From Flavobacteriales bacterium (GTDB lineage: Bacteria; Bacteroidota; Bacteroidia; Flavobacteriales_D; Crocinitomicaceae), in the NCBI GenBank assembly GCA_046070685.1, contig JBJTMU010000010.1:18480-82479 (forward strand): a DNA stretch of 64,000 nucleotides. Direction: 5' to 3'. The position numbers were made by a program, and so were the translations under genes. This document shows positions 1-64,000 of this stretch, piece by piece. How positions within the stretch are numbered: the stretch's first letter is position 1; every line of letters starts with the position of its first letter. The notes beneath the pieces were generated by a model, which did not search any database, had not been told where the DNA came from, and saw only the letters and a program-made list of their open reading frames with translations.

Positions 1-91
1 TCGGCGTCATATCTACTCGCGTGGAGCTTTTCTTTGCTCTTTTTTTACCTTTGCCGTGGCCTCCGCCACCGCTTTCTGCGATTTCTGCCAT
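1..91 (-). CDS. exbD: ExbD/TolR-family protein, N-terminal fragment (gene runs off the left edge)
   Basis: A reverse-strand ATG at 89-91 opens MAEIAESGGGGHGKGKKRAKKSSTRVDMTP. This is a basic tail followed by the DMTP motif that also starts the TM segment of the neighbouring ExbD (SIDMTPMVDL). It lies 6 nt after the stop of ORF 98-766. It is absent from the ORF track because it is truncated. Confidence 0.6.
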   Translation of the reverse strand, partial: MAEIAESGGGGHGKGKKRAKKSSTRVDMTP

Positions 92-97
92 GTTCGA

Positions 98-766
98 TTA
101 ATTAATCGGAACTAATTCCGACGAGGTTATGAAATTCAAGTTATTGAGATTTAAATCTCTAAAAACATTGATCACTTCTTCCGCCTTTTTGTATACAGCT
201 TTTGAGTCTACACGAAGAATATACTTTGGTTTAAAATCATCAGCAACTGGATTTTCACCATTTAATTTCGCTTCTTCAAATGCTGTTTTCGCACTGTTTA
301 AAGCGGCTGTTGCTGCATAACCAAGCCAATCATGTAATTCGTTATTTTCTGTTGAATCCACTTGTATACCTTTGGTTTGGAAGGTAATGCGGTCATCCGC
401 ACCTGTATCAATGTAAGAAGGTAATTCTTGCATGGTACAACCAAATGTTGACATGAACGCGAACTTATTGATTTGTTCATCATTAAGTTTCAATTTATAC
501 TTACCAAGCATGTTCGTAAGCATTTCACGTCTCGCTCCTTCTCCAGACAAGTTAAAGAACACTCGCCCATCTTGGTCAATCGTCACCATCACAACGTTTT
601 CAGGGATAAATTTATCACTGATACTTGATGGCGTGTTTACCGTTACGGGTTCACTTGCGCGGAAAGAAGCTGCCAACATAAAGAATGTCACAAGCAAGAA
701 CGCCAAGTCCACCATAGGCGTCATGTCTATGGACGGGGAACTTTTGGGTATTTTAATTTTTGGCAT
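98..766 (-). CDS. exbD: ExbD/TolR biopolymer transport protein (long form, 222 aa)
   Basis: N-terminus PSIDMTPMVDLAFLLVTFFML is the ExbD signature with a single TM. It lies directly downstream of a MotA/ExbB gene. Confidence 0.85.
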   Translation of the reverse strand: MPKIKIPKSSPSIDMTPMVDLAFLLVTFFMLAASFRASEPVTVNTPSSISDKFIPENVVMVTIDQDGRVFFNLSGEGARREMLTNMLGKYKLKLNDEQINKFAFMSTFGCTMQELPSYIDTGADDRITFQTKGIQVDSTENNELHDWLGYAATAALNSAKTAFEEAKLNGENPVADDFKPKYILRVDSKAVYKKAEEVINVFRDLNLNNLNFITSSELVPIN

Positions 767-795
767 TGCTTGTTAATTTAATGTTGGATCAACAA

Positions 796-1599
796 TTAGT
801 TTGATGCAGAGAAATCTTGAACAATCGTGAAGCTAGCCTCGTCGATGCTATAAGTCATAGTATCGATCTTCGTAGAGAAGAAGTTATACAAGATGATCGC
901 TAATGTAGAAGCGGTAATACCGAATGCAGTGTTGATCAAGGCTTCAGAGATACCCGTTGCTAACGCTGCTGTATCTGGCGAACCTTTTGACATCGCAGCA
1001 AATGAACGAATCATCCCGAGTACCGTTCCAATCAAACCGATCAAGGTTGCGATAGATGCGCTTGTAGAAAGAACCGCTAAGTTTTTAGATAACATCGGTA
1101 ATTCTAATGCAGTAGCTTCTTCTAATTCTTTTTTCAAAGACTCCAATTTTTGCTCTTTCGTTAGCGAGTTATCTCCGTTCATGTGGTCATATTTCTCCAA
1201 TCCAGCACGAACAACATTCGCTAAAGATCCTTTTTGCTTGTCGCACTGAGCGATAGCAGCTTTGAAATCTTTTTTCTCCATGTGCCCTTTGATAGACGCG
1301 ATAAATTTGTCTGTATTTCCTTTACCATTCGCTAATAATAGAGTTACCAAACGCTCAATAGAGAAAATGATAATAATTAAGTTTACGGCAACCAAGATAG
1401 GTACGATGAATCCACCTTTGTAAATTACCCCGTAAAGGTTACCTTCCATAGGCTCTCCTTTCGGATCGTGGTCAACGAAGTTGTTGGGATCTCCAAAAAC
1501 TTTACTGTAAATCAAAGCTCCTGCAACTAGTGCAATAGCAATTGCGAGAAACGAAACGATTGCTGAAAATCCTCCGGCCGTCTTTTTGTTTTTGTTCAT
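796..1599 (-). CDS. exbB: MotA/TolQ/ExbB proton-channel protein
   Basis: 267 aa with three TM segments. The C-terminal half (SASIATLIGLIGTVLGMIRSF ... EALINTAFGI) is typical of ExbB/TolQ. Two exbD genes follow it. Confidence 0.9.
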   Translation of the reverse strand: MNKNKKTAGGFSAIVSFLAIAIALVAGALIYSKVFGDPNNFVDHDPKGEPMEGNLYGVIYKGGFIVPILVAVNLIIIIFSIERLVTLLLANGKGNTDKFIASIKGHMEKKDFKAAIAQCDKQKGSLANVVRAGLEKYDHMNGDNSLTKEQKLESLKKELEEATALELPMLSKNLAVLSTSASIATLIGLIGTVLGMIRSFAAMSKGSPDTAALATGISEALINTAFGITASTLAIILYNFFSTKIDTMTYSIDEASFTIVQDFSASN

Positions 1600-1643
1600 G
1601 ATAAATAGATTTTAGTGTTTCTAATTTTAAATTTTTCGAATGC

Positions 1644-1651
1644 CAAATATA
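1644..1651 (-). promoter_or_regulatory. Candidate Bacteroidota -7 promoter box TATATTTG for exbB
   Basis: The plus strand reads CAAATATA, so the minus strand reads TATATTTG, an exact match to TAnnTTTG. It sits 44 nt upstream of the exbB ATG. No clear -33 TTG was seen. Confidence 0.35.
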
Positions 1652-1833
1652 TAAAACTTTTATTAGTTCCTAAACTATACATTTCACAGAAAGTTCAGTT
1701 AAATCAACATTTTTATGGTTTTATCCTTCAGAATACATCAATTACGATGCAAATACGCAAAGATTTCACAAATCTAACCATGAAAACTTAACATATCCTT
1801 AATGTAAATTAGATTGATCGGAAAGCGGATAAA

Positions 1834-1866
1834 CAAAAAAAGCTCTGTGAAAACAGAGCTTTTTTC
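1834..1866 (-). terminator. Intrinsic terminator downstream of tRNA-Cys (A-tract and T-tract, possibly bidirectional)
   Basis: Hairpin AGCTCTG-TGAAAA-CAGAGCT at 1841-1860, flanked by an A run on the left and a T run on the right. Confidence 0.6.
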
Positions 1867-1869
1867 TAG

Positions 1870-1940
1870 AGGTCTCAAGCAGATTCGAACTGCTGTAGAC
1901 GGTTTTGCAGACCGGTGCCTAACCGCTCGGCCATGAGACC
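1870..1940 (-). tRNA. tRNA-Cys (anticodon GCA), 71 nt, CCA not encoded
   Basis: Hand-folded reverse complement GGTCTCA TG GCC..GGC .. CCGGT CTGCAAA ACCG .. AGCAG TTCGAAT CTGCT TGAGACC T. The acceptor stem has 7 bp and the T-stem 5 bp with a TTCGAAT loop. The anticodon loop is CU-GCA-AA and the discriminator is U73, the known Cys identity element. Confidence 0.92.
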
Positions 1941-2047
1941 ATCAGGGTTGCAAAAATATAAAAATTCTATGAAATCAGACAAATTAAATGCGAATGAACT
2001 GAATTATTTGTCTATCATTCTAATTATTTACTAATTACACTAGGTTT

Positions 2048-3346
2048 TTAATGCTGTATAATCAGTTGTTTCATTCGCTTCACTCCATTACTTAAATCTA
2101 TCGAAACGAAATATGATCCATTCGGTAGATCTGATAAATCGATCAAGCCATCGGAATTAATTCTCATGTTATCGCGTATTTTCCCGGTTAAATCAATGAT
2201 TTGTATTTCTTCAACTTCGGCACCCTCAGCTTGAATGTGAATCATTCCGTTGCTCGGATTTGGAAAAATGGCTACCTGATTTGTTTCTTCCGCTAATCCA
2301 GAAGTTGAACATACTTCATTCACCGGACTTCCATCGCAATAACTTGTTGGGTAGAGAATGGCTGCTTGCATCGGATTGTTTGCAGGTTGAAGTGCTGTTT
2401 CAGTACATCCCATTTGCTTCACTAAAAAATCCCGCACAAATCGAATGGTTGTGTCCATATAGGATGCATTTGATAAATACGGAACATGTGGAGCTCCTGG
2501 AAAGGTATAAAATTGATTTTCGACTCCCACAGCACAAGCGCGTTCATGTAACATGCGACTTCCATCTAAGTACATGAGGGGTGTTCCGGGATTTACCATT
2601 CCTCGATTGTATTTAACTGTGCCATCTGATGTTCCATGAAACGAACACAACGGAATATCTCCTGCTTGTAACCAACTATAGCGAGCCAAGGCGCCACATC
2701 CATTGATCACGGCGTGAACTTTTGTAGAATATCCGGGATTTCCACTATTTCCTTCTAGTCCGCCTAGGGTTTGCATGGCACTTGCGTTCAAATAATCAGA
2801 GATTTCACATGCATCATTTAAATAGGCAACATGTAATGCCGTGATGGCACCCGCAGAACTTCCGCCAATAAAAATATGATTGGTGTCCACTTTAAATTGA
2901 TTAGCGGTTTGGCAATCCTTATAGAAAAAGCGTATTGCTCCTTTCAAATCCTGTACAGCTCGAACAACTGCTTTAACGGCATTCGCTGAATCAAAAGGAA
3001 AGAAGCCTAATCGGTAATCGATGCTTGCGCAGACATATCCTTTTTTTGCAAAACTTTCTGACCATGTTTTTACGTCGTTGTCCGTTTTAGATCCGCCAAT
3101 AAAACTTCCTCCATGAACCCAAATGATTAATGGTCGAGCGAGTTGCGTATCTCCAGTTGGTTCATAAAAATCTAGTTTCAATTGACTACTAGATCCACTC
3201 CATGTGTTGTTTTGTCCATACACAATATCGCTAGTCAAGTTGAAATTGGTAAATACATCCGTTGCATACCGTCCACCATCACAAGGAGATTGAGCAAAAC
3301 TTTTCAGGCTGATGAGCAAGGTAAAAATGAGCGTAATTTTTTTCAT
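2048..3346 (-). CDS. Secreted alpha/beta-hydrolase (carboxylesterase/lipase type) with T9SS C-terminal sorting domain
   Basis: Signal peptide, oxyanion motif VHGGSFIGG and nucleophile elbow GGSSAG (GxSxG). The C-terminal ~75 aa (FPNPSNGMIHIQ...GSYFVSI...LIIQH) form a type-A T9SS CTD. Confidence 0.8.
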   Translation of the reverse strand: MKKITLIFTLLISLKSFAQSPCDGGRYATDVFTNFNLTSDIVYGQNNTWSGSSSQLKLDFYEPTGDTQLARPLIIWVHGGSFIGGSKTDNDVKTWSESFAKKGYVCASIDYRLGFFPFDSANAVKAVVRAVQDLKGAIRFFYKDCQTANQFKVDTNHIFIGGSSAGAITALHVAYLNDACEISDYLNASAMQTLGGLEGNSGNPGYSTKVHAVINGCGALARYSWLQAGDIPLCSFHGTSDGTVKYNRGMVNPGTPLMYLDGSRMLHERACAVGVENQFYTFPGAPHVPYLSNASYMDTTIRFVRDFLVKQMGCTETALQPANNPMQAAILYPTSYCDGSPVNEVCSTSGLAEETNQVAIFPNPSNGMIHIQAEGAEVEEIQIIDLTGKIRDNMRINSDGLIDLSDLPNGSYFVSIDLSNGVKRMKQLIIQH

Positions 3347-3357
3347 AATTGATGGGT

Positions 3358-4674
3358 TTAAGGGAAGCGAATGCCATCGAAAGAATTGGCATCCACTTGG
3401 GGAATAGAAGAATGATAGTATTGGTTTATTGATTTGATAAATACATTAGCGAAAAGGGCGTTTCCACGTGGGTTTAGATAGATGCCATCTAACGAATACG
3501 CTCCTCCAGAAACAAATTTTGCGCTCAAACTTACACCATTGTATGTAAAGCCATCCGCTAATTGTGAAACGAATTGATCTGTTTCAACGAGTGCCAAATG
3601 ATATGTTTGAGCCAGTAGAAGAATGAATTGATTATACGCCTGAATTTTACTACGTAATTCGTGGAGTTCCCCGGCATCCAATACAAACTCATCGCGAATG
3701 GGAAACAACACGCCCATTTGATGACATTTAACAGAATCCAAAGGTAAATTTAACAGCAAAAGTTCATCGGACTGAATTTGACGAACAGCAAACATATTTG
3801 CTGTGGAATCGACCATCATGAAGGGATTTGCTCCAACTTCAAAATAATAGCCTAATGGATTGTAAATGTTATTCAACGTCAACGCGTTTGATTGATCGAG
3901 TGAAAGTCCATTCCAAGGAATCGTAGTGAAATATGGAAATTGACTCACATCCGGAATGGTCGCTAAAACGCCTTTTGCTCCGTTTTCCGTTAAATTTTGG
4001 ACAATTTGCGCATAGTTTTGTTGGAAGGTCAAATCTGAAGGAAGCGTTTCATGTGTACCTCCTGATTTGGCGAAATCTAAGACATCTTCCAAACCAATAT
4101 ACAATTGGAAAAACGTAGCATGTTGTCCAATGAGTTCATCGAGTAAACTAATTGTTTGTGAGGAACACATGCGTTGATAGAACGGATTCGTTGCGGCAAG
4201 ATTTGTTTGTGTAACTTGCGTTAATTTCAATCCGGGAATGCCAAAATTAGTAAAAGGCAAGGTTGAATTGTAGCAGGATTGACTCAAACTACTAGCGTCT
4301 CCCAAAGATGCAACACGAACAGGTGCTAAAGAACTTATTCCTTTGCAATCTGTGTGAAAAGCCAATTTGAAGGGAGCAAGTCCAGAAGTACTGATACCAA
4401 TAGACGAAGCACTCATCCAAGGCGAAACAGCAACTTTACCACCAACGGTCAAAAATTGATTTGATAGTATAGTTGCCAACGAATTCAGTTGTCCGTCGTA
4501 ATACAATCCATCGTTCATATAACCTGCCATTTGACCATCACCAATAAAAATCACTCGAGATAAGTCTAAATCTCCTTTTGAAGGTGCGGGTTCGGAAACG
4601 TTTGGTTTACAAGCCAAAAAAGCGAGACTCAGGAAAAGCAGATATAGTGGGTAGTAAACTTTTTTCATCACCAT
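3358..4674 (-). CDS. SGNH/GDSL-fold lipoprotein, probably non-catalytic
   Basis: Lipobox LAFLAC. Block I reads FIGDGQMAG (canonical GDS) and block V reads LDGIYLNPRGNALFA (canonical DGxHP). The start overlaps the stop of the upstream FadL-like gene (ATGGTGATG). Confidence 0.6.
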   Translation of the reverse strand: MVMKKVYYPLYLLFLSLAFLACKPNVSEPAPSKGDLDLSRVIFIGDGQMAGYMNDGLYYDGQLNSLATILSNQFLTVGGKVAVSPWMSASSIGISTSGLAPFKLAFHTDCKGISSLAPVRVASLGDASSLSQSCYNSTLPFTNFGIPGLKLTQVTQTNLAATNPFYQRMCSSQTISLLDELIGQHATFFQLYIGLEDVLDFAKSGGTHETLPSDLTFQQNYAQIVQNLTENGAKGVLATIPDVSQFPYFTTIPWNGLSLDQSNALTLNNIYNPLGYYFEVGANPFMMVDSTANMFAVRQIQSDELLLLNLPLDSVKCHQMGVLFPIRDEFVLDAGELHELRSKIQAYNQFILLLAQTYHLALVETDQFVSQLADGFTYNGVSLSAKFVSGGAYSLDGIYLNPRGNALFANVFIKSINQYYHSSIPQVDANSFDGIRFP

Positions 4675-5903
4675 TTGTAGTTTAATGAAATCCCAGGAGC
4701 AAGCGCAATCGTCGTAAATGTTCCATTGAGTTGTGACTCGTTGTTTTTATCTGTTCGACTCATTCGAGTGGCGTAAAAAGAGGCATCCATCGAAAAGTGT
4801 TGGTTGCAACGATAACTGAGTCCACATGTTCCATATAATCGATTTGCATCTGGTGTTTCCGGCGTGACAAAACCAGAAGGAACGGGTGAAAAACCAAATC
4901 CACTTCCGATTCGAACGATCCATTTTTCGTTAGCTGTGTAAGACAGTCCACCGCGAAAAGCAAAGATACTATGGTAATTTCGGGCTGATTTTGTGTCTAA
5001 AAGGGAGCTTGTATTCAATGCATAATCAAATGCCAATGTATCATATACTTTCCAATTCACATGATTGATATCCAAGACGAACTGCCATTTTTTGTTCATT
5101 GAATAATTGAAACCAATGGTCATCACGCGAGGTAGTGGCAATTGACTGGTAAAAGAGCCATTGGGAAAATTTGCATTTAAGGCTTGGGGAACCGAGAAAG
5201 ATGCCATTCCGTTTTTTACGGACATCGACACCTTCGATCGATAATTAAAACCAATCGACAAGGCATGATTGACATGAATAAGAACGCCAGCATTATAGCC
5301 AAATCCAAGTGCCTTTCCAGATAATTCTGCGTGACCATAATTTCCAAGACTATCTTGTACAGGAATATCCTTTTGCAAATTTACTTGACCGTCGCTTAAT
5401 ACAAACCCAGCGCCAATTCCAATGCGTTCATTGATGCGATAAGAAAATGTGGGTTGAAAGAAAATGGCTTTCAATGAAAGGCGGGTAAGTGCAAAACGCC
5501 CAATCCAATTTGGTTCCCATTGAACAGTACTTCCGAAAGGTGTGTATATGGCCATGCCAACGCTCAATGGTTCGAGTGCCTGTTTAAAATGATATAATCC
5601 GTATGCTGAAAATGGTGTTCCCACGGGATTTTGTGTGCGATAACTTTTTTGAGTTGCCGAATCCGTGTACAATACATTGGCAAAAATGGGTGTTCCGGCA
5701 AGGTTTATCTCGGATTGATTGGCAAAAGCACTGGCTCCGGGATTAAAAAAGAGGCTTGAAGCATCCATATTGGCAGCCATTCCGGCACAACCCATGCCTT
5801 GCTGTTTTTGTCCTTGAAAATTCACTTGAAATCCTTGTCCAAACGACAAAGAAGTGAGGAAAACGATCAAGAATACAGAAAAATGTTGCAATAAAGATTT
5901 CAC
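4668..5903 (-). CDS. FadL/OmpP1/TodX-family outer-membrane hydrophobic-compound channel
   Basis: About 410 aa of beta-barrel sequence ending in aromatic LNYKW, with alternating-hydrophobic strands. I place the start at GTG 5901-5903, which gives MKSLLQHFSVFLIVFLTSLSFGQ. A promoter box lies inside the longer track ORF (to 5975), and that extension overlaps the divergent gene. Confidence 0.8.
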   Translation of the reverse strand: MKSLLQHFSVFLIVFLTSLSFGQGFQVNFQGQKQQGMGCAGMAANMDASSLFFNPGASAFANQSEINLAGTPIFANVLYTDSATQKSYRTQNPVGTPFSAYGLYHFKQALEPLSVGMAIYTPFGSTVQWEPNWIGRFALTRLSLKAIFFQPTFSYRINERIGIGAGFVLSDGQVNLQKDIPVQDSLGNYGHAELSGKALGFGYNAGVLIHVNHALSIGFNYRSKVSMSVKNGMASFSVPQALNANFPNGSFTSQLPLPRVMTIGFNYSMNKKWQFVLDINHVNWKVYDTLAFDYALNTSSLLDTKSARNYHSIFAFRGGLSYTANEKWIVRIGSGFGFSPVPSGFVTPETPDANRLYGTCGLSYRCNQHFSMDASFYATRMSRTDKNNESQLNGTFTTIALAPGISLNYKW

Positions 5904-5923
5904 AGGTTTCGCTTGGGTTTGAC

Positions 5924-5931
5924 CAAATATA
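5924..5931 (-). promoter_or_regulatory. Candidate -7 box TATATTTG for the FadL-like operon
   Basis: Plus-strand CAAATATA is an exact TAnnTTTG on the minus strand, 20 nt upstream of the GTG at 5903. A near-consensus TAAATTTA on the plus strand (5933-5940) may serve the divergent gene. Confidence 0.4.
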
Positions 5932-5966
5932 TTAAATTTAGTCGAACAAACCTTAAATGCTTCCAA

Positions 5967-6848
5967 ATGAAACAACTGACATTTATTTTCTTTTTTAGTT
6001 TACTTTTTCAGTCTGTCGAAACCTTTGCCCAAGATAAACCGGCTTACGTCATTTACACGGCGACAGGTAAAAAAACCACCTTTAATAAATTAGTGGAAGC
6101 GACGGAAGCGAAAGACCTTGTCTTATTTGGAGAGTTTCATGATAACCCAATTTCTCATTGGCTTCAATTGGAACTAAGCAAAGAAATGCACGAAGAATTG
6201 GGGCCCAAATTGGAATTAGGATTTGAAATGTTTGAACAAGATCAACAGGAATTAGTTTCTAAATATGTGCGTGGTGAATTGACTGAAAAGCAATGGAAGG
6301 ATTCACTTCGTTTGTGGCCGAATTATGAAACAGATTATGCTCCATTGATCGAATTCGCGAAAAAAAATCAATTGTATTGCATTGCATCGAATGTGCAGCG
6401 TAAATACGCTTCCTTATTATTTAAAAAGGGGAGAGCGGCACTTGATACTTTGAGTCCAACGATAAAAGCACAAATGGCACCGATCCAATTTATTGTTGAT
6501 ACAACTTTATCACAATACAAAGAAGTATTTGCTATGGGCGGACACATGGGGGCGAATATGGGGATGAATATGGTTGAATCACAAGCGTTCAAAGATGCAA
6601 CCATGGCGCAATTTATCTTAGCGAACCCCGGACGAAAAGAAGGAACAGTTGTACTTCATTTTAATGGCGCCTTTCACTCGGATTTTCATCAGGGAATCCT
6701 TTGGTACGTGCAACAAAAGCAACCAAATATTCGTGTCATAACTATATCAACCGTGACTCAAGAAGATATCAATAAATTAGACAAGGAACATTATGGACGG
6801 GCAGACTTTATCATTTGTGTGCCTGAATCAATGACCAGAACGCATTAA
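5967..6848 (+). CDS. ChaN-family (haem-binding-uptake/Tiki-like) exported protein
   Basis: Signal peptide MKQLTFIFFFSLLFQSVETFAQ and motif LFGEFHDNPISHW, typical of the ChaN family. The start is taken at ATG 5967 rather than the track start at 5913. Confidence 0.65.
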   Translation: MKQLTFIFFFSLLFQSVETFAQDKPAYVIYTATGKKTTFNKLVEATEAKDLVLFGEFHDNPISHWLQLELSKEMHEELGPKLELGFEMFEQDQQELVSKYVRGELTEKQWKDSLRLWPNYETDYAPLIEFAKKNQLYCIASNVQRKYASLLFKKGRAALDTLSPTIKAQMAPIQFIVDTTLSQYKEVFAMGGHMGANMGMNMVESQAFKDATMAQFILANPGRKEGTVVLHFNGAFHSDFHQGILWYVQQKQPNIRVITISTVTQEDINKLDKEHYGRADFIICVPESMTRTH

Positions 6849-8167
6849 TTTTTCGTTGGAATGGAGGTTACTTTCGAGGTGAAGCTCCCTTGAATGGTTT
6901 CCGTTTCGATGTCCATGTCCGGCTCAATAAGGCTTTGATCAGTAATGATTTTTCCATTGATTCGGGTAATACTGTATCCTCGTTTCAACACGTGGATAGG
7001 ATCCAAGAATTTCACTTTCTCTTCGAGTTGAAATATATTTCTTGTTTCTTTTTCCAACAAGAATTGAACATGAGGCTTTATGCGAATGGCATGATTTTCA
7101 ATGCGCTGTTGCCGCTTTGTCAGTTCGCTGTTGGTTTGATGCCGAACGAGGTGTTGTAAGGATAACACGCGCTCCTTTGATACTTGTACTCTTCTTTGAA
7201 CGCCTTGTTGCAAGCGATTCGCCATGGTGATTAGGCCTTGTTTTCTGTTGGATAACATGCGTTCACAATCGATATACAATTGTTGGGCAAAGGAATTGAT
7301 TTCTAAGTCGAATTCACGAAATGTCAATATGAGAAATTCAGCAAGTTTCGTTGGCGTAATGGCATTTCTGAAGGAGATCATTTCTGCTACCGTGAGATTT
7401 GTGGAGTGTCCGATACCGGTTAACACGGGGATAGGGAAGGAGGCAATGGACTGACATAAATCAAAATGATTGTAACAGGTCATACCAACTTCAGCGCCGC
7501 CGCCACGAACAATCACCACCACATCAAAAAGGTCAATTTGTTGTTTAATTTTCCCAAGGGCTTGTTGTATGGATTGAACGGCAAGATCACCCTGAACGTA
7601 GGCTTCGAATAAAGTCGTTTCAAAATAATAGTGATATGGATTTTCGTTCAACACTTGATAAAAGTCGGAAAGTCCTTTACTTGCATCACCTGAAATCACG
7701 GCAATTCGTTTCGGTAAAAGTGGAAAAGTTCTTTGCTGATTGGCATTGATTAGGTTTAATTTCTCCAATTTTCGCAAGGTCTCCTCTCGTTCTTTTTGTA
7801 ATTCCCCCAAGGAGTAGGAGGGATCAATATCCAATATTTGCAGGGTCAATCCGAAGCTTGGATGAAACTGAATTTTGACTTGAAGCAAGAGTGTTTTTCC
7901 GTCCTGAAGTGGCTCTTTTACAACGCGAATAAAGGCATCGTTGATTCGTTCAAGTTGTTGTTTCCAAATGGTCCCGGTGATCTGTGCGACTATTTTTCCT
8001 TCTTCTTTTTGCACAAGTTCAGGAAAAGCATGTCCACTTGGATAGCGATTCATTTTGTGCATTTCTGCCTTCACCCAATACGTACTTGTATACCGTTCTT
8101 CAATGGTTTTTTGAATGGATTGAACCACTTGTTTCAATGAAAAAACGTGTTTATCTTCGGTACTCAT
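6845..8167 (-). CDS. xseA: Exodeoxyribonuclease VII large subunit
   Basis: N-terminal OB-fold region, VVIVRGGGAEVGMTCYNHFDL and VLTGIGHSTNLTVAEM motifs, long C-terminal coiled coil. Confidence 0.9.
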   Translation of the reverse strand: MSTEDKHVFSLKQVVQSIQKTIEERYTSTYWVKAEMHKMNRYPSGHAFPELVQKEEGKIVAQITGTIWKQQLERINDAFIRVVKEPLQDGKTLLLQVKIQFHPSFGLTLQILDIDPSYSLGELQKEREETLRKLEKLNLINANQQRTFPLLPKRIAVISGDASKGLSDFYQVLNENPYHYYFETTLFEAYVQGDLAVQSIQQALGKIKQQIDLFDVVVIVRGGGAEVGMTCYNHFDLCQSIASFPIPVLTGIGHSTNLTVAEMISFRNAITPTKLAEFLILTFREFDLEINSFAQQLYIDCERMLSNRKQGLITMANRLQQGVQRRVQVSKERVLSLQHLVRHQTNSELTKRQQRIENHAIRIKPHVQFLLEKETRNIFQLEEKVKFLDPIHVLKRGYSITRINGKIITDQSLIEPDMDIETETIQGSFTSKVTSIPTKN

Positions 8168-8209
8168 GTGTGAATTTCTGAAAATAAAGATAGCTAAAAA
8201 ATGGCAGCC

Positions 8210-9283
8210 TTATTTTAACGGAATCCCTCTGGAGCTAACTGGACCTGCATTTTTGCTTTTTTCAAGTGTCATAACGAAACTGGTTCCAACTCCGACTTGA
8301 CTTTTAACTTGAATTGTTTGTCCATGCGATTCGATGATGTGTTTGGCAATCGCAAGACCTAAACCTGAACCACCTTCATTTCGATTTCTACTTTTTTCAA
8401 CTCGATAGAAACGCTCGAATAAGCGCGAAAGGTGATGAGGCTCAATACCGGGTCCGTTGTCTTTGAATTCAACCAAGAATCGATCATCCATATCTAGAAG
8501 AGAAACGGTTAAGGTCCCGTTATCTTTTCCGTAAGAAATGGCATTAGAGATTAAATTCGTGAAAACTTGTCCCAATTTGGTTCGATCTGCCTGAACATAT
8601 TTCGGTGAATATACTTTTTCGAAAATAACGTGGTAATTTTTTTCTTTGGCGATTAACTCAAAGGTTTCAAAGGATTCTTTTAATAACTCCACCACGTCAA
8701 ATGAACGAATTTCAAGACGTAGGTTTTCCGTTTCCATTCGAGTAATTTGATCGAGGTCATCCAGAATAGCTGAAATTCGATCGGTAGATTTGGATGCTCT
8801 TTCAAGAAAAGCACGATTGACACTTGGATCTTCGAGTCCTCCGTCTAACAAGGTTAAAAGATATCCTTGAATAGAAAATACAGGGGTTTTTAATTCGTGA
8901 GCAAGGTTACCGAGAAACTCCTTGCGAAAAGCAGCTTGTTCTTTTAATTTCGAAATTTCAATGTTGCTATTTTCCTTCCATTCAGATACTTCTTTTTCGG
9001 CATGTTCCATTAATGAATCAATGGATTTGGAAAAGGTGGTGTTCTCTGGCTGATTGATTTGAATGGAACGATAAATAAAGGATAGTCGATATTGAATGAA
9101 TCCTTTCAAGAGAAAGTAAAAAACCAGGTAAGAACAAATTCCAGAAACGACTGGAATGGCAACAACTAATTTCATACTCATTTCAACTAAACTGAAATGA
9201 ACAATGAGTGTCATCAGAAAGCTAATCAGCATAAAAGCGATGCTTCCATAAAGAATTAAAATACTTGGTCTCGCCGTTTTCAT
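8210..9283 (-). CDS. Sensor histidine kinase (two adjacent TM helices, no periplasmic domain)
   Basis: HisKA H-box FLGNLAHELKTPV. HATPase N, G1 and G2 boxes (NLISNAISYG, DNGPGI, GGSGLGLAI). Overlaps the upstream response regulator gene by 4 nt. Confidence 0.9.
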   Translation of the reverse strand: MKTARPSILILYGSIAFMLISFLMTLIVHFSLVEMSMKLVVAIPVVSGICSYLVFYFLLKGFIQYRLSFIYRSIQINQPENTTFSKSIDSLMEHAEKEVSEWKENSNIEISKLKEQAAFRKEFLGNLAHELKTPVFSIQGYLLTLLDGGLEDPSVNRAFLERASKSTDRISAILDDLDQITRMETENLRLEIRSFDVVELLKESFETFELIAKEKNYHVIFEKVYSPKYVQADRTKLGQVFTNLISNAISYGKDNGTLTVSLLDMDDRFLVEFKDNGPGIEPHHLSRLFERFYRVEKSRNRNEGGSGLGLAIAKHIIESHGQTIQVKSQVGVGTSFVMTLEKSKNAGPVSSRGIPLK

Positions 9284-9957
9284 TTTTCCTTGAAGGTATA
9301 TCCAACACCTTTTATGGTGCGAATATAATCATCTCCAAGCTTTTCGCGTAATTTTCGAATGTGAACATCGATGGTTCGCTCACCAACGACTGTTTCATTT
9401 CCCCAAACTACCGCTAATATTTGATCGCGGTTGAACACTTTTCCTGGTCTGCTTGCCAATAGTTCAAGTAATTCAAATTCTTTTTTTGGCAAGGCCAATG
9501 TTTCACCATTTAACACAACCACAAATCGATCTCGGTCTATTGTAATAGTTGAATCTGCTTGTTGCTCTGTTGTTTTAATTCTGCGTAATAGTGATTCGAT
9601 TTTACTTAACAACAATCTCGGTCGAATGGGCTTATTAATGTAATCATCTGCTCCAGCTTCGAATCCCGCAATTTGTGCGTAGTCTTCTGTTCTAGCAGTT
9701 AGAAAAGCAATGATTGGTTGATTCAAATGCAAGTCTTTGCGAATAATTTGACAGGTTTCAATACCATCCATCACCGGCATCATCACATCAAGTAAAATTA
9801 ATGATGGATGAATTTGCTGAACGATTCGCAATGCTTCTTGACCATTGGAAGCGACATAAACTTTATAACCTTCCTTACGAATGTTGTAAGAAAGGAATTC
9901 AAGGATGTCTGGCTCGTCATCAACGATTAAAATGGTATGTCCTTTTGAGTTTTCCAT
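9280..9957 (-). CDS. OmpR/PhoB-family response regulator
   Basis: Receiver domain (ILIVDDEPDI, LILLDVMMP, KP) followed by a winged-helix output domain (RTIDVHIRKLREKL, GVGY). Confidence 0.92.
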   Translation of the reverse strand: MENSKGHTILIVDDEPDILEFLSYNIRKEGYKVYVASNGQEALRIVQQIHPSLILLDVMMPVMDGIETCQIIRKDLHLNQPIIAFLTARTEDYAQIAGFEAGADDYINKPIRPRLLLSKIESLLRRIKTTEQQADSTITIDRDRFVVVLNGETLALPKKEFELLELLASRPGKVFNRDQILAVVWGNETVVGERTIDVHIRKLREKLGDDYIRTIKGVGYTFKEK

Positions 9958-9961
9958 AGGA

Positions 9962-9998
9962 ATAAAAAAAGGCTGCTAGTTCAAAAGGACTAGCAGCC
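9962..9998 (-). terminator. Intrinsic terminator after the T9SS beta-helix/PKD gene
   Basis: 10-bp stem GGCTGCTAGT / ACTAGCAGCC (9971-9980 / 9989-9998) followed on the minus strand by a T8 run. Confidence 0.75.
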
Positions 9999-10007
9999 AG
10001 TGTTACA

Positions 10008-12551
10008 TTATTTTTGAATCATCAATTTTTGAGTCTCGCTCACATTTGCGCTGGTCAAACGTACGGTGTAGAACCCAGATGCTAATGAAGCAACTTGGAA
10101 AGTTACCTGATTAGTTCCCATTTGATTTGAAATCAGGTTGGAAAGTACACGACCTGTAGCATCAATCAATTCGATATTCATTGATTCATTCGTTTGTTCG
10201 AAAGTTACATTCACCACTTCATTCGCTGGATTTGGATGAACGGATAATTTTGTCGCTGTCAACTCATTGATTCCAACAGTTACATCTACTAAGAAGCTTA
10301 ATGTATCTGTACAGTTTCCATTGATGGCAGTTAATACAACTGTGTAAGCTCCGTTTGTAGCGTATGCATGCGTTGGTGCGGCAGCTGATGAATTCGTGAA
10401 ATCACCGAAATCCCAAGAGTAAGATGTTGCACCGGCAGATGTATTTGTGAATGTTGCAACATTTCCATTTAATGTCATTGTTCCAGCAGCAGTTGGAGCA
10501 GCGTTGAAGTTCACTGAAATTGGAGCGGAAGTACCAACACCATTACATGCGTTTGCATTTGTTGTTGTAACGGTAATTGCTGTGCTTGTTGCTGTTACGT
10601 TGATACTTTGAGTCGTTGCTCCTGTTGACCATAAATAACTATCAGATGTTGAAGCCGTAACTGTTACTACTTCACCTTCACATGCTTGTGTGGCACTTGC
10701 ATTAATGGTTGGTGCAGGTGCATTTGAAACATTGATGGTCGTAGCTGAAGATGTCGCAGAACACCCATTATTATCTGTAACGGTCACTGAATACGTTCCA
10801 GAAGTTGTCACCGTAATAGTGTTTGTTGTCTCGTTATTTGGAGACCAAACATTTCCAGTTGTAGCACTTGACGATAATACAACTGATCCACCTGTACAGA
10901 AAGATGTCGGACCGTTTGCACTAATTGTTGGTGTCGTTGGTAAAGCGTTTACAGTTACAGTTACCATGGAACGTGGACCTTCATATCCTAATGCATTCAT
11001 TTGAGCAACATAGTAATTTGAAGTTCCAGCCGTTGTAGTTGATGGGGTTGGTGCAGGAATGCTTGTCCCACCGGTTGCTGTTGTGTACCAATTAATCGTA
11101 CAATCTTGATTACCTGATGCTGTTAATGCAGTTGCTGTAGCACCTTGACATAAGTTGATTGTTGCTGTTGTCGTTGGAGCTGGGATTATTACCGCATTAA
11201 TCGTTGCATCAACAAAAGAAATGTTTGATAAAGCAGGAGATGCAGAAATTGGACGAAAATCTGGACTTAAATAGGTGTTGTTCACACCATAAGGCAAGGT
11301 CAAGATGTTCGCGGATGAGGTCAAAGAGTCATTTCCGTTTGAACCAAACCATGTTGAAATACCGAATGTACTTCCTGCATTTTTTTCAACGGAGTAATTA
11401 GTAATATGTCCTGCAACTAGGTTGTTTTTATATTTCAAAATCCCATTGGTTGCATTTCCTTCACAAGCGGTACCATCGATGTGAATTCCACGAAGACCAT
11501 CCATGAAAATACTGTTATAGATTTTTAATCCTGAGTTACGACGAATACGTGCACCTCTTCTGAAGCCTGAAGCAACTGTTGCCGCAGTGTTTCCTCTTAA
11601 TGGACCAACATAAGTTACATTTGAGAAAATCGCAGATGTTTGTGGGGTATTTGAAGAACCTGCCGCATCGTTATCCGACTCGAACCCTTCAGAAGTAGAA
11701 ACAGTTGGATTATCAGCGATCAATGGGTCACGAACAGCAAGACAAAATTGTACAAGTCCTGAGAAGCCATTATCTGTATCGAAATCATCGTCTAAGTTAC
11801 GGTAAGAAACAAGGTGACGGCAATTTACTGTTCCACCAAACCATTCAAATGCGTCGTCATTAGAGAAAGAAACTTGAACGAAATCGATGGTTGTAGCACG
11901 ACCAATTGAACCAAGGGTCAATCCGTTGATTTCTTTATTTGGTTGATAAACGTATCCTGGAAATTCGATTCTTACATAACGTAAAGTTCCTGAGTTATCG
12001 TTTGCATCTGGATTTGCTCCACCTCCATATTGTGTGTCAAAAGTTGGTGCTAATCCTTCGATATTGGCAATTCCACCAGCGTTATTGTTGGTTGATTTCC
12101 CCATCATGATAATTCCACCCCAGTCACCAAGTGCACGTTGACCTGCTGGTTGATTAGAAGTAAAAATGATCGGGTTATTTACTGTTCCATCAGCTACTAA
12201 TTTGGCACCTTGTGTAATAAATAATCCAGATCCAGCAACCGTTTTATCTCCCATGACAATCGTTCCTGGTTGAATGGTTAACGTTGCTCCGTTTTTCACG
12301 TAGATCTGACCTTGTAACAAGTAAACGTTATTGGAAGTCCATGTGGTGTTCGTTGTGATAGCCGCAGAAACGGTAACATTTGAACTTGGATAAACCGTAT
12401 TTTGCGGATCCCAATTTGTCCAAGTGTCCGTCCATTGTGCAGTCGGAGCAGGTGCGAATGCCCCTCGGTAATTAGTTGGTTGGAAGAAGCTCTGTCCAAA
12501 TGCGATAAGACTTACATAGAAGCTTAAAGCGGTTAAGGTAATTTTTTTCAT
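10008..12551 (-). CDS. T9SS-exported protein: beta-helix-like N-terminal domain, Ig-like repeats, PKD domain, T9SS CTD
   Basis: Signal peptide. N-terminal ~330 aa contain GLTLGSIGRATTIDFVQVSFSNDDAFEWFGG and DDDFDTDNGF motifs (parallel beta-helix-like). The PKD signature is WDFGDF...HAYATNGAYTVVLTA. The C-terminus VHPNPANEVVNVTF...GFYTVRL...MIQK is a type-A T9SS CTD. Confidence 0.7.
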   Translation of the reverse strand: MKKITLTALSFYVSLIAFGQSFFQPTNYRGAFAPAPTAQWTDTWTNWDPQNTVYPSSNVTVSAAITTNTTWTSNNVYLLQGQIYVKNGATLTIQPGTIVMGDKTVAGSGLFITQGAKLVADGTVNNPIIFTSNQPAGQRALGDWGGIIMMGKSTNNNAGGIANIEGLAPTFDTQYGGGANPDANDNSGTLRYVRIEFPGYVYQPNKEINGLTLGSIGRATTIDFVQVSFSNDDAFEWFGGTVNCRHLVSYRNLDDDFDTDNGFSGLVQFCLAVRDPLIADNPTVSTSEGFESDNDAAGSSNTPQTSAIFSNVTYVGPLRGNTAATVASGFRRGARIRRNSGLKIYNSIFMDGLRGIHIDGTACEGNATNGILKYKNNLVAGHITNYSVEKNAGSTFGISTWFGSNGNDSLTSSANILTLPYGVNNTYLSPDFRPISASPALSNISFVDATINAVIIPAPTTTATINLCQGATATALTASGNQDCTINWYTTATGGTSIPAPTPSTTTAGTSNYYVAQMNALGYEGPRSMVTVTVNALPTTPTISANGPTSFCTGGSVVLSSSATTGNVWSPNNETTNTITVTTSGTYSVTVTDNNGCSATSSATTINVSNAPAPTINASATQACEGEVVTVTASTSDSYLWSTGATTQSINVTATSTAITVTTTNANACNGVGTSAPISVNFNAAPTAAGTMTLNGNVATFTNTSAGATSYSWDFGDFTNSSAAAPTHAYATNGAYTVVLTAINGNCTDTLSFLVDVTVGINELTATKLSVHPNPANEVVNVTFEQTNESMNIELIDATGRVLSNLISNQMGTNQVTFQVASLASGFYTVRLTSANVSETQKLMIQK

Positions 12552-12684
12552 CTTTCTTAAATTTTAACTGATGCAAAGTTCTGCTATCGTTGTAGACAAA
12601 GCGTTAGCATAAGTCTATGTTTACACTAAGTAATCGTTAAGAAATCGTGAAGAAAAGCGGGCAATAAAAAGAAAATGTTAAGTC

Positions 12685-15648
12685 TTAAAACTTGTAGGTA
12701 AGTGAAAAACTAATCGTTCTTCCGAATTTCGTATTCCAAATTAAATCATCCTGATTTTTATCGAAACGATTTTGACCACTTGATTCGCCTGTGAATAAAA
12801 GGTTTCCGGCTCTTTGAAGGACGTTTTGATTTGCAATTGACGAGTAGTTGTTTTGATAGAACATCAATCGTTGTGCAAGTATATTTTGACAGTTTAACTT
12901 CAACTCAAGTTTCCCTTCATCAAATGTTTTCGCTATTTGAAAATCCAAGAATGTTCTACTTTTCTCCCAAATGTCTGGTTGTAATACGCTTCCAAGAATG
13001 TACATTCTTGAGCCCACACGATTGACATTCATTGCCAAGGTTAAATCGTTGTCCGTTTTATAAATCACGCCGCAGTTTAACACATAGGGAGATTGACCTT
13101 GTAAAGGACGCGTGTCATAAGGCGTTCCGATGTTTTTTGAAACATCCACCACCGAATGAATAAAACCAAGATTGGTAAAAAATTCAAATTGGTTCCATTT
13201 CGAAACGGAATCAAGTTTCAAAAGTGCCCCAATGTTAGATTTTAACTCAAACTCAACACCATAGTTCGTTGCATTCGGCACATTTTTATAGGAAATCTCA
13301 TTCATTACATCCGGACGCGTAATTTGCTCAATCGGATTGACAAAATACTTGTAAAAAGATCCGATTGAAATAAGTTGACCTTTTCCTGGATACCATTCGT
13401 AGCGAACATCTACGTTGGTGATTTTAGCACGTTTCAACGAATCATTACCTGAAAGAACGAATTGTGTATTGAAATCATAAAAAGCGAAAGGAGCTAACTC
13501 ACGGTATTCTGGTCTGTTTAAAGTTTGTGATCCACTCACTCGTAAAACTTTTTGTTTGGTGAAATTGTGAATGAAATTGATCGAAGGCAATACATCTAAA
13601 TTGTGCATATGAACTGCCAAAGGCGTTTTATCGGCTCTTTTCGCTGTTAAATTTTGTGTAAAGTCCTCCAATCTTGCACCATATAGGATTTTGTTTTTAC
13701 CGAAATGTTGTGTCATGGAAACGAATCCGGCATACAATTGTGAGTTCGCTGAATATGAATCAGATGCTTTTGTTCCATCGGATAATTTAAATCCACCAAC
13801 ACCAGGTGCGATGAGTCCCATATTTTGCGCTTGGAAAATAGAGTCCTCTGGCAAATACAACAAATTTGTATTGAAATTGATGGCTCCTCCTACGGCGCCA
13901 TATTTTGTATAGCCTAATTGTCTTGCTTGGAAATCACGGTTTCTTAATTGAACAAATACACCAGATTTAAATTCGAATTTTAACTTTTTCTCTTGTTTCG
14001 TTGAATCTTGTTGGTAAACTTCTTTCGTGAAATTCACTTTAAAGCTTGACAAATTTTCTTTATTGTTAGAGAAAAACATATTCCCTCCATAATCAGGTCC
14101 AACATTTGTTTGAGAGATATTGGCCACATACATCGTATCGTGATAATCCGGACTACTTGGGTCATTCACGTATTTCATGCGAGAGTAAATACTTCTGCGT
14201 AAATTTGGAATACTACGTTGAATATTGCTCAATCCCATCATCCAATCAATTTTCATTTTACCGGCTTTGTCCAATGCGTGTTGACCACTTAATTGGGACG
14301 AGAAGATTTGATTGATGGTCATCCAATTCGCGTTTGAGCGGAGAAGAGAAGGATTCAAATCGAGCGGATTGATCTCGCCAGTGCGATTAATGATCCGATT
14401 ATCTGTATTAATGGTGTAAAGGTTTTTGAAACTGATGCTATTTTTTGCATTCAATTTTAAAGAGAAATTGAGCATCGAACCAGTTAACAATTGCGTGGAA
14501 TAGACTTTGTCTAAAAATTGATTTTCAATTTGTGAAGTACCTCCGCCTCCAGTATTGTCCGTAAATGATTTTCGAATCGTTTCGTTGTAATTGTTGGTTT
14601 TGTTATAGGACAAGGATCCAATAAACCCGAATTCCTTTTTGTTTTTGAATTCTTTTCGATACCCACCCGCATATTGCAAACTAAAATTCGGCATAAAGGT
14701 CGCGTCACTTAACTTCCAGTTGGTTTGGAAGGATTTAGCTAAAGCAGCTTGGTCACTCATTAGACTGGGATAGTCTAAAACCGAAGGAATAGACGAAGGA
14801 AGTGCTCTTGATCCATCATCCAAACCGAGCCAATCCAATTTTCCTTCTTTGGCATATTTGCGATCTTTAAATGTGGTAATGGTGTTGTATCCCCCGGAAA
14901 TGGAAATGGATTGAAAATTATCAATTGGAATATTTTTTGTTTTAATTTGAATGATTCCACCGCCAAATTCCCCAGGCAAATCAGGTGATGCTGTTTTGAC
15001 AATGGAAAGATTTTCCAACATGTTCACTGGAAAAATATCGAAGGCAAACGCTTTTCTGTCAGACTCTGAACTAGGAAGCGGAGCGTCGTTTAAATACGCA
15101 GCATTATATCGGTCATTTAATCCTCTGATGATGGCAAACTTGTTATCTTGGATACTTGCGCCACTGATTTTTTTCAAAGCGTCTCCAACTGTTTTGTCTG
15201 GACTTCGTTTAATAATTTCCGCGGGAAGAATGTCCATCATGACGGCACTCTTGTATTGCATTTGTGTCGTTGCAGCCGTCGTTTCCGTATTTGCTTTGGT
15301 AATTACGACCACATCTTTTTTGGTGGAAACGGAATAGGATAAGGAAACATTGATGACCGTGTTTTCTTTGGCCTTCACGTTGACTTCATTCATTTCCACT
15401 TTCTGAAAACCACCCGCATTGAATAACAAGGTGTAAGTTCCTGTTTGAATATCACGAATGACATATTCTCCGTTTAGGTCGGTGTAGGCGCCTTTTGCCG
15501 CTCCAAGTAAAGTTACTTTGACATTAAACAAAGCTTCGTTTGCCCCTTCCGAAGTGATTTTTCCGGAAATTATTCCCAATTGACCAAAACTGAAAAACGA
15601 AATAAGCTGAATAAAACCAACAAGAACAATACTTTTGCTAAAACGCAT
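12685..15648 (-). CDS. TonB-dependent receptor with N-terminal carboxypeptidase-regulatory-like domain
   Basis: Signal peptide. The CarbopepD_reg-like segment reads GKITSEGANEALFNVKVTLL...GEYVIRDIQTGTYTL. The plug contains DALKKISGASIQ and IRGLNDRYN. A ~750-aa barrel ends in FSLTYKF. Confidence 0.9.
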   Translation of the reverse strand: MRFSKSIVLVGFIQLISFFSFGQLGIISGKITSEGANEALFNVKVTLLGAAKGAYTDLNGEYVIRDIQTGTYTLLFNAGGFQKVEMNEVNVKAKENTVINVSLSYSVSTKKDVVVITKANTETTAATTQMQYKSAVMMDILPAEIIKRSPDKTVGDALKKISGASIQDNKFAIIRGLNDRYNAAYLNDAPLPSSESDRKAFAFDIFPVNMLENLSIVKTASPDLPGEFGGGIIQIKTKNIPIDNFQSISISGGYNTITTFKDRKYAKEGKLDWLGLDDGSRALPSSIPSVLDYPSLMSDQAALAKSFQTNWKLSDATFMPNFSLQYAGGYRKEFKNKKEFGFIGSLSYNKTNNYNETIRKSFTDNTGGGGTSQIENQFLDKVYSTQLLTGSMLNFSLKLNAKNSISFKNLYTINTDNRIINRTGEINPLDLNPSLLRSNANWMTINQIFSSQLSGQHALDKAGKMKIDWMMGLSNIQRSIPNLRRSIYSRMKYVNDPSSPDYHDTMYVANISQTNVGPDYGGNMFFSNNKENLSSFKVNFTKEVYQQDSTKQEKKLKFEFKSGVFVQLRNRDFQARQLGYTKYGAVGGAINFNTNLLYLPEDSIFQAQNMGLIAPGVGGFKLSDGTKASDSYSANSQLYAGFVSMTQHFGKNKILYGARLEDFTQNLTAKRADKTPLAVHMHNLDVLPSINFIHNFTKQKVLRVSGSQTLNRPEYRELAPFAFYDFNTQFVLSGNDSLKRAKITNVDVRYEWYPGKGQLISIGSFYKYFVNPIEQITRPDVMNEISYKNVPNATNYGVEFELKSNIGALLKLDSVSKWNQFEFFTNLGFIHSVVDVSKNIGTPYDTRPLQGQSPYVLNCGVIYKTDNDLTLAMNVNRVGSRMYILGSVLQPDIWEKSRTFLDFQIAKTFDEGKLELKLNCQNILAQRLMFYQNNYSSIANQNVLQRAGNLLFTGESSGQNRFDKNQDDLIWNTKFGRTISFSLTYKF

Positions 15649-15763
15649 GTGAATAGACTTTAAAATTCACCGCAAAGGAACGCAAGAGCCTTGATGAGTA
15701 AATTAATGCAAGGTTAAAGTTCTGTTAAGTTAGTCTAAGCAAATGGTAACAATTACATAACAT

Positions 15764-15793
15764 AAAAAATGGCCGGAATTTCTCCCGGCCATT
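15764..15793 (-). terminator. Intrinsic terminator after the OmpA-family gene
   Basis: Stem AATGGCCGG / CCGGCCATT (15768-15776 / 15785-15793) followed by a T run on the minus strand. Confidence 0.7.
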
Positions 15794-15833
15794 CGTGGAT
15801 TTTCACCCGCCTTTTCGTCTAATTGTTATTGGT

Positions 15834-18401
15834 TTAATCAAACACAATTTTCATTTCCACACGTCTATTTTTCTGACGTCCTTCTGGCGTATCATTCGTC
15901 GCAATTGGTTTTGTTTCACCGTAATATTGCGTGATCAAACGAGTGGCATCAATTCCTTGAGTTACTAGGAAAGCTTTTACAGCTTCGGCACGTTTCTTTG
16001 AAAGTACCATGTTCGCCATATCATCTCCTTGATTATCCGTATGACCAGTAATCTCCAGTTTCCATGTTGTTTTTTTCTTTAATACTTCCGCTAACTCGCT
16101 TAGTGATACTTTCGAGCCTTCAAGAATGATGTCTTTTCCAGTTTCGAATTCTAAATTGTCAAAGGCAGTTTTAAGTACTTCAATCACTGCTTGTTCAATC
16201 ACCGGACATCCTTTATTTGATTTCGGTCCAGGTGTATTCGGACAATCATCATCTTTGTCAAGTAATCCATCTTTATCACTGTCTTTATAAGGACATCCTT
16301 TATTTGCTGCAGGTCCAGCTAGGGTTGGACAATCATCATCCTTATCTAGGATACCATCATTGTCACCATCCTTATAAGGACAACCACGGTTTTCTTTTGG
16401 ACCAGCAACATCTGGACACTCATCAATGAAATCGTAAACTCCGTCGGCATCTTTATCTGGACAACCTTTATTTGCTACTGGTCCGGCATTGTCTGGACAA
16501 GCATCTTCACCATCTTGAACACCATCACCATCTTTGTCTGGACAACCTTTCAATGCTGGTAGTCCAGCAACTGTAGGACACGCATCTTCTGAGTCGATGA
16601 TTTTATCACCATCCGTATCCGGACAACCTTTAAATTCTTTTAATCCAGCAACATCTGGACAAGCGTCTTTTTTGTCAATGATTTTATCACCATCTTTATC
16701 CGGACAGCCCTTAAACTCAGCGGTGCCAGGCTCGTTGATACAATCGTCTTCAGAATCTGGAATGCCGTCATTATCTGTATCTGGACAACCTTTAAAGGTC
16801 CAAGTGCCAGGTACATCTTTACACTTGTCCTTTTTATTGGATACTTTATCATTGTCCTTGTCTTTTACACGGGTATAATTAATTGGAACACGTGCTCCAG
16901 CATAGAATTCAATACCGCTAACATTGTTTTTTGCTAGGAGTGTTTTCATATCTGTAATTCCAATAACCAATGGGCCAATTCTTGTTGCAATACCATATTT
17001 CATTCCGCTGTATTGATTCATTGAAATGGGCATGTACACACCAAAGTATGGACTATCAAAACTCGGCGTAATGGAGAATTGATTAGCTGTTTTCACTTTA
17101 GTATCTTTTCCTTGTGAGATTAAATTCACCATGGAAGTGGCATTCACATAAAAGCCTTTCCAAATTTGATAATCCACCTGAACGCTAACCGCTGTTGGTG
17201 TTCTCATTCGGAACGTTTGAGAAGTGTTTTGTAGTGCCACCCAATCCTTATTTCCAGCCGCACTAGATTGTTGAATCAAGGTGTCAATCACGCCATCGAA
17301 TCCTTCTAAATTAGTGGCTGATTCAAATCGGTGTAAATTGAATAAATTGGTCGTATTGACAGCAAAATTTCTACTTAATCCACCTTTTGTAAACTTCATG
17401 CTACCCATATCCACAATGGACAAGCCCGCACGTAGTTTATATTTATTTTCGTTTCTTCTCCATAGGTTGGTTTCCCCATCCATGTCGTATTTGAATTTTG
17501 CATATTTCGGACGCCATTCATACACAGCTCCGATATCCATACCAAATCCCAATTTGGAAGAAGGACGAAGTAAATCCTGAATACTTGGATTTTGACCGTT
17601 CATTCCATTATTGATGATCCCATTGACGTTGTTGGAATAGCCATAATCAAATGTTCCAGAAAGGTATTGAGACGTATCTTCGTTCTTTAAATTGTAGGAA
17701 AAATTATCCGTATAAACGTATGCAGCAGCGTGACCCAATAATAATTTTGGAGAAATCCCAACTTTCAAGAAATGTTCTTTATTGTCCATAACCACCTGCG
17801 AATAATTAAATCCAACTTCGGTCCAAGTCATGTAATTGACATTAAACAATTGTTCATTAAATTTCGCATTCCACAAGCTTGGATGAATCAATCCGTCTTC
17901 TGCTAACACCGCCAATTTTGGATCCATGTTGTCCACGTTCACGATGCTGCGATTGCGAATATTAAATCCAATCGCTGTTTTCTCGTTGATATGGAACATG
18001 GTATTCAATAAATCAACTTGGAAATTGATATTTGCTCCCAATGTTTTGGTTGAATTTTCATTGTAATTATGAACAATGAATCGATCAATAAAACTTGAGT
18101 CAGGTTTTGACCATGCGTTCAAAATTGTAGAATCATTGAATGATTTCAACCACCAATAACCTTGTCCACCTTGAGCGGTGCGCATCGCATTGGCATCGAA
18201 ATACCCGAAATTTTGATAGACGTTTAAGTTCGTCCCAAAAAGCAACATGTCGAATTTATATCGACCATCAACAAAATTTGCAGGATTGACTTGATTTCCA
18301 ATTACGCCAGCGTAGTTGCTGGAGCCCAGTCCAAGATAACTTTGAGCTTGAATCTGTGCTTGGACAACAAAAATAGAAAGACAAACGATTAATTTTCTCA
18401 T
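15834..18401 (-). CDS. OmpA-family outer-membrane protein: N-terminal beta-barrel-like domain, 7 thrombospondin type-3 Ca-binding repeats, OmpA-like C-terminal domain
   Basis: Signal peptide and a ~500-aa beta-rich domain. Seven CPDxDxDGxxDxxDxCP repeats follow. The C-terminal domain carries ITGHTDNQGDDMANMVLSKKRAEAV and NRRVE. Confidence 0.85.
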   Translation of the reverse strand: MRKLIVCLSIFVVQAQIQAQSYLGLGSSNYAGVIGNQVNPANFVDGRYKFDMLLFGTNLNVYQNFGYFDANAMRTAQGGQGYWWLKSFNDSTILNAWSKPDSSFIDRFIVHNYNENSTKTLGANINFQVDLLNTMFHINEKTAIGFNIRNRSIVNVDNMDPKLAVLAEDGLIHPSLWNAKFNEQLFNVNYMTWTEVGFNYSQVVMDNKEHFLKVGISPKLLLGHAAAYVYTDNFSYNLKNEDTSQYLSGTFDYGYSNNVNGIINNGMNGQNPSIQDLLRPSSKLGFGMDIGAVYEWRPKYAKFKYDMDGETNLWRRNENKYKLRAGLSIVDMGSMKFTKGGLSRNFAVNTTNLFNLHRFESATNLEGFDGVIDTLIQQSSAAGNKDWVALQNTSQTFRMRTPTAVSVQVDYQIWKGFYVNATSMVNLISQGKDTKVKTANQFSITPSFDSPYFGVYMPISMNQYSGMKYGIATRIGPLVIGITDMKTLLAKNNVSGIEFYAGARVPINYTRVKDKDNDKVSNKKDKCKDVPGTWTFKGCPDTDNDGIPDSEDDCINEPGTAEFKGCPDKDGDKIIDKKDACPDVAGLKEFKGCPDTDGDKIIDSEDACPTVAGLPALKGCPDKDGDGVQDGEDACPDNAGPVANKGCPDKDADGVYDFIDECPDVAGPKENRGCPYKDGDNDGILDKDDDCPTLAGPAANKGCPYKDSDKDGLLDKDDDCPNTPGPKSNKGCPVIEQAVIEVLKTAFDNLEFETGKDIILEGSKVSLSELAEVLKKKTTWKLEITGHTDNQGDDMANMVLSKKRAEAVKAFLVTQGIDATRLITQYYGETKPIATNDTPEGRQKNRRVEMKIVFD
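16203..16865 (-). repeat. Coding tandem repeats: 7 TSP type-3-like units (aa ~513-733)
   Basis: Repeated KGCPDxDGDxxxDxxDxCPxxxGxxxx units were read from the translation. Confidence 0.8.
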
Positions 18402-18404
18402 AGT

Positions 18405-20558
18405 TTATTGTTTGGTATATTGGATGAGGTAGGAACCAAGGATGGTTGTGATGGAGTAGGCGTTAGTACCGAATGGACTTACCTGTATTTTTGTTTCTCC
18501 ATGACGTTCATTTTGGTCGCTATCTCGTCCGAGTTGATCGAATATAAATAATTCATTTTCAAGTGCATCAAGTACGCAAATAATAGGGGTCCCATTTTTC
18601 GAATTTTTGATGCTGATGGAACTGATTTCTTGCGCTGAAATGGTTTTTTCCCAGCGTATTTTCCCGGTAAGTTGATAAGCATATAATTCTTTTCCTCTCG
18701 TCAGTAAGAACACCAATTCTTTGTTTATTAAGTACGAACCTTGGAGTTTAACGTTGCTTTTGACGTTAAATTGTGAAGCTTTTCCATTTTTCAAATAGCT
18801 CAGACTACCATTTTTAATGGAAACAGGTAGTAATTCATTGCCTGTATTCACCAAATTGAATGTTGAGTCGATCGAAATTTTTGAAATTGTTTTTCGTTTT
18901 TCCAAATCGATGGTGTAATACATAGAATTAGTTAGGATGCCTAGCAATGGTTTTTTTGCTTTCGAGGTAACCTCCAATTGCTTGATGTCCCCTTGAACAG
19001 TAAATGGTTTTACAACGCTACCTTTGTCATTTAACAATTGCACAGAATGAGCTGAATTCGCTACAATGAATTCCAATTTATTTTTGAAAAAATAGGCGTT
19101 AGGCCTTACATGTGCGTCATTGGTCATACGGAACACAAGACGTCCTGTTTTATCAAATAGTTGGACTTCATTTGAAAATTGAACAGCGATAAAGGATTGA
19201 CCTACTTCAATCAAGTCCATTGAAAGTACTTCTTGAGAACAAGTTTTCTCCCATTTTTTCAAGCCATTAATGTAACCAACAAGTTTGTTTTTGTCTGTGT
19301 AGGCAATGACATTTCCTCGTTCAGGAAACGCAGCAAAATCCATTACACGTTCACCCGGATTCATCACAAAATAATCTTTCGTTTTTTGGGTGTCATTTTT
19401 TTCGACAACGTCAATTAAACGACAACTTGTTTCCAGGATTTTATTTCCATAAATGCTGATGGAAAGTTGACCTTTTCTTGATATTTGGCGCGAGGCAACT
19501 TTTTGAGGAAGTGATCCATAAATAAGCTTCATACGTTTTTCATCCTGCGAAAGCGTGTTGGCTAAATCGGCTTCTGAAATGACAAAATCGACCAGTTCTT
19601 TGGAGGATGAAACAACAGCTAATCCATTAGATATACTGATAAAAAGTTCAGGAGTTTGTTTACCTAAAATGGAAGAAAAAGATAATTTATTGTACACTTC
19701 ATTTTCTTCGTTACTCCCTTCTATTTGAAGGAGTTCATTCAGATTTTCTATTGGACTATTTTCTTCTTCATAGTCAAAAATGGCTGCTGAATTGGAATCT
19801 TTCGTGATAAATACAATGCCGTTCGCAATCATGTTTTTGGCAAATGGAGAACTGGCGAAAACAGGATCAATATGGGACAAATACGCGGTTTCGTAAAAGG
19901 CATACGAATCAATCATCGTAGGAATAAAAGGTGAAAAAATGCGTCGATCGTCAACTGCCTTAATGTGATTTTTCGAAATATAGCTTTTCGTATAGGAGTA
20001 AATTCGACCACTTTTTATATACATATCACTGATTCGAACCTTGGATTTATCTTTATGCAGAGAAATTTTGCTGAGGCTGGATTTATTGTCGAGTTGAAAG
20101 CTATTTGATAAAGGTGTATCTAACTCTCCATCATAAATTAATAGTTGATTTCCTTTATAAATCCCGTGTAATTTTCCATACTCAAAGGAGTTCAAGTCAC
20201 CGAGTTCCATTGGAAATAATCCATCTTTGAAAAGCGATTGGATTTCTCGTTTGTCCCATGATGTTCTTTTTTCAATGAGAAACAACATGCGTTTTGAACT
20301 AAAAATAAACGACGCTGGCTCTTTCATTCGTTGTTCGACCGATGAATAGATCGATTGATTCAGTGAAAGTGTTTGAATGCTGTGATCTGTCCAATTCACC
20401 TCTTCTGGGTGATGAATGGCCCAAATGAATCCATCCTTCTCATTAAAGTATGACCTAAAATCCTGGGCATTTTCTTTATGTAATAAGTTGTAGGAGACAA
20501 ATGCAATCCAAGAAAAAGCAAAGATGCCGAAAAGTACAAGAAAGATGCGTTTCATCAT
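18405..20558 (-). CDS. Hypothetical membrane-anchored protein (717 aa), beta-rich C-terminal half
   Basis: Single N-terminal TM (IFLVLFGIFAFSWIAFVSY). I recognise no family motif. Its stop is 3 nt from the start of the OmpA-family gene. Confidence 0.5.
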   Translation of the reverse strand: MMKRIFLVLFGIFAFSWIAFVSYNLLHKENAQDFRSYFNEKDGFIWAIHHPEEVNWTDHSIQTLSLNQSIYSSVEQRMKEPASFIFSSKRMLFLIEKRTSWDKREIQSLFKDGLFPMELGDLNSFEYGKLHGIYKGNQLLIYDGELDTPLSNSFQLDNKSSLSKISLHKDKSKVRISDMYIKSGRIYSYTKSYISKNHIKAVDDRRIFSPFIPTMIDSYAFYETAYLSHIDPVFASSPFAKNMIANGIVFITKDSNSAAIFDYEEENSPIENLNELLQIEGSNEENEVYNKLSFSSILGKQTPELFISISNGLAVVSSSKELVDFVISEADLANTLSQDEKRMKLIYGSLPQKVASRQISRKGQLSISIYGNKILETSCRLIDVVEKNDTQKTKDYFVMNPGERVMDFAAFPERGNVIAYTDKNKLVGYINGLKKWEKTCSQEVLSMDLIEVGQSFIAVQFSNEVQLFDKTGRLVFRMTNDAHVRPNAYFFKNKLEFIVANSAHSVQLLNDKGSVVKPFTVQGDIKQLEVTSKAKKPLLGILTNSMYYTIDLEKRKTISKISIDSTFNLVNTGNELLPVSIKNGSLSYLKNGKASQFNVKSNVKLQGSYLINKELVFLLTRGKELYAYQLTGKIRWEKTISAQEISSISIKNSKNGTPIICVLDALENELFIFDQLGRDSDQNERHGETKIQVSPFGTNAYSITTILGSYLIQYTKQ

Positions 20559-20572
20559 AATGTGAATTTGTT

Positions 20573-20580
20573 CAAAAATA
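20573..20580 (-). promoter_or_regulatory. Candidate -7 box TATTTTTG for the 717-aa/OmpA operon
   Basis: Plus-strand CAAAAATA is an exact TAnnTTTG on the minus strand, 14 nt upstream of the ATG at 20558. Confidence 0.35.
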
Positions 20581-20637
20581 GAAGGAATTCAGCGCCAGAT
20601 GAACGAGGTATGTCGATTTAAATTAACAGAAGAATGT

Positions 20638-21258
20638 TTAATCGAATAAATCAAGTTGACTCTTGTCTGCAAGTAATTGAAATGTCATTCTGTGATAAGG
20701 ACTTGGGCCAAATTCTTCAATTCCTGTGCGGTGTTCTTTCGTTGGATAGCCTTTATTCTTTTTCCACTGATAGTAAGGGAATTCGGCGTGTAATGCTAAC
20801 ATGATGGCATCGCGTTCTGTTTTGGCTAAAATGGAAGCTGCGGCAATGGATTGGTATTTTGCATCGCCTTTCACAATACATGCATGTGGAATGCCAGGAT
20901 ATGGGTTAAATCTATTTCCATCGATTAGGAGAAATTCTGGTTTTTGTTTCAGTTGATCCACTGCCCGATGCATGGCGAGAAAACTGGCATTTAAAATGTT
21001 TATTTCGTCTATTTCCTCATGTGAAACGATGCCAATGCCATACGCAAGTGACTCTTTCATAATCTGATCCCGTAAAATAAGTCTATTTTTCTCGTTTAGT
21101 TGTTTGGAATCGTTCAGCGCAGAAATTGGATTTTTGATATCTAAAATCACGGCAGCCGCAACGACAGGACCACTTAGGCAACCGCGACCAGCTTCATCAC
21201 AACCACATTCTAATTGACCTAACTGGTAGTATGTTAATAAATTTGACATTGGATTCAA
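20638..21258 (-). CDS. rnhB: Ribonuclease HII
   Basis: Catalytic motif [20 protein letters not shown], then IDGN and ASILAK motifs. 206 aa. Confidence 0.92.
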
Positions 21259-21308
21259 AATTGCAAAATATTTTGTAGATTAGCACATAAGATTTAAACC
21301 GTCGCGCT

Positions 21309-21680
21309 ATGAAACATGTCTTTTTTGCCGTCCTTTTCTTTTTAACAGGATCAATTTCTATTGCTCAAACTGCAAATACAGCAAGTTGTTCATCAACGAA
21401 AAATGTAAAAGAGGGCGTTCTTTCCGGAAATATTGAAGTGATATTACCGAGTCAATTAAGTCCGGAAGATGTGGCAAGTTATGCGAAGTATTACGAGCCT
21501 TTTTTCTTCGTGGATTTCAATTCAAAAAATCACATTGCAACGTTTCAGATGGTTTCGAATACACCTGAATCTCGCCGTGTCATTTTGCGATTTTTATCTG
21601 CTAATCAAATTCAAACAGTAATTGTAGAAGGTAAGTCATACCAATTACAAGATTTTTATCAAACATTTTTAGAAAAGTGA
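21309..21680 (+). CDS. Hypothetical exported protein (123 aa)
   Basis: Signal peptide MKHVFFAVLFFLTGSISIAQ. No recognised motif. Its TGA stop overlaps the GTG start of the next gene (GTGA). Confidence 0.45.
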   Translation: MKHVFFAVLFFLTGSISIAQTANTASCSSTKNVKEGVLSGNIEVILPSQLSPEDVASYAKYYEPFFFVDFNSKNHIATFQMVSNTPESRRVILRFLSANQIQTVIVEGKSYQLQDFYQTFLEK

Positions 21681-22162
21681 AAAGAATAGTTGCGTCAGTT
21701 TTAGGTTTAGGCCTTATTTTACAAAGTTGTGGTTCTCAAAAAGAGGCGTTTAAACACTATGGCCCTACGTCAGTTGATATGTCCAAAGCGATAAGTATGG
21801 ATGAAATGGTGAAGCAGTTTAATCAGAATCCGCAGCAAGATACGTTTACTTTTTCAGCACCAATTGTGAATGTTTGTCAAAGTGCTGGTTGTTGGGTGAA
21901 TGTGAAAAAGACAGATGGCGATTTAATGCGTATTCGTTTTAAAGATCATTTTGGCATTCCTCCAAAAACAGAAACTGGGAATGTGGCTTATTTTCATGGA
22001 ACGGCTTATTATGATACAATTTCTGTTCAGCTTCAAAAACATTTTCTAGAGGATGCGCATGCACCACAATCAGAAATCGATAAAATTGTTTCTCCGAGAA
22101 TTGAGTTGAATTTTCTTTCTGATGGAGTACTTATCCCTTCTTCTTCCTCAAAACAAAAATAA
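21677..22162 (+). CDS. DUF4920-like lipoprotein
   Basis: Lipobox ILQSC. Motifs CQSAGCWVNVK and RIRFKDHFGIP resemble the DUF4920 family as I recall it. Confidence 0.5.
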   Translation: MKRIVASVLGLGLILQSCGSQKEAFKHYGPTSVDMSKAISMDEMVKQFNQNPQQDTFTFSAPIVNVCQSAGCWVNVKKTDGDLMRIRFKDHFGIPPKTETGNVAYFHGTAYYDTISVQLQKHFLEDAHAPQSEIDKIVSPRIELNFLSDGVLIPSSSSKQK

Positions 22163-22284
22163 CAACGCTTATTGAGACTAAGTGAATGATGATTTCTAGC
22201 CAAATCGATTTGGAAAGAAAAATAGCCATCATATTCACTGGTATGAGCACAATAGCAAGTAGATGAAATCTACCTTGTAATTCT

Positions 22285-22854
22285 TTATCTGAAATCATAA
22301 ATTCCTTTTGGTGTAAAACACATGTGTAAGGGCACATCGTCCTTATTGAGGTCTTCTATTGCTGTAAATTCATCGAATAGATGTAAGCCGATAAAAAGAC
22401 AGTCTGGTCGACAGTTCGACAGGAGTCGGTCGTAAAATCCTTTTCCGTAACCTACACGATGACCACGACCATCAATTGCTAAGAGAGGAACAAAGACAAA
22501 ATCTAAACGATTTGCATCTATTAATTGTCCTGATTTCGGCTCTGGAATTCCGAATGAAGATAATTCCAATTGATTCGAGTTTTCATAGAGAAAAAGACTC
22601 AGACTGTGATCAGCAAAGTTTGATTTAGATAAAACGGGAGAACCACCATTCAACACAATCTCTTCCAGTAAACCGTATGTGTTGATTTCATGTTGCTTTT
22701 CAATGGGTAAAAAAAGACTAACATATTTTCCCTTAAATGAAAAAGAATCCATCACAAGTGTTTGAACTTGTGATGAGATTCTTGTTATTTCATAAGAACT
22801 TAGGCTTGTTCTTTTCTCCTTAAATAAGGTTCTGATCTCAGATTTGAGCATCAA
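22285..22854 (-). CDS. 5-formyltetrahydrofolate cyclo-ligase
   Basis: Motif VFVPLLAIDGRGHRVGYGKGFYDRLL and a size of 189 aa are typical of MTHFS/YgfA. Confidence 0.85.
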   Translation of the reverse strand: MMLKSEIRTLFKEKRTSLSSYEITRISSQVQTLVMDSFSFKGKYVSLFLPIEKQHEINTYGLLEEIVLNGGSPVLSKSNFADHSLSLFLYENSNQLELSSFGIPEPKSGQLIDANRLDFVFVPLLAIDGRGHRVGYGKGFYDRLLSNCRPDCLFIGLHLFDEFTAIEDLNKDDVPLHMCFTPKGIYDFR

Positions 22855-22870
22855 AATGCGGTTAAAATGA

Positions 22871-25102
22871 TTACATACGTAATCTTAACTCGTTTAATTT
22901 ACGATTGTCAATCACTTCAGCTTTCTTTCTTAGGGCACCAATAACTTGTCCTTGGAATGAACCTTTTAGTGTTTTGGTCATTTCATCTTTTTCTACTTTG
23001 AAAACAGTAGAAGCAGGAGCTTTTGTTGTTTTCATGATTTGAATCATATAAACACCACTTTTACCTTTTAATGGCAATGTTCTTTTTCCATTTTTCATCA
23101 CTGAAGAGAACAACATACCGATGATTTCTGGCTCATATCCAACATTGGCAATTTGTGGATTTGCAAAAGTGATTTCAGCTGTTTGAACCATTAGGTTACA
23201 TTTTTTCGCTACGGATTTCAATGAATTGCCTTTGGACATTTGATTCATGAAACGTTTCGCTTTTTTCTCTGTAATTAATTCACGTTCCAATTCTGCCTTC
23301 ACATTTTCATATGTTGGTTCACCTTCTTCTTTGATTGAAGTAACCATTCCAATTACATATTTGTCTTTATCCTTGATTGGATAAGTGGTTAATGAACCAA
23401 CTTCTACACCATCACTATAGGCTAATTCTAAAATTTTATCGGCAGCCATAGTTGTCATAAATCCATAAGCTTTCGGCGCTCTGTCTTCTAATAAAATAGA
23501 ACGGGAAACATAATTTGCTTGACGAACAATGGTATCGAACACGCTCACTTTTTTAAGGATATCCGTTGTTTTACCAACTTTTCTGTCCAATTTATAAAGG
23601 ATATTGTTGATCTCACTTTCTTTGTTGCTGATCGTTTCCTCTGATGCTTTAAATTGTTTTGAAATAGAAACCAATACCGGTAATTTAGAAGCATCTCTTT
23701 CCATTACTTCCACAATGTGGAATCCAAATTCTGTTTTTACAACACCAAATTTGTTTAATGGAGCTGTTGCACAATATGAACCGAATTCTGGAACCATGTC
23801 TCCTTCAAGGAAATTATCAATAACACCACCGGTCTTTTTAGATTGCGTATCATCAGAAAATTTATCAGAAAGTGCCGTAAAGTTTTCTTTGTTAATGATT
23901 TTCAATAAGCTATCAGCTGTTTTGCGTTTTGCTTCAATTACTTTAGCATCTTTCGTACCGTTAGTTGACAACAAGATATGTCTTGCTTTCAAACGAGAAG
24001 GCGTGAATCCAATGACTTTGGAAATCACCATGTTTTCTTTCATTGAATACGGTCCAACGACTTGTCCAACACTTGCCAATTTAAAGATAGTATCGTAAGA
24101 ATTTGGATAAGTTTGGTATTGATTCGCTTTTGGATTTCCTTCAGGAACAGCTGTTGAACGTTTGCTGTTGAAGTAAATTTTCACATCACTATTACGTAAA
24201 ACATACAATGAATCGTTTGTGGAGGTAATGAATCCAGCTTTTAATTCATTCAATAACTTGTTCATTTTAGTTGTATCTGCTTTAGATGGAGCAACAACCA
24301 CATCAAAAACTTTCACTTCTCTTGATGAAGAACGAATGGCATATTTTTTATCTCCCTTATGCTCATCGTAGTACGCTTTAATTTCACTCTCCGAAACTTT
24401 TACATCTGCATCAGCAATATCAGAATAAGGTCTAAAAACGAATGAAATGGATTTTGTTTCTTTGGAAGAATAGTATTTATCTTCTGCTTCTAAATTTGTA
24501 ACGTAAGCTGCTTGATCCAATAAACCAAAATATTTTTCACGTTTTCTTGTATCAGTGTAATATTGCTTCGTGCCATTCCACTGCTGAACTGCTTGTGGTT
24601 CTTTACTTGTTTTTAACTTGTTTAAAGTGGTTTGAAGTTTTTTTCTACCTTCCACCATTGACTGAGGCGAAATAGCACCAGTTGTTGAGTCAACAAAAAA
24701 TTGATTCAAGTCTTGAATGATGTTAAAACCATCAGTAGCCATTAAATAGGCATTGAATTCGCGCTCTGAAACAGAAATACCTAAGGCATTATATTCTTTA
24801 CTTAAAATGGTAGAATCTACTAAATAATTCCAACTATTGTCGTTCGCAGTCTCCATATCTGCATCCGTAAACTCCTTGTTGTTTTGCATGGCTTGATTTC
24901 TGCCTTGCTCCTGGAATTTAGCACTTGCCATGTTGTAATCTTTTGGATCTACTTTCTCTCCATAGACTGTACCTATTCCATATTGACCTTCGTTGATACC
25001 TAATAAATGTTGGTAATCAGATAAGATAAACGTTGCTAATGCAAGACCTACAATTCCAACTAATAAACCAGATTTCTTACGAATTTTTCCAATAATTGCC
25101 AT
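22871..25102 (-). CDS. PpiD-like periplasmic peptidyl-prolyl isomerase/chaperone
   Basis: N-terminal TM anchor, SurA-N-like region, and a parvulin domain (ARHILL...GGVIDNF...FGFHIVEV). Confidence 0.8.
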   Translation of the reverse strand: MAIIGKIRKKSGLLVGIVGLALATFILSDYQHLLGINEGQYGIGTVYGEKVDPKDYNMASAKFQEQGRNQAMQNNKEFTDADMETANDNSWNYLVDSTILSKEYNALGISVSEREFNAYLMATDGFNIIQDLNQFFVDSTTGAISPQSMVEGRKKLQTTLNKLKTSKEPQAVQQWNGTKQYYTDTRKREKYFGLLDQAAYVTNLEAEDKYYSSKETKSISFVFRPYSDIADADVKVSESEIKAYYDEHKGDKKYAIRSSSREVKVFDVVVAPSKADTTKMNKLLNELKAGFITSTNDSLYVLRNSDVKIYFNSKRSTAVPEGNPKANQYQTYPNSYDTIFKLASVGQVVGPYSMKENMVISKVIGFTPSRLKARHILLSTNGTKDAKVIEAKRKTADSLLKIINKENFTALSDKFSDDTQSKKTGGVIDNFLEGDMVPEFGSYCATAPLNKFGVVKTEFGFHIVEVMERDASKLPVLVSISKQFKASEETISNKESEINNILYKLDRKVGKTTDILKKVSVFDTIVRQANYVSRSILLEDRAPKAYGFMTTMAADKILELAYSDGVEVGSLTTYPIKDKDKYVIGMVTSIKEEGEPTYENVKAELERELITEKKAKRFMNQMSKGNSLKSVAKKCNLMVQTAEITFANPQIANVGYEPEIIGMLFSSVMKNGKRTLPLKGKSGVYMIQIMKTTKAPASTVFKVEKDEMTKTLKGSFQGQVIGALRKKAEVIDNRKLNELRLRM

Positions 25103-25164
25103 TTCACTAAATTTTAAGATTGCGAATATAGCAAGAATAGATGAAAATTGCTACTATTTCCAAT

Positions 25165-25189
25165 AAAAAAGGAGGCTTATTTGCCTCCT
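25165..25189 (-). terminator. Intrinsic terminator whose loop contains the stop codon of the giant gene
   Basis: Stem AGGAGGC / GCCTCCT (25170-25176 / 25183-25189). The loop contains TTA (the TAA stop at 25177-25179). A T6 run follows on the minus strand. Confidence 0.7.
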
Positions 25190-28100
25190 CCTTTTTGTGG
25201 TGTTCCTCCTTTCGGAGCAATTGGATTTGGTGGGTTTGGTGAGCTCTGCTGAACAGGTGACGGATTATTCACTCCTCCACCAGCAGGTTTGGTTGTTGTA
25301 GGAGTCGGCGTAACTGTTGGTTTTGCCTGACTCGGAGTCGGTGTGGTCGTTGGTCGTGCCGGCTGTACAGGCCTAGCCTGAGGTGATGTTTGTGCCGGTC
25401 TATTAGTCGGAGTTGTTTGAACAGGAGCAGGTTGTGTTTGAACAGGTTTTTGCTGAACTGGTCGATTCTGATTGGTCTGATTATTATTGGTTTTGTATTG
25501 ACTTGGTTGTTGATTCTGTTGAATCATTCCATCTGAATTTCCACTTCCTGAACCGCCTCCATTTTGACTTCCGTCGTCGTATGTAATCACGTACGATTTC
25601 GTATCAATACCGCATGAACTAGTTGCCGTGATTTGAATCGTATTCATGCCAACTGCTAAATTTAACGTTGCTGAAATGTTTCCATTTGAATTCCCAAATG
25701 TGCTAATTTCCATTCCATTCAATAACAACTGGATGCTTGTACTCGGTGCATAGTTGGTAACACTCGATGTAAAGGATAAATTGTTGGTGTTTACGGTACT
25801 ACCAGATGCCGGATCTGTTGTGATTGTTATCACTGGTGGAATGCAACTTTGATAGCGAATTGTTCTTAGTTGAGATGCGGTTCCGCACGCATTTGTTGCC
25901 GTAAGGACAATTTCATCTACGCCTTCTGGTAAATTTAACGTGGCGGTAAAGGATCCGTTGCTGAAATTGAAATTGTTGACTGGAACTCCCGCAACTGTCA
26001 AGTTGATGCCTTGCGTATTTGACATATTTTGTATGTTCGCTTGGAAAGGGAAAATAGGACTATTTACTCCGTAGAATAAGTCCACAGGATTGATGATGGT
26101 AACCACGGGTGGAACACACTGATCTAAGATGATTGTCGTTGTCTCATTCGCTGATCCACAGGCGTTTTGCGCTGATAAAACAAGTTGATTTAGCCCATTT
26201 GCTAAGTTTAACATGGCGGAAATTTGTCCATTCATGAAACTAGCATTTGGAATGATATTTCCATTTAAGGTTAAACTGATTCCTTGTCCACTTCCCATAT
26301 TTTGAATACTTCCAGAGAAGGAATAATTGGCATTCGTTACCGACGTATTCGTGGAGGATGGATTCGTGATGTTAACAACTGGAGTCAGACATGCTTCATA
26401 TTTGATATAGGCAAATTTACTATCTGATCCACAGGTATTTGTAACGCTTAGATTGATTTCATTGTTGCCATTTGTCAAGTTCAACGTAGCCGTTAACTGA
26501 CCATTTTGCAGGTTGAAATTAGTAATCGCCTGTCCATTTAAACTTAGATTAATTTGTTGTGCGGTCACTTGTTGAACGCTTGCTTCGAAAACAAATGTAC
26601 TTGAACTAACCGTTAACGCGTTGTTGGATGGATTTGTGATCTGAACTTGCGGTGCAATACACGGATTATAGGAAATATTGATCGTTTTACTATCTGTTCC
26701 ACAAGATCCATTCGCACTGATCGTAACACTATTATTTCCGTTCGATAATGGTAAATTAACACTAACGAGTCCAGTAGTCGAATTAAACTGAACGTTGTTT
26801 AAAGGAACGCCATTTAAGGTAACACTTAATCCTTGTGCATTCGTCATGTTTTGAACACTTGCTGTGAACGCAACTGAATTGGTGTTTGCAATGTAATTTG
26901 TTCCGGTTGGATTGGTGATTGTGAAAATTGGTGCATTACATGGTTCATAACGAATCACTCTGCTCTGCGCATCGTTTCCACACGCATTTGTTGCCGTTAA
27001 CACAATCGTATTCATGCCATTTGACAAGGTGATATCCGCACTGAACTGCCCATTGTTATAGCTGAAATTAGAAATGGAATTTCCATTTAAACTTAAACTA
27101 ATTCCTTGACTATTGGACATATTAGAAATGGTCCCTTGAATGTGAATGAGTGGGTTCGAAACACCATAATTTGTATTGGCTGGATCAGAGATATTTACTT
27201 GAGGTGCCGAACAAGGATTATAGGTTAAGACTTGTGTTTTGGAATCAGAACCACAGGCATTTGTCGCGCTTAAAACAAATGTATTCAATCCGGATGTTAA
27301 ATTCACTGTCGCAGAAATCTGTCCGTTCGAATAGGTGAAATTGTTAACGACAGTTCCATTTAGCGTGAGATTCACTCCTTGGGCACTGGTCAATTGTTGA
27401 ACAGCTCCTTGGAATAAATAGGTTGCATTATTGACTGTTGTTGTTCCATTGGATGGATTGATTATCTGAACAGAAGGCGGTGTGCAATTCAAATAAGTAA
27501 CAGTCGATGTTTTCATATCTGATCCGCATGCATTGCTCACGGTTAAAACGAATGTATTCATTCCTGAGGATAGGCTAACATTAGCCGAAACTGTACCATT
27601 TGAATAAGTGAAATTGGTGATCGCGTTTCCATTTAAACTTAAGAGAATTCCTTGTCCGCTGGTGATGTGCTGAATATTCGCAGAATACGTATAGCTCGCT
27701 GTTGAAACTGAACTTGCGTTAATGGATGGATTCGTCACAGTAATCACTGGGGCCACACAATTGTTATAGAAAATAGTGATCGTTTTAATATCAGTACCAC
27801 ACGCATTTGTTGCTTTTAATACGAGTGTATTTAAGCCATTTTGTAAATTGATGTTGGCAGAAAGATTTCCATTATTATATGAAAGGTTAGTAATAGCTGT
27901 TCCATTCAAGGTGAACAATATTCCTTGCGTAGAGGAAATGTTTTGAATACTCGCTTGGAAAGAATAGTTTGCCGTGTTTACGGATATACCGCTATTACTT
28001 GGATTGGTAATCGTTATACTTGGAGCAGTGCACGGCGTAAATGTTACATCCCAATGGTGCTGATCTGAACCACAGTTGTTGGCAACGGATAAGACCAAGG

Positions 28101-31089
28101 AATTATTTCCAGACACTAAATTGATAAGCGCATTAAATTGTCCATTCACAAAGGTAAACGGACGTTGAATTCCATTTTGAGTGAACACAATTTGTTGTGT
28201 GTTTGCATGTGCAATTGTTGCTGTAAAGGTCTGTGTTGAATTAGATAATACCGTTTGTGGATTATTGGAGAAATTCGAAATACTTGGGGCAATGCAATTG
28301 TCGTAAATTAAGGTAAACGTTTCAGCGTCTAATCCGCAATCGTTCGAGGCAGATAATACCAAGGTGTTTTGACCTGGAGTCAAGGATACAGAACTAGAAA
28401 TGGTTCCATTTGTATAGGTAAATGGAATCGTTGTTCCGTTTAATTTAAGTTGAATATTCTGAGCGGAGTTCACCCCGGTTACACTTGCATTCAAGGAATA
28501 AAGTGAGTTGGTTACAGTTGATCCATTCACAACAGTGGAGGTCAATTGTAGAACAGGTGGCGTACATTGAACAAAATTCACCGTAAACGTCTCGGCGTCA
28601 TTTCCACACGCGTTGTTTACTGACAAGGTAATGGTATTAATTCCATTGGAGAGATTTATATTCGCTTGCACTTGACCATTCGCAAATGTGAAAGGAATTT
28701 GTTGTCCATTTTTTACCAATTGAACATTTTGTGATTGTGAAATATTACTTACTGCAGCTTGGAAATTCAATAGACTAACATTCGTTGTTCCACCAGTCGT
28801 ACTTGGTTGAAGCAAGCTAATTTGTGGAGCTATACAGTTGTTGTAATTAACCGTAATCGTTTTTGAATCTGATCCACAAGCTGAAGTTGTTGCAGAAACA
28901 ACAAAGGTGTTGACACCTGGAATCAACGTAGTAACGGCATTTATTTGATTTGAAAGTTGATTAAATGGAATGGCGACACCATTTTGCATAACTGAAATAG
29001 TTTGTCCATTTTGGGTGATAGTTGCTGTGGACGTTGTGCTTGCGAATAAATTGTAAATGCCATTATTCGTTGAGCCTCCAGCGGAAAGAATGGTGACATT
29101 TGGCGTAATGCCCGTACAATTGATGGAGTTGAATTGGATCGTTTCGACATCGGACCCGCAATTATTTGTAGCAGTAATGGTGATGCTATTGTTGCCACTA
29201 ATTGGGGTTAACCCTAACTCTAATGCGCCTGTGGTCGAATTAAAGGTAAAGGACGATTGCTCGATTCCATTGACAAGTACGTTGATGTTCTGTTTATTGG
29301 TGATATTTGTCACTACAGACTTTAAGCGAATTGCCGTGCTAGAAGTGATGCTTTGATTTTGCGTTGGACTTTGAATTGTAATGGTTGGTGCCGAACAATT
29401 TTGGAAGTTGATGATGGTCATTTCTACATCATTTCCACATCCATTGGAAACAGTTAAATTAAAGGTATTTAGTCCCGGTATAAGTGTGAGTGGTAGTTGA
29501 ATTTGACCATTTGTTTGAATCACTACATTCGGAATGATGACACCATTCTGACTTAATTTAACAACAGCATTGGTGAATGAACCAGATACAGATGCACTCA
29601 AGTTAAAGGAAGCACTATTGATTGTTGTTCCAGATGCACTTGGATTTAAGAATTGAACTTGTACGGGGACACAATTATCATATTGAATAGTTGCGGTGTA
29701 TGTATTTGTTCCACAGTCGTTTGAAACCGTTAATTGAATCGTGTTGACACCTGGATTTAATACCAAAGCTTTTTGCAATAATCCATTGGAAGGATTGAAA
29801 GTAGCACCATTTAATGCCATTCCATTCATGAGCAATTTTATATTATTGGCTTGAACGGAACCTTGAATCATAGCGCTAAAAGCAAAATCACTCGATTTCA
29901 CGGTAATAGCTCCACCAGTTGGATTCGTAAATACGGCAGTTGGTGTGACACAATTCAATAAAGTCACGAGGACATCAGCTGTTTCATTGCCACAATTATT
30001 GTTTGCTGTTAAACGGAAGGTGTTTTGTCCGATGTGTAATTGAACGTTTGCGTCAACAAGTTGATTGGCAGCATTGTAATTGAAAAGTACCGGTTGATTC
30101 TGGTCATTATACAAGGTGATTCCACTAGCGTTGTTCAGGTTACTTACTTTAAACTCTAAACGATATTGACTATTGGTTACGGTTTTATTGTTTCCTGATA
30201 ATAAGGTTACAACAGGTTTTGGACAATTTGTTGTGGTGGAATAGTTATTAATGTTACTTGCATTATTTGAGGAAGTGTGTCCATTTCCACGAGATTTGAA
30301 ATGCACTTTAATGTATGCGGAAGTATAATGATACCAGTCGTTTTTAGTTCTTGGCGAAGTGGAAATATATCCATCAAAGTAATCGGCACGTGTGAAAGTC
30401 GTTTTATGTTCAATACCAATACTGGCTCTTTTCCCGATTTGATACCCCAATCCGAAGCCTAAACTTGGCATCCATTTGGCTTGATAAGAATGATTAGAGC
30501 CTCCATCCAAACGTGTTTCATAAATTCCATCTAATGTGGTGGAAAGCTGTGGTCCGATTGGACCATTTTGTTGGAGGGAAGAATAATCGTAAATACTTGC
30601 AGAATCTCCTTGTAATAAATCTCCATAGGTTTGAGACCATGTAACACCAATTCCACCAAAAATATACGGATCAAATCCCGTTCTTTCGTGAAGGTTGTTC
30701 AAGTGTAGAACTAATTCTAAGCTCAGACGTTTTACATCGGTTTGGAAATTATTGACATAAACGGAAGAACTATCAAGTTGATAAGCACTTAATGGTCCAC
30801 CGCTATAATTGACTAATGAAAAAGCATTGGTGTCCTGACCAACCCATGTACCTGTTAGAAATCGGCCTCTTAAATCAAAACTGATTCTCTTTCCGTAATC
30901 ATAATTATAGGATCGGCCAAAAGTAAATCCATAGCCACCGCTATTTACTTTCTTAACATCTGTTGAACTCCAGGTAGCACCAGCGTTAATGCCAAAAAAC
31001 CATTTGGATTGTGTGTCGTAGGAAATGTGTTGAGCTTTCGCAAAGGAAAAACTACAGATGATGACACTGAGAATGTACCAATTTTTCAT
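25177..31089 (-). CDS. Giant putative envelope/surface protein (1970 aa): N-terminal OM beta-barrel-like domain, 17 tandem repeats, Pro/Thr/Gln-rich basic tail
   Basis: Signal peptide. aa ~21-265 form amphipathic beta strands ending YTSAYIKVHF. aa 289-1838 hold 17 repeats, each running from C-x-x-P to N-x-C-G-x-D. aa 1839-1970 are low-complexity (PVQ/TPT) and end PKGGTPQKGGGK. No T9SS CTD is present. Confidence 0.8.
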   Translation of the reverse strand: MKNWYILSVIICSFSFAKAQHISYDTQSKWFFGINAGATWSSTDVKKVNSGGYGFTFGRSYNYDYGKRISFDLRGRFLTGTWVGQDTNAFSLVNYSGGPLSAYQLDSSSVYVNNFQTDVKRLSLELVLHLNNLHERTGFDPYIFGGIGVTWSQTYGDLLQGDSASIYDYSSLQQNGPIGPQLSTTLDGIYETRLDGGSNHSYQAKWMPSLGFGLGYQIGKRASIGIEHKTTFTRADYFDGYISTSPRTKNDWYHYTSAYIKVHFKSRGNGHTSSNNASNINNYSTTTNCPKPVVTLLSGNNKTVTNSQYRLEFKVSNLNNASGITLYNDQNQPVLFNYNAANQLVDANVQLHIGQNTFRLTANNNCGNETADVLVTLLNCVTPTAVFTNPTGGAITVKSSDFAFSAMIQGSVQANNIKLLMNGMALNGATFNPSNGLLQKALVLNPGVNTIQLTVSNDCGTNTYTATIQYDNCVPVQVQFLNPSASGTTINSASFNLSASVSGSFTNAVVKLSQNGVIIPNVVIQTNGQIQLPLTLIPGLNTFNLTVSNGCGNDVEMTIINFQNCSAPTITIQSPTQNQSITSSTAIRLKSVVTNITNKQNINVLVNGIEQSSFTFNSTTGALELGLTPISGNNSITITATNNCGSDVETIQFNSINCTGITPNVTILSAGGSTNNGIYNLFASTTSTATITQNGQTISVMQNGVAIPFNQLSNQINAVTTLIPGVNTFVVSATTSACGSDSKTITVNYNNCIAPQISLLQPSTTGGTTNVSLLNFQAAVSNISQSQNVQLVKNGQQIPFTFANGQVQANINLSNGINTITLSVNNACGNDAETFTVNFVQCTPPVLQLTSTVVNGSTVTNSLYSLNASVTGVNSAQNIQLKLNGTTIPFTYTNGTISSSVSLTPGQNTLVLSASNDCGLDAETFTLIYDNCIAPSISNFSNNPQTVLSNSTQTFTATIAHANTQQIVFTQNGIQRPFTFVNGQFNALINLVSGNNSLVLSVANNCGSDQHHWDVTFTPCTAPSITITNPSNSGISVNTANYSFQASIQNISSTQGILFTLNGTAITNLSYNNGNLSANINLQNGLNTLVLKATNACGTDIKTITIFYNNCVAPVITVTNPSINASSVSTASYTYSANIQHITSGQGILLSLNGNAITNFTYSNGTVSANVSLSSGMNTFVLTVSNACGSDMKTSTVTYLNCTPPSVQIINPSNGTTTVNNATYLFQGAVQQLTSAQGVNLTLNGTVVNNFTYSNGQISATVNLTSGLNTFVLSATNACGSDSKTQVLTYNPCSAPQVNISDPANTNYGVSNPLIHIQGTISNMSNSQGISLSLNGNSISNFSYNNGQFSADITLSNGMNTIVLTATNACGNDAQSRVIRYEPCNAPIFTITNPTGTNYIANTNSVAFTASVQNMTNAQGLSVTLNGVPLNNVQFNSTTGLVSVNLPLSNGNNSVTISANGSCGTDSKTINISYNPCIAPQVQITNPSNNALTVSSSTFVFEASVQQVTAQQINLSLNGQAITNFNLQNGQLTATLNLTNGNNEINLSVTNTCGSDSKFAYIKYEACLTPVVNITNPSSTNTSVTNANYSFSGSIQNMGSGQGISLTLNGNIIPNASFMNGQISAMLNLANGLNQLVLSAQNACGSANETTTIILDQCVPPVVTIINPVDLFYGVNSPIFPFQANIQNMSNTQGINLTVAGVPVNNFNFSNGSFTATLNLPEGVDEIVLTATNACGTASQLRTIRYQSCIPPVITITTDPASGSTVNTNNLSFTSSVTNYAPSTSIQLLLNGMEISTFGNSNGNISATLNLAVGMNTIQITATSSCGIDTKSYVITYDDGSQNGGGSGSGNSDGMIQQNQQPSQYKTNNNQTNQNRPVQQKPVQTQPAPVQTTPTNRPAQTSPQARPVQPARPTTTPTPSQAKPTVTPTPTTTKPAGGGVNNPSPVQQSSPNPPNPIAPKGGTPQKGGGK
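25576..30225 (-). repeat. 17 diverged in-frame tandem repeats of ~273 bp (~91 aa)
   Basis: The pattern is CxxPxIxIxNP...QGIxLxLNGxxIxNFxYxNGxxSAxLxLxxGxNTxVLxAxNACGxDxK...Y. Neighbouring units share roughly half of their residues by eye. Confidence 0.85.
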
Positions 31090-31191
31090 AAACTAACTTT
31101 TGAGGTGGCTTACCTATTTTCATGCCAAATTTCCGAAAAATTCAAAGAGAAAAAAAATCGAACAATGGTCGCCAAGGATTTGAAAATGAAT

Positions 31192-32085
31192 TTACTTGTA
31201 ATACGTGTACTTCGTGAAGCGTAAAATCAAGAGGAAATTTGTTTCTACATTTCGCTGAATAGTGGAACCAAGTAGTTGTGTTTTTGTATCGAAAACGATT
31301 TGAAGGTCCTTTTGAAAATCGCCATAACGAAAAAAATGTGCTTCAATGAGGTTCCCAAATGTGTCGTACCGATATTTCCATTCGATTTCTGCCGATTCAT
31401 CTTGTTCATTAAAGTGGGCTTTGGATGCGAGTAGTCCGCGTTCATTGTATCCATAAACATAATGATGCTCGATAGAACTCATGCGATAATGAATGGTTTT
31501 TTTCAGTAGATAGCCATCGTTATTGTAATAAGAAACTTCATCTAAATAGGGGAGATGGTAATTGTTGAGTCGAATTTGCTCCAATTCCCCCGGTCGATTG
31601 ACATACTCAAAATACTCCGTATTGATCAAATAGGATTGGACTAACTGATGTGTTGCATAAGAATAAATATCGCGATACGTTTCTTCACTCATCAAGCGAT
31701 GTAGGGTGTCGTAGCTATATTTGTAAGTAGTAAATCCATTGTATTCAGACTTGCGATGTTCGGTCAATTGATTCCTTTCGTTGTACGCGTATTGATGCAA
31801 TGTGGTGTCCTTTCTATTTTTTACCGTGTGAATATCTAAGCTTTCAATAAGTCTGCCTAATTCATCGAATTTATAGCGAGCCCAGTCACTTGTTTCTTTA
31901 ATGACTTCACCAGGTTTTTTTGTCGAATAGTTTCCCTCGATGGATTTGATGTGATTCGAACGAACGACATCTGCATTGAAAAATGGCTGCTCAGTAAACG
32001 CTTCCCCTTCTTGATTCAGCAAAAGTTGACTCATCCCAACCGTGGGAATGAATAGAAGAAACAGAAGCAGACTTTTTACATTCAA
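31192..32085 (-). CDS. Small exported YD/RHS-repeat-like protein (297 aa, TTG start)
   Basis: Signal peptide NVKSLLLFLLFIPTVGMSQ. Five or six YxYDxxGxL-like units are present: YKFDELGRL, YAYNERNQL, YSYDTLHRL, YGYNERGLL, YRYDTFGNL. Confidence 0.55.
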   Translation of the reverse strand: MNVKSLLLFLLFIPTVGMSQLLLNQEGEAFTEQPFFNADVVRSNHIKSIEGNYSTKKPGEVIKETSDWARYKFDELGRLIESLDIHTVKNRKDTTLHQYAYNERNQLTEHRKSEYNGFTTYKYSYDTLHRLMSEETYRDIYSYATHQLVQSYLINTEYFEYVNRPGELEQIRLNNYHLPYLDEVSYYNNDGYLLKKTIHYRMSSIEHHYVYGYNERGLLASKAHFNEQDESAEIEWKYRYDTFGNLIEAHFFRYGDFQKDLQIVFDTKTQLLGSTIQRNVETNFLLILRFTKYTYYK

Positions 32086-32092
32086 CGGATGC

Positions 32093-33634
32093 CTATAAAG
32101 TACTCAACACACTTTTCCAACTTGCTTTTTCTGCAAGGAGATTTTCTAGAGAAGCAATCGGAATACGGATTTGTTCCATCGTGTCTCGGTCGCGAACAGT
32201 CACCGTTTCATCGCTCAATGTTTGGTGGTCAATCGTAATGGAGAATGGTGTCCCAATCGCATCTTGTCTTCTGTAGCGTTTGCCAATTGAATCTTTTTCA
32301 TCATATTGAATGGAATATTCAAACTGAAGATGCTTCATGATTTCACGTGCTTTTTCAGGAAGTCCATCTTTTTTGACCAACGGTAGAACTGCCGCTTTGT
32401 ACGGTGCTAATACGGGCGGGATGCGCAAAACAACTCGTTCTGATCCATCTTCCAATTTCTCATTTTGATAGGCTGCACTTAAAACAGATAAAAACATGCG
32501 GTCAAGTCCAACAGATGTTTCTACTACATAAGGAACATAGCTCTGATTCATCTCTGGATCAAAGAATTGTAGTTTTTTACCTGAGAATTGCTCGTGCTGT
32601 TTCAAGTCGAAATCAGTTCGGGAGTGAATACCTTCTAATTCCTTGAATCCCATTGGGAAATTATATTCGATGTCACAAGCTGCGTTGGCGTAATGAGCCA
32701 ATTTAATGTGGTCATGGAATCGGTATAAATTCGCCCCCAAACCTAGGTTTTTATGCCATTTTTCTCTGGCATCTTTCCAATAGGCGTACCAAGTCATTTC
32801 CTCTCCTGGACGCACAAAGAATTGCATTTCCATTTGTTCAAATTCGCGCATTCTGAAGATAAATTGACGCGCAACAATCTCGTTACGGAAAGCTTTACCG
32901 ATTTGAGCGATTCCAAAAGGAATTTTCATTCTTCCTGATTTCTGCACATTCAAGAAATTTACAAAAATTCCTTGGGCTGTTTCTGGGCGCAAGTAAATGG
33001 TTGACGCATCTCCTGCTACTGAACCTAATTCAGTGGAGAACATCAAATTGAATTGTCGAACTTCCGTCCAGTTTTTAGATCCTGAAATCGGACAAACAAT
33101 TTCTAAATCAATGATTAAATTTCGAACCGCTTCTAAATCGCTATTTTCTAACGCTTCACGCATGCGAGATTCGATGGAAGCTATTTTTTCGACATTTCTG
33201 AGAACATTCGGATTCGTAGCTCTGAACTGAGCTTCATCGAAGTCGGCTCCAAATCTTTTGATGCCTTTTTCGACTTCTTTTTCGATTTTCTGACGGATTT
33301 TCTCCATGTGCTCTTCCAATAACACATCAGCACGGTATCTTTTTTTCGAATCTTTATTGTCAATTAATGGATCATTAAACGCATCTACGTGTCCTGAAGC
33401 TTTCCAAGTCGTTGGGTGCATAAAAATGGAAGCATCAATACCCACGATATTTTCGTGCATTTGAACCATTGCTTTCCACCAGTAAGTTTTGATGTTGTTT
33501 TTTAATTCAGAACCCAACTGACCGTAATCATAAGTTGCTGCAAGTCCGTCGTAAATTTCAGAGGAAGGGAAAATAAATCCGTACTCCTTTGAATGTGAAA
33601 TAATGTCTTTTAATTTGTCTTGATTCTGATCCAT
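32093..33634 (-). CDS. glyQS: Glycine--tRNA ligase (class II, homodimeric type)
   Basis: N-terminus KEYGFIFPSSEIYDGLAATYDYGQLG, class II motifs (FRNEI...R..EF.Q.E.QFF) and a C-terminal anticodon-binding domain. Confidence 0.92.
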   Translation of the reverse strand: MDQNQDKLKDIISHSKEYGFIFPSSEIYDGLAATYDYGQLGSELKNNIKTYWWKAMVQMHENIVGIDASIFMHPTTWKASGHVDAFNDPLIDNKDSKKRYRADVLLEEHMEKIRQKIEKEVEKGIKRFGADFDEAQFRATNPNVLRNVEKIASIESRMREALENSDLEAVRNLIIDLEIVCPISGSKNWTEVRQFNLMFSTELGSVAGDASTIYLRPETAQGIFVNFLNVQKSGRMKIPFGIAQIGKAFRNEIVARQFIFRMREFEQMEMQFFVRPGEEMTWYAYWKDAREKWHKNLGLGANLYRFHDHIKLAHYANAACDIEYNFPMGFKELEGIHSRTDFDLKQHEQFSGKKLQFFDPEMNQSYVPYVVETSVGLDRMFLSVLSAAYQNEKLEDGSERVVLRIPPVLAPYKAAVLPLVKKDGLPEKAREIMKHLQFEYSIQYDEKDSIGKRYRRQDAIGTPFSITIDHQTLSDETVTVRDRDTMEQIRIPIASLENLLAEKASWKSVLSTL

Positions 33635-33734
33635 AGCACAAAGTTAGTTGTAATTGAGAATGGCGCACTAAAATCTCAAAACAATTTCAACACCTCATTA
33701 TGGAAAGAATCCGTTGATTGTTTACTTTTACACC

Positions 33735-34475
33735 ATGCGATTATACCTTACTTCTGACCAATTTATTGAAACAAGTGAACCTATTGATATTTCGATGAGC
33801 TTGCAAGCGAGCATAGAAAATGTTCGTGCATGGTATGTTGATCCACCGCGAATGGAGGTCGTTCGTGCCAATGGTTTTGTCGGAAGCATCCAAGAAGGAG
33901 GAAGTGTTAACTTTCGTGATGTTTTTTTTAACCCACATGGACATGGAACCCATACGGAATGTTGTGGACATATCACCCAAGAAGTATATGCGGTTAATGA
34001 AGTGTTGAAAGAGTATTTTTATCGTGCAACCTTGCTGACAATTCAACCGATTGTCTTGGAAAATGGCGATATGGTGGTGAAAGCAGAACAATTGAAAGAA
34101 TACCTAAATAAAGATTATTCGGAGGCAATCATCATTCGCACTCTACCGAATAAGTCAGCTAAAAAATCTAAAAATTATTCAGGTACAAATCCATGTTATT
34201 TTGATGTGAAAATCGTTGAATTATTGAATGAATATGGCGTGAAACATTTCTTAGTCGATCAGCCATCAGTGGACCGTGAAGAAGATGGAGGAGCGTTGGC
34301 ATTTCATCATGCTTTTTGGAATGTCCCAGAAAAACCAAATTTCGAACGAACCATTACAGAGTTGATTTATGTTCCAACTGAAGTTGAAGACGGAAACTAT
34401 ATCTTGGAAATTCAAATGGCGGCTTTTCAAAACGATGCCAGTCCTAGTCGACCTGTATTGTATAAACTGCAATAA
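33735..34475 (+). CDS. Cyclase-family (kynurenine/aryl-formamidase fold) protein
   Basis: Metal motif HGHGTHTECCGH is a variant of HxGTHxDxPxH. The start is taken at ATG 33735; the track start at 33714 is a TTG. Confidence 0.6.
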   Translation: MRLYLTSDQFIETSEPIDISMSLQASIENVRAWYVDPPRMEVVRANGFVGSIQEGGSVNFRDVFFNPHGHGTHTECCGHITQEVYAVNEVLKEYFYRATLLTIQPIVLENGDMVVKAEQLKEYLNKDYSEAIIIRTLPNKSAKKSKNYSGTNPCYFDVKIVELLNEYGVKHFLVDQPSVDREEDGGALAFHHAFWNVPEKPNFERTITELIYVPTEVEDGNYILEIQMAAFQNDASPSRPVLYKLQ

Positions 34476-34496
34476 AAAAAGGGCTTTTCAGCCCTT
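34471..34496 (-). terminator. Intrinsic terminator oriented for the minus strand, with no annotated minus-strand gene feeding it
   Basis: The minus strand reads AAGGGCT-GAAA-AGCCCTT followed by TTTTTATT. On the plus strand the hairpin is followed by CCTAGTAG, so there is no U tract. It overlaps the cyclase stop codon. Confidence 0.5.
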
Positions 34497-34537
34497 CCTA
34501 GTAGTAGACATTAAAGTCTGAGTGGTACGATTTCAGT

Positions 34538-34708
34538 AATAAGGACAGGAACTTCTTATATATATTCCCGTAGGACGTCGACAAAAACTATTAAACTCTT
34601 ATCAAACTAGAAAATGAAACTGCCTCTCCAAGCAGTCTGTCAACTTCTACATATAAGAAGAATCCTGTTTCTCTCCTTATTTCGAATTAAAAATAAGTAG
34701 GAACTTTC
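34538..34708. repeat. Long interrupted inverted repeat plus a third direct copy of the left arm (candidate RNA structure)
   Basis: Left arm 34538-34566 pairs with right arm 34647-34682 as 7 bp, bulge, 5 bp, internal loop, 10 bp perfect (CTTCTTATAT/ATATAAGAAG), then 2 more. AATAAGTAGGAACTTTC at 34692-34708 repeats the left arm and can pair with the right arm instead. Confidence 0.5.
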
Positions 34709-34724
34709 AAACGAAACCTGACAA

Positions 34725-34787
34725 ATGAATATCGTGGCGATAGAAATGAACATTGTGCCACATTTTATGAATATTCATTTTCTCAAG
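34725..34787 (+). repeat. Three phased 21-bp imperfect direct repeats starting ATGAAYAT
   Basis: The units are ATGAATATCGTGGCGATAGAA, ATGAACATTGTGCCACATTTT and ATGAATATTCATTTTCTCAAG, starting at 34725, 34746 and 34767. The third contains the 12-nt palindrome ATGAATATTCAT. Confidence 0.6.
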
Positions 34788-34814
34788 TGCTTCATTTTTG
34801 AAGAAATTTACAGA

Positions 34815-34846
34815 AACAAAAAAGGCGCATAATTCGATGCGCCTTT
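34815..34846 (-). terminator. Intrinsic terminator after the YHYH/T9SS gene
   Basis: 10-bp stem AAAGGCGCAT / ATGCGCCTTT (34821-34830 / 34837-34846) followed by a T-rich run on the minus strand. Confidence 0.75.
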
Positions 34847-34864
34847 CCTTTTAATGGATTCTTT

Positions 34865-36220
34865 CTATTGCAGAACGATTTTTTTGGAACTACTTTGTCC
34901 CTTGATTTTAACATGGTAAATGCCTTTGTAAAGCACATCTGCGTTAAAATAGGCAATCGTACTTCCTTGAACGATTTGCTGTGTTTGAATTAGTTTGCCC
35001 AATGCATCGTATAATTCAACTGTTTGCGTTTGATTTGTTAAATCATTCAATTGAACCATAATGATATCGTTGCTTGGATTAGGATAAACAGACCAATCAT
35101 TTTCGTTTAATTCAATCAAACCAACATTTGATGTGTATGTCGTCACTGTCTCCGTAATAGAGCTTACTTTAGCAGCCGTCTTCACACCGTAAAAAGTGGG
35201 TCCAACAACATACGGATAAGCGGAATTCCATTGATCGTCAACAGTGGCGAAATAACAATAGATCCCATTTGGGTATTCCGGTGTAACACAAAATCGGCCA
35301 TTGTGAATGTCTAAAAAATCTCCTTCTGGATGACTGATAAATTCATAGTCTTCTCGAAAATAGCCCAAAGGATAAGTTGTACTTACCGCTGGACCATCTG
35401 GAACATCTGTTCCATCTGCCCAAATCGTTCGTGTGGATATATTTCGTAATTGATAACTTGATTTCATTCGGGTGATTCCACCTGATCCATCAACATTTTT
35501 GTAACCATAAGCTCCGTAAATAGGAAAACCATCGTATGCATAACCAATCAATGGTGAATGAACCATTGAGTCAATCACGTACAATCCATCGGCGTCATAT
35601 AAATCACAAACATTCGAAATTACGGTCAAATCGAGTTTAAATGCACTTGGATTTTGGTGATGGTGATAATTTCCTTGTGCAGGATGTCCTTTTGAACAAT
35701 CAAACCCTGGTTTTTCAGCTGGAACAGCATCTCTGTTCCATGGCATGTTCGCAGCGGGTCCTCCTGGACAAGGTGGATTTCCTGGGCCTCCACACAAGGC
35801 ATTCGTCGCGGTATTCCAAGCCACACCATCTCGGTAGTCAAACAAAGCGACGCCATTCACGAAAATCCCGATGTTTCCACCAGTAGTTGCGGTTAAGGTC
35901 CCTGTATTTTGTGCTGGATTTAACGGAATTTTAAAAATGGCATTTTGATTTGTCGCCAAAGATGGATTTCCATCCATAAATGGACCTGTTATGTAAGATG
36001 GTACGCCTGTTGTCGTCACATAGACCCAATTAGTGGAATATTGAACGTTTTGGACATTTGCTAACGTTGTTTCAATGATAGGTGTAGAATTACCTTGAAC
36101 ATAATGTCTTCCAGTTATTCCGGCCGTATTGATGAGCCAATGTTCAATGGCTGGATTCAATTGCGCTGATGCTTGCCATCCGCATGCAAACAAGAATAGA
36201 AATAGTGCATTTTTTCTCAT
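34865..36220 (-). CDS. YHYH-domain protein with T9SS C-terminal sorting domain
   Basis: Signal peptide. Motifs FDCSKGHPAQGNYHHHQNP and LDIHNGRFCVTPEYPNGIYCYFAT match the YHYH family pattern. The C-terminus VYPNPSNDIIMVQL...GIYHVKI...IVLQ is a type-A CTD. Confidence 0.75.
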   Translation of the reverse strand: MRKNALFLFLFACGWQASAQLNPAIEHWLINTAGITGRHYVQGNSTPIIETTLANVQNVQYSTNWVYVTTTGVPSYITGPFMDGNPSLATNQNAIFKIPLNPAQNTGTLTATTGGNIGIFVNGVALFDYRDGVAWNTATNALCGGPGNPPCPGGPAANMPWNRDAVPAEKPGFDCSKGHPAQGNYHHHQNPSAFKLDLTVISNVCDLYDADGLYVIDSMVHSPLIGYAYDGFPIYGAYGYKNVDGSGGITRMKSSYQLRNISTRTIWADGTDVPDGPAVSTTYPLGYFREDYEFISHPEGDFLDIHNGRFCVTPEYPNGIYCYFATVDDQWNSAYPYVVGPTFYGVKTAAKVSSITETVTTYTSNVGLIELNENDWSVYPNPSNDIIMVQLNDLTNQTQTVELYDALGKLIQTQQIVQGSTIAYFNADVLYKGIYHVKIKGQSSSKKIVLQ

Positions 36221-36249
36221 GGGTAAATAATTGTATTTAAAGTTAGAAG

Positions 36250-37293
36250 TTAATTTTTATCATTACTTGCGCTTCGCTCGTTTTTTGGAAACTTAAATGC
36301 CGGATTAAATAAAAACGTGGGGTCACTTAAGGTTTTTAAAAAGGCCAGTAAATCCTTTTGCTCATGGGCTGAAAGTGTGCGATTTAATTTCTTCAATTCT
36401 TTACTGTAATAAGTCTGATGAGAGTGTAGTTCTGCGTAATGAGACAGCACTTCTTTTAAACTTTTAAATCGTCCATCGTGCATATACGGGAAACTAAATT
36501 CAATATTCCGAAGGGTCGGTATTTTAAATAATAAGGAGTCCGATGCTCGATGCGTAATACCCATTCGACCCACATCCTTAAGCGCAGTTGAATACGGTAA
36601 GCCATTAGATTTAAATTCATTTTTGGTAAATAATGGTTCTTGATGACATGAAGCACAATACTTTTTGAAAAGCTGATAGCCTGATTTTTCTTGCGGAGAA
36701 AAGGAACTTTCTCCATTCTTTACGTGATCATACTTGGATTGAGCAGAAACCAACGACACCGTAAAATTTGCCAAAGCTTTGAGTAGATGGGAAGCTTCAA
36801 TCGCACTGTCGCCAAAAGCAGCATAAAATCTAGATCGATAAAATGTAGAGGCATTCAGTCGTCTTAATATTTCTTCAAGCGTATTGTCCATTTCCTTTGG
36901 ATGGGTGAGTGGATTGATGGCTTGTTTGTTTAGGGAACTAACTCCTCCATCCCAATGAAAAGAATTTTGCCAAGCAAGATTGATTAATACCGGAGCATTT
37001 CTGGTTCCTATTTGACCATCGATTCCATGACTGAGCGCGTGGTCAATGTGTGTGAATCCGGAATACTGCAAATGACAATTGGCGCATGAAATAGTGCTAT
37101 CTCTTGATAAATCAGGATCATAAAATAATGTTCGACCTAATTCAAATTTTTCTTCAGAAAGGGGATTGTACGAAAAATCATAGCTTGGTTTTGGCCATTT
37201 GGTGGGTATATAAAAAGGCGTGTCATTCCTCACACCTGCAAAGAAAAGAAGCAGTAAACAAAGGGATCCGAAAAACAAGGCAAATCTTTTCAT
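36250..37293 (-). CDS. Di-haem cytochrome c peroxidase/MauG-family enzyme (MbnH-like)
   Basis: Two CxxCH motifs (CANCH, CASCH), PTLRNIEFSFPYMHDG, and a size of 347 aa. Overlaps the upstream MbnP-like gene by 4 nt. Confidence 0.85.
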   Translation of the reverse strand: MKRFALFFGSLCLLLLFFAGVRNDTPFYIPTKWPKPSYDFSYNPLSEEKFELGRTLFYDPDLSRDSTISCANCHLQYSGFTHIDHALSHGIDGQIGTRNAPVLINLAWQNSFHWDGGVSSLNKQAINPLTHPKEMDNTLEEILRRLNASTFYRSRFYAAFGDSAIEASHLLKALANFTVSLVSAQSKYDHVKNGESSFSPQEKSGYQLFKKYCASCHQEPLFTKNEFKSNGLPYSTALKDVGRMGITHRASDSLLFKIPTLRNIEFSFPYMHDGRFKSLKEVLSHYAELHSHQTYYSKELKKLNRTLSAHEQKDLLAFLKTLSDPTFLFNPAFKFPKNERSASNDKN

Positions 37294-37940
37294 TCGGAAT
37301 AAAAATATGGGGAGAGTTTTTGGCAGTAATCTTTTGCTGTTTTTCCTGGAATCATTATTCGTTGAGCCTGCTGAAAGTCAACTGTGTTTTCAAAAAATGG
37401 TTTTAAATCGAGGATTAAATGAGTTCCTTTCAGGACTAATTCAACTGGTACCATGGTTTCATACGGTTGACGATAACCTCCTAAATGGTATTCAAATTGT
37501 TGGTCTGAAATAGGCAATGAAGAGGAAATACCGGTGCATTTAAATTGAATGTATCCAGAATTCCATGCCCAATACATGCCATTCATTGGATTAAGCGGAC
37601 CTTCGAGTATTTCTGAAACATGATATAAACTATCCATGCCAAAATGAAAGCTGATGGATTTGTAGTCTTTTACAGGGAAATCCTTAAAAATTGTCCAAGT
37701 GCTTGAATCTTCAGCATCGCAAAGAATTGGTTTAACAATGACTTGCTTTCTCCCTTCTTTTTCAAAAGTAAAGTCAGATAAATAGTATTTTATTTCTTGA
37801 AATGTCAGACTATCGGATCCTAGTTGGTACCATTTCCCCAAGGCAATTTCTTCAGTTCCCCAGTGCATCGAAACCTGTAATTGGGCAAAGGAATCAAGTT
37901 TAAAAACAAGTAGAAAACAAGAAAGAATCAGAAACTTCAT
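37290..37940 (-). CDS. MbnP-family protein (putative copper-binding partner of MbnH)
   Basis: Signal peptide. Motifs GMYWAWNSGYIQFKCTG and FEYHLGGY match the MbnP pattern I recall. It lies immediately upstream of, and overlapping, the di-haem peroxidase gene. Confidence 0.75.
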   Translation of the reverse strand: MKFLILSCFLLVFKLDSFAQLQVSMHWGTEEIALGKWYQLGSDSLTFQEIKYYLSDFTFEKEGRKQVIVKPILCDAEDSSTWTIFKDFPVKDYKSISFHFGMDSLYHVSEILEGPLNPMNGMYWAWNSGYIQFKCTGISSSLPISDQQFEYHLGGYRQPYETMVPVELVLKGTHLILDLKPFFENTVDFQQAQRIMIPGKTAKDYCQKLSPYFYSE

Positions 37941-38374
37941 CGCTTTTTAGTTGGCATTGGCTTGCCAGCCATTTCAATCATTCGACGGATCACGCGTTTC
38001 AATGCTTTTTTTTCTTGAGGATTACATTTTTCATTCACCCGAATAAAATGATTAAACGTGCAAGAATCGATTTGAAATTGAATGCGACTAATTTCTTCAA
38101 ATAGTTGTTGGTTTTTCGTTGAATGTGTTGCCGAAATACTAACTTTTTTTCGCAGGGATTTTTGCTGAGCTAAAAGTTTTTGTTTTTCCTGGATGTGTCG
38201 TTTGAATTCATGGTCCACCCAGCGAGCATTTTCACCTTTCATTCCGAGCGCCACACTTAATTTTGGCGGATGAGGAGGCATGTGATGCAGTCCTCTCGGA
38301 CACGAAAAAAGGAAGATGACGTTCAATATGACGATGATTCCTAAACAAACTAATAAAATACGATTCGTTTTCAT
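37937..38374 (-). CDS. Small envelope protein, possible Spy/CpxP/ZraP-like periplasmic metal sensor
   Basis: N-terminal hydrophobic segment with LFSC lipobox, His/Met/Pro patch LHHMPPHPP, and a helical Lys/Gln-rich body. Confidence 0.4.
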   Translation of the reverse strand: MKTNRILLVCLGIIVILNVIFLFSCPRGLHHMPPHPPKLSVALGMKGENARWVDHEFKRHIQEKQKLLAQQKSLRKKVSISATHSTKNQQLFEEISRIQFQIDSCTFNHFIRVNEKCNPQEKKALKRVIRRMIEMAGKPMPTKKR

Positions 38375-38384
38375 GCTTCTTGAA

Positions 38385-38615
38385 TTACATTGTCAGGTTT
38401 GAGCCAAAATTAGCATATTGTGTTTCAAAAATCTGATCCTCGTTCCATTTTTCTTTTGCGGACAGAAAATAAATCACATTGAACACAATCAAGGCACTCG
38501 TCAGGATACTGACAAGAACAGTTCGTGTTTTTATTTTTTGAACATAAACGGGACTCTTCAAAAGTTGCTCGTGAAGTTTGGCGCTTACTTCAATGATTTC
38601 AGTGGTTGGTTTCAT
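38385..38615 (-). CDS. 76-aa single-TM protein, candidate anti-sigma factor
   Basis: Cytoplasmic N-terminal ~35 aa, then TM VLVSILTSALIVFNVIYFL. It lies directly downstream of the ECF sigma gene. Confidence 0.4.
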   Translation of the reverse strand: MKPTTEIIEVSAKLHEQLLKSPVYVQKIKTRTVLVSILTSALIVFNVIYFLSAKEKWNEDQIFETQYANFGSNLTM

Positions 38616-38663
38616 GTGGAATATGTGTTTATTTGGATGTCTTTTAGCTTGTTAACTTGTGGA

Positions 38664-39236
38664 TTAAAGCCAGTTTTTTAGAATAGGATCCTTCAGTTGT
38701 TTGATTAATTGTTGCTTTGCTCGAAAAATGAGAGATTCCACTGCGGATAAGGATAACTGCATACTCTCACTAATTTCTAAGTAGCTGAATTGTTCAAAAT
38801 GATGTAAACTATACGCCACTCGTTGGTTTTCAGCTAATCGTTGTAAGGCGGTAAAAAAGACTTTTGCTCGTTCGGTTTCCATTAATTTTTCTTCCGGATT
38901 AAGCTCCCCTTGATCAGGAAATTGAATCAACGTTTCATCGATTTGAACGTGGATGCCAAAGCGTTTTTTTCGCCTTGCTCGTCGCATATATTCGAGGCAT
39001 TTATTCAAGGTAATCCGATGAATCCAAGTGGAAAGTTGCGACTCCCCTTTGAATGAATGCATGGACTGATAAATGGCAATAAAGATGTCTTGAGTGGCAT
39101 CTTCTGCTTCTTCTCGATTTTGCAACAAATGCCAACACATATTCAGGACTTTTTTTTCAAAGTGTTGAACCAACAATTCAAAGGTTTGAATGTCGCCTCG
39201 TTGCAAAGAAAGAATGTCTATTTCGACCGGCATCAT
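38664..39236 (-). CDS. ECF-type RNA polymerase sigma-70 factor
   Basis: Region 2 (EDATQDIFIAIYQSMHSFKGESQLSTWIHRITLNKCLEYMR) and region 4 (FSYLEISESMQLSLSAVESLIFRAKQQL). Confidence 0.9.
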   Translation of the reverse strand: MMPVEIDILSLQRGDIQTFELLVQHFEKKVLNMCWHLLQNREEAEDATQDIFIAIYQSMHSFKGESQLSTWIHRITLNKCLEYMRRARRKKRFGIHVQIDETLIQFPDQGELNPEEKLMETERAKVFFTALQRLAENQRVAYSLHHFEQFSYLEISESMQLSLSAVESLIFRAKQQLIKQLKDPILKNWL

Positions 39237-39272
39237 GTTCCTTAGATGTTCGTGCAGCGAAATCCTTGTGTT

Positions 39273-39722
39273 TTATTCAAAGAAAAGTCGACCATTTAAC
39301 CATTCAGGATCTAAAATAGCGTGTTGTTTTTGATAGAATCGGATGGCCGGTTCATTCCAATCCAGGACTTGCCAATCCATTCGTTTTACCTGTTTCCTCT
39401 TTGCCACGCGAAGGACTTCATCAAATAATAATTGTCCAACACCTAATTTCCTTTTGGACTCTTTCACGTAAAAATCTTCTAGATACAAACAAGCTCCTTT
39501 CCAAGTAGAGTAGGAGGTGTAGTATAAAGCAAACCCAATAATCTCTGAATCAATTTCTGCGACTATGGCTTCACAAAGTTGCTTGTCAAATAAATCAATG
39601 GAAAGTTGATTTTCTGTATTGCTTACCTGTTCAGGTGCTTTTTCATAGATGGCCAATTCTTGAATCAAGCCAAAAATAGCGGAAACATCAGATACTTGTG
39701 CAGGGCGTATTTTTGGTTCCAT
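39273..39722 (-). CDS. GNAT-family N-acetyltransferase
   Basis: 149 aa. The acetyl-CoA motif region reads RKLGVGQLLFDEVLRVAKRK. Its ATG overlaps the sprA stop (TAATG). Confidence 0.8.
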   Translation of the reverse strand: MEPKIRPAQVSDVSAIFGLIQELAIYEKAPEQVSNTENQLSIDLFDKQLCEAIVAEIDSEIIGFALYYTSYSTWKGACLYLEDFYVKESKRKLGVGQLLFDEVLRVAKRKQVKRMDWQVLDWNEPAIRFYQKQHAILDPEWLNGRLFFE

Positions 39723-42700
39723 TATTTCAATCCGTTCAAATCGAATCGCAATGTGATTCCTGTTTTTAAATTCCCCGTTGGATAACTGATAAAAACCTTC
39801 GGTGTATTCAGGAACTGTTCGTAATAGAAAATGGCACTTAAATGGTCGGACAACTTATAGTTTGCATCCAATTTAAAACTAACCGTTGTTTGACCGGCTG
39901 TTGCCTGGTTCGTTTGCTCAATGACTTTTCGAATCACCGTTGAATTGTCACGGAAGGAGAAATTAATATTGATTAATAAGTCACTTGGTTTTAAGCTGCG
40001 AACTGGTAATTTTAATTTTGGAACATTGATCACAGTTCCAACCACGATTTCTTTCCCTAGTACCTCGGTTACTTGGTTGTTATTCAAGGAAAGTGTCGTC
40101 TGACGATCTTTCTTATACTCAAAGTTTGTGGTAATATTTTTTCCAAGGATGTTCCAAGTTGCCAACATTCCAATGAGAGGGGAGAAGCGCTCAGAAATCG
40201 TAATATTTTGAATTTGCATCGGTGCAATAAAGTTGTTGTTTATGTCTTGAGCAGTCGCGTGTCCGTTCGCATCAACAGTCGCATTTAAATTGGTTTGCAT
40301 GCCGTTTACTGTCACTGAGGAAGAATAGCCATGGTTTAATTTAAATGATTTCACCACATCTTTGGCAAAGGCAAATTTGGATAATCCATTGTAATTGATG
40401 GTCCAGTTTGGCATAGGAACATTTGACAATGGATGAATGGATTTTGAATCAATGGATGAATTTGTGTAGGCTGTTAAGAATGCGCCCATGACAACTTCTT
40501 GTTGAGATCCTGAGTAACCACTATAATAACCATTTGGCAACAAAGTTGCATTTGGATTTTGTGAACCTAACAATTGTGAAACTTGCTGGCGGTTGTTCAA
40601 CATGTTTTGGAAGACAGTTGAAGAGAAATTTGCGCCTTCTTTGATAAATGCCGATCCCCAAGTCACAGTTGTATATGTCAAGGTACTTGTTTCGAATTTA
40701 CTTTGACTTTCGAATGCATTTGTGGTCGAATTCCAACGATAGAATTCTCCAGAATTCGCACTATAATTTCGACTTAAATTTAAGTTCACGTTCAAGTCTT
40801 TAATTGGTTCTAAAGTAGCTTTCAATTGAAGATTCGCCGTATGAGTTGTGGTAAATTGTTTATTCAAGTTCTCATTCTGAACGAGCCATTGATTGTCCCG
40901 TGCAAGTGTACTCACATTGTATCCGTTGCTTCTTCCAAGTAAATCATATCCTTGTTTTCCGAAAACAAAAGCGGACATCCCAAGACTTGAACCGTTCATT
41001 CCAAGTATGCTTGATTCTTGATTGTATCCTGGAAGCATCGTTCCATCTGTTAAGGCATATGTTCCAGAGACATTTCTAACACTCATAATTAAGCGTGCAA
41101 TAAAGCCACCAATTGGATTCACTTTTTCTTTTTCCTTATCCTTGATTTCTTGCAGACGTAATTGTTTGCGGTCAAAACGTTTTTTCTGACGTTCGTATTG
41201 CTTCAATTCTTTTTCCGTCATCTCCTCCACCGGTTTCTCAGGTTTGAATTCCGGTAGTTTTGCTGGTCCTGGTTTTGGTTTTGCTGCACCATCTCCGCCT
41301 TCGCTTCCAACTTTGGAATTAACGGCTCCCTTCATTCCTTTGCCATCGGATAATACACGTTTGAAATAGGGAACTTTGTTGTAAAGTGTCACCAAATTTC
41401 CTTGAAGCGTCATGTTGATGGTTCTGTTGTTTTGAATGGTATTTCCAAATGGCGCTTGACCAAGTGGTGCGCGTTGCCAGTTGAATGTTCCGGCATATTT
41501 CGCATTGGCAGTAATCCAGCTGGTCAATGGGAATTTATCTAATGGGATATTATAGCTCACACTGTAATTGTGGGTGTAATCCATGGTACGTCCAAAGGTG
41601 TTCATTTGCGAACGAATGGTATCCATGAATTCACGGTATCCTGCAGGATTTGTCACGCGATCCACGCCATGATTTCCTTCCACAAAGATCGATTTGTTCG
41701 TCGCGCTAAATGTCGCTTTTAAGTTTTTCGTTAAATCATATCCAACCTGATAGTTGCGATTCCAATCAAATCGTTTTAAGTAAATCGGGTCAAATTGATA
41801 GGTTGGAACGACAATATTTCGCACTTGACGCTCATTGTAAATTCTCGAGTAATCGTTCGTAAATGTGATGTTTTTAGGTAATAAGAATAGGTTAAATTCT
41901 TTCACCCATTTTAACCAAGGGGATTTTTGAACAGGCTCCCATTTTTTGAATGGTTCAAATGCTTTTCCTGCAAACGTATAATTGTAATTCAATGCACCTG
42001 TCCAAGTTTTTGTACGGTCAGCTGTGATATTGAAATCGTGTTTGAGATTTTCAGCAAAGGCATAAGTCGCTGACCAATTGGAAATACTCCAGAATTGAGC
42101 TTTCGTCCCTGCTTTCGCTTCTTTACGCACATTTGTAAAGTTATACGATCTGCGCTCAGTGAAATCTTGTCCTAATTTTGCTCGTTCTCTACGGGTCGCC
42201 ATATCATAACTTGACAGTTTGATATCTGGATTGAATGGATCGTATTCAGGATTGATTAATCCCAATGAATAGCCATAGAAGAATGGAAGTGAAACTCGTG
42301 CTTGTTTCCCGAAGAATTGACCCAACTGAACAGTGGTATTCATGTCGAATCCGATTTTCTGATTACGTTGACGATCTTGAACTCGGCTATCTACGCTTCC
42401 CCAATTGATACCTGAGTAATTTCCGGAAGCAGAAACATTGGCGAAATCAGCTAATTGAACTTGCATTTGTCCAATCGCAGCATCCCCACCATCGCTGACG
42501 AAATCAGTTAAACGTAACTCATTCACCCATACATTTACACATTCTGCATCTCCTGCATCTGGTTGCCAAATATTGTCTGGATCTGTTTTTAATGGATTTC
42601 GAACACCAATCATGATGGTTCTAATTCCTTGTAAATTTGGACTTCCCTTAACTTTTAATTTTCTTTGAGCATTTTGAGGATCCGTGATTTCGTACTCATT

Positions 42701-45700
42701 GATATAGGAAACGCCTGGCGCCCCTTGCTCCACTTTCTTGTTTCTTTCGGTCTTCAGATTGAGTAAATCATCAAATATAATTTCGACATTATTCAATTCC
42801 GGCCAAATCGTTTCTGGGTTTGTCGCTCCCCAATCAGTCACTTTTAATGGAAGTTCATACTCATAGTAATTCTCCACATAATCCGTTCCCAATCGAATGA
42901 AAACAGACAATTCATTTTCTTTTAATTGATTTTGTACCACTGATTCTGCGTGTACAAACATTTTTAGTTTTTTGTACGTGCGCACATCAAATTGAACATT
43001 ACGGTAAGCCGCTCTTGCATCACCATCTTGCAAATTACAAACCTCTAATACAAGTGATTGTTCATTCATTTGACGTTGGTACACTTGTGATGGATCGATT
43101 TCACGAGTAATCCCTGGAGGGATAACATAATTAATCGGTTGACGCTGTCCATTTTCCTCGATGTTCAATGCGGCAATATTGAAGGTCGTTAAATTTGGAT
43201 CAGTTTGAACACTCAATCCTGGTTGATTTAAATCTTGACTGTAACGACGCCATTCACCGCGAATTAATTCCAATCGAGCAAAGCGAAGAACCACTTCTTC
43301 ATCAAAGTTTTTCAAGTACATGCGCATGAAACGAATCGAACGAAAATCTTGGATGCCATTCACGCGTTTTTCAAATGCTTTTACCGGCACTTTGAATTGA
43401 TACCATGTTTCGGTTTTTGTTCCGTTTTGGTACACTTGTTTATTCGTGATAAAATTATTTCCAACTTGTTGAAGATCATTTGGACGCATGCTCACGTGGT
43501 ATTGGAAATAACTTTCACTTTCCGCCAAGTTATTATCCTGATTAATGTCTTCGTTGTCTGGTTGATTACTTGCTTGTGTTGGATATCCAGCTTGATTCGC
43601 GGTATCGGACATGGCAGAAGTCGGAGAGTTACCTTCCATGCCATTGTAACGCTTATAACGTTTGAGAATGTTCAATTGCTCGCTATCGTAGTTGTCATCT
43701 AAATAATACGTATAATCATCGTTCGATGGATCGGCAATCATTCTTGCTTTAGTTGCGGCATTCAGTGTTGGATTGTTTTGAACCCAATTAACATAGGCTT
43801 GATGTGCAGTCACTTCTTGGTTATCTTTCCACCCATCGATACCAACGTCTTGATTGACACGCGCTGCCGGATCATTATCAAAAGCATTCACCACAATTTG
43901 CTGAGTTGAAATGCGTGACCACGCCGTTGTATCCATATTATCGGTTAACGGAACATCAGTAGTTGGAGGGAGTCCATTTTCGAAACTTTTACGAGAATCA
44001 GGTAATACATCTTCCGAAATATTTCCCAGGTTAAAGTAAAGATCTCCACCAGTGTGAAGGGTATTTGGGTTAGCGTTTTCGGCATCTTCATTGAATGGAT
44101 CAAGTACCCAAAACTGAATGAATTCAATATTTGCTACTTCAAAGTCATTCGTGGTGAGTCCGCGCATAATTCCACCCCAGCGATTTTCCGGATTCGTAAA
44201 ATAACCCAAGGAATCAATAGTACTCGTTGTGTCGTAATTGTACATTCCACGTTCTGACGGATAATACGCCAATTCCAAGATGGGAATATTTTGAATGGAA
44301 CCGTATTGCTGTTGTAAATTCGGGAAGATGTCCACTTGATTGACCAAACGCATACGGCTATCTGTTAACATAGCTGGATTTTGCTTGATGTGTTGTGGCG
44401 TTAAAGATGTACTTTGATAGAACACTGGATCAATCGTGTACCAAACTGCTTTTGCACGTTTAAAGCCTGAATTCAGTTTTTTTGAACTTGCTTCTGGAAA
44501 TAAATCGGGTTGACCTTGTGGGATAGATGCCATTCTCCATGCGGAAAATTGGCGCAAATCGATGGCACTTTGACTTGCTTCAAAATCGTCCACATAAGAA
44601 GTTCCTGATTTATTGATGGCCTTTGGTTGACCAGGAATCAAATGAGCATATTCACCCGTTAAGGAAATGGTGGACATTTGATTGGTTGAAATCACTGGAA
44701 GTAAGTCCACCAATTTGGTTAAAATAGGCACGTTTGAACGGAAAGAGAAGTCTGTTCCTAAGATGGTATTTTTGAATGGTTCATTTCCAAAGTCGACTTT
44801 TTGTGTCACTGGTCGCTCCATCATTCGGATAGCCGTTGCACCGATTTTGAAGTTTTCGTTTAAACGATATTGGTAATGTCCACCCATCATTGAACGAGCC
44901 TGGAATCCAAAGACAGAGTTACTTTCGATGGTGATTTTAATAGGTGTATTTGACTCTAGAATTCCGGTATTCAAGATTTTTACTCGGCTGAATGCGTAAT
45001 CAACCGTATAATCAGTTCCTTCAATCAATCTGATTCCTCCCGCTGTTACAACGACTGCTCCTTGCGGGATGTTCATGACATTTAACGGAATTTCGGAACT
45101 AACAGAAGATTGAAATTCTCCTTTAAAAACAAAACGATTCTTACTAGGAATCTGTTGTGCTGCAGTTTTGGTTGAATCGTAAAGTTCAGTGTAGGCAATT
45201 TTATTGATATTCACCTGTGGAATCCCCACATCAGCTAATTTAGCTGCTAATGTTTTCCCAAAAGGCTCAACGGTGCTAAAGAAAATGCGTCCATTTTTCT
45301 TGTTAATCGTTCCTCCGTTGTCAATTTTGTTTCCAACCACATTAAATGGCGCAAAATCAAAAACACCATCCGAAAAAGGTTGGTTGTTTTGATTGATTTT
45401 ATCCATGTCTAACAAGGTCACAATTTGTTTTTTATCCACCCCAGGGAATGGCATAAACGGTTGAAGTAAAGAGGTTTCTTTGTTGTTGTAGTAAACATCA
45501 ATTTTGAAACCTAATTGATCAACTTGGTAAGCTCCAATGGAGTAAACGTTTTTCATCATCAAATCCCAAATTTTATTTTTTGGATTCGTGATGGTTGGTT
45601 TAATTAATTTAAGAATCAATGCTTGCTGACCACTTGCGCCATCTGTAGAGAATTCTCCTACCTGATAGGTCTGACCACGATACGTGTATTCATAGGCCAC

Positions 45701-47071
45701 AGCAAGGACTTCATCGTTATTCAAAGCGTTATTGAGGGAGATATATCCCAAAAGAGAGTTGTATGTAAATTCTGCTTCCGTCAGTTTTCGAGCATTCTCA
45801 ACTTTTTCAAAATCAATTGCTTGACGAAAAGGACCTGGAGCATTCACTTGTGTGGAAAGCGCTGTCACCGAATTTACGAAGCTTCGAACCATTGGTTGAT
45901 TTGCAGCCCAATCGTATAATCCGTTTGCTTGATTATCTGGAATTTCTGAACCGGCATAAGATCCGGGGCTACCTTGACAGTTGATAGGAAGGGCTTCACC
46001 TAAATCGGAGAATGCAACGATGTTACGAGTGTTCTCCGTATTACTCGTTCGATTCGTTACCCAAACTTCAATTCTCGTGATAAACATCGTCGAATTCACC
46101 ATTGGAAGAGTCGACATGGCGGTATCGTAATGTTGTTGATGATAAAGGTTTAAGAAGTAATGTTTGTTTGCTTCATAGTTATCAGCAGTAATTTCAAATT
46201 TTTGAATTTGTGCTTTTCCGGTGACGTTGATTTCAGTTCGTTTTCCTTTCGAAGCTGCAGCAATTAAATCTACTGTTGAACGACCAAATTTTAATTGTGT
46301 TTTAACACCAAATAACGTTTGGGATCCTTGAATTAGCGAAGTAGGAAGATCCAAAGTGACATTTCCGAGGGCAAGTTTTTGCAATATTTCATCCTCTTTA
46401 CCAGTATGCTCTATTTTAGAAATATTTTCGAAGTCAAAATTGGCTGCGGTATTGTATTTCATATTCAATTTCATCTTGGTCCCGATTTGACCAGTGATGT
46501 CCATATTGATGTTCTGATTGAAGTCGAAACGTGTAATATTGCGTTGCCTCATGGGAAGCAAAGGGTTATCTACACGAGAGTGATTGAGTCCGAGTGAAAG
46601 TTCTAAATTCCCTCCAGGAATAATTTTAATTTCATCCGAACCGAAAATACTTGAAAAGGCTTTACTTCCAATTTTTATAGGAAGTTCAAACGCGCGATTT
46701 TCACTCGATTGTTTTTCGATGAATTCTTGCCAATCCATTTTGGCAGATTTTTTCTCATTGTAATCCAAGTAATCCTCCAAGCTCATCATGGACGGATTTC
46801 GGTACAACAAGCCATTTTTACCTAATGTTTCTTTGAAGACATATTGACCTGTTTCCGGATCGAAAACAATGGTTTGCTGCATGGAAGTTGGATCTCCAAG
46901 GTCAAAACTTTGCGGTAAATTTTGGTAAGGGTTAAGTGGATTAAAAATGGGGAAAGGTAAATTTACTCCATTTTGCGCCTTCAAATTACTATGAAAAATG
47001 AACACAAACAAAGCCAAGTAAATAGCTTTTATTCCCTGCATTCGTTTCATTAAGTTTAGTAGTTTAGGCAC
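39722..47071 (-). CDS. sprA: T9SS translocon SprA (Sov)
   Basis: 2449 aa with a signal peptide. The N-terminus LPFPIFNPLNP...FDLGDPTSMQQTIVFDPETGQYVF and the overall size and composition fit SprA. Confidence 0.9.
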   Translation of the reverse strand: MPKLLNLMKRMQGIKAIYLALFVFIFHSNLKAQNGVNLPFPIFNPLNPYQNLPQSFDLGDPTSMQQTIVFDPETGQYVFKETLGKNGLLYRNPSMMSLEDYLDYNEKKSAKMDWQEFIEKQSSENRAFELPIKIGSKAFSSIFGSDEIKIIPGGNLELSLGLNHSRVDNPLLPMRQRNITRFDFNQNINMDITGQIGTKMKLNMKYNTAANFDFENISKIEHTGKEDEILQKLALGNVTLDLPTSLIQGSQTLFGVKTQLKFGRSTVDLIAAASKGKRTEINVTGKAQIQKFEITADNYEANKHYFLNLYHQQHYDTAMSTLPMVNSTMFITRIEVWVTNRTSNTENTRNIVAFSDLGEALPINCQGSPGSYAGSEIPDNQANGLYDWAANQPMVRSFVNSVTALSTQVNAPGPFRQAIDFEKVENARKLTEAEFTYNSLLGYISLNNALNNDEVLAVAYEYTYRGQTYQVGEFSTDGASGQQALILKLIKPTITNPKNKIWDLMMKNVYSIGAYQVDQLGFKIDVYYNNKETSLLQPFMPFPGVDKKQIVTLLDMDKINQNNQPFSDGVFDFAPFNVVGNKIDNGGTINKKNGRIFFSTVEPFGKTLAAKLADVGIPQVNINKIAYTELYDSTKTAAQQIPSKNRFVFKGEFQSSVSSEIPLNVMNIPQGAVVVTAGGIRLIEGTDYTVDYAFSRVKILNTGILESNTPIKITIESNSVFGFQARSMMGGHYQYRLNENFKIGATAIRMMERPVTQKVDFGNEPFKNTILGTDFSFRSNVPILTKLVDLLPVISTNQMSTISLTGEYAHLIPGQPKAINKSGTSYVDDFEASQSAIDLRQFSAWRMASIPQGQPDLFPEASSKKLNSGFKRAKAVWYTIDPVFYQSTSLTPQHIKQNPAMLTDSRMRLVNQVDIFPNLQQQYGSIQNIPILELAYYPSERGMYNYDTTSTIDSLGYFTNPENRWGGIMRGLTTNDFEVANIEFIQFWVLDPFNEDAENANPNTLHTGGDLYFNLGNISEDVLPDSRKSFENGLPPTTDVPLTDNMDTTAWSRISTQQIVVNAFDNDPAARVNQDVGIDGWKDNQEVTAHQAYVNWVQNNPTLNAATKARMIADPSNDDYTYYLDDNYDSEQLNILKRYKRYNGMEGNSPTSAMSDTANQAGYPTQASNQPDNEDINQDNNLAESESYFQYHVSMRPNDLQQVGNNFITNKQVYQNGTKTETWYQFKVPVKAFEKRVNGIQDFRSIRFMRMYLKNFDEEVVLRFARLELIRGEWRRYSQDLNQPGLSVQTDPNLTTFNIAALNIEENGQRQPINYVIPPGITREIDPSQVYQRQMNEQSLVLEVCNLQDGDARAAYRNVQFDVRTYKKLKMFVHAESVVQNQLKENELSVFIRLGTDYVENYYEYELPLKVTDWGATNPETIWPELNNVEIIFDDLLNLKTERNKKVEQGAPGVSYINEYEITDPQNAQRKLKVKGSPNLQGIRTIMIGVRNPLKTDPDNIWQPDAGDAECVNVWVNELRLTDFVSDGGDAAIGQMQVQLADFANVSASGNYSGINWGSVDSRVQDRQRNQKIGFDMNTTVQLGQFFGKQARVSLPFFYGYSLGLINPEYDPFNPDIKLSSYDMATRRERAKLGQDFTERRSYNFTNVRKEAKAGTKAQFWSISNWSATYAFAENLKHDFNITADRTKTWTGALNYNYTFAGKAFEPFKKWEPVQKSPWLKWVKEFNLFLLPKNITFTNDYSRIYNERQVRNIVVPTYQFDPIYLKRFDWNRNYQVGYDLTKNLKATFSATNKSIFVEGNHGVDRVTNPAGYREFMDTIRSQMNTFGRTMDYTHNYSVSYNIPLDKFPLTSWITANAKYAGTFNWQRAPLGQAPFGNTIQNNRTINMTLQGNLVTLYNKVPYFKRVLSDGKGMKGAVNSKVGSEGGDGAAKPKPGPAKLPEFKPEKPVEEMTEKELKQYERQKKRFDRKQLRLQEIKDKEKEKVNPIGGFIARLIMSVRNVSGTYALTDGTMLPGYNQESSILGMNGSSLGMSAFVFGKQGYDLLGRSNGYNVSTLARDNQWLVQNENLNKQFTTTHTANLQLKATLEPIKDLNVNLNLSRNYSANSGEFYRWNSTTNAFESQSKFETSTLTYTTVTWGSAFIKEGANFSSTVFQNMLNNRQQVSQLLGSQNPNATLLPNGYYSGYSGSQQEVVMGAFLTAYTNSSIDSKSIHPLSNVPMPNWTINYNGLSKFAFAKDVVKSFKLNHGYSSSVTVNGMQTNLNATVDANGHATAQDINNNFIAPMQIQNITISERFSPLIGMLATWNILGKNITTNFEYKKDRQTTLSLNNNQVTEVLGKEIVVGTVINVPKLKLPVRSLKPSDLLININFSFRDNSTVIRKVIEQTNQATAGQTTVSFKLDANYKLSDHLSAIFYYEQFLNTPKVFISYPTGNLKTGITLRFDLNGLK

Positions 47072-47081
47072 TCTTTAGTAG

Positions 47082-47657
47082 TTATAAATTTCTTAATGCT
47101 TCTTTAATTAGTTCTTCCACACTTTGGGTTCCCGTATCGATTTTATCCAATACCTTATCAGCGGACTTTTTATCAAATCCGAGGGAGACCAATGCATTTA
47201 ACGCATCAAAACGATTTCTATTGTTTGAAGTGAAAATATTTTCTGAAGAAAGTTCCATTTTAGCTACTTTACTTTTCAAATCAATGATCACTCTTTGCGC
47301 TGTTTTCGTTCCAATACCTTTGATTTTTTGAATGGTTGTTACATCCTCACTTAAGATGGCTTGTGCAATTTCATCTGGAACCAGGGATGATAACATGATC
47401 ATGGCTGTATTCGGACCAATACCCGAAACACTAATCAGGTGATTAAACATTTCACGTTCTTCTTTATTGGCAAAACCATAAAGAATATGTGCATCTTCAC
47501 GAACAATTAATTTGGTAAAGACTTGAACCGCTTCGTCGTTACCTAACTGGGAGAACGTATTCAGTGATATTTTCACTTCATATCCAACTCCACCACATTC
47601 TATTAACAAGTCTGTGGGGTTTTTCTCAATCAATCGCCCGTTTAGTCTGCCTATCAT
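47082..47657 (-). CDS. ruvA: Holliday junction DNA helicase subunit RuvA
   Basis: MIGRLNGRL...GGVGYEV start, HhH motifs (VSGIGPNTA, IKGIGTKTAQR) and a C-terminal domain III. Confidence 0.92.
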   Translation of the reverse strand: MIGRLNGRLIEKNPTDLLIECGGVGYEVKISLNTFSQLGNDEAVQVFTKLIVREDAHILYGFANKEEREMFNHLISVSGIGPNTAMIMLSSLVPDEIAQAILSEDVTTIQKIKGIGTKTAQRVIIDLKSKVAKMELSSENIFTSNNRNRFDALNALVSLGFDKKSADKVLDKIDTGTQSVEELIKEALRNL

Positions 47658-49924
47658 TTCTCGTTATTTTGTGCGTCGATGACGGCAATTTTAATCATGT
47701 TGGAAATTTCTCTCACCGAAGCACCTAATTGCATCACATGAATGGATTTTCTTAATCCAATTAAAATTGGACCAATCGCATCTACTTCATTCATTTGTTG
47801 TAGTAGTTTATAAGCAATATTTCCAGCCGATAAATTCGGGAAAATCAAGGTGTTTACTTCTTTATTGGCAAGCGTAGAGAAAGGGAATTTTTCATTCATT
47901 AGTTCACCATTCAAGGCAAAATTGGCTTGCATTTCACCGTCCACAATGAGATTCGGGTGTGATTCATGTAAAATTTCTGCCGCCTTCGCCATTTTCTCTG
48001 GATCTGGTCCTGGTGAGGAACCAAAATTGGAATAACTTAACAAGGCAATTCTTGGCGTAATTTTTAAACGACGAATGATTTTTGCCACATTCACGGTAAT
48101 TTCTGCAATTTGTTCTGCCGTTGGATTCAAATTTACGGTTGTGTCAGCGAGAAATAATGGGCCTCTTTTGGTATTCAAAATGTACATTCCCGCGACAACG
48201 TTCACGTCTTTCTGCATTCCGATGGTACGAATTGCAGGTCTAACGGATGAACGATAGCTGCGCGTAACACCTGTAATCATGGCATCTGCATCTCCACGAT
48301 CGACCATCATTGCGCCAAAATAATTTCTTTCACGCATCAATGAAATGGACTCGAATTCTGTCATTCCTTTGCGTTTGCGTTTCTCAAAGAACTCAGACCC
48401 GTAAGCGATTCTTCGTTTTTCTTCCTCGTCTGATTTGCAATCAATGATTTGAACTTCTGGTAATTCGATGCCATATTCGGTCATCAAATCTTGTATTTTT
48501 TGTTTGCGACCTAAAAGGATGGGCAATGCAACCCCTTCTTCATACGCTTGTTGCGCCGCTTTTAAGATTTTAATATTGTCGCCTTCTGGGAAGACAACTG
48601 TTTTTGGATTTCCTTGCGCTTTGGTTGTAATATTTCTCAATAATTTATTATCTAAACCAAGACGACTCTTCAATTGATTTTCATAATCTTCCCAATTTAA
48701 AATAGGAAATTGAGCAACACCGGAGTCCATCGCTGCACGAGCAACTGCAGGAGCCACATAGTAAATCAAACGTGGGTCTAATGGTTTAGGGATAATTTGT
48801 TCACGTCCAAAGGAAATGTTTTTTCCACCGTATGCTTCAATTACTTCTTCAGGAATGGTTTCTTTCGCAAGTGAAGCAATCGCTTTCACAGCTGCCAGTT
48901 TCATTTCTTCATTGATTGTTGTCGCTCGAACGTCTAAAGCTCCTCGGAAAATGTAAGGGAAGCCCAATACATTATTCACTTGGTTAGGATGGTCTGATCG
49001 TCCAGTCGCCATGATAATATCTTTACGAACGGACATCGCCTCCTTGTATGAAATCTCAGGCTCTGGATTAGCTAAAGCAAATACAATGGGGTCCTTCGCC
49101 ATACTTGCGATCATATCCTTCGAAACAAGTCCTGCTTTGGATAGACCTAAAAAGACATCTGCATTTTTGAAAGCTTGTTCAAACGGAATATCTTTGGGAT
49201 GATTCGCGTAAAATGATTTCATTTCATCTAAATCTGTTCTTCCTTTGTGAATCAATCCTTTCGAATCGTATAGATAAAGGTTTTCTAATTGAACACCTAG
49301 TGAATGGTATAGTCTTGCACATGAAATAGCTGCTGCACCAGCGCCAGAAACAACAATTTTTACTTTGGAAATTTTCTTTTTAGCCAATTCCAGCGCGTTC
49401 AACAAAGCCGCAGAACTAATGATAGCTGTTCCATGTTGGTCGTCGTGCATGATCGGAATATCCAACTCTTCCTTCAAGCGTCGTTCGATTTCAAATGCTT
49501 CAGGTGCTTTGATATCTTCTAAGTTAATTCCTCCAAAGGTTGGAGCAATCGCCTTTACAGTTTGAATAAAAAGTTCTGGGTCTTTTGCATCAATCTCAAT
49601 ATCAAATACATCGATATCAGCAAATATTTTGAATAACAATCCTTTTCCTTCCATTACTGGTTTGGAAGCTTCTGGACCAATATCACCCAATCCTAATACT
49701 GCAGTACCGTTGGTAATCACTGCCACAAGGTTCGCCTTGCTGGTATATTTATAAACGTCCGCTTTGTTTTCGGCAATTTTGAGACATGGTTCCGCAACAC
49801 CTGGAGAGTAGGCAAGGGATAAATCACGTTGAGATGCATAAGGTTTTGTAGGGACTACTTCAATCTTTCCGGGTTTTCCAGAAGAATGGTAATCCAAGGC
49901 ATCTTGTTTTCTGATTTTCGACAT
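47654..49924 (-). CDS. maeB: NADP-dependent malic enzyme with phosphotransacetylase-like C-terminal domain
   Basis: The malic enzyme N-terminus reads [15 protein letters not shown]...[10 protein letters not shown]. The NAD(P) motif is [13 protein letters not shown]-like domain of ~330 aa follows. Confidence 0.9.
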
Positions 49925-49942
49925 TCCAATAATTTAGGGGAA

Positions 49943-49950
49943 CAAATATA
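49943..49950 (-). promoter_or_regulatory. Candidate -7 box TATATTTG for maeB
   Basis: Plus-strand CAAATATA lies 18 nt upstream of the maeB ATG. A TTG is present about 24 nt further upstream on the minus strand. Confidence 0.4.
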
Positions 49951-49970
49951 CGAAAACGAGCCGAATAGGG

Positions 49971-50020
49971 AAAACAAAAATCCTCGCAAGTGACAGACGC
50001 ATCTATCTCTTACGAGGATT
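49971..50020 (-). terminator. Probable terminator after sucB
   Basis: 8-bp stem AATCCTCG / CGAGGATT (49979-49986 / 50013-50020) with a large 26-nt loop, followed on the minus strand by TTTTTGTTTT. Confidence 0.45.
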
Positions 50021-50036
50021 CATTCATATTGATCTT

Positions 50037-51296
50037 TTAAATTCCGAGAAGAACTTCCAATGGATCTTTTGATCCGAAAATCATTCTTTCTGGATGCTCT
50101 AACATTTCTTTCACTTTTACCAAGAATCCAACTGATTCTTTTCCATCAATAATTCGGTGATCGTAAGAAAGCGCAACGTACATAATTGGACGAATTTCAA
50201 CTTTTCCGTTGATCGCAACCGGTCGTTCTACCACATTGTGCATACCTAAAATTGCGGATTGTGGTGGGTTAATGATTGGAGTTGATAACATCGATCCAAA
50301 AACACCTCCATTCGTAATGGTGAAGGTTCCCCCTGTCATGTCTTCCGGAGTGATTTTACCGTCACGAGCTTTGATTGCCAGGCGTTTAATTTCGCGTTCG
50401 ATTTCCGCCAATGACAGTTGTTCTGCATTACGAACAACAGGAACCATTAATCCTTTTGGAGATGAAACGGCAATTCCGATGTCTGCATAATCATGGAAAA
50501 TCATTTCATTTTCACTAATTTGTGCATTTACCGCTGGATATAAATTTAATGCTTCCGTCACCGCTTTTGTAAAGAAGGACATGAATCCTAAATTAACTTC
50601 ATGGTGTTTCGCAAATGCATCTTTGTATTTCGCACGCAAGTCCATGATTGGTTTCATATCGACCTCATTAAAGGTCGTTAACATGGCTGTTTCGTTTTTC
50701 ACAGATACCAAACGCTCCGCAATTTTGCGTCGAAGCATTGACATTTTCTCACGGCTTTGGTTACGTGATCCACCCCAAGCTTTTGCCGCTTCAGTAGAGA
50801 ATCCAGCAGACATCGCTTCAATAACGTCTTGTTTTGTGATGCGACCATCTTTGCCGCTTGCTTTGACCTGATTGGCATTCACGTTGTTTTCCTTCATCAT
50901 TTTCGCTGCCGCTGGTGAAGCAGATCCTGCAGCATAAGAATCCGTTTTAATTGGATCTGGATTTGGAGCAGGTGTTGCTTTTTCTTCTTTTACTGGTGCG
51001 GAAACTTCTGCTGCCGGTTTTTCAACAGGTGGAGCTGAACTTCCAGCCGGTTTCGCTGCAGATGTATCGATTAAACAAACAACTTGTCCAACTTTTACCA
51101 CATCACCTTCTGCGGCTTTCAGTGTAATGATACCACTTTCTTCTGCAGGAAGTTCAAGCGTTGCTTTGTCAGAATCAACTTCTGCGATTGCTTGATCTTT
51201 TTCTACGTAATCACCGTCTGACACTAACCATGTCGCGATTTCAACTTCTGATATTGATTCGCCCGGACTAGGGACTTTCATTTCTAAAATAGCCAT
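50037..51296 (-). CDS. sucB: 2-oxoglutarate dehydrogenase E2, dihydrolipoyllysine-residue succinyltransferase
   Basis: Lipoyl domain ([13 protein letters not shown]), Ala/Pro linker, and catalytic domain with SYDHRIIDG. Confidence 0.92.
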
Positions 51297-51319
51297 TTTT
51301 TCTCTTTTAAATTCGCTAA

Positions 51320-54031
51320 TTATTTGGCAAAAGCAAAAATGTCTTTAAACAAGTTTGCCAATCGTATTTCATGTAATTTTTTCGATCCTTCCGCTGATGC
51401 AGCTGAAGCTGAACGACAAATTCCTTGAATTGGAAGATGACGCATACTCATTGCAATGTGTGTCCAAGCACCCATATTTGCTGGCTCTTCTTGCGCCCAA
51501 AGGATGTTTTTTGCTTTGTATTTAGCAAGAATCGCGTCGATTTGTTTCTGTGGCAACGGATATAGTTGCTCGATGCGCACAAATGCCATGTTTTTTACGC
51601 CAAGTTCTTCCGCTTTTACTTTCATTTCATAATAGAACTTTCCGCTACACAATACCACCGTGTCAACTGATTTCGCATTTGCAGTTGGATCATCTAACAC
51701 CTCTTGGAATGAACCGCTAGCCATTTCTGCTAAACTTGAAGTAGCTGCTGGATAACGAAGTAACATTTTTGGAGAGAACACCACCATAGGTTTTCTAAAG
51801 TCTCTTTTTACTTGTCTTCTCAATAAATGGAAGTGGTTGGCAGGCGTAGAAGTATTGACAACTTGCATATTCAAATCGGCACATTGTTGAAGAAAACGTT
51901 CCATGCGTCCAGATGAGTGTTCTGCACCTTGTCCTTCGTAACCATGTGGAAGTAACATCACCAATCCACTTTGAGTTGCCCATTTATCTTCACCTGCGGA
52001 AATAAATTGGTCAATCATGATTTGAGCTCCATTGAAGAAATCTCCAAACTGTGCTTCCCAAATAGTCAAGGAATTTGGTGTGGCAAGTGAATAACCATAT
52101 TCAAATCCAAGCACTCCGTATTCAGATAACAAAGAATTATAAATGGAGAAGTTTGCTTGCTTTTCAGTTAACAAATTCAAGGTCTCAATTTCCTCTTCGG
52201 TGTCTTCTGTTTTCACTACTGCATGACGATGAGAAAAGGTTCCACGTTCCACATCTTGACCTGAAATCCGAACTGGGTGACCTTCTGTTAATAGGGTAGC
52301 ATACGCTAACATTTCCGCAGAACCCCAGTCTAATTTATCTTCTTTGAAAGCATTTAATCGATCTTCAAATATTTTGGCGATTTTTCGGAAGTATTTTTTT
52401 CCTTCTGGAAGGGTTGATAATTTCACCCCAAGCTCTAAAAGTTTCTTTTTGTCCAAACCAGTTTTTGGCGAGGCGTCAAAATCCTTTTCAGTCCCATGAC
52501 GGTATTTTTCCCATGTCAAACTTAAGAAATCATAAACCAACGCTTTCTCATTTTTTCGAGATGCGGTAAACTCATCTTCGAGAAACTGTTGGTATTCATC
52601 TTCAATTTTCTTTGCTTCCTCAGAACTCAAAATCGCTTCACGCTCCAATTGTTGCAAGTAAATATCTTTTGGATTGGGATGTTTAGCAATGATATTGTAC
52701 AATTTTGGCTGAGTAAATTTTGGTTCATCACCTTCATTGTGACCGTATTTTCGGTAGCACAATAAATCGATGAATATATCTCGGTGAAATTGTTGTCTAT
52801 ATTCCATGGCAATTTCGATGGTTTGAACCACCGCTTCAATGTCGTCTCCATTCACGTGGAACACTGGACAAAGCGTTGTTTTAGCCACGTCTGTACAATA
52901 TGTTGAAGAGCGCGCATCCAAATAATTGGTGGTAAATCCAACCTGATTATTGACAACAATATGAATGGTTCCACCAGCTCGGTAGCCATCTAGTTGCGCC
53001 ATTTGAATTGTCTCATATACAATCCCTTGTCCAGCAACTGCCGCGTCTCCGTGGATTAACACTGGGCAAACTTTGCTTTCCTCATGAAATACTTGATCAA
53101 TCTTAGCTCTGGAAATCCCTTCAACAACAGTGTTTACTGCTTCTAAGTGCGATGGATTAGGTGCAAGCGTGAGTCCGATTTCTTTGTCGCCGCTCATTTT
53201 GACATGCGAAGTAAATCCTTGGTGGTATTTCACATCCCCGTCAAAATAGCCATCGAAGTCAAACTGTTTTCCTTCGAATTCAGAGAAAATATCGCGTGGG
53301 CGTTTTTCAAAAATATTGGTTAGGGTATTTAAACGACCTCTATGTGCCATTCCCATGACGAAATATTCTACTCCAAGGCTTGAGCCCTTCTGAACAAGTG
53401 TATCAAGTGCGGGAATTAATGCTTCTCCACCTTCAATGGAAAAACGTTTTTGTCCAACGAATTTTTTACCAAGAAATGCTTCAAATCCGGAAGCCTGATT
53501 TAACTTCTTGAAAATTTGAATTTTACGGTTTTTGTCAAATGACGGACGATTGTTTAGTTCAATTTTATTTCGAAACCAATCAATGCGGTCTGGATCGCGC
53601 ATGTAGATGTATTCGATTCCAATGGATTGACAGTAAGTCAATTCTAGGTGCGCAATGATGTCACTCAATTTCGCGGCACCAATCCCAATTTCTTCACCTG
53701 CTTGAAATACTTCATTGAGGTCAGCTTCGCTTAAACCAAAGTTGCTAATATCAAGAGTTGGCGTATATTTTCTGCGTTCGCGAACTGGATTTGTTTTGGT
53801 GAATAGATGTCCGCGCGTGCGGTATCCGGTGATCAAATTCAAGACCTTAAATTCTTTGAGGTAGTTTTCCGGAATGACTCCTTTTTCATCGAAATTTGTT
53901 TGAGCGAACTCAAATCCCTCAAAAAATTTACTCCAACTAATATCTACGTTTTCTGGGTTCTGACGATATTGCTCGTACAGGTAGTTAATGGCGTTAACAT
54001 CGGCATTCCCTACATATGAAATCTTATCCAT
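51320..54031 (-). CDS. sucA: 2-oxoglutarate dehydrogenase E1 component
   Basis: The N-terminus reads [17 protein letters not shown]. ThDP-binding region and size fit E1. The start is taken at ATG 54031 because a promoter box lies inside the longer track ORF (to 54079). Confidence 0.9.
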
Positions 54032-54055
54032 GCGCTTCAATCCTTTTTTGCTCGA

Positions 54056-54063
54056 CAAAGTTA
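54056..54063 (-). promoter_or_regulatory. Candidate -7 box TAACTTTG for sucAB
   Basis: Plus-strand CAAAGTTA is an exact TAnnTTTG on the minus strand, 24 nt upstream of ATG 54031. Confidence 0.4.
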
Positions 54064-54334
54064 GGAATTTGCTGTTCAAATGAAGAAAATGTTAAGCGAT
54101 GATTAAGTGGCCAAAAGAATCATGAATTCAAGAAAATCCCGTGAATTATGAATTCATATAATGAAATTAGACTTTTGTATTTTTCTTTATTTATCTAGGG
54201 ATATCAATCATTTTTAATGAGAAAATGAGCAATTCAAATCCTTGTTGCATTTCACTTCTACCAATTGAATCAATTAAAAGAACGCAAAAAAAATGCGTAG
54301 TAAATAATTCATTTCGATACTTGATTTTTAGCGC

Positions 54335-54363
54335 AAAAAAAAAGGCTCCAAACTGGAGCCTTT
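54335..54363 (-). terminator. Intrinsic terminator after the T9SS serine protease gene
   Basis: 9-bp stem AAAGGCTCC / GGAGCCTTT with a 5-nt loop, followed by a T run on the minus strand. Confidence 0.75.
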
Positions 54364-54381
54364 GAAATTCAGTTAAATTGC

Positions 54382-56064
54382 TTATTTTTTCACAAATCGT
54401 TTCATGAAAACTTGATCTGCAGAAATAAATCGAATTTGATACATTCCTTGATTCAGCTGTTCCGTGTTAATTTTCATCAACTTAGAGTTTACTGTTAATT
54501 TCATCAATAATTTACCGTTCATATCCATGATTTCAATGGATTTAATTTGGTCAATTTGATTAGAAAAATCAAGTGTTAATTCGGCATCTGTTGGATTTGG
54601 GAACATGAGTATAGCATTATTCGCGCTCAACTCATCGAAACCTACTCCAGAACAAGGGTTTCCTGAGCCAGAAAACTCGAGAACACCTGTATTGCTTGGA
54701 TCTAACCAAGGTTTTAATTGAAGGTTTGCTGCTGTTCCGTTACTTGTCCAGTGGAATGCTACTTTACCATATTCGTCCGGAGAAGTTTGTGCGGTACAGT
54801 AAGAGCCACCACCTGTTAATGTGCCAATTACATACCCTTGAGAGGCATTAAATAAAGGTGAACCAGAAGAACCACCTTCCGTTACGCCATATCCATTTGA
54901 ATTAGAAGTCCACATCACACGCCAGTGAGATCCTGAAGCCGTTCCCCATTGTGTACTTACAGTTGATCCAGAGAATGTCGAAATCTTTTTAATGTCACCC
55001 GCTGGATGATGAATTCCAACACCACCTGTCGTTGCAGCAGTATTGGCATTCCAACCATTCCAATAAGCGTTGAAAGCTGTTGATTTTAATTGAGTGATGA
55101 TATTTGCTTCATTTGTAGCTGATCCCATTTTTACTAATAAAAAGTCAGAACCTGAATTTCCTCCACCATCATTTGCATCAGCAATTCTTAAACATCCTGT
55201 GATGTAATGACTTGCCAAATTTCCAGCACTTGTTGGATTTGTACATGTTGGTGCTTCGTATCCAAAATAGAATTTCCATTGTGTCATATTCGCTGTAGTG
55301 GCATTTACACCGCAATGTAAGGCCGTAAGAAAATATGGTTTGCAATCAGAAGCTGTATTGTTGATCAAGGTGCCTGAACACCATCCTGCTTGTGTTCCTT
55401 CTACCACATATAAACGAGCAACACCTCTTTTTTGCTTTTGCCAGCTGTCACCAATTGGACTGCAATTTACGTTTACTTCACATGCATCTGATTCATTGAT
55501 TTTAGCCAAGTTTGGATTGCCCGTTGAACGATAATTGTACATGATGCGATCCATGTCGATTTCTGATGGCGTCGTAAATTTTGGTTCTGTTAAGGTTAAC
55601 AACAATTTATCGCCAAAACAAAGTGCGGCATTCTGACGAAAATGTTCTTCCACATCTGCTGCGGTCATCACAGCGTGCACATCTTGCCCTTTCATGTTCT
55701 GAATACGAAGAGTTGTCCCGCCATATAGTTTAAATGTTTCAAAAAGGAAACTAATAGCCTCCGCTCCAGGCGCAGAAACGATTAATTGCCACTGACGATC
55801 GCCATTCGGCAACGTTGACCAAATACCGCTATTGGCTGTGTTGACATTTGTTAAACGTGCCACAGCGATGCGATACAAAAGTCCTTGTTGATCTCTTTGA
55901 GCATCCTCTGCAGCTAATTTTTCGCGATCGGGTGCATCCACTGCTCGAACAGGAACTTGATCGACGGATTGTGTTTGATACATGTTGTTTGAGTCCGTGC
56001 GTCCAAATAAATTGAAACTCACAGAAAACAACATCACCAAGCTTGATAGTACTAATTTTTTCAT
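54382..56064 (-). CDS. Trypsin-fold (S1, lysyl-endopeptidase-like) serine protease with T9SS CTD
   Basis: Signal peptide and pro-region. The catalytic His context is CSGTLINN...FLTALHC and the Ser context is GGSSGSPLF. The C-terminus FPNPTDAELTLDF...GMYQIRF...FVKK is a type-A CTD. Confidence 0.8.
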   Translation of the reverse strand: MKKLVLSSLVMLFSVSFNLFGRTDSNNMYQTQSVDQVPVRAVDAPDREKLAAEDAQRDQQGLLYRIAVARLTNVNTANSGIWSTLPNGDRQWQLIVSAPGAEAISFLFETFKLYGGTTLRIQNMKGQDVHAVMTAADVEEHFRQNAALCFGDKLLLTLTEPKFTTPSEIDMDRIMYNYRSTGNPNLAKINESDACEVNVNCSPIGDSWQKQKRGVARLYVVEGTQAGWCSGTLINNTASDCKPYFLTALHCGVNATTANMTQWKFYFGYEAPTCTNPTSAGNLASHYITGCLRIADANDGGGNSGSDFLLVKMGSATNEANIITQLKSTAFNAYWNGWNANTAATTGGVGIHHPAGDIKKISTFSGSTVSTQWGTASGSHWRVMWTSNSNGYGVTEGGSSGSPLFNASQGYVIGTLTGGGSYCTAQTSPDEYGKVAFHWTSNGTAANLQLKPWLDPSNTGVLEFSGSGNPCSGVGFDELSANNAILMFPNPTDAELTLDFSNQIDQIKSIEIMDMNGKLLMKLTVNSKLMKINTEQLNQGMYQIRFISADQVFMKRFVKK

Positions 56065-56092
56065 GGTTTAATAGTTTGTTGTAATTTCACCT

Positions 56093-56100
56093 CAAAAATA
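56093..56100 (-). promoter_or_regulatory. Candidate -7 box TATTTTTG for the S1 protease gene
   Basis: Plus-strand CAAAAATA lies 28 nt upstream of ATG 56064, in the 61-bp divergent intergenic region. Confidence 0.35.
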
Positions 56101-56125
56101 GAACTTTTTCTTAATTTTCTGCGGT

Positions 56126-56809
56126 ATGTTGCGTGTTTGTTTGGTCGAAGATGAACAAAGTTTAGTGGAACTTATTTCCTTGAATTTGGAAATGGAAGGC
56201 TATCATGTTCAGTGCTTTACTGATGGTCAAGCCGCCCTTGAAATGTTATCCAAACCTTTTCATTTCGACCTAATCATTTTAGATGTTATGCTTCCCCATG
56301 TAAATGGATTTGATATTTGTCGGGAAATCAGAAAACATGATGCGACACCCATCTTATTTTTATCCGCAAAAGGAACAACTGCAGATCGTGTTGCTGGATT
56401 AAAATTGGGAGCCAATGATTATTTAGCGAAACCTTTTGACTTAGAAGAGTTACTGTTGAAAGTACAGATTCTCACGCAAGGATTGATAAATACTGAATCG
56501 AATCAATTTATGAAAATCGGCTCATTTCGGGTAGATTTCACCACCTTTAATGTGGAAAATGAATTAGGAGTGAATGTACATCAATTCTCCAAACGGGAAA
56601 TTCAGTTATTGGAATTGTTTCATGAAAAAGAAGGGAAAGTTGTTTCTCGAAATGAAATTTTGGATCGAGTTTGGGGTGCAGATCAATTCCCAACATCCCG
56701 TACCATCGATAATTACATTTTAGCTTTTCGAAAGTTATTTGAATCCGACCCAAAAAGTCCACAGCATTTTTTCTCTATTCGTGGAGTTGGCTATAAGTTC
56801 CTTTCTTAA
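56126..56809 (+). CDS. OmpR-family response regulator (no adjacent kinase)
   Basis: Receiver domain (VCLVEDEQSL, LIILDVMLP, KP) and winged-helix domain (RTIDNYILAFRKLF, GVGY). Confidence 0.9.
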   Translation: MLRVCLVEDEQSLVELISLNLEMEGYHVQCFTDGQAALEMLSKPFHFDLIILDVMLPHVNGFDICREIRKHDATPILFLSAKGTTADRVAGLKLGANDYLAKPFDLEELLLKVQILTQGLINTESNQFMKIGSFRVDFTTFNVENELGVNVHQFSKREIQLLELFHEKEGKVVSRNEILDRVWGADQFPTSRTIDNYILAFRKLFESDPKSPQHFFSIRGVGYKFLS

Positions 56810-58122
56810 TGAGCGCTGGCATCAATTTCTTCCGGACGATGTTCGTGTTTAAATAGGATGCCAAATAAAATCGCTACAACTAAACAGTAAATAGCGAATG
56901 TCACCCATGTAAAATGCCAATTGGTGCTTCCATCTGCTTGGGTAAAAAAGCGATCAATGACCCAACTACTTGTAACAGTACCGAAGTAAGCGCCAAATCC
57001 ATTGGTCATCATGATGAACAGTCCTTGAGCACTTGAACGCATGCTCGAATCTGTTGTGGATTCAATATACATGGATCCTGAAATCAAGAAGAAATCAAAT
57101 GCCATTCCGTAGATAATACAGGAAAGAACAATAAAAATGCTTCCCATTGGCATCATTCCAAACGCAAAAAATCCATAACGAAGCACCCACGCAAAAAGGG
57201 CAAAAAGCATCACTTTTTTCATTCCAAAACGCTTGAGGAAGAAGGGAATCGTTAGAATAAAAATTGTTTCCGAAAACTGCGAAATAGAGTAGATGATGGT
57301 TGAATATTTTTCTACAACAGATCCTTGAGGAAAACTGCTCAAAAAGGCATCACCATACATGTTGGATAATTGTAAAGCAGCTCCAAGTAACATTGAAAAC
57401 ACAAAAAATAGCGCCATTTTGTAATTGGCAAACAAGCGAAATGCATCGAGTCCAAGCATAGAGATGATGGACTTTTTATCCGCATTTTTTCCTTCTGGCG
57501 GACAAGCGGGTAGGGTGAAGGCATAAATACCAAGAAGAATCGCACTAATTCCAGCAATGACAAACTGTGTAGAATTGTCTTTACTTCCGCTTAAGTTTGT
57601 TGTCCACATGGCAGCGATGAATCCTACAGTTCCCCAAACACGAATTGAAGGAAAATCCTTTACAATGTTTCCGTTAAACATTTTGAGAATGCGATAAGAT
57701 ACCGCGTTGGAAAGTGATATTGTTGGCATGTAACAAATCATTCCTGCGAAAACAACCCAATACAGTACATCATATTCTGGCATTTTAGCAAAAAATGAAC
57801 TGTTTTCTTGCAGTAGGGAAAGATTTGGAATGAGCAGTAAAATCAAACCATAAGTAAGGTGAAGAATACCGTATAACCGTTCAGCTCTCATCCATTTATC
57901 AGCAATGATACCAACGATGGATGGCATTAAAATAGAAGATAGCGCCAAGGTTGAAAAGATCGCTCCAAATTGTCCAAATGACCAACCTTTTCCGACGGTA
58001 CAATAGGTTCCAATGGTGGTGAGCCATGCACCCCAAACGAAGAACTGTAAAAAGCTCATCGCGGTTAATTTGTATTTGATTGTACCTAGGGAGTTATTAA
58101 TCGCGTCGTTTAATTTCATCAC
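56806..58122 (-). CDS. MFS nucleoside:H+ symporter family transporter (NupG/XapB-like)
   Basis: N-terminus KYKLTAMSFLQFFVWGAWLTTIGTY resembles the NupG start as I recall it. About 12 TM segments. Confidence 0.75.
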   Translation of the reverse strand: MMKLNDAINNSLGTIKYKLTAMSFLQFFVWGAWLTTIGTYCTVGKGWSFGQFGAIFSTLALSSILMPSIVGIIADKWMRAERLYGILHLTYGLILLLIPNLSLLQENSSFFAKMPEYDVLYWVVFAGMICYMPTISLSNAVSYRILKMFNGNIVKDFPSIRVWGTVGFIAAMWTTNLSGSKDNSTQFVIAGISAILLGIYAFTLPACPPEGKNADKKSIISMLGLDAFRLFANYKMALFFVFSMLLGAALQLSNMYGDAFLSSFPQGSVVEKYSTIIYSISQFSETIFILTIPFFLKRFGMKKVMLFALFAWVLRYGFFAFGMMPMGSIFIVLSCIIYGMAFDFFLISGSMYIESTTDSSMRSSAQGLFIMMTNGFGAYFGTVTSSWVIDRFFTQADGSTNWHFTWVTFAIYCLVVAILFGILFKHEHRPEEIDASAH

Positions 58123-58687
58123 GTATTTTTGAGGCTAATTCATAATCTTCATTTTCAATCGCCTCTGCCAGTTGATTCGAAAGATCTTCTGAACTAGCAT
58201 TTCTCCATTCGTTTCCTTCGACAGCTTGACTTACATCAGCGTCATCTTCTTCTTCAAAATCAAATGATTCATCCGAAGAACTTTCAACGCCACCAACTTC
58301 ATCTAAAATTTGACTAAGTGTGAAAATAGGTGCGTTAAATCGTACACCAATGGCAATGGCATCGGAGGTTCGACTATCAATTTCTGTTTGCTGACCGTCT
58401 TTCTCGCAAATTAATTTAGAATGGAAAACGCCTTCGTGAAATTTATAAATTAAAATTTCTTTCACCGTCACCCCAAAAGATTTGCAGAAAGACTTAAACA
58501 AATCGTGCGTCAAAGGTCTTGATGGCACCATTTTTTCTAATTCAACAGCAATTGCTTGAGCTTCAAATCCACCAATGACAATTGGCAATTTTCTTTTCCC
58601 TGCGACTTCAAGTAGGGTAAGGACATAAGAGCCAGATTGAGTTTGGCTATAGGCAATCCCGGTTATTTCCAACTTGATTTTCTGCAT
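58097..58687 (-). CDS. Bifunctional nuclease (DNase/RNase, DUF151-type) with C-terminal UVR motif
   Basis: Core KRKLPIVIGGFEAQAIA...RPLTHDL, an acidic linker, and the UVR-like helix LAEAIENEDYELASKIRDEI. Confidence 0.7.
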   Translation of the reverse strand: MQKIKLEITGIAYSQTQSGSYVLTLLEVAGKRKLPIVIGGFEAQAIAVELEKMVPSRPLTHDLFKSFCKSFGVTVKEILIYKFHEGVFHSKLICEKDGQQTEIDSRTSDAIAIGVRFNAPIFTLSQILDEVGGVESSSDESFDFEEEDDADVSQAVEGNEWRNASSEDLSNQLAEAIENEDYELASKIRDEIKRRD

Positions 58688-58717
58688 ACGAGAAGTGATT
58701 TCTGACGAATATACGGA

Positions 58718-59659
58718 TTAATGTTGAGTTGCTTTGAAGCGTTTTACCGCCTCCGTTAATTTCGGTATAACATCAAACGCGTCACCTACAATACCATAAT
58801 CAGCTGCTTTAAAGAAAGGTGCTTCTGTGTCTGTATTGACCACAACAATCACTTTGGATCCATTCACTCCAGCCAAATGTTGAATTGCTCCAGAAATCCC
58901 AACAGCAATGTATAAATTTGGACGAATTGCAACACCCGTTTGACCAACGTGTTCGTGGTGAGGTCTCCATCCAATATCAGCTACTGGTCGAGAACATGCG
59001 GTAGCAGCTCCAAGGGCGCTTGCTAAATCTTCGATCATGCCCCAGTTTTCTGGACCTTTCAGTCCGCGTCCGGCTGAAACAACTAATTCAGCTTCAGGCA
59101 ATGGAATGTTTCCTTCTGGTTTTTTTGTTTCAAGCACTTGAATTGCACTCGATCCAGCAAGACCGCTGATTTCTTCTACACTACAAGAACCACCTGATTT
59201 TTCAGGTTGGATGCTGTTTGGAAGTAAGGAAATAATTTGTTTGCTACTGGCAACTTTTACGTATCCAACAGCTTTTCCTGAAAACACGTTTACTTTGATG
59301 GAACCGTCGTTTTCTGGCGTAGCAATAGCTCCAGCAATGAGTCCGGCTTTCATGCGAACCGACAGGCGAGGAGCAACGGCTTTACCATAAATGTCGTGTG
59401 AGAAAATGACTGTAGATGCAGAGGTTTGATCAGCAACTGCAGCTACAAGACGCGTTAATTGTTGCGGATCCTCTCCGTCAACCGAACGGTCTATTAATAC
59501 TTTCGTCGCGCCATATTCTCCAAGCTGAGCCAATTGTTCGTTAGAAGCAGATCCATTTGTAACGACTGTTACGTCACTGTTTAATTTTTTTCCGTAAGTT
59601 ACTGTTTCCAAAGCTGCTTTGGATAATCCAGTTGTTGAATTGATATATACGAGTACCAT
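58718..59659 (-). CDS. etfA: Electron transfer flavoprotein alpha subunit
   Basis: The FAD-binding C-terminal domain carries VVSAGRG, QTG...P.LYIAVGISGAIQH and VVVNTD. Confidence 0.9.
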   Translation of the reverse strand: MVLVYINSTTGLSKAALETVTYGKKLNSDVTVVTNGSASNEQLAQLGEYGATKVLIDRSVDGEDPQQLTRLVAAVADQTSASTVIFSHDIYGKAVAPRLSVRMKAGLIAGAIATPENDGSIKVNVFSGKAVGYVKVASSKQIISLLPNSIQPEKSGGSCSVEEISGLAGSSAIQVLETKKPEGNIPLPEAELVVSAGRGLKGPENWGMIEDLASALGAATACSRPVADIGWRPHHEHVGQTGVAIRPNLYIAVGISGAIQHLAGVNGSKVIVVVNTDTEAPFFKAADYGIVGDAFDVIPKLTEAVKRFKATQH

Positions 59660-59669
59660 GTGTCTTTTC

Positions 59670-60410
59670 TTAAATTACTTTTGCTTCATTGTGTAATAGA
59701 GCAACTAGCTCATCCATGTTGGAAGGATCAATCATCTTCACGGATGATTTGGCATTTGGCATACTATAAGCCACGTAGCTTGTTAAATCTTCCACTGCTT
59801 CTGCAGCAATGACAGTTAAAGGTTTTGTTCGAGCTGCCATGATTCCTCTCATATTTGGAATACGTTGTTCAGCCATACCTTTGGCACAAGAAACAACAGC
59901 TGGTGTTTGTACTTCAACCACTTGAACACCCCCAACGATTTCTCTTTCTAGGCTTAGTTTTGATCCATTCGCGTCCAATTTAGTCGCAAGTGAAATATAA
60001 GGTAAATCCATTGCTTCAGCAATCATTCCGCCAACTTGAGATCCATTGTAATTGATGGTTTCTTTACCAGTCAAGACAAGGTCAAATCCTTTTGATTTCG
60101 CGTAAGCGGATACTTGCATCGCTACAAAATAGGCATCTTTCGGATCTGCATCAATTCGAACTGCTTCATCTGCTCCAATTGCAAGGGCTTTACGAATCAC
60201 TGCTTCATCGGCAGCTGATCCAACAGTGACAATGGTCACGGTTCCTCCGATTGTTTCTTTTAATTCAAGAGCTCTGACAAGTGCATACCACTCATCGTAT
60301 GGATTAACAATAAATTGTACACCATTTTCATCAAATCGCGTATTATTTTCAGTGAACGCAATTTTAGAAGTCGTATCTGGAGCTTTACTGATGCAAACCA
60401 AAATGTTCAT
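59670..60410 (-). CDS. etfB: Electron transfer flavoprotein beta subunit
   Basis: MNILVCISKAPDTTSKI start and NPYDEWALVRALE-type motifs. It lies directly upstream of etfA. Confidence 0.9.
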   Translation of the reverse strand: MNILVCISKAPDTTSKIAFTENNTRFDENGVQFIVNPYDEWYALVRALELKETIGGTVTIVTVGSAADEAVIRKALAIGADEAVRIDADPKDAYFVAMQVSAYAKSKGFDLVLTGKETINYNGSQVGGMIAEAMDLPYISLATKLDANGSKLSLEREIVGGVQVVEVQTPAVVSCAKGMAEQRIPNMRGIMAARTKPLTVIAAEAVEDLTSYVAYSMPNAKSSVKMIDPSNMDELVALLHNEAKVI

Positions 60411-60433
60411 ATTCTAATCTTTTTAAAGTGATG

Positions 60434-60441
60434 CAAATTTA
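60434..60441 (-). promoter_or_regulatory. Candidate -7 box TAAATTTG for etfBA
   Basis: Plus-strand CAAATTTA lies 23 nt upstream of the etfB ATG at 60410. Confidence 0.4.
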
Positions 60442-60488
60442 AGGAAATTAATCTTCCAAAAAAGGACAAATTTTTGCTTTCGAAAAAA

Positions 60489-61397
60489 TTAATAATTCAA
60501 GGTCAAAGCAAACAAAACCGCAGTGAAAAATGTCAATAAAGCAACTTTCTTTAATTCACCATCCAACTTTGCTGGCTCAAGTGTTAAGAACACTTTTTTG
60601 AGGTGAATGAAAAGCAAAATACTTGGTATTAATGAAAGAAATAAGAAATAATTCATAGAGATCTTAGACAAAAAGTAAACGGTTGTCCATAAACACAATG
60701 CACCACCAATGATTAGGAAAGCATGATAATATTTTCCGCGATCAAAGCCAAGTTTAACCACCATGGTCATTTTTTGTGATTTGCGATCGTTTTCAATATC
60801 ACGTAGATTATTCAAATTTAGTACAGCTGTACTCCACAATCCAATGGTCACAGCAGGAAACAAGACCAACCATTCGAAGGAGAGTCCATAGAGTTGAAAA
60901 ACACCGAGAACACTAACCAGTCCAAAGAAAATAAATACCATTACATCGCCAAAACCGCGATATCCATAGGCATTTTTCCCTACGGTATATGTGATTGCTG
61001 CAAGCACACACAAGCCAGCGAGAATTAAATACACGAACATCGATTGAGAATTCAGGTTTTTAGAACTCACATAAATGAGTGAAACCGCTGAGAGGATTGA
61101 AAGAAATGAGGTAATAAAAATACCACGCTTCATCTCTTCTTTTGTCAGCAGTCCTGCTTGTATCGTACGTTCAGGCCCAACACGGTGTTCATTGTCTGTT
61201 CCTTTTTGACTGTCCCCAAGGTCGTTTGCAAAGTTAGAGACAACCTGAAAACCTACGGTAGTTAGCATTGCGAGCGCAAAAATAGTCCCATCCCATTTGT
61301 CTAAAACGGCCGCAAGACCTGATCCCAAAATAATTCCAGAAACAGATAGTGGGAGTGTTCTCAATCGAGCGGCATTGAGCCAAGCTTTCAATTTCAT
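60489..61397 (-). CDS. menA: 1,4-dihydroxy-2-naphthoate polyprenyltransferase
   Basis: UbiA-family membrane protein with WLNAARLRTLPLS, NDLGDSQKGTDN and NLRDIENDRK motifs. The start is taken at ATG 61397, which abuts the upstream stop, rather than 61442. Confidence 0.85.
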   Translation of the reverse strand: MKLKAWLNAARLRTLPLSVSGIILGSGLAAVLDKWDGTIFALAMLTTVGFQVVSNFANDLGDSQKGTDNEHRVGPERTIQAGLLTKEEMKRGIFITSFLSILSAVSLIYVSSKNLNSQSMFVYLILAGLCVLAAITYTVGKNAYGYRGFGDVMVFIFFGLVSVLGVFQLYGLSFEWLVLFPAVTIGLWSTAVLNLNNLRDIENDRKSQKMTMVVKLGFDRGKYYHAFLIIGGALCLWTTVYFLSKISMNYFLFLSLIPSILLFIHLKKVFLTLEPAKLDGELKKVALLTFFTAVLFALTLNY

Positions 61398-61398
61398 C

Positions 61399-61902
61399 TT
61401 ATTTTCGTTTAAAAATGGGAACAGTGGAACAAGGTTCGCCATACATGATAGACTGTACTTGACCTTGCAACTTCTCTAAGAGGCAAACCATGGCGAATTC
61501 TGGAGAAGCAATATCACTACATCCTTTAATAATCACTTTTCCTTTTTGAAAGGAACTTACATCAAATCGATCAATATTGCGTTTTATTAACGCTTTTTCC
61601 AAGTCTAATTTCGTTCCTACAACAACATAATTAGCAATCGAATGTAAGGCAGAGGCAACAAGCATATAAGCCCATGTTGGAATGATGGCATCGACAGAGC
61701 AGTGAATGTAAATAGCTTGTTGATCATAGTTTTCCCAAGGTTCAGATTTTATCCAAGTTCGAAAATCTTTTTCTTTTAATACCAAGCCTTGCCATAGCTG
61801 AGTTGCTAGGTCAATTTCAACAATTTTTTCTTTGGGTTTGAAATCCGCCAAGTCTAATTGGATGAGACCGCTTTCCTTGACCTTGTTTTTAATTTCGTCC
61901 AT
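61399..61902 (-). CDS. DUF2480-family protein
   Basis: 167 aa. The N-terminus IKNKVKESGLIQLDLADF matches my recollection of the flavobacterial DUF2480 family. Confidence 0.55.
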   Translation of the reverse strand: MDEIKNKVKESGLIQLDLADFKPKEKIVEIDLATQLWQGLVLKEKDFRTWIKSEPWENYDQQAIYIHCSVDAIIPTWAYMLVASALHSIANYVVVGTKLDLEKALIKRNIDRFDVSSFQKGKVIIKGCSDIASPEFAMVCLLEKLQGQVQSIMYGEPCSTVPIFKRK

Positions 61903-61998
61903 GCAACAAAGATAAGCGAATGTTAAAAATAGTCGATCACTTTTTTGGACAGTCTGTCAGTATTTTTATGAAGGCATAACTTTTGACAATCGTTCGCC

Positions 61999-62784
61999 AT
62001 GCAGCAGTCCTCACCATTTGAATCACATGTAAGAAATGCTATTCCTCCCGCTGTGGTGGTTCTGGTATTGATGTGGCTAATGTATTGGGCTGATTATCTT
62101 TTCATTTTTGATTTTCATCGATTGGGAGTCGTTCCAAAACAACTATCAGGATTAAAAGGAATCTTTTTTATGCCTTGGATTCATGCCCATTCGGATGTCA
62201 AACATATTTTGAATAATTCAATCCCTGCTTTTTTACTGATTAGTTTGTTGTTCTATTCTTACAAAGAAATTGCACTCAAGGTTTTTCTATTTAGTTGGAT
62301 ACTAACGGGATTATTTCTGTGGATTTTTGGCGCGAACAATGGTGCTCATCATATTGGAATGAGCGGTGTGATTTACAGCTTGGCAGCCTTTTTATTTACT
62401 TCTGGTGTTCTGCGAAAATATTTGCCATTACAAGCCTTATCTCTGTTCATCGTGTTTTTATACGGCTCGATGATTTGGGGTATTTTCCCCACCAAAGAAC
62501 GAATCTCATGGGAAGGACATTTGAGTGGGATGATCGTCGGTGTCATCTTGGCCTTCTTCTACCGTAAGCAGGGTCCTCAGCGTCCAAAATACCAATACGA
62601 AATAGAAAAAGAACTCGGAATTGAACCGCCAGATTTAGAAGGAATGTACCATGAGCGATTGCGTCAAATAGCTGAAGAGGAAAGATTAAAACAAGAAGCA
62701 ATTCAAAATAGTACGAGTGAAATCAAGGTGACCTACATCTACAAAGAAAATCCCAATCCTAGCCAAATGGATTCCTCCGAATAG
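61999..62784 (+). CDS. Rhomboid-family intramembrane serine protease
   Basis: Six TM segments, catalytic GMSGVIYSL (GxSG) and a later HLSGMIVGV His. Confidence 0.8.
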   Translation: MQQSSPFESHVRNAIPPAVVVLVLMWLMYWADYLFIFDFHRLGVVPKQLSGLKGIFFMPWIHAHSDVKHILNNSIPAFLLISLLFYSYKEIALKVFLFSWILTGLFLWIFGANNGAHHIGMSGVIYSLAAFLFTSGVLRKYLPLQALSLFIVFLYGSMIWGIFPTKERISWEGHLSGMIVGVILAFFYRKQGPQRPKYQYEIEKELGIEPPDLEGMYHERLRQIAEEERLKQEAIQNSTSEIKVTYIYKENPNPSQMDSSE

Positions 62785-62785
62785 C

Positions 62786-63151
62786 TTACTGGTTTTTCAC
62801 TGATAGGATTCGAAAAACACCCCAACCAATAAACACTCCTGAAATGTTGGCAAGAATATCTAAAATGGATTGTTCTCTTCCTGGTACCATTCCTTGTACT
62901 AATTCCATCAGTATGCCATAAGCAATGCAGAAAAGTAACACCGGAACGATTCGTTTGGAAAAGCGAGCCATCAAGCAGCAAACACTGAGAATGGAATAGG
63001 CGATAAAGTGATTGATTTTATCATTCGATGGAATCTCTACGCCAGATTTGGGTGGAATCAGACTTAATACCGAGATGCCTACTAGCACCCCAATGCTAAT
63101 GTAGGACCAAAATTTATTCTGTTTCATAGCCAAACTTTTGACCTTTTTCAA
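62786..63151 (-). CDS. VanZ-family membrane protein
   Basis: 121 aa with four TM segments and the DKINHFIAY motif. Confidence 0.7.
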   Translation of the reverse strand: MKKVKSLAMKQNKFWSYISIGVLVGISVLSLIPPKSGVEIPSNDKINHFIAYSILSVCCLMARFSKRIVPVLLFCIAYGILMELVQGMVPGREQSILDILANISGVFIGWGVFRILSVKNQ

Positions 63152-64000
63152 GTGCTGGAATTCCTTCTTTTAGCCAAATTGGCGCTGGTTTTCCTTGTAA
63201 ATAATGATCAAAAAACTGACGCATTCGGATACTTAAATCCATCTTATAAGGCAACTTGGTCAAATTATGGTCATCATCGTTGTAATTCAGCATCCAACAA
63301 GGTTTACCAAGCCTCCTCATTCCGTTATAAAGTTCCAATCCTTGATACCACGGAACGGCACCATCTCGGTCGTTTGACATAATTAAAAGAGGCGTTGTTA
63401 CATTCGGTAAATGGAATAATGGCGAATTCTCTATGTACAATTCTGGCGCTTCCCAAATGGTTTTTCCAATGCGACTTTGTGTAGATTCATATTGAAATTG
63501 TCTGTTTAATCCGGATCCCCAACGAATGCCTCCATAAGCAGAAATCATGTTTCCAACTGGAGCTCCAGCCATCGCCGCAGCATATCTTTTCGTCATTGTC
63601 ACCAATTGTGCAGTTTGATATCCACCCCAACTTTGTCCTTGCAATCCCATACGAGTCGAATCTACAGGGAAATGTTTGATGAGGTGATCGCTTGCACTCA
63701 TGATACAATTGTATGCCGATTTGGCAGGATGACCAATTTCATATCGAATATCTGGAATAAATACCAGGTAACCAGCCGATGCATATTCCGTTGGATTAAT
63801 CGTACTCGCAGAAGGACGTGGACTCTGGTAATTGTGTAAATTGTCTGAATTCAATTCGTAGTAGTACAATAAAAGTGGGTACTTTTTTGAAGGATCGTAA
63901 TTTTCAGGCTTGTAAAGAATTCCTTCGAGGTTTTGACCATCATACGTTTTCCATTTAACGATTTCACTCGTTGCCCAATTGTAATCCATTTGTTGTGGAT
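63114..64000 (-). CDS. S9-family prolyl oligopeptidase/dipeptidyl peptidase, C-terminal catalytic domain (gene continues beyond the right edge)
   Basis: Nucleophile GLQGQSWGGYQ (GxSxGG), then SNDRDGAV (Asp) and DDDHNL (His). The frame stays open upstream of the track ATG to position 64000, and the N-terminal propeller domain is missing. Confidence 0.8.
   Translation of the reverse strand, partial: PQQMDYNWATSEIVKWKTYDGQNLEGILYKPENYDPSKKYPLLLYYYELNSDNLHNYQSPRPSASTINPTEYASAGYLVFIPDIRYEIGHPAKSAYNCIMSASDHLIKHFPVDSTRMGLQGQSWGGYQTAQLVTMTKRYAAAMAGAPVGNMISAYGGIRWGSGLNRQFQYESTQSRIGKTIWEAPELYIENSPLFHLPNVTTPLLIMSNDRDGAVPWYQGLELYNGMRRLGKPCWMLNYNDDDHNLTKLPYKMDLSIRMRQFFDHYLQGKPAPIWLKEGIPALEKGQKFGYETE

Follow-up and report, generated by a model that had tools for sequence, protein, structure and literature searches.

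The window analyzed here, a stretch of DNA of 64,000 nucleotides, contains an open reading frame for a 1970-amino acid protein at positions 25177-31089. This frame had been listed in a preliminary description of the same DNA and is indeed present, but it is encoded on the minus strand, the plus strand frame being full of stops in this region. Collinear orthologues in at least 80 genomes indicate that the gene is not a chance reading frame. The giant protein is described by five features: a signal peptide, an N-terminal beta-barrel, 17 repeats, a basic tail of 132 amino acids, and the lack of a type IX secretion system (T9SS) sorting domain (Table 1). The window also encodes SprA and four proteins with a Por_Secre_tail domain (2048-3346, 10008-12551, 34865-36220, and 54382-56064), in agreement with the earlier statement that the other large exported proteins of the window carry a type-A T9SS CTD.

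Table 1. Features of the giant protein and of its gene, with positions in the window.
Feature	Amino acids	Positions	Strand	Basis
Signal peptide, MKNWYILSVIICSFSFAKA	1-19	31033..31089	-	Translation; predicted cleavage before Gln20
Predicted 8-stranded outer membrane beta-barrel, PorG/DUF6089 type	20-264	30298..31032	-	AF2, Foldseek, hhalign
N/S/T-rich linker, barrel to first repeat	265-287	30229..30297	-	Low pLDDT, low conservation
17 tandem Ig-like repeats	288-1838	25576..30228	-	Cys spacing, alignment, Pfam, AF2, Foldseek
Repeat starts	288, 379, 472, 564, 657, 751, 841, 931, 1019, 1110, 1201, 1292, 1383, 1476, 1566, 1657, 1748
Low-complexity P/T/Q/G-rich basic spacer	1839-1965	25195..25575	-	Composition
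Conserved C-terminal motif K-G-G-G-K	1966-1970	25180..25194	-	Orthologue comparison
Stop codon		25177-25179	-
Intrinsic-terminator hairpin overlapping the last codons, AAAGGAGGAGGC-AAATAA-GCCTCCTTTTTT		25165..25194	-	Sequence and terminator scan

The N-terminal sequence indicates Sec export and signal-peptidase-I cleavage before Gln20, a residue that is invariant in a 22-sequence family alignment. No lipobox was found in the signal peptide, and its Cys12 is not conserved. An AlphaFold2 (AF2) model of amino acids 1-288, built with a 29-sequence alignment (mean pLDDT 82.9, pTM 0.75), contains a helix at residues 2-15, in the signal peptide region, and 8 transmembrane strands (29-41, 50-61, 70-91, 110-129, 139-156, 203-217, 222-232, and 252-263), the last of which (WYHYTSAYIKVH) is followed by F264. 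Residues 274-284 of the poorly conserved linker have pLDDT values below 50. The small outer membrane (OM) barrel proposed earlier, its even number of strands as in OmpA, and its last strand ending in an aromatic residue are all recovered in this confident prediction. Foldseek searches with the barrel model gave the OmpA TM region as best match (E 3e-9, TM 0.71), together with Ail, NspA, and OmpX, and the top matches are all 8-stranded anchors; a PDB sequence search with the barrel profile returned chance matches only (E ~0.7 or worse), and neither the window nor the locus flanks contained a second barrel paralogue. Residues D72, R74, R76, E125, and H228, which are invariant in the 22-sequence alignment, lie on barrel strands, and we infer that they fill the lumen. 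Conservation scores were 0.63-0.81 for the strands, 0.58-0.67 for the short turns, and 0.40-0.53 for the long loops, with loops L2-L4, on the side opposite the termini, being the least conserved parts of the barrel. This pattern is consistent with the usual orientation of OM proteins.

PorG (PGN_0297), an 8-stranded OM barrel, is an essential but poorly understood component of the T9SS. Comparison of the barrel alignment (A2) by hhalign with the linking protein P0231 (98.3% probability, E 1.8e-14) and with a DUF6089 alignment (A4; 98.6% probability, E 6e-16) aligned the whole barrel in both cases, and P0231 itself matches the NCBIfam T9SS_PorG model with 104 bits (E 7.6e-30, model positions 2-207 of 209). 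T9SS_PorG also matched 25 of the 29 family members directly, but weakly; the whole giant protein scored 25.7 bits and its barrel taken by itself 28.9 bits, below the curated cut-off of 130 bits. These comparisons indicate that the barrel, predicted to be 8-stranded, shares homology with the PorG/DUF6089 family along its entire length. The preliminary description did not include this homology. Turn T2 (LNNLHERTG), predicted to be periplasmic, and the strand after it (FDPYIFGG) are both well conserved, and DUF6089 shares them. A Cys is present in the short C-terminal extension of each of the 120 DUF6089 proteins listed as relatives of P0231. The first Cys of the giant protein is located 25 residues past the barrel, is flanked by N and P much as the Cys of DUF6089 is by D and P (N-C-P versus D-C-P), and is part of the repeat Cys pairs; a PorG-like single post-barrel Cys, sought in 146 family representatives, was not conserved, many of them having no Cys there. 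No genomic linkage to gldK/L/M/N was found in any locus examined, and GldK/N are absent from the window. In Porphyromonas gingivalis, Cys232 of PorG, the counterpart of the Cys in the DUF6089 extension, is disulfide-bonded to Cys356 of the periplasmic lipoprotein PorK, the C-terminal extension of PorG faces the periplasm, and PorG contacts PorK/N through its periplasmic parts (PMC12365241). Because of this bond, the C-terminus of PorG must lie on the periplasmic side.

The repeat region consists of exactly 17 repeats of ~91 amino acids. Each contains one Cys pair, formed by a Cys near the repeat start and a second one 74-80 residues further on, which is 14 residues away from the Cys of the next repeat. 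The repeat alignment has invariant C, G, and C-G positions, and pairwise identities are 22-56%. Pfam matched the repeats to Glucodextran_B (E 4e-21), Cadherin-like, and Big_7, and AF2 modelled the tandem pair of repeats 9-10 as two beta-sandwiches (pLDDT 93), for which Foldseek returned titin Ig tandems, SiiE BIg, and LdtMt2 BIg. The 17 beta-sandwich-sized modules proposed earlier therefore agree in number with our count and in fold with the modelled Ig-like pair, and each Ig-like domain is probably stapled by one disulfide. N, T, S, and Q make up 45% of the repeats and charged residues 4.7%, whereas the charged share is 10-16% in the T9SS cargo proteins of the window and 24-27% in its periplasmic proteins. 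In charge, the repeats are closer to the cargo than to the periplasmic proteins of the window. Across the family, the charged share of the repeats has a median of 11.7% and a maximum of 24.8%, the low-charge bias being clade-specific. Two sequence counts were uninformative: the Bacteroidota O-glycosylation motif D-[ST]-[AILVMT] does not occur in the repeats, and N-x-S/T sequons number 60 versus ~56 by a rough estimate from composition.

The composition of the last 132 amino acids (1839-1970: 25 P, 20 Q, 18 T, 15 G, and 13 N) bears out the earlier description of a P/T/Q-rich low-complexity tail. Its net charge, counted by eye from the translation, is about +8, and it ends in PKGGTPQKGGGK. Orthologues have spacers of the same kind that align poorly (47-64% identity in close relatives, ~30% in others), and those of other family members are Pro-rich (PVKPEPVKP) or of an Ala/Glu/Lys-helix kind, both resembling the periplasm-spanning parts of TonB and TolA. 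GGG[KR] is the extreme C-terminus in 50 of the 61 complete orthologues; Lys occupies position -5 in 46 of the 61, and 30 of them have K and 23 have R as their last residue. In covalent wall anchors of the Lpp kind, a C-terminal Lys is cross-linked to peptidoglycan. Among the 1230 ORFs of the window and loci, the K-G-G-G-[KR] ending occurs only in this family, and the proteins of distant members have similar C-terminal ends, basic and rich in Gly, such as RGGN, RGGR, and GRGGQ. In the window gene, the codons of the motif are also the 5' arm of a transcription terminator, and most orthologues have the same hairpin, whose folding energies range from about -15 to -21 kcal/mol. The ending could thus be a by-product of the hairpin (5' arm AAAGGAGGAGG) carrying no protein signal, and the pairing of AAA GGA GGA GGY with CCTCCTTTTTT right after the stop codon, in the window and in most orthologues, agrees with this. 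However, L028, L030, L036, and L072 use GGT GGT GGA/GGT, have no overlapping hairpin and still end in GGGK, with a separate terminator further downstream in the first three; L045 encodes the same ending with GGC GGA GGG; and the distant members keep their related ends. We therefore consider a mere by-product improbable, and K-G-G-G-[K/R]-COOH appears to be conserved at the protein level as a candidate short signal. This ending had not been mentioned in the preliminary description.

Barrel, Ig repeats, and low-complexity spacer are combined in at least 449 sequence clusters from Flavobacteriales and Saprospirales, all of them unannotated and named only 'hypothetical protein' or 'large repetitive protein'. 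Close relatives keep 17 collinear repeats, and the family ranges from 1 to ~30 repeats and from 419 to 2937 amino acids. The giant protein evolves faster than neighbouring housekeeping genes (~70% versus 90-95% identity). The number of clusters indicates that the architecture is that of a large uncharacterised family and no one-off, and the objection of excessive length for the periplasm therefore concerns hundreds of proteins and is a real puzzle rather than an error. That the family is large had been missed earlier. Pfam searches with eight divergent members found no domain that would tell the compartment (no OmpA_C, LysM, or CTD), and the literature on PorG-like proteins, Bacteroidota OM tethers, and Crocinitomicaceae envelope proteins yielded nothing on this giant family. 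In 56 loci a PpiD-like gene is located directly downstream, after a gap of ~77-80 nt. We rejected its product as a functional partner because a terminator intervenes and distant members have other neighbours; for the 1153-amino acid neighbour of those distant members, neither the window nor the loci contain a relative.

How the C-terminal part is positioned depends on the barrel. With matches accepted up to E = 1, neither Pfam nor NCBIfam gave a type-A (Por_Secre_tail/TIGR04183) or type-B (CHU_C/TIGR04131) CTD or any other secretion domain, as expected from the missing sorting domain noted at the outset, and no Pfam match to OmpA_C (PF00691) was found in the giant protein, whereas the neighbouring gene at 15834-18401 does carry this domain. 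With an 8-stranded barrel and no T9SS CTD, the repeats should start in the periplasm, and the predicted even strand number supports the same proposal made earlier. The alternative raised there was an inverse autotransporter (type Ve), in which a protein's N-terminal barrel serves as the exit for its own C-terminal passenger, and the order of an N-terminal barrel followed by tandem Ig-like repeats does fit such a protein. However, the predicted barrel has 8 strands and not 12; OmpA, Ail, NspA, and OmpX are its closest structural matches; no intimin/invasin barrel, LysM, or lectin-like tip was found in Pfam at E <= 1, nor an intimin/invasin barrel among the 50 listed Foldseek matches; the classical autotransporter barrels among the listed matches (EstA, NalP, EspP, and AaaA) aligned poorly (TM 0.14-0.30); and its C-terminus is a disordered tail. 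The strand number of 8, the conserved charged residues of the lumen, and the variability of the long loops all speak against an intimin-like mode of export. We regard this route as very improbable. The earlier reading thus stands for the barrel, the sandwich repeats, the lack of a CTD, and the periplasmic start, and is not supported for the inverse-autotransporter route.

The explanation that we favour, with moderate confidence, is that the giant protein is an OM-anchored envelope protein forming a predicted periplasmic rod or tether, possibly associated with the T9SS, and is neither T9SS cargo nor an autotransporter. Barrel topology and the comparison with PorG suggest that both barrel ends face the periplasm, so that the C-terminal part of ~1700 residues would start, and most likely stay, in this compartment. 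The barrel would hold one end in the OM, where it may adjoin the GldK/PorK-GldN/PorN ring as PorG does. The 17 Ig-like beads, the extended P/T/Q-rich spacer of 130 residues, and the basic K-G-G-G-K tip would make a long flexible rod, comparable to the Ig-plus-PEVK segment of titin, that runs under or along the OM, and the spacer would bring the terminal motif to a partner, be it the cell wall, the inner membrane, or some other complex of the envelope. In this way, the protein would work as a tether or scaffold. Besides the barrel evidence, the lack of a secretion domain, the TonB- and TolA-like spacers of other members, and the conservation of the architecture across the family speak for this explanation. 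By our estimate, such a rod (~70 nm plus tens of nm) would far exceed the width of the periplasm and would therefore have to lie parallel to the membrane. Against this explanation we counted the length, the adhesin-like composition, the tandem Ig arrays, which are typical of surface adhesins such as SiiE, the non-conserved post-barrel Cys, and that no partner was found, the PpiD-like neighbour being separated by a terminator and absent from distant members.

Because the repeats are adhesin-like in composition, we retained the possibility, on the whole unlikely, of a surface fibre or adhesin anchored by the barrel, with the Ig rod and basic tip outside the cell after export by an undescribed, for instance BAM-assisted, route. 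The fold match to tandem Ig adhesins such as SiiE, the variable repeat number and length, the fast divergence relative to the housekeeping genes, and a length beyond the width of the periplasm all agree with it. However, the predicted 8-stranded barrel with its conserved charged strand residues leaves no channel, its homologue PorG has a periplasmic C-terminus, the conservation of loops and turns agrees with the usual orientation, known export signals are lacking, and the low-charge bias is confined to this clade. It is also conceivable, though rather doubtful, that the protein is a functional variant of PorG whose barrel docks on the GldK/GldN (PorK/PorN) ring, the rod being a periplasmic spacer, a ring linker, or a part of the track. 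The full-length barrel homology, the conserved T2 turn and following strand, the periplasmic contacts of PorG with PorK/N (PMC12365241), the N-C-P context, and a T9SS host with SprA and CTD cargo encoded in the window are in line with this, but the NCBIfam PorG scores (26-29 bits) are far from the cut-off, the post-barrel Cys is missing in many members and here belongs to a repeat pair, and the loci examined show no linkage to gldK/L/M/N.

If the family does re-use the PorG barrel to hold rods of 1 to ~30 Ig domains, the fold of PorG would be a general means of anchoring in the envelope and the giant protein a concrete candidate for a periplasmic structural element of the T9SS or of gliding, or for OM tethering without Lpp, which to our knowledge is lacking in the phylum Bacteroidota. 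A surface-exposed rod would instead imply a new export route for 8-stranded-barrel proteins. More speculatively, and with little confidence, we suggest that a PorG-derived anchor bearing a periplasmic rod similar to titin, with K-G-G-G-[KR] as a new C-terminal tag for docking or attachment, is a structural component of the T9SS/gliding machinery, or of OM-to-wall tethering, in Flavobacteriales and Saprospirales. It would then belong to a class of envelope proteins not recognised before, and might be a spacer or linker of GldK/N rings, a part of the gliding track, or a covalent wall anchor. The conserved C-terminal pentapeptide offers a simple experimental handle.

Among known systems, PorG/DUF6089 (PF19573) proteins share with the giant protein the motifs (D/S)PYIFGG.G and FDG...ND.YH.TS, the side on which the C-terminus exits from the barrel, periplasmic in PorG, and their occurrence in Bacteroidota with a T9SS. 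However, they are ~210-260 amino acids long and stop a few residues past the barrel, at an invariant Cys to which PorK is bonded, whereas ~1700 amino acids follow the barrel here. The OmpA family likewise combines a small 8-stranded anchor, the best structural match, with a C-terminal part in the periplasm (here predicted) and a Pro-rich segment, but the giant protein has 17 Ig-like domains instead of the peptidoglycan-binding OmpA_C domain, and its Pro-rich segment is at the far end and not in the hinge region. Intimin and invasin also have an N-terminal barrel followed by tandem Ig-like (Big) domains, but their barrel has 12 strands with a linker threaded through it, and they carry a LysM in the periplasm and a lectin-like tip; none of these features was found here. 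T9SS cargo proteins occur in the same host and resemble the repeats in their N/T/S-rich composition, whereas the giant protein lacks the CTD fold and ends in a disordered tail. In fold, the repeats are best matched by beads-on-a-string Ig-like tandems, as in giant repeat adhesins (SiiE, LapA-type BIg arrays) and titin Ig-PEVK springs; SiiE and LapA-type proteins, however, are exported by a T1SS with a C-terminal signal and are retained by an N-terminal plug instead of a beta-barrel of their own, and titin is eukaryotic and cytoplasmic, the P-, E-, V-, and K-rich tails of the orthologues recalling its PEVK segment by analogy only.

The giant gene is read from the minus strand, whereas the plus-strand translation contains many stops. 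Its product carries a type I signal peptide followed by Gln20, which is invariant among the aligned relatives, in line with the tendency of Bacteroidota to have Gln at position +1. With a threshold as loose as E ≤ 1, Pfam and NCBIfam gave no match in this protein to a type-A or type-B T9SS C-terminal sorting domain (CTD), and a cryptic T9SS signal is not supported. The preliminary description of a 1970-aa ORF with 17 repeats, a basic low-complexity tail and no T9SS CTD was confirmed.

Features of the giant gene, its product and its surroundings (window nucleotides unless marked aa)
Feature	Coordinates	Strand	Description
Giant gene	25177-31089	minus	1970-aa product
Signal peptide, type I	N-terminus of the giant protein		MKNWYILSVIICSFSFAKA, followed by QHISYD
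Barrel strands	aa 29-41, 50-61, 70-91, 110-129, 139-156, 203-217, 222-232, 252-263		AlphaFold2 model
17 repeats	aa 288-1838		~91 aa each, from Cys periodicity
Intrinsic terminator hairpin	25165-25194	minus	overlaps last five codons and stop of the giant gene; Lys-Gly-Gly-Gly codons form the 5' arm
PpiD/SurA-like peptidyl-prolyl isomerase	22871-25102	minus	743 aa; directly downstream of the giant gene
Secreted protein with YD/RHS-repeat matches	31192-32085	minus	297 aa; directly upstream, same orientation
Three-gene cluster	34865-38374	minus	YHYH protein with T9SS CTD, MauG/MbnH-like di-heme enzyme, MbnP-like copper-binding protein
SprA, T9SS translocon	39722-47071	minus	2449 aa; SprA_N E 1e-174; 8.6 kb from the giant gene
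Four type-A CTD (Por_Secre_tail) cargo genes	2048-3346, 10008-12551, 34865-36220, 54382-56064

To model the N-terminal region (aa 1-288) we used AlphaFold2 with an alignment of 29 sequences of relatives. The model (pLDDT 82.9) has eight long strands, which bears out the earlier proposal of a small beta-barrel and gives it an even strand number. Strands are joined by short segments on the side of the termini (8, 9, and 4 residues) and by long ones on the opposite side (8, 18, 46, and 19 residues). Across the family conservation is lowest in the long loops (0.40-0.53), with 0.63-0.81 in the strands and 0.58-0.67 in the short turns, a pattern usual for a barrel with its termini and short turns toward the periplasm. 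The charged residues D72, R74, R76, E125, and H228, all on barrel strands, are invariant, and we infer that they fill the barrel lumen as in OmpA. When the barrel was compared with the PDB using Foldseek, the top match was the OmpA transmembrane domain (E 3e-9, TM 0.71), followed by Ail, NspA, and OmpX, all of them 8-stranded. The classical autotransporter barrels EstA, NalP, EspP, and AaaA in the Foldseek list aligned poorly (TM 0.14-0.30). Because the barrel is 8-stranded and no intimin or invasin barrel was among its 50 listed matches, the intimin-like export route raised in the preliminary description is not supported.

The barrel is also related to PorG. The giant protein matches the NCBIfam T9SS PorG model weakly (25.7 bits, cut-off 130), as do 25 of the 29 relatives (best E 1.6e-10). 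A barrel-only profile search found P0231 (E 4e-8), a 236-aa protein of DUF6089, the Pfam family that contains PorG, which itself scores 104 bits over its whole length on the PorG model. In profile-profile comparisons covering the whole barrel, the barrel family matched P0231 with 98.3% probability (E 1.8e-14) and a DUF6089 alignment of 15 sequences with 98.6% (E 6e-16), and both families share the motifs PYIFGG.G and FDG..ND.YH.TS.

After the barrel, the Cys residues of the giant protein recur with a strict period. They make up 17 pairs, predicted to form intradomain disulfides, in which the two Cys of a repeat are separated by 74-80 residues and the first Cys of the next repeat follows 14 residues later. 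Modelling repeats 9-10 with an alignment of the other 15 tandem pairs gave two beta-sandwiches (pLDDT 93), so that the earlier reading of 17 beta-sandwich-sized modules stood. Among solved structures, the closest folds are the tandem Ig domains of titin (Z1Z2 and I-band), NCAM, SiiE (an adhesin of Salmonella), and BIg of LdtMt2; the array is a generic beads-on-a-string rod. Judging from their mutual identity of 22-56%, the repeats are old. Close relatives keep all 17, collinear and 65-69% identical, compared with 70-75% for the barrel, ~90% for the adjoining PpiD-like protein, and ~95% for ProRS.

The last 132 residues form a basic stretch enriched in P, Q, T, G, and N that ends in PKGGTPQKGGGK. 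Tails of the family align poorly and are always an extended low-complexity spacer, which may be Pro-rich (e.g., PVKPEPVKP), Gly/Asn-rich or, in some members, Ala/Glu/Lys-rich and helix-like. In the relatives P0063, P0068, P0079, P0161, and P0181 the terminal spacer is not Pro-rich but takes the form of a long, helix-like stretch rich in Ala, Glu, Lys, and Arg (..AEEAAKKKAEEEARK..); such a spacer resembles the TolA central domain or single alpha-helix spacers. Other relatives (P0046, P0050, P0055, P0066, P0069, and the member at locus L074) carry at the junction of Ig repeats and tail 1-5 copies of a Cys/His-rich motif of ~35 aa (ICHYPPGN..NPQT.EIPLSAWPAHQAHGD..G.C), which has no Pfam match and is absent from the window protein.

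The extreme C-terminus is GGG[KR] in 50 of the 61 complete orthologues, and Lys is at -5 in 46 of the 61; in more distant members the C-terminus is RGGN, RGGR, or a similar peptide. Among the 1230 ORFs of the window and loci, the terminal motif is confined to the giant family. The final codons of the giant gene, AAA GGA GGA GGC AAA TAA, also supply the 5' arm of an intrinsic terminator, with GCCTCCTTTTTT completing it. This overlap is common to most orthologues, so that a single sequence is constrained at both the protein and the RNA level. At loci L028, L030, L036, L045, and L072, GGGK is kept with different Gly codons and without an overlapping hairpin (the first three have a separate terminator further downstream), indicating that selection on the motif acts on the protein.

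In the Crocinitomicaceae clade the gene order is ProRS, the YD-repeat protein, the giant gene, and the PpiD-like gene. The YD-repeat protein is kept upstream in 46 related loci (35-72% identity) and absent at more distant ones. The PpiD-like gene lies downstream in 56 loci across a near-constant gap of 77-80 nt, which contains the terminator and presumably also the PpiD-like gene's own promoter. Because of the terminator between them, and because distant family members have quite different neighbours, we read the arrangement of the two genes as inherited synteny and not an operon. No gldK/L/M/N gene was found near the giant gene in any locus examined. The three-gene cluster, kept upstream in many related loci, may be a secreted copper-related system. 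At locus L083 (4638-7855), a distant member divergently adjoins a pair encoding a SprB-repeat/CHU_C (type-B CTD) protein and a PorP/SprF protein.

Searching 1.84 billion representative proteins with the barrel-only profile gave 449 matching clusters at E ≤ 1e-30, a number that rose to 1107 when the threshold was relaxed to E ≤ 1e-3. With few exceptions, the top 150 have an N-terminal barrel and a length of 800-2900 aa. P0227, at 419 aa a minimal member, has a Pro-rich linker and a single repeat after its barrel. The sources that are named belong to Crocinitomicaceae, to other Flavobacteriales, and to Saprospirales, and no annotation goes beyond 'hypothetical' or 'large repetitive protein'. The giant gene is real, intact, and conserved, and its family is unusual, large, and unannotated.

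In each of the 120 listed DUF6089 proteins the chain stops a few residues past the barrel, in ..KKN.LDCP.., and the equivalent Cys232 of P. gingivalis PorG is joined by an essential disulfide to PorK, a periplasmic lipoprotein (PMC12365241). Together with the homology to PorG, this bond suggests that the polypeptide exits the giant protein's barrel on the periplasmic side. From this homology, the even strand count, the loop and turn conservation, and the closed lumen, we infer that the Ig-like rod is periplasmic. A serious rival is that the giant protein is a surface fibre exported by an undescribed route. Its estimated length, about 17 x 4 nm for the repeats with the spacer in addition, is far beyond the width of the periplasm, so that a periplasmic rod would have to run parallel to the membrane. 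Moreover, the repeats of the window clade have an adhesin-like composition with very low charge (4.7% D+E+K+R vs 24-27% in the window's periplasmic proteins), but this bias is not family-wide (median 11.7%, maximum 24.8%). For a periplasmic rod, we can only hypothesize that the giant protein acts as a tether or scaffold, the tip of which would dock on the wall, the inner membrane, or a T9SS-related complex.

There is good support for an architecture in which an 8-stranded outer-membrane anchor of the PorG/OmpA type is followed by an Ig-like rod, then an extended spacer and a conserved terminal peptide, without a CTD. By PorG family criteria the giant protein is not a PorG orthologue, since its score is far under the cut-off and the conserved single Cys after the barrel is lacking. 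No such Cys is conserved across the giant family and, in contrast to PorG/DUF6089, the first Cys of the giant protein (Cys289) is part of the repeat pattern. The giant protein is therefore best classified as a new architectural variant on the PorG/DUF6089 barrel.

Follow-up and report, generated by a model that had tools for sequence, protein, structure and literature searches.

The gap between positions 34476 and 34864 of the window (the whole 64,000-nt stretch of DNA analyzed here) is home to a predicted minus-strand transcription unit and is, judging by comparative sequence analysis, an independent gene for a structured non-coding RNA of ~210 nt. This RNA is apparently undescribed and is conserved within the Crocinitomicaceae, a family of aquatic Flavobacteriales. 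A dedicated LytTR two-component system most likely activates its gene, and we put the probability of the whole explanation, in which a structured ~210-nt RNA is activated by such a system and acts in trans, at roughly two in three. The features of the locus are listed in Table 1.

Table 1. Predicted features of the RNA gene and its surroundings (positions in the window)
Feature	Position	Strand	Remarks
Small RNA, ~210 nt	34474..34683	minus	predicted start G34683 +/- 2; end inside U-run 34478-34474
Closing helix, 3' strands (P1a 34544-34538, P1b 34549-34545, P2 34564-34550)	34538..34564	minus	pairs with 34648-34681
Closing helix, 5' strands (P1a 34681-34675, P1b 34668-34664, P2 34662-34648)	34648..34681	minus	compensatory changes
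AGAGAA bulge	34674-34669	minus	between the 5' strands of P1a and P1b
P3 helix, GUUGAC 34644-34639 with GUCGAC 34582-34577	34577..34644	minus	encloses P4 and the unpaired block
P4 hairpin, CUGCUU-GGAG-AGGCAG	34620..34635	minus	almost invariant across the family
Unpaired conserved block, UUUCAUUUUCUAGUUUGAUAAGAGUUUAAUAGUUUUU	34583..34619	minus	~35-37 nt, U-rich; near-invariant sequence
P5 small hairpin, UCC-UACG-GGA	34566..34575	minus	covaries
P6 hairpin, AGAC-UUUAAU-GUCU	34506..34519	minus	between core and terminator
Intrinsic terminator of the RNA, hairpin AAGGGCT-GAAA-AGCCCTT 34496-34479 and U5 34478-34474	34474..34496	minus	
Candidate Bacteroidota -7 promoter box, TATTTTTA	34688..34695	minus	consensus TAnnTTTG
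Box 3, ATATTCA, extended GATATTCATTTG, proximal repeat	34726..34732	minus	~-49 to -43 from predicted start
Box 2, ATGTTCA, middle repeat	34747..34753	minus	~-70 to -64
Box 1, ATATTCA, distal repeat	34768..34774	minus	~-91 to -85
YHYH-operon terminator	34849..34818	minus	13 pairs, then T-run (consensus scan)

A predicted minus-strand transcription unit and its distribution

On the minus strand of the gap, a putative promoter at a fixed distance, a structured body and an intrinsic terminator were found together, the combination by which an independent sRNA gene would be recognized. The exact RNA (34474-34683) has a minimum free energy of -67 kcal/mol (z -4.95), and the wider region 34466-34815 folds on the minus strand at -102 kcal/mol, against -71 +/- 5 kcal/mol in shuffled sequences (z -6.1), compared with a z-score of -4.0 for its plus strand. 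From predicted start to U-run, the homologues measure 180 to 225 nt.

The terminator of the RNA overlaps the stop codon (TAA, 34473-34475) of the convergent cyclase gene; read on the plus strand, the same hairpin has A7 before it and CCTAGTAG after it, and hence no U tract. At the corresponding position, homologues carry a GC-rich hairpin of varying sequence and then a U-run, with T5 or more in 99 of 106; among the seven homologues without T5, weaker U-rich terminators were visible in five, the five that could be judged. A consensus terminator scan listed the terminator of the neighboring YHYH operon and did not list the hairpin at 34496-34479; in our reading, the scan let the stem of the latter run on into the T tract by A-T and G-T pairing, which would have left too few T residues. 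The preliminary description of the region had proposed a structured minus-strand sRNA ending at this "orphan" terminator, a proposal now supported by conservation, by compensatory changes, by a conserved promoter and by the terminator count just given, and the elements from which it was built (the YHYH terminator, the second hairpin, the inverted repeat and a third copy of its left arm) are all present in the sequence.

The Rfam search called for in that description was run with cmscan over 34000-35300 against all 4227 families of Rfam 15 (E <= 10) and yielded nothing credible within the RNA core: membership was taken to mean a score at or above the gathering threshold of a family, which none reached. 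The scores within the RNA were at chance level (rli23, 21 bits against a threshold of 45; L20_leader, 20 against 58.7), and STnc40, at 31 against 45, merely picked up the YHYH terminator.

The gap was found by BLAST in 33 of the 36 genomes of the genus, with a core at 34535-34700. A covariance model, which scores 169.6 bits on 34535-34683, gave one match per genome in 61 of 151 genomes of the family, representing 12 of its 29 genera; the 129 genomes searched from 15 other families gave no match. The conserved motif was found at 102 loci in GTDB species-representative genomes, mostly labelled as Crocinitomicaceae, Flavobacteriales or Bacteroidota metagenome-assembled genomes from freshwater and marine samples, so that conservation spans more than 100 species-level genomes. 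Copies may stand in tandem (one to four), each with its own boxes and terminator, and the marine lineages have two to four such paralogues. The neighbors recorded for the locus are genes for a TPR kinase, a LytTR regulator, the cyclase, YceI, a GNAT protein and sprA. In sister species, the RNA directly follows sprA-GNAT, from which we conclude that the YHYH/MbnP/MbnH operon is an insertion; since the operon is absent between sprA-GNAT and the RNA in those species, a functional tie between operon and RNA was rejected.

A conserved fold around an unpaired block

Comparison of the homologues shows that the predicted fold is evolutionarily conserved, with compensatory changes in excess of those in the controls. 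In a structure-blind MAFFT alignment (A3), 86.5% of the cells pair, against 40 to 50% in slid controls; double changes occur in 22 pairs, and the covariation score reaches 0.204, compared with 0.118 in shuffles (0/500) and at most 0.064 in slid controls. P1b and P2 together account for 20 pairs of this alignment, 94% of them paired and 11 with double changes. The family-wide alignment (A6) was fitted to the model and is hence biased towards it; here, double changes were seen in 40 of 42 pairs, and the covariation score was 0.353 against 0.133. G-U pairs are frequent in both alignments, and the RNA is therefore assigned to the minus strand.

According to the same comparison, a long irregular closing helix (P1-P2-P3) displays a hairpin with a GGAG loop and an unpaired, U-rich block. 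The outer part of this helix corresponds to the long interrupted stem (34538-34566 with 34647-34682) of the preliminary description, which had asked for compensatory changes in relatives; many were indeed found, in A3 as well as in the family-wide alignment. Its inverted-repeat arms are 34538-34552/34667-34681 (15 nt, 87%) and 34552-34564/34648-34660 (13 nt, 92%), and its 5' strands contain a Shine-Dalgarno-like AAGGAG. The inner 80 nt fared differently: rather than forming a rod, as had been suggested, they are predicted to consist of two small hairpins and the invariant unpaired block. Likewise, the third copy of the left arm (34692-34708) does exist, but the mutually exclusive helix proposed for it did not hold up, as this copy belongs to a non-conserved promoter spacer upstream of the predicted start.

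Among the inner elements, P3 shows double changes in all six of its pairs in the family-wide alignment (for example, GCUGAC/GUCAGC at locus L133) and is replaced in marine lineages by a longer P5. P5 itself occurs in variants such as UCC-GAAA-GGA and GACCC-GCCA-GGGUC, with double changes in three of three pairs, and P6 is present in freshwater lineages (as GGC/GCC in L035-L037) and missing in marine ones. P4 is the most conserved segment of all, being paired in ~99% of cases, with a U-G pair turned into U-A in marine lineages. The unpaired block contains the conserved segments UUUCAUUUUCUAG/GAUAAGAGUUUAAUAG, and no covarying partner for it was found in the alignments; in distant genera, partial matches to the covariance model span just P4 and this block (model positions 45-102). 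Within the block, the stretch UUUCAUUUU is complementary to AAAAUGAAA. We consider the block to be the candidate functional surface of the RNA. A pseudoknot of the AGAGAA bulge or the GGAG loop with UUUUCU was also considered and found to be unsupported, because the bulge is variable, in contrast to the block.

Candidate promoter, phased boxes and the proposed LytTR regulator

A box of the form TAnnTT(T/A)(A/G) occupies a fixed place in the homologues, 4 nt ahead of GAAAUAAGG, and matches TAnnTTTG exactly in L104, L064, L135 and L107. In the window, the box is imperfect, its last base being A rather than G, and no canonical -33 TTTG was found upstream of it at the usual spacing. This conserved -7 box, and not the box at 34803-34810 given earlier as the nearest match, probably works as the promoter, with transcription starting ~4 nt after it.

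Upstream of the promoter lie three direct repeats, whose starts on the minus strand (34774, 34753 and 34732) have a period of exactly 21 bp; as an ATRTTCA-N14-ATRTTCA array, they are the sole instance in the 2.44-Mb genome. The preliminary description had neither counted these boxes as part of the unit nor linked it to a LytTR regulator. Across 100 homologues, no gaps interrupt the alignment from the boxes through the -7 box to the start of the RNA; in the window, about 27 nt separate the end of the proximal box from the -7 box. Box 3, in particular, stands out as the highest peak of conservation 5' of the RNA and keeps the same distance to it in nearly all genera, and boxes 2 and 3 (AATATTCATT-N11-AATATTCATT) are retained in other genera directly 3' of the stop codon of a LytTR regulator. 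In the consensus LytTR operator, a spacer of 12 bp separates repeats of 9 bp (PMC6193735), a geometry (9 bp plus 12 bp, just upstream of a promoter) that the boxes of the window match.

In most other genera, a TPR+His_kinase (PF06580) protein is followed by a Response_reg+LytTR protein, whose end is ~105 nt away from the RNA; it is this interval that the boxes occupy. The regulator-RNA pair is present in the complete 4.6-Mb genomes G180 and G194 and in genomes labelled Fluviicola. In the genus of the window, the regulator is unlinked to the RNA gene, so that the case for a connection in this genome is one of uniqueness and orthology: a regulator that is adjacent to the RNA in other genera can here be assigned to the one LytTR (PF04397) protein of the genome (C81:7112-7849), which is 62% identical to the RNA-adjacent regulators. 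An orthologue of the regulator is present in all 12 genera with the RNA, and no RNA match came from the 51 genomes of the 12 genera that lack it. Some genera have the orthologue with few or no matches to the model (g43, 0/4 genomes; g47, 0/1; g35, 1/8), and no RNA was seen directly 3' of the orthologue in those without a match (g43, g47, g27 and g37). Of two genomes examined from g35, one (L197) has a diverged RNA-like stretch after the regulator and the other (L196) has none. In g39, a small membrane-protein gene with the same boxes upstream takes the place of the RNA, so the regulator need not be dedicated to the RNA in every genus. Arrays of boxes ahead of the kinase gene, which would point to autoregulation, were not found consistently.

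In summary, a histidine kinase of the LytS/PF06580 type with a TPR domain would sense a signal and act on the single LytTR regulator (contig C81). This regulator probably binds the three direct repeats, which lie at about -45, -67 and -88 with a spacing of 21 bp, and activates transcription of the RNA. The RNA might be the main output of this system. It might act in trans, as RNAIII does for AgrA and VR-RNA for VirR, with either mRNAs or an RNA-binding protein contacted by its GGAG loop and unpaired block.

Possible modes of action and related systems

Searches of start regions and of the whole genome for complementarity to the RNA gave no mRNA target that could be named. RNAduplex, run on 2,200 start regions, returned only long, loopy and meaningless duplexes; the longest exact complementarity to a start region was 12 nt, in two genes, with a length distribution equal to that of the reversed control, and the genome-wide ungapped pairing score of the conserved block was likewise no better than its reversed control.

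That no mRNA target stands out would also fit an RNA that, under the same regulator, titrates a protein, be it an RRM-type protein or the ribosome, the latter through the Shine-Dalgarno-like AAGGAG and GGAG motifs. The GGAG loop and the long unpaired block are invariant in sequence, the tandem paralogues of the marine lineages recall RNAs of the Rsm, Csr and Qrr type, and the genome encodes two RRM_1 proteins. We nevertheless consider titration unlikely, since no partner protein is linked to the RNA locus, neither CsrA nor Hfq turned up in the genome (94% complete), and there are only two or three GGA motifs, where sequestering RNAs have many copies; the number of motifs and the failure to find PF02599 also led us to reject a CsrA/RsmA-sequestering RNA. 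Less probable again is action in cis on the convergent PF04199 cyclase gene, whose mRNA would read through antisense to the RNA gene because it has no terminator on its own strand (the shared hairpin lacking a U tract in that direction), or into which the RNA itself would read, so that the two would regulate each other. The cyclase is the convergent downstream neighbor in 105 of 150 loci across genera, and in the window the RNA terminator reaches into its stop codon. However, the cyclase belongs to the single-copy core genes of the family (145 of 151 genomes, including 17 genera without the RNA), and in g30 and g36 it lies 13 to 200 kb from the RNA, with the regulator still adjoining the RNA in g30; moreover, an effect in cis would leave both the invariant unpaired block and the covarying fold unexplained. 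The cyclase was also rejected as a target, given that its start region showed no complementarity to the RNA in 103 loci and that it is a core gene that is not always adjacent.

The length of ~200 nt and the long irregular closing helix might bring to mind a divergent 6S RNA of the family, an open-promoter mimic binding RNA polymerase. The 6S families RF00013 and RF01685 match nothing in the genome, and RF01685 matches nothing in 61 genomes of the family, yet the control matched nothing anywhere either, which leaves this negative uninformative. We regard this identity as very improbable on grounds of architecture and distribution: the terminal stem and the central bubble open on both sides that mark a 6S rod are lacking, as is a near-universal single copy. 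The loop is lopsided, with 3 nt facing 37 nt and a hairpin, and the RNA has a patchy distribution (12 of 29 genera), tandem copies, an activator-type promoter and a terminator of its own. Hardly credible, finally, is that there is no RNA gene here at all and that the gap instead holds a repeat of the MITE type, a small protein gene (decayed or overlooked in annotation) or a hairpin arisen by chance. Short ORFs of 23 to 37 codons do overlap the region on both strands, but they are not conserved; stem substitutions are compensatory, indels are not multiples of three, and the fold has a z-score of -5 to -6. The dispersed repeat against which the preliminary description had advised a check was rejected as well, the region being single-copy in the 2.44-Mb assembly (all else being self-matches and chance 15- to 19-mers) and the covariance model matching once per genome.

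A LytTR-activated, trans-acting RNA, the reading we prefer, has its closest parallel in the agr system of Staphylococcus aureus, in which RNAIII, a structured, terminator-ended regulatory RNA encoded beside its system, is that system's main output. As at agr P3, controlled by AgrC-AgrA, a LytTR regulator is combined here with direct repeats of 21-bp period just upstream of a weak promoter (geometry in PMC6193735). The resemblance, as we see it, lies in the mode of working and not in membership. There is no homology in sequence or structure, the Rfam scan, which included RF00503, having given nothing; the RNA measures 210 rather than 514 nt and has no hld-like ORF; genes for the AgrB/AgrD peptide signal were not seen at the RNA locus; the kinase combines an extracytoplasmic TPR domain with a PF06580 core; there are three repeats instead of two; and the host belongs to the Bacteroidota, with a -7/-33 type of promoter and no Hfq found.

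In Clostridium perfringens, VirS/VirR relies on a LytTR-family regulator with paired direct repeats ("VirR boxes") upstream of few targets, one of them the gene (vrr) for VR-RNA, a VirR-driven regulatory RNA through which the signal reaches many genes. The locus shares with it a regulator of this family and direct repeats upstream of a regulatory RNA, but phylum, box sequence and RNA all differ, and VirR also drives toxin genes directly, whereas the box array here is unique in the genome. In Proteobacteria, sRNA genes are the principal or only promoter targets of the regulators in the GacA-RsmX/Y/Z, LuxO-Qrr1-5 and GlrR-GlmY circuits. There, too, one to several sRNA paralogues (one to four copies here) share an upstream activating sequence, but the regulators are of the NarL/FixJ or NtrC/sigma-54 type, and the sRNAs act through CsrA/RsmA or Hfq, neither of which was found in this genome. 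6S-Flavo (RF01685) and other Rfam families of Bacteroidota resemble the RNA in being structured intergenic ncRNAs of Flavobacteriia of similar size; the best RF01685 score in the genome, however, was 21.9 bits against a cut-off of 85, outside the RNA locus.

Bacteroidota ribosomes normally hide their anti-Shine-Dalgarno sequence. We speculate, granting the idea as a whole only a slim chance, that the RNA is the sole output of the TPR-kinase/LytTR system and an independently arisen counterpart of agr/RNAIII, engaging ribosomes or a novel RNA-binding protein through two exposed Shine-Dalgarno-like motifs (AAGGAG at the 5' end and the GGAG loop) and the U-rich, anti-start-codon block; it would then bring about a global change in translation and not the control of a single mRNA.

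To our knowledge, almost no regulatory RNAs are known from Bacteroidota outside gut Bacteroides. These bacteria are without Hfq and CsrA and hardly use Shine-Dalgarno pairing. The locus offers a defined, testable circuit (a TPR kinase, one LytTR regulator, a genome-unique operator and one strongly conserved structured RNA), and the RNA has an obvious candidate "business end"; its covariance model is a ready candidate for a new Rfam family. The family includes abundant freshwater and marine Crocinitomicaceae as well as complete genomes labelled Fluviicola. There is probably a cultivable carrier in which genetics could be done, and metatranscriptomes from lakes and oceans could reveal when the RNA is induced.

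Layout and fold of the candidate RNA gene

The gap at 34476-34864 separates two convergent genes, and comparison with related genomes shows that it holds, at the level of sequence, a conserved, covarying, single-locus RNA gene on the minus strand, together with a terminator and promoter-like elements. Across 106 non-redundant homologues, all oriented on the minus strand, the layout is fixed and ungapped: three boxes, (A/G)AT(A/G)TTCA, with a period of exactly 21 bp; a nonconserved spacer of ~27 nt; a -7 box of the Bacteroidota type, TAnnTT(T/A)(A/G), which in several species matches TAnnTTTG exactly; after four more bases, GAAAUAAGGAG; and, 180 to 225 nt downstream, a GC-rich hairpin of variable sequence with a U-run. 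This last element was present in 99 of the 106 homologues, and U-rich terminators were visible in five of the remaining seven.

Features of the gap and of the putative RNA (window coordinates)
Feature	Position	Strand	Sequence or size	Remark
PF04199 "putative cyclase" gene	33714/33735-34475	plus		gap flank
YHYH gene with T9SS sorting tail	34865-36220	minus		end gene of MbnP/MauG-type operon
YHYH terminator	34849..34818	minus		terminator scan
Boxes	34768-74, 34747-53, 34726-32	minus
-7 box	34688-95	minus
RNA start (putative)	G34683	minus		inferred from -7 box
P1a			AAUAAGG / CCUUAUU
Bulge			AGAGAA
P1b			ACAGG / CCUGU
P2			13-15 bp
P3			GUUGAC / GUCGAC
P4			CUGCUU-GGAG-AGGCAG
Unpaired block			37 nt, UUUCAUUUUCUAGUUUGAUAAGAGUUUAAUAGUUUUU
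P5			UCC-UACG-GGA
P6				small hairpin ahead of terminator
Second hairpin	34496-34479	U-run on minus only	AAGGGCU-GAAA-AGCCCUU	overlaps cyclase stop codon
RNA 3' end	34478-34474	minus

The main elements noted in the preliminary description, namely, a YHYH operon with its own minus-strand terminator, a long interrupted inverted repeat, and a second terminator oriented for the minus strand, were all found. The second hairpin was not among the terminators listed by a consensus scan, apparently because its stem gets extended into the T-run, and the cyclase gene (33714-34475) has no recognizable terminator on its own strand. In the same scan, the P4 hairpin with the following UUUCAUUUU (34617-34638, minus strand) appeared terminator-like; this putative internal attenuator could give a short form of ~75 nt.

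Folding was more stable than that of shuffled sequences for the minus strand at 34466-34815 (z, -6.1) and for the exact RNA (z, -4.95), and was weaker for the plus strand (z, -4.0); the thermodynamic minimum free energy structure of the exact RNA recovers P1, P2, P4, P5, P6, and the terminator. In a MAFFT alignment of 99 homologues, built without structural information, 86.5% of cells were paired, versus 40 to 50% with partners slid; double changes occurred at 22 pairs, and the covariation score was 0.204, whereas shuffles gave 0.118 ± 0.003 (0/500) and slid controls ≤0.064. Pairing reached 94% in the 20-bp P1b-P2 helix, which had 11 compensatory pairs. A family-wide alignment fitted to, and hence biased towards, the covariance model showed double changes at 40 of 42 pairs. 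Since G-U pairs, which are A-C mismatches on the opposite strand, are abundant, the minus strand is confirmed, and with compensatory changes in relatives, a promoter-like box, and a conserved terminator, the structured small RNA proposed earlier for this strand holds up. An alternative helix involving 34692-34708, also proposed, is unsupported, because this segment is a nonconserved spacer that overlaps the -7 box and lies 5' of the putative start.

Distribution within the Crocinitomicaceae

The RNA region occurs once in the assembly, a fragmented MAG (2.44 Mb, 129 contigs, 94% complete), so a dispersed repeat, a concern raised at the outset, is excluded; a coding gene is excluded as well by the compensatory substitution pattern and covarying fold of the homologues. 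BLAST searches with the gap gave matches in 33 of 36 same-genus genomes and in 0 of 24 genomes from other families, with a conserved core that coincides exactly with the inverted repeat. An exact-pattern scan of species-representative genomes yielded 102 loci from lakes, rivers, and the ocean, mostly labelled Crocinitomicaceae, Flavobacteriales, or Bacteroidota MAGs. The covariance model R1 (149 positions, 42 pairs; short-calibrated, with rough E-values) found one match per genome in 61 of 151 family genomes (12 of 29 genera), among them complete 3- to 4.6-Mb genomes and some with Fluviicola in their record titles, and none in 129 genomes from 15 other Flavobacteriales families. No Rfam family matched the RNA in a scan of the gap, and a literature search turned up no publication describing such an RNA.

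Marine lineages carry two to four tandem RNA paralogues that each have separate boxes and a separate terminator (L024, L025, L072, L105, L109, L110, L119, L122, and L127). The end copy is diverged; it keeps GAUAAGAGUUUAAUAGUUUU, has an altered UUUCAUUUUCUAG part, and lacks standard boxes. At L035 to L037, the DNA beyond the RNA terminator (e.g., ...TTGGTGCAGCATCG) resembles the 3' end of a convergent tRNA gene, not of the cyclase gene.

The LytTR two-component system beside the RNA gene in most other genera

Neighbor clustering over 150 loci placed the convergent cyclase downstream of the RNA in 105, while the upstream neighbor varied: the YHYH gene in the window and close relatives; elsewhere in the genus, a GNAT gene, itself after sprA; and, in most other genera, a gene for a 247-aa response regulator (Response_reg and LytTR in Pfam), itself after that for a 740-aa kinase (signal peptide/TPR repeats, a TM segment, His_kinase [PF06580], and HATPase_c). 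Because sister species (L141 to L143 and L025) have sprA-GNAT immediately before the RNA gene, the ECF-sigma/MbnP/MauG-like/YHYH operon that lies between GNAT and RNA in the window (34865-39236) seems inserted into a conserved sprA-GNAT-RNA-cyclase-glyS string.

Where the regulator is linked, its stop codon lies ~105 nt upstream of the RNA start, and the intervening sequence is filled by the boxes, AATATTCATT-N11-AATATTCATT, and by another, weaker box on the distal side. The regulator still adjoins the RNA in genus g30, even though the cyclase there is 13 to 200 kb distant. LytTR operators are characterized by 9-bp direct repeats, 12 bp apart, just ahead of the promoter (PMC6193735). Genome comparison shows that the RNA gene is accompanied by a triple repeat resembling an operator and by a LytTR two-component system in synteny. 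A single LytTR-domain protein is encoded in the window's genome (C81:7112-7849); it shares 62% identity with the RNA-linked regulators, and the ATRTTCA-N14-ATRTTCA array has no other occurrence in the 2.44 Mb. Within G000 C81:7112-8380, which includes this sole regulator, the kinase gene upstream of it is cut at the contig end, with ~113 C-terminal residues left; contig C128 has a weak match (25% identity) to the TPR part of the kinase.

A regulator orthologue (at least 56% identity) is present in all 12 RNA-carrying genera, and the 12 genera (51 genomes) without one gave no RNA match, a co-occurrence that is a weak statistic owing to kinship but runs in the predicted direction. Genera g43 and g47 have the orthologue and no detectable RNA. 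In g35, R1 matched in one of eight genomes; downstream of the regulator, where two of these genomes were examined, a diverged RNA-like stretch is present in L197 and absent from L196. In g39 (L201, G077:C1:86100-87700), the orthologue is followed by AATATTCAT boxes at the same 21-bp spacing, which precede a membrane-protein gene (~100 aa) and a terminator in the RNA's place; here, it seems that the target was exchanged and the operator retained.

Possible action and relation to known circuits

We infer that the phosphorylated regulator would bind the three repeats, centered near -45, -67, and -88, and recruit RNA polymerase to a promoter without a -33 element. Across the family, it is not the stems of the RNA that are near-invariant but the P4 hairpin, including the GGAG loop, and the next 35 unpaired bases; partial R1 matches in distant genera span just these. 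That bases outside any helix are so well conserved suggests that they directly recognize another molecule, and the RNA might conceivably act in trans via the GGAG loop and the U-rich block. Within that block, UUUCAUUUU complements the A-rich start-codon context AAAAUGAAA; target screens by three different complementarity approaches were indistinguishable from reversed-sequence controls. That the same RNA acts instead by titrating a protein seems rather unlikely to us; CsrA and Hfq were not found in the genome (94% complete), which does encode RRM proteins.

Locally, the RNA and the cyclase might interact as cis-antisense transcripts, but this cannot be the conserved function: the cyclase gene belongs to the single-copy core of the family (145 of 151 genomes, 29 of 29 genera, 41 to 91% identity), also where a genus lacks the RNA, and in some carriers the two are not linked. 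Nor is a 6S RNA likely, given that architecture and distribution disagree. RF01685 (6S-Flavo) had no match in this genome or 60 relatives, and RF00013 had none in this genome. A 6S RNA of the Crocinitomicaceae, if existing, escapes current models.

As a two-component regulator driving a regulatory RNA, the proposed circuit would work like AgrA-P3-RNAIII, with logic similar to that of VirR-VR-RNA and wiring comparable to that of GacA-Rsm and LuxO-Qrr. The RNA does not belong to any of these families; it shares no homology with them, and the system lacks peptide-signal genes, has another kinase type, and belongs to another phylum. We rate the RNA as a new RNA family and as a regulatory RNA dedicated to a two-component system, of which it would be the main output.

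Follow-up and report, generated by a model that had tools for sequence, protein, structure and literature searches.

A recurrent Bacteroidota operon linking an ECF sigma factor, an MbnP/MbnH-like pair and a T9SS-tailed YHYH protein

Why should an ECF sigma factor be encoded together with an MbnP/MbnH-like pair and an exported YHYH protein? The question is raised by six genes in a 64-kb window (the whole stretch of Flavobacteriales DNA analysed here), which an initial annotation had read as a signal-regulated copper route from the cell surface to the periplasm.

Results

An open reading frame check of the window reproduced the gene packing of the initial annotation. The six genes, all on the minus strand and spanning 34865-39236, encode in order an ECF sigma factor, a 76-aa membrane protein, a 145-aa periplasmic protein, an MbnP-like protein, a di-haem enzyme and a YHYH-domain protein. 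Overlaps of 4 nt join the 145-aa and MbnP genes (37937-37940) and the MbnP and di-haem genes (37290-37293), and gaps of 48, 10 and 29 nt separate, respectively, the sigma and 76-aa, the 76-aa and 145-aa, and the di-haem and YHYH genes. The predicted terminator was also located, as an intrinsic-terminator-like hairpin 3' of the YHYH gene (34818..34849, minus strand). Its 13-bp stem contains five G-C pairs and encloses a 6-nt loop, it has a T run, and no other hairpin of this kind in the region is as strong. An overlapping, sub-threshold Rfam match to STnc40 was taken as chance. Profile searches, with every Pfam assignment above the gathering score, assigned the ECF sigma, MbnP, CCP_MauG, YHYH and T9SS tail families that had been proposed.

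The fourth gene (37290..37940, minus strand) encodes a 216-aa MbnP-family protein with a Sec signal peptide (cleaved between SFA and Q), which matches PF20243 with 118.5 bits (E = 4e-34) and reaches only 29.7 bits against TIGR04052 (cut-off 140). Searching the PDB with its sequence returned no match. A confident AF2 model (pLDDT 90.1) points to an MbnP fold, Foldseek against the PDB recovering only chains of MbnP 7L6G (E = 2e-7, TM 0.58, 17% identity) before a next match at E = 0.5. The WxW motif (W124-A-W126), M122 and H152 are invariant in 67 MbnP-like homologues. The adjoining gene (36250..37293, minus strand) encodes a 347-aa MbnH/MauG-like di-haem enzyme with a signal peptide, the haem motifs CANCH (70-74) and CASCH (213-217) and a strong CCP_MauG match (183 bits, 5.5e-54), together with lower-ranking PDB similarity to MbnH 6e1c (2e-41) after 3o5c (5e-48) and 1iqc (5e-45). 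It scores 210 bits against the TIGR04039 MbnH model (cut-off 363) and 195 bits against MauG; since both members miss their TIGRFAM equivalog cut-offs, the pair represents a distant subfamily. In alignments, Tyr286 falls on the Tyr that 6e1c has in 'DIYSE' and on the position that holds the Met ligand in bCcPs ('NTM', 'ETM'). Tyr occupies this axial position in 72 of the 73 full di-haem orthologues, which show no variation at either CxxCH motif or at W114. By alignment, the enzyme is thus predicted to carry the MauG/MbnH-type Tyr ligand, unlike the Met of detoxifying bCcPs. The motifs FEYHLGGY, CANCH and CASCH, singled out in the initial annotation, are present and conserved, as is GMYWAWNSGYI in the MbnP-like protein.

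The closest comparison is with MbnP and MbnH of Methylosinus trichosporium OB3b (PDB 7L6G and 6E1C; Kenney 2019, Manesis 2021). The two systems share the MbnP fold with its WxW motif and an adjoining, co-translated MauG-like His/Tyr di-haem enzyme in the same gene order. The window protein is, however, only 16-17% identical to OB3b MbnP, lacks HMMER-level similarity to 7L6G and is shorter (216 against ~290 aa), and its locus differs in having neither a methanobactin operon nor a TonB-dependent transporter, in missing both equivalog cut-offs, and in the partners of the pair, which are a YHYH protein exported by the T9SS and a trio of the CnrX/Spy family.

The last gene (34865..36220, minus strand) encodes a 451-aa protein comprising a signal peptide (cleaved between ASA and Q), a YHYH domain at ~96-331 (PF14240, 196 bits, 6e-58) and, at 378-451, a type-A T9SS sorting domain that bears out the suggested sorting tail (Por_Secre_tail PF18962, 49 bits, 8e-13; TIGR04183, 5e-12). 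No gene of the module is better conserved (65-86% identity, versus 33-63% for MbnP), and its product is rich in invariant Trp, Tyr and His. Its His3/Asp set (GHP...YHHH...HSP...YDG...LDxHNGR) is conserved and agrees with the His triad and Asp conserved in the YHYH domain, a predicted Zn hydrolase (Iyer et al. 2021, PMC7824862); compared with PF14240 in general, the window subfamily reads YHHH and joins a single domain to a T9SS tail. Sequence searches of the PDB identified no relative except for the sorting domain, and the AF2 model (pLDDT 39.8) provided no usable structure. YHYH domains occur widely, forming 2251 clusters at 50% identity, and a domain scan of 52 of the closest YHYH proteins revealed fusions to surface and glycan-related domains (adhesin, Ig, sulfatase, BACON, dockerin), and no copper or di-haem domain. 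Full-text literature searches did not turn up a context tying YHYH to MbnPH and an ECF promoter, and the operon gives this "enigmatic" protein a first testable functional context.

The gene order that the initial annotation had treated as a unit recurs widely. The module occurs in many freshwater Bacteroidota and, across the phylum, at dozens of loci whose flanks are unrelated, and the order sigma-small TM-LTXXQ-family-MbnP-MbnH-YHYH is seen in Crocinitomicaceae, other Flavobacteriales and Saprospiraceae/Lewinellaceae MAGs. The full set of six lies compact and in this order in 35 of the 49 fully covered loci; flanks are unrelated to those of the window in 15 of these 35, and four more metagenome contigs give further flanks. 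The MbnP-fold partner is always paired and overlapping with the di-haem enzyme, and MbnP-MbnH forms the constant core, which the sigma trio and YHYH often, but not always, accompany: MbnP-MbnH-YHYH occur together in loci devoid of the trio, some lineages present sigma through MbnH with no adjacent YHYH, and locus L081 has the changed order YHYH-MbnP-MbnH with linkage kept. L081 also encodes a CCP_MauG protein with its own T9SS tail.

The first gene (38664..39236, minus strand) encodes a 190-aa ECF (group IV) sigma-70 factor with Sigma70_r2 (58 bits, 8e-16), Sigma70_r4_2 (50 bits, 2e-13) and Sigma70_ECF (2e-5) domains, closest in NCBIfam to RpoE/SigW-type ECFs, every score lying under the equivalog cut-off. 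Such a sigma factor precedes MbnP in 62 of the 70 loci with enough sequence. The next gene (38385..38615, minus strand) encodes the 76-aa single-pass protein, in which a cytoplasmic (N-in) helix of ~32 aa is followed by one TM helix and by a ~23-aa periplasmic tail that ends in a conserved QYANFGS motif. An ORF of 65-115 aa with one central hydrophobic helix occupies this position in 62 loci, and its conserved features are an N-terminal helix R-x-E-V-S-x-x-L-x-x-[KR]-L and an aromatic C-terminal tail. The window copy has no Pfam match and 6 of 23 orthologues match DUF3379 weakly; no recognisable anti-sigma domain and no similarity to CnrY, zinc-finger or RskA proteins was detected. Its position and topology make it a candidate anti-sigma factor.

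The 145-aa product of the third gene (37937..38374, minus strand), a helical protein of the periplasm that is anchored in the membrane by its N terminus, had been described as a Spy/ZraP-like lipobox protein with an HHMPPHPP patch. The window copy searched alone against Pfam and NCBIfam gave nothing significant. Among 28 positional orthologues, eight match PF13801 Metal_resist (best 2.9e-11) and three LTXXQ, and the family profile matches Spy in the PDB (3oeo, E = 0.005, residues 26-140). At family level the guess therefore stands, and these profile matches place the protein in the Spy/CpxP/ZraP/CnrX (Metal_resist/LTXXQ) superfamily as a candidate sensor or modulator. The other two features did not hold: the Cys of 'LFSC' is not kept in orthologues, the protein being membrane-anchored rather than a lipoprotein, and outside close relatives the patch is kept only as PPK/PPS. 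The family has a single invariant His and no obvious CnrX-like ligand set, suggesting that it may act as a chaperone or adaptor rather than as a metal sensor. The 145-aa gene is translationally coupled to MbnP through the 4-nt overlap.

As a trio, these genes resemble CnrH-CnrY-CnrX of Cupriavidus metallidurans and the ECF281/ECF290 groups, in which a heavy-metal-resistance protein is encoded at +2 (CnrH itself is ECF291; PMC7826278): an ECF sigma factor, a very short single-pass (candidate) anti-sigma and a membrane-anchored ~145-aa Metal_resist (PF13801) protein. They differ from Cnr in gene order (sigma-Y-X against Y-X-sigma), in output genes that include no efflux pump, in the lack of CnrY similarity in the 76-aa protein and in a CnrX His/Glu/Met ligand set that is not evidently kept.

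Sigma control, as proposed in the initial annotation, is backed by an ECF-type promoter motif, AAGTT-N16-TCTAA, that fills each of the three true intergenic spacers, before the sigma, 76-aa and YHYH genes. In E. coli, the sigmaE consensus is GGAACTT-N16-TCTAA, and the operon motif has the same N16 spacing. P1 (39242..39268, minus strand; CAAG-N18-TCTAA) fills the 36-nt GNAT-sigma spacer and stops 5 nt short of the sigma ATG; P2 (38633..38659, minus strand; CAAG-N18-TCCAA, one mismatch) lies in the 48-nt sigma/76-aa spacer, 17 nt upstream of the 76-aa ATG; and P3 (36243..36269, minus strand; CAAG-N18-TCTAA) overlaps the last di-haem codons and ends 22 nt upstream of the YHYH ATG. The exact CAAG-N18-TCTAA motif has only two matches in the window, counting both strands (0.42 expected), namely P1 and P3. 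Ranked by PWM score, P3 (27.9), P2 (19.1) and P1 (16.4) come first to third in the window. The motifs are conserved at the same places in relatives, lying by PWM upstream of sigma in 43 of 63 loci, of the small TM gene in 43 of 62 and of YHYH in 57 of 62, including loci without a nearby sigma; matches elsewhere are rare (145-aa gene, 4/64; MbnH, 3/78; GNAT, 0/25). We infer that they are read by the operon's own sigma factor.

Discussion

The reading that we favour, at roughly an even chance, is a self-contained ECF-sigma regulon that serves to produce the MbnP/MbnH pair in the periplasm and a YHYH metalloprotein exported by the T9SS. The 76-aa protein would hold the sigma factor at the inner membrane, and the periplasmic 145-aa protein would modulate this hold, by analogy with CnrH-CnrY-CnrX and CpxP, in answer to a signal from the envelope. 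The most plausible signals are a metal (copper) and the extent to which exported cargo has folded or been metallated. Freed sigma would then read the three conserved promoter motifs, P1 driving its own gene, P2 the four genes from the anti-sigma candidate to MbnH, and P3 giving extra drive to YHYH. Given the fold, motifs and pairing described above, the His/Tyr di-haem enzyme may oxidise a Trp of the WxW motif to kynurenine, as in Methylosinus MbnPH, and the kynurenine may build a Cu site with the invariant Met and His. The weakest step concerns the cargo: YHYH would cross the periplasm, where T9SS cargo folds, and MbnP would most likely act as a periplasmic copper donor loading its His3/Asp site before export. 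The opposite direction, in which YHYH would scavenge metal outside the cell, is judged less likely. Nothing in the analysis ties YHYH to copper directly, and both its reading as a His-rich copper-capture protein and the surface-to-periplasm copper route are conjectural.

The strong conservation of YHYH, its own sigma-type promoter, its many invariant Trp, Tyr and His residues and a linkage to MbnPH that survives the change of order in L081 also suit an unlikely alternative, in which the MauG-like enzyme acts on YHYH, either instead of MbnP or in addition to it, and oxidises an invariant aromatic in the periplasm to a protein-derived cofactor or kynurenine metal site. The parallel is with two pairs of gammaproteobacterial methanotrophs, MopE/MCA2590 and CorA/CorB. 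In these, too, a metal protein that is secreted or sits at the surface is co-encoded with a di-haem CCP/MauG-like enzyme (MopE being surface-associated or secreted; PMC3621798, PMC11951088), and kynurenine-copper chemistry operates in the envelope; the T9SS tail on the additional CCP_MauG protein of L081 also fits. YHYH is, however, unrelated in sequence to MopE and CorA, is exported by the T9SS and has a separate MbnP-fold protein beside it, and the latter, with its invariant WxW, Met and His and its translational coupling to the enzyme, is the obvious substrate. The YHYH fold, moreover, seemingly needs no such enzyme in general, since none of the 52 domain-scanned proteins carries a di-haem fusion.

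We consider it similarly improbable that the trio is a generic Bacteroidota envelope-stress (Spy/CpxP-like) module with a di-haem protein that is mainly a periplasmic peroxidase, the whole forming an oxidative or envelope-stress unit in which MbnP and YHYH are stress-induced and have unrelated functions. The canonical peroxidases 3o5c and 1iqc are indeed the best PDB matches of the enzyme, the 145-aa family profile matches the chaperone Spy with no conserved metal-ligand set, and the sigma factor resembles RpoE/SigW-type stress sigmas; but a Tyr haem ligand in place of Met sets the enzyme with MauG/MbnH, it is invariably paired with an MbnP-fold protein, and MbnP-MbnH-YHYH also travel without the trio. 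Most doubtful is the flow of the initial annotation, with YHYH capturing copper outside and passing it to periplasmic MbnP from an operon switched on under copper limitation, which draws on the T9SS sorting domain and His cluster of YHYH and on the link of methanotroph MbnPH to copper import systems (PMC3621798), but leaves no evident route back over the outer membrane, as no TonB-dependent transporter or porin lies in or beside the module at any examined locus, and sits poorly with a YHYH family that is enzyme-like (PMC7824862) or, from its domain fusions, adhesin-associated.

In line with the preferred regulon model, MbnPH genes are found elsewhere in copper-homeostasis contexts (PMC3621798, PMC9426467). 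The view that no ECF system had been linked to MbnPH before was wrong as worded, because Kenney & Rosenzweig 2013 described MbnPH pairs beside MbnI (ECF), MbnR (FecR) and MbnT (TBDT), a FecI/FecR/TBDT-type link (PMC3621798). Both arrangements encode an ECF sigma factor and a membrane regulator beside MbnPH, and what differs here is the kind of ECF system: in place of a FecR-domain protein and a TBDT transducer, both absent from the window locus, the regulator is a 76-aa single-pass protein with an LTXXQ-family protein, and the sigma factor is RpoE/SigW-like, not FecI-like.

Organization of the operon and family assignments

Listing of the open reading frames bore out the six consecutive minus-strand genes described in the initial annotation, which encode, in order, an ECF sigma factor (38664-39236, 190 aa), a small membrane protein (38385-38615, 76 aa), a 145-aa protein (37937-38374), an MbnP-like protein (37290-37940, 216 aa), a di-haem enzyme (36250-37293, 347 aa) and a YHYH protein (34865-36220, 451 aa). 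The genes are separated by gaps of 48, 10 and 29 nt and joined by two 4-nt overlaps, one of which is shared by the MbnP-like and di-haem genes, and the strong terminator placed at the end of the operon in the same annotation corresponds to a hairpin directly 3' of the YHYH gene (34849-34818, minus strand), which ranks first among the terminator-like structures of the region. The families proposed there were also recovered by profile searches: five of the six proteins pass Pfam gathering thresholds (Sigma70_r2/r4_2, MbnP, CCP_MauG, YHYH and Por_Secre_tail), with NCBIfam agreeing in kind, and the T9SS sorting tail attributed to the YHYH-domain protein was detected by both collections. The sigma factor matches Sigma70_r2 and Sigma70_r4_2, with no Pfam match to region 3, which corresponds to an ECF layout. 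An Rfam scan of the region returned nothing real.

A distant MbnP/MbnH pair

The MbnP-like protein matches Pfam PF20243 with 118.5 bits (cut-off 27; E 4e-34) and reaches only 29.7 bits against the equivalog model TIGR04052 (cut-off 140). The di-haem enzyme matches PF03150 (CCP_MauG) with 183 bits (E 5.5e-54), and TIGR04039 (MbnH) is its top-scoring NCBIfam model, with scores that lie below the equivalog cut-offs of both this model (210 vs 363 bits) and the MauG model TIGR03791 (195 vs 444 bits). Because the scores fall far short of the TIGR04052 and TIGR04039 cut-offs, the pair is best regarded, on profile scores, as a distant subfamily.

HMMER searches of the PDB up to E 10, using either the MbnP-like sequence or a 16-sequence profile, detected no relative of this protein, and its link to 7L6G, the Methylosinus MbnP structure, was found by structure-based search alone. 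An AF2 model built from 67 homologues (pLDDT 90.1) retrieved only the six 7L6G chains in a Foldseek search of the PDB (E 2e-7 to 1e-6, TM 0.55-0.58, 17% identity), the next PDB match having an E of 0.5. Membership of the MbnP fold is well supported by this comparison. Residues M122 and H152, candidate counterparts of the Met and His copper ligands of 7L6G, are invariant across the 67 homologues, as is W124-A-W126, the WxW motif within GMYWAWNSGYI. In MbnP, the WxW motif contains the Trp that is converted to kynurenine (PMC11951088). The same kynurenine-copper chemistry may operate in the MbnP/MbnH subfamily studied here.

Both haem motifs of the di-haem enzyme, CANCH (70-74) and CASCH (213-217), are invariant in its orthologues. 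Pairwise alignments pair Tyr286 (SHYAEL), which is kept in 72 of 73 complete orthologues, with the Tyr of MbnH 6E1C (DIYSE), and place it at the position of the Met ligand in the bCcPs 3o5c and 1iqc (NTM, ETM); the Tyr in 6E1C and the Met in 3o5c and 1iqc are distal ligands of the six-coordinate haem. Such a Tyr is the signature of MauG and MbnH, not that of a detoxifying bCcP, and the predicted MauG-type haem ligation of the enzyme is well supported by the alignments. In a PDB sequence search with the di-haem enzyme, two bCcPs score slightly above MbnH.

A putative sigma, anti-sigma and sensor trio

Taken alone, the 145-aa protein of the window has no significant family match in Pfam or NCBIfam, all hits being sub-threshold. 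A direct homologue search gave 6 close matches, and the family was built from positional orthologues at 65 loci. Metal_resist (PF13801) matches eight of 28 diverse orthologues (best E 2.9e-11) and LTXXQ three of the 28, and the family profile aligns with the chaperone Spy (3oeo, E 0.005) over nearly its whole length. Because of these matches and of the Spy alignment, the protein can be assigned to the Spy/CpxP/ZraP/CnrX superfamily, and the Spy/ZraP-like guess of the initial annotation holds at that level. Its proposed lipobox did not survive comparison: orthologues carry E, V, Q, L or other residues in place of the LFSC Cys, which led us to reject a lipoprotein identity. Since the Cys varies while the hydrophobic helix stays, this N-terminal helix is predicted to be a membrane anchor, as in CnrX. 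Only N18, H60 and F110 are invariant in the 28 orthologues, H60 being the sole invariant His, and the CnrX-type ligand set (His, His, Glu, His, Met) is not evident among them, so that we assign the protein to the same superfamily and architecture as CnrX and not as a CnrX orthologue.

Counterparts of the 76-aa protein occur at 62 loci, with conserved position and topology. Members of the family have an N-terminal helix in the cytoplasm (R-x-E-V-S-x-x-L-x-x-[KR]-L), a single TM segment and, on the periplasmic side, a short tail with a conserved aromatic motif, which reads QYANFGS in the window protein. Searches for ASD, CnrY, zf-HC2 and RskA yielded no match, DUF3379 matches weakly in six of 23 orthologues, and comparison of the family with the PDB returned nothing meaningful. 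Position and topology make the protein a candidate anti-sigma factor. By analogy with CnrH/CnrY/CnrX and CpxP, the trio formed by the sigma factor, the 76-aa protein and the 145-aa protein may respond to an envelope signal. The trio matches the architecture of CnrH/CnrY/CnrX, with a sigma factor, a short TM protein and a periplasmic Metal_resist-family protein, and also that of ECF groups with a heavy-metal-resistance protein at +2 (PMC7826278).

Predicted promoters within the operon

A bipartite motif, GCAAGTTT-N-CATCTAA, emerged when the regions upstream of the sigma gene were aligned across loci. The pattern CAAG-N18-TCTAA has exactly two matches in the 64-kb window over both strands, where 0.42 are expected, one just before the sigma gene (P1, 39242-39268), where it could serve autoregulation, and the other just before the YHYH gene (P3, 36243-36269). 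A third instance with one mismatch (P2, 38633-38659) fills the spacer between the sigma and 76-aa genes. RpoE-type ECF promoters combine an AAC-like -35 element and a TCTAA -10 element with 16-nt spacing, and the motif has both these elements and this spacing. A position weight matrix (PWM) was derived from 43 sites present in relatives, and its three highest scores in the window fall on the positions of P3, P2 and P1 (27.9, 19.1 and 16.4, respectively), followed by a fourth site (18603-18635, minus strand) at 15.8, close to the score of P1, and by a next best score of 8.8.

In relatives, a relaxed form of the motif is present upstream of the sigma, TM and YHYH genes in 36-58% of loci by regular expression and in 68-92% by PWM, and is almost absent upstream of the 145-aa, MbnP, MbnH and GNAT genes (background rate 1.3%). 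It stays upstream of the YHYH gene at loci without a nearby sigma gene. Antisense promoter matches within the YHYH coding sequence were put down to the conservation of that coding sequence. Of the computational evidence, the promoter motifs speak most strongly for the six genes being a single sigma-controlled unit of which YHYH would be a principal output, and the predicted control of the operon by the sigma factor, which would act through these candidate promoters, is well supported.

The -10 element of P1 lies only 5 nt from the annotated ATG of the sigma gene (39242-39236, minus strand), so that the sigma mRNA may be leaderless or nearly so, or may be translated from the second Met codon. 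The fourth PWM site falls within the 3' part of a 717-aa ORF, some 200 nt upstream of a gene for an 855-aa OmpA-family protein (15834-18401) with apparent thrombospondin-type-3-like repeats, as read from the translation and not from an HMM; it could represent an extra regulon member or a chance match.

Conservation and variation of the module

With the MbnP-like profile, 558 relatives were identified among genomes sampled at one per species. The best 80 loci, numbered here with the prefix L, were taken, and all of them are from Bacteroidota MAGs. The MbnP and MbnH genes are adjacent in 78 of these loci, the remaining two being cut by contig ends, the sigma gene lies upstream of MbnP in 62 of 70, and YHYH follows MbnH in at least 49 of 58. 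The recurrence of the gene order across Bacteroidota, raised as a question in the initial annotation, is borne out by 35 of 49 fully covered loci in which all six genes are compact and ordered, 15 of them with flanks unrelated to those of the window, and metagenome contigs provide further contexts carrying all six genes. Variant loci present MbnP-MbnH-YHYH without the trio, the order YHYH-MbnP-MbnH, or the genes from sigma through MbnH with housekeeping genes in the place of YHYH. Because MbnP-MbnH adjacency is constant while the trio and YHYH are missing or reordered in these variants, MbnPH is the core of the module, to which the trio and YHYH are often but not invariably attached. The best-conserved member is YHYH, with 65-86% identity versus 33-63% for MbnP.

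In one lineage (L053:7318-7878, L050 and L058), the sigma gene directly precedes MbnP with a 90-nt gap, the small TM and LTXXQ-family genes are absent, and YHYH follows MbnH after 0.4-0.7 kb with its promoter motif kept. This adjacency indicates that the sigma link persists where the putative anti-sigma pair has been lost. A subclade (L030-L033 and L040) carries a gene for a 400-aa T9SS-tailed BNR/Sortilin-type beta-propeller between the sigma and small TM genes (e.g. L031:6102-7304), and in L040 the 145-aa gene is separated from MbnP by two more ORFs, of which one is beta-propeller-like. Several loci of the Flavobacteriales type (L011, L001, L023 and others) belong to MAG records named Polynucleobacter meluiroseus, Chryseobacterium gleum or Chitinophaga pinensis, titles of unrelated species that probably reflect placeholder or mis-binned taxonomy.

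Upstream, the operon is flanked by a GNAT acetyltransferase gene and then, at 0.5 kb, by a gene encoding a 2449-aa protein (39722-47071, minus strand), whose putative identification as the T9SS translocon SprA is based on size and on conservation among Bacteroidota relatives, and not on an HMM. In Crocinitomicaceae-like genomes (L001-L029, L037, L039, L056) the operon lies directly downstream of the giant sprA and the GNAT gene, a clade-specific synteny that is gone in more distant carriers. Downstream, a convergent Cyclase-family gene (PF04199; 33714-34475, plus strand) lies 390 nt from the operon, and a glycyl-tRNA synthetase gene is also found on this side. The sole NCBIfam match of the cyclase-family protein is the arylformamidase/kynurenine formamidase model TIGR03035 (39 bits, cut-off 223), and an arylformamidase-like neighbor is curious beside a putative kynurenine-forming system. 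A role as N-formylkynurenine deformylase was set aside, given that the protein has no signal peptide and its gene is convergent, with synteny confined to close relatives (L001-L017, L021, L025 and L026).

The YHYH protein as a putative exported metalloprotein

The YHYH protein matches PF14240 with 196 bits (E 6e-58). An N-terminal Sec signal peptide (ASA-Q) and a C-terminal sorting domain (residues 378-451; PF18962, 48.9 bits, E 8e-13; TIGR04183, 45.6 bits) identify it as a predicted T9SS type-A cargo. The domain, termed enigmatic, was predicted by Iyer et al. to be a His3/Asp metal hydrolase (PMC7824862), and the three His and three Asp that are invariant in 52 diverse representatives (H160, H167, H202, D211, D272 and D285, mature-domain numbering) match that prediction. 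These residues point to a metalloprotein, and copper is one candidate for its metal.

The family spans 2251 clusters at 50% identity, and its fusion partners are surface- or glycan-related (FG-GAP, SprB, Ig, Calx-beta, dockerin/cohesin, sulfatase and BACON), with no copper-domain fusions among the YHYH proteins scanned. Sequence comparison with the PDB produced matches to the T9SS tail only, and an AF2 model of the YHYH domain, based on an alignment limited to homologues of at least 69% identity, is of low confidence (pLDDT 39.8). Two loci harbor extended YHYH variants near MbnPH: a 973-aa protein with an N-terminal sulfatase and SprB repeats (L068:13614-16532), and an 815-aa protein with four BACON repeats, downstream of which lies another YHYH paralogue of plain architecture (L073:9562-13363).

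Discussion

In the module described here, a distant MbnP/MbnH pair forms the center of a conserved ECF regulon, together with a CnrX/Spy-type regulatory trio and a T9SS-exported YHYH protein. The ECF link, which the initial annotation had held to be undescribed, has a precedent in the MbnPH pairs reported in 2013 beside ECF/FecR/TBDT genes (PMC3621798), and MbnPH-like genes occur within copper-regulated operons (PMC9426467). Among the papers covered by a literature search, which did not extend to the main MbnPH neighborhood analyses, none connects YHYH with MbnPH or with the handling of copper in Bacteroidota. To our knowledge, the Trp-to-kynurenine copper-site chemistry of MbnP/MbnH is known from only one methanotroph pair, and we know of no function for YHYH, which is found in bacteria, phages and eukaryotic algae. 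The operon joins the two in many Bacteroidota species under one sigma factor and a clearly readable promoter motif, and it raises the little-attended question of how a T9SS cargo that needs a metal or cofactor acquires it before export.

Since no outer-membrane importer accompanies the module at the loci examined, we consider it more likely that the exported YHYH protein is metallated or matured in the periplasm than that it captures copper outside the cell. A bolder form of this proposal is one to which we assign a rather low probability: YHYH would be a copper-dependent extracellular metalloenzyme, or one bearing kynurenine or another oxidized residue, that in Bacteroidota needs periplasmic MbnP as copper donor and MbnH as activator or direct modifier before T9SS export, with cargo and maturation factors coupled by one ECF sigma factor through three promoters. 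Of the links proposed here, the functional one between MbnP and YHYH is the most tentative. If the bolder form were true, YHYH would gain its first function, MbnPH would for the first time have a role beyond methanobactin and TBDT settings, and a T9SS cargo would for the first time have a metallation or post-translational modification pathway dedicated to it. The YHYH-MbnPH module deserves experimental follow-up.

One locus with the YHYH-MbnP-MbnH order also encodes a second CCP_MauG protein with a T9SS sorting domain (L081:585-1979, minus strand). This protein is predicted to be an exported di-haem enzyme, and it recalls the surface di-haem peroxidase partner of MopE of Methylococcus.
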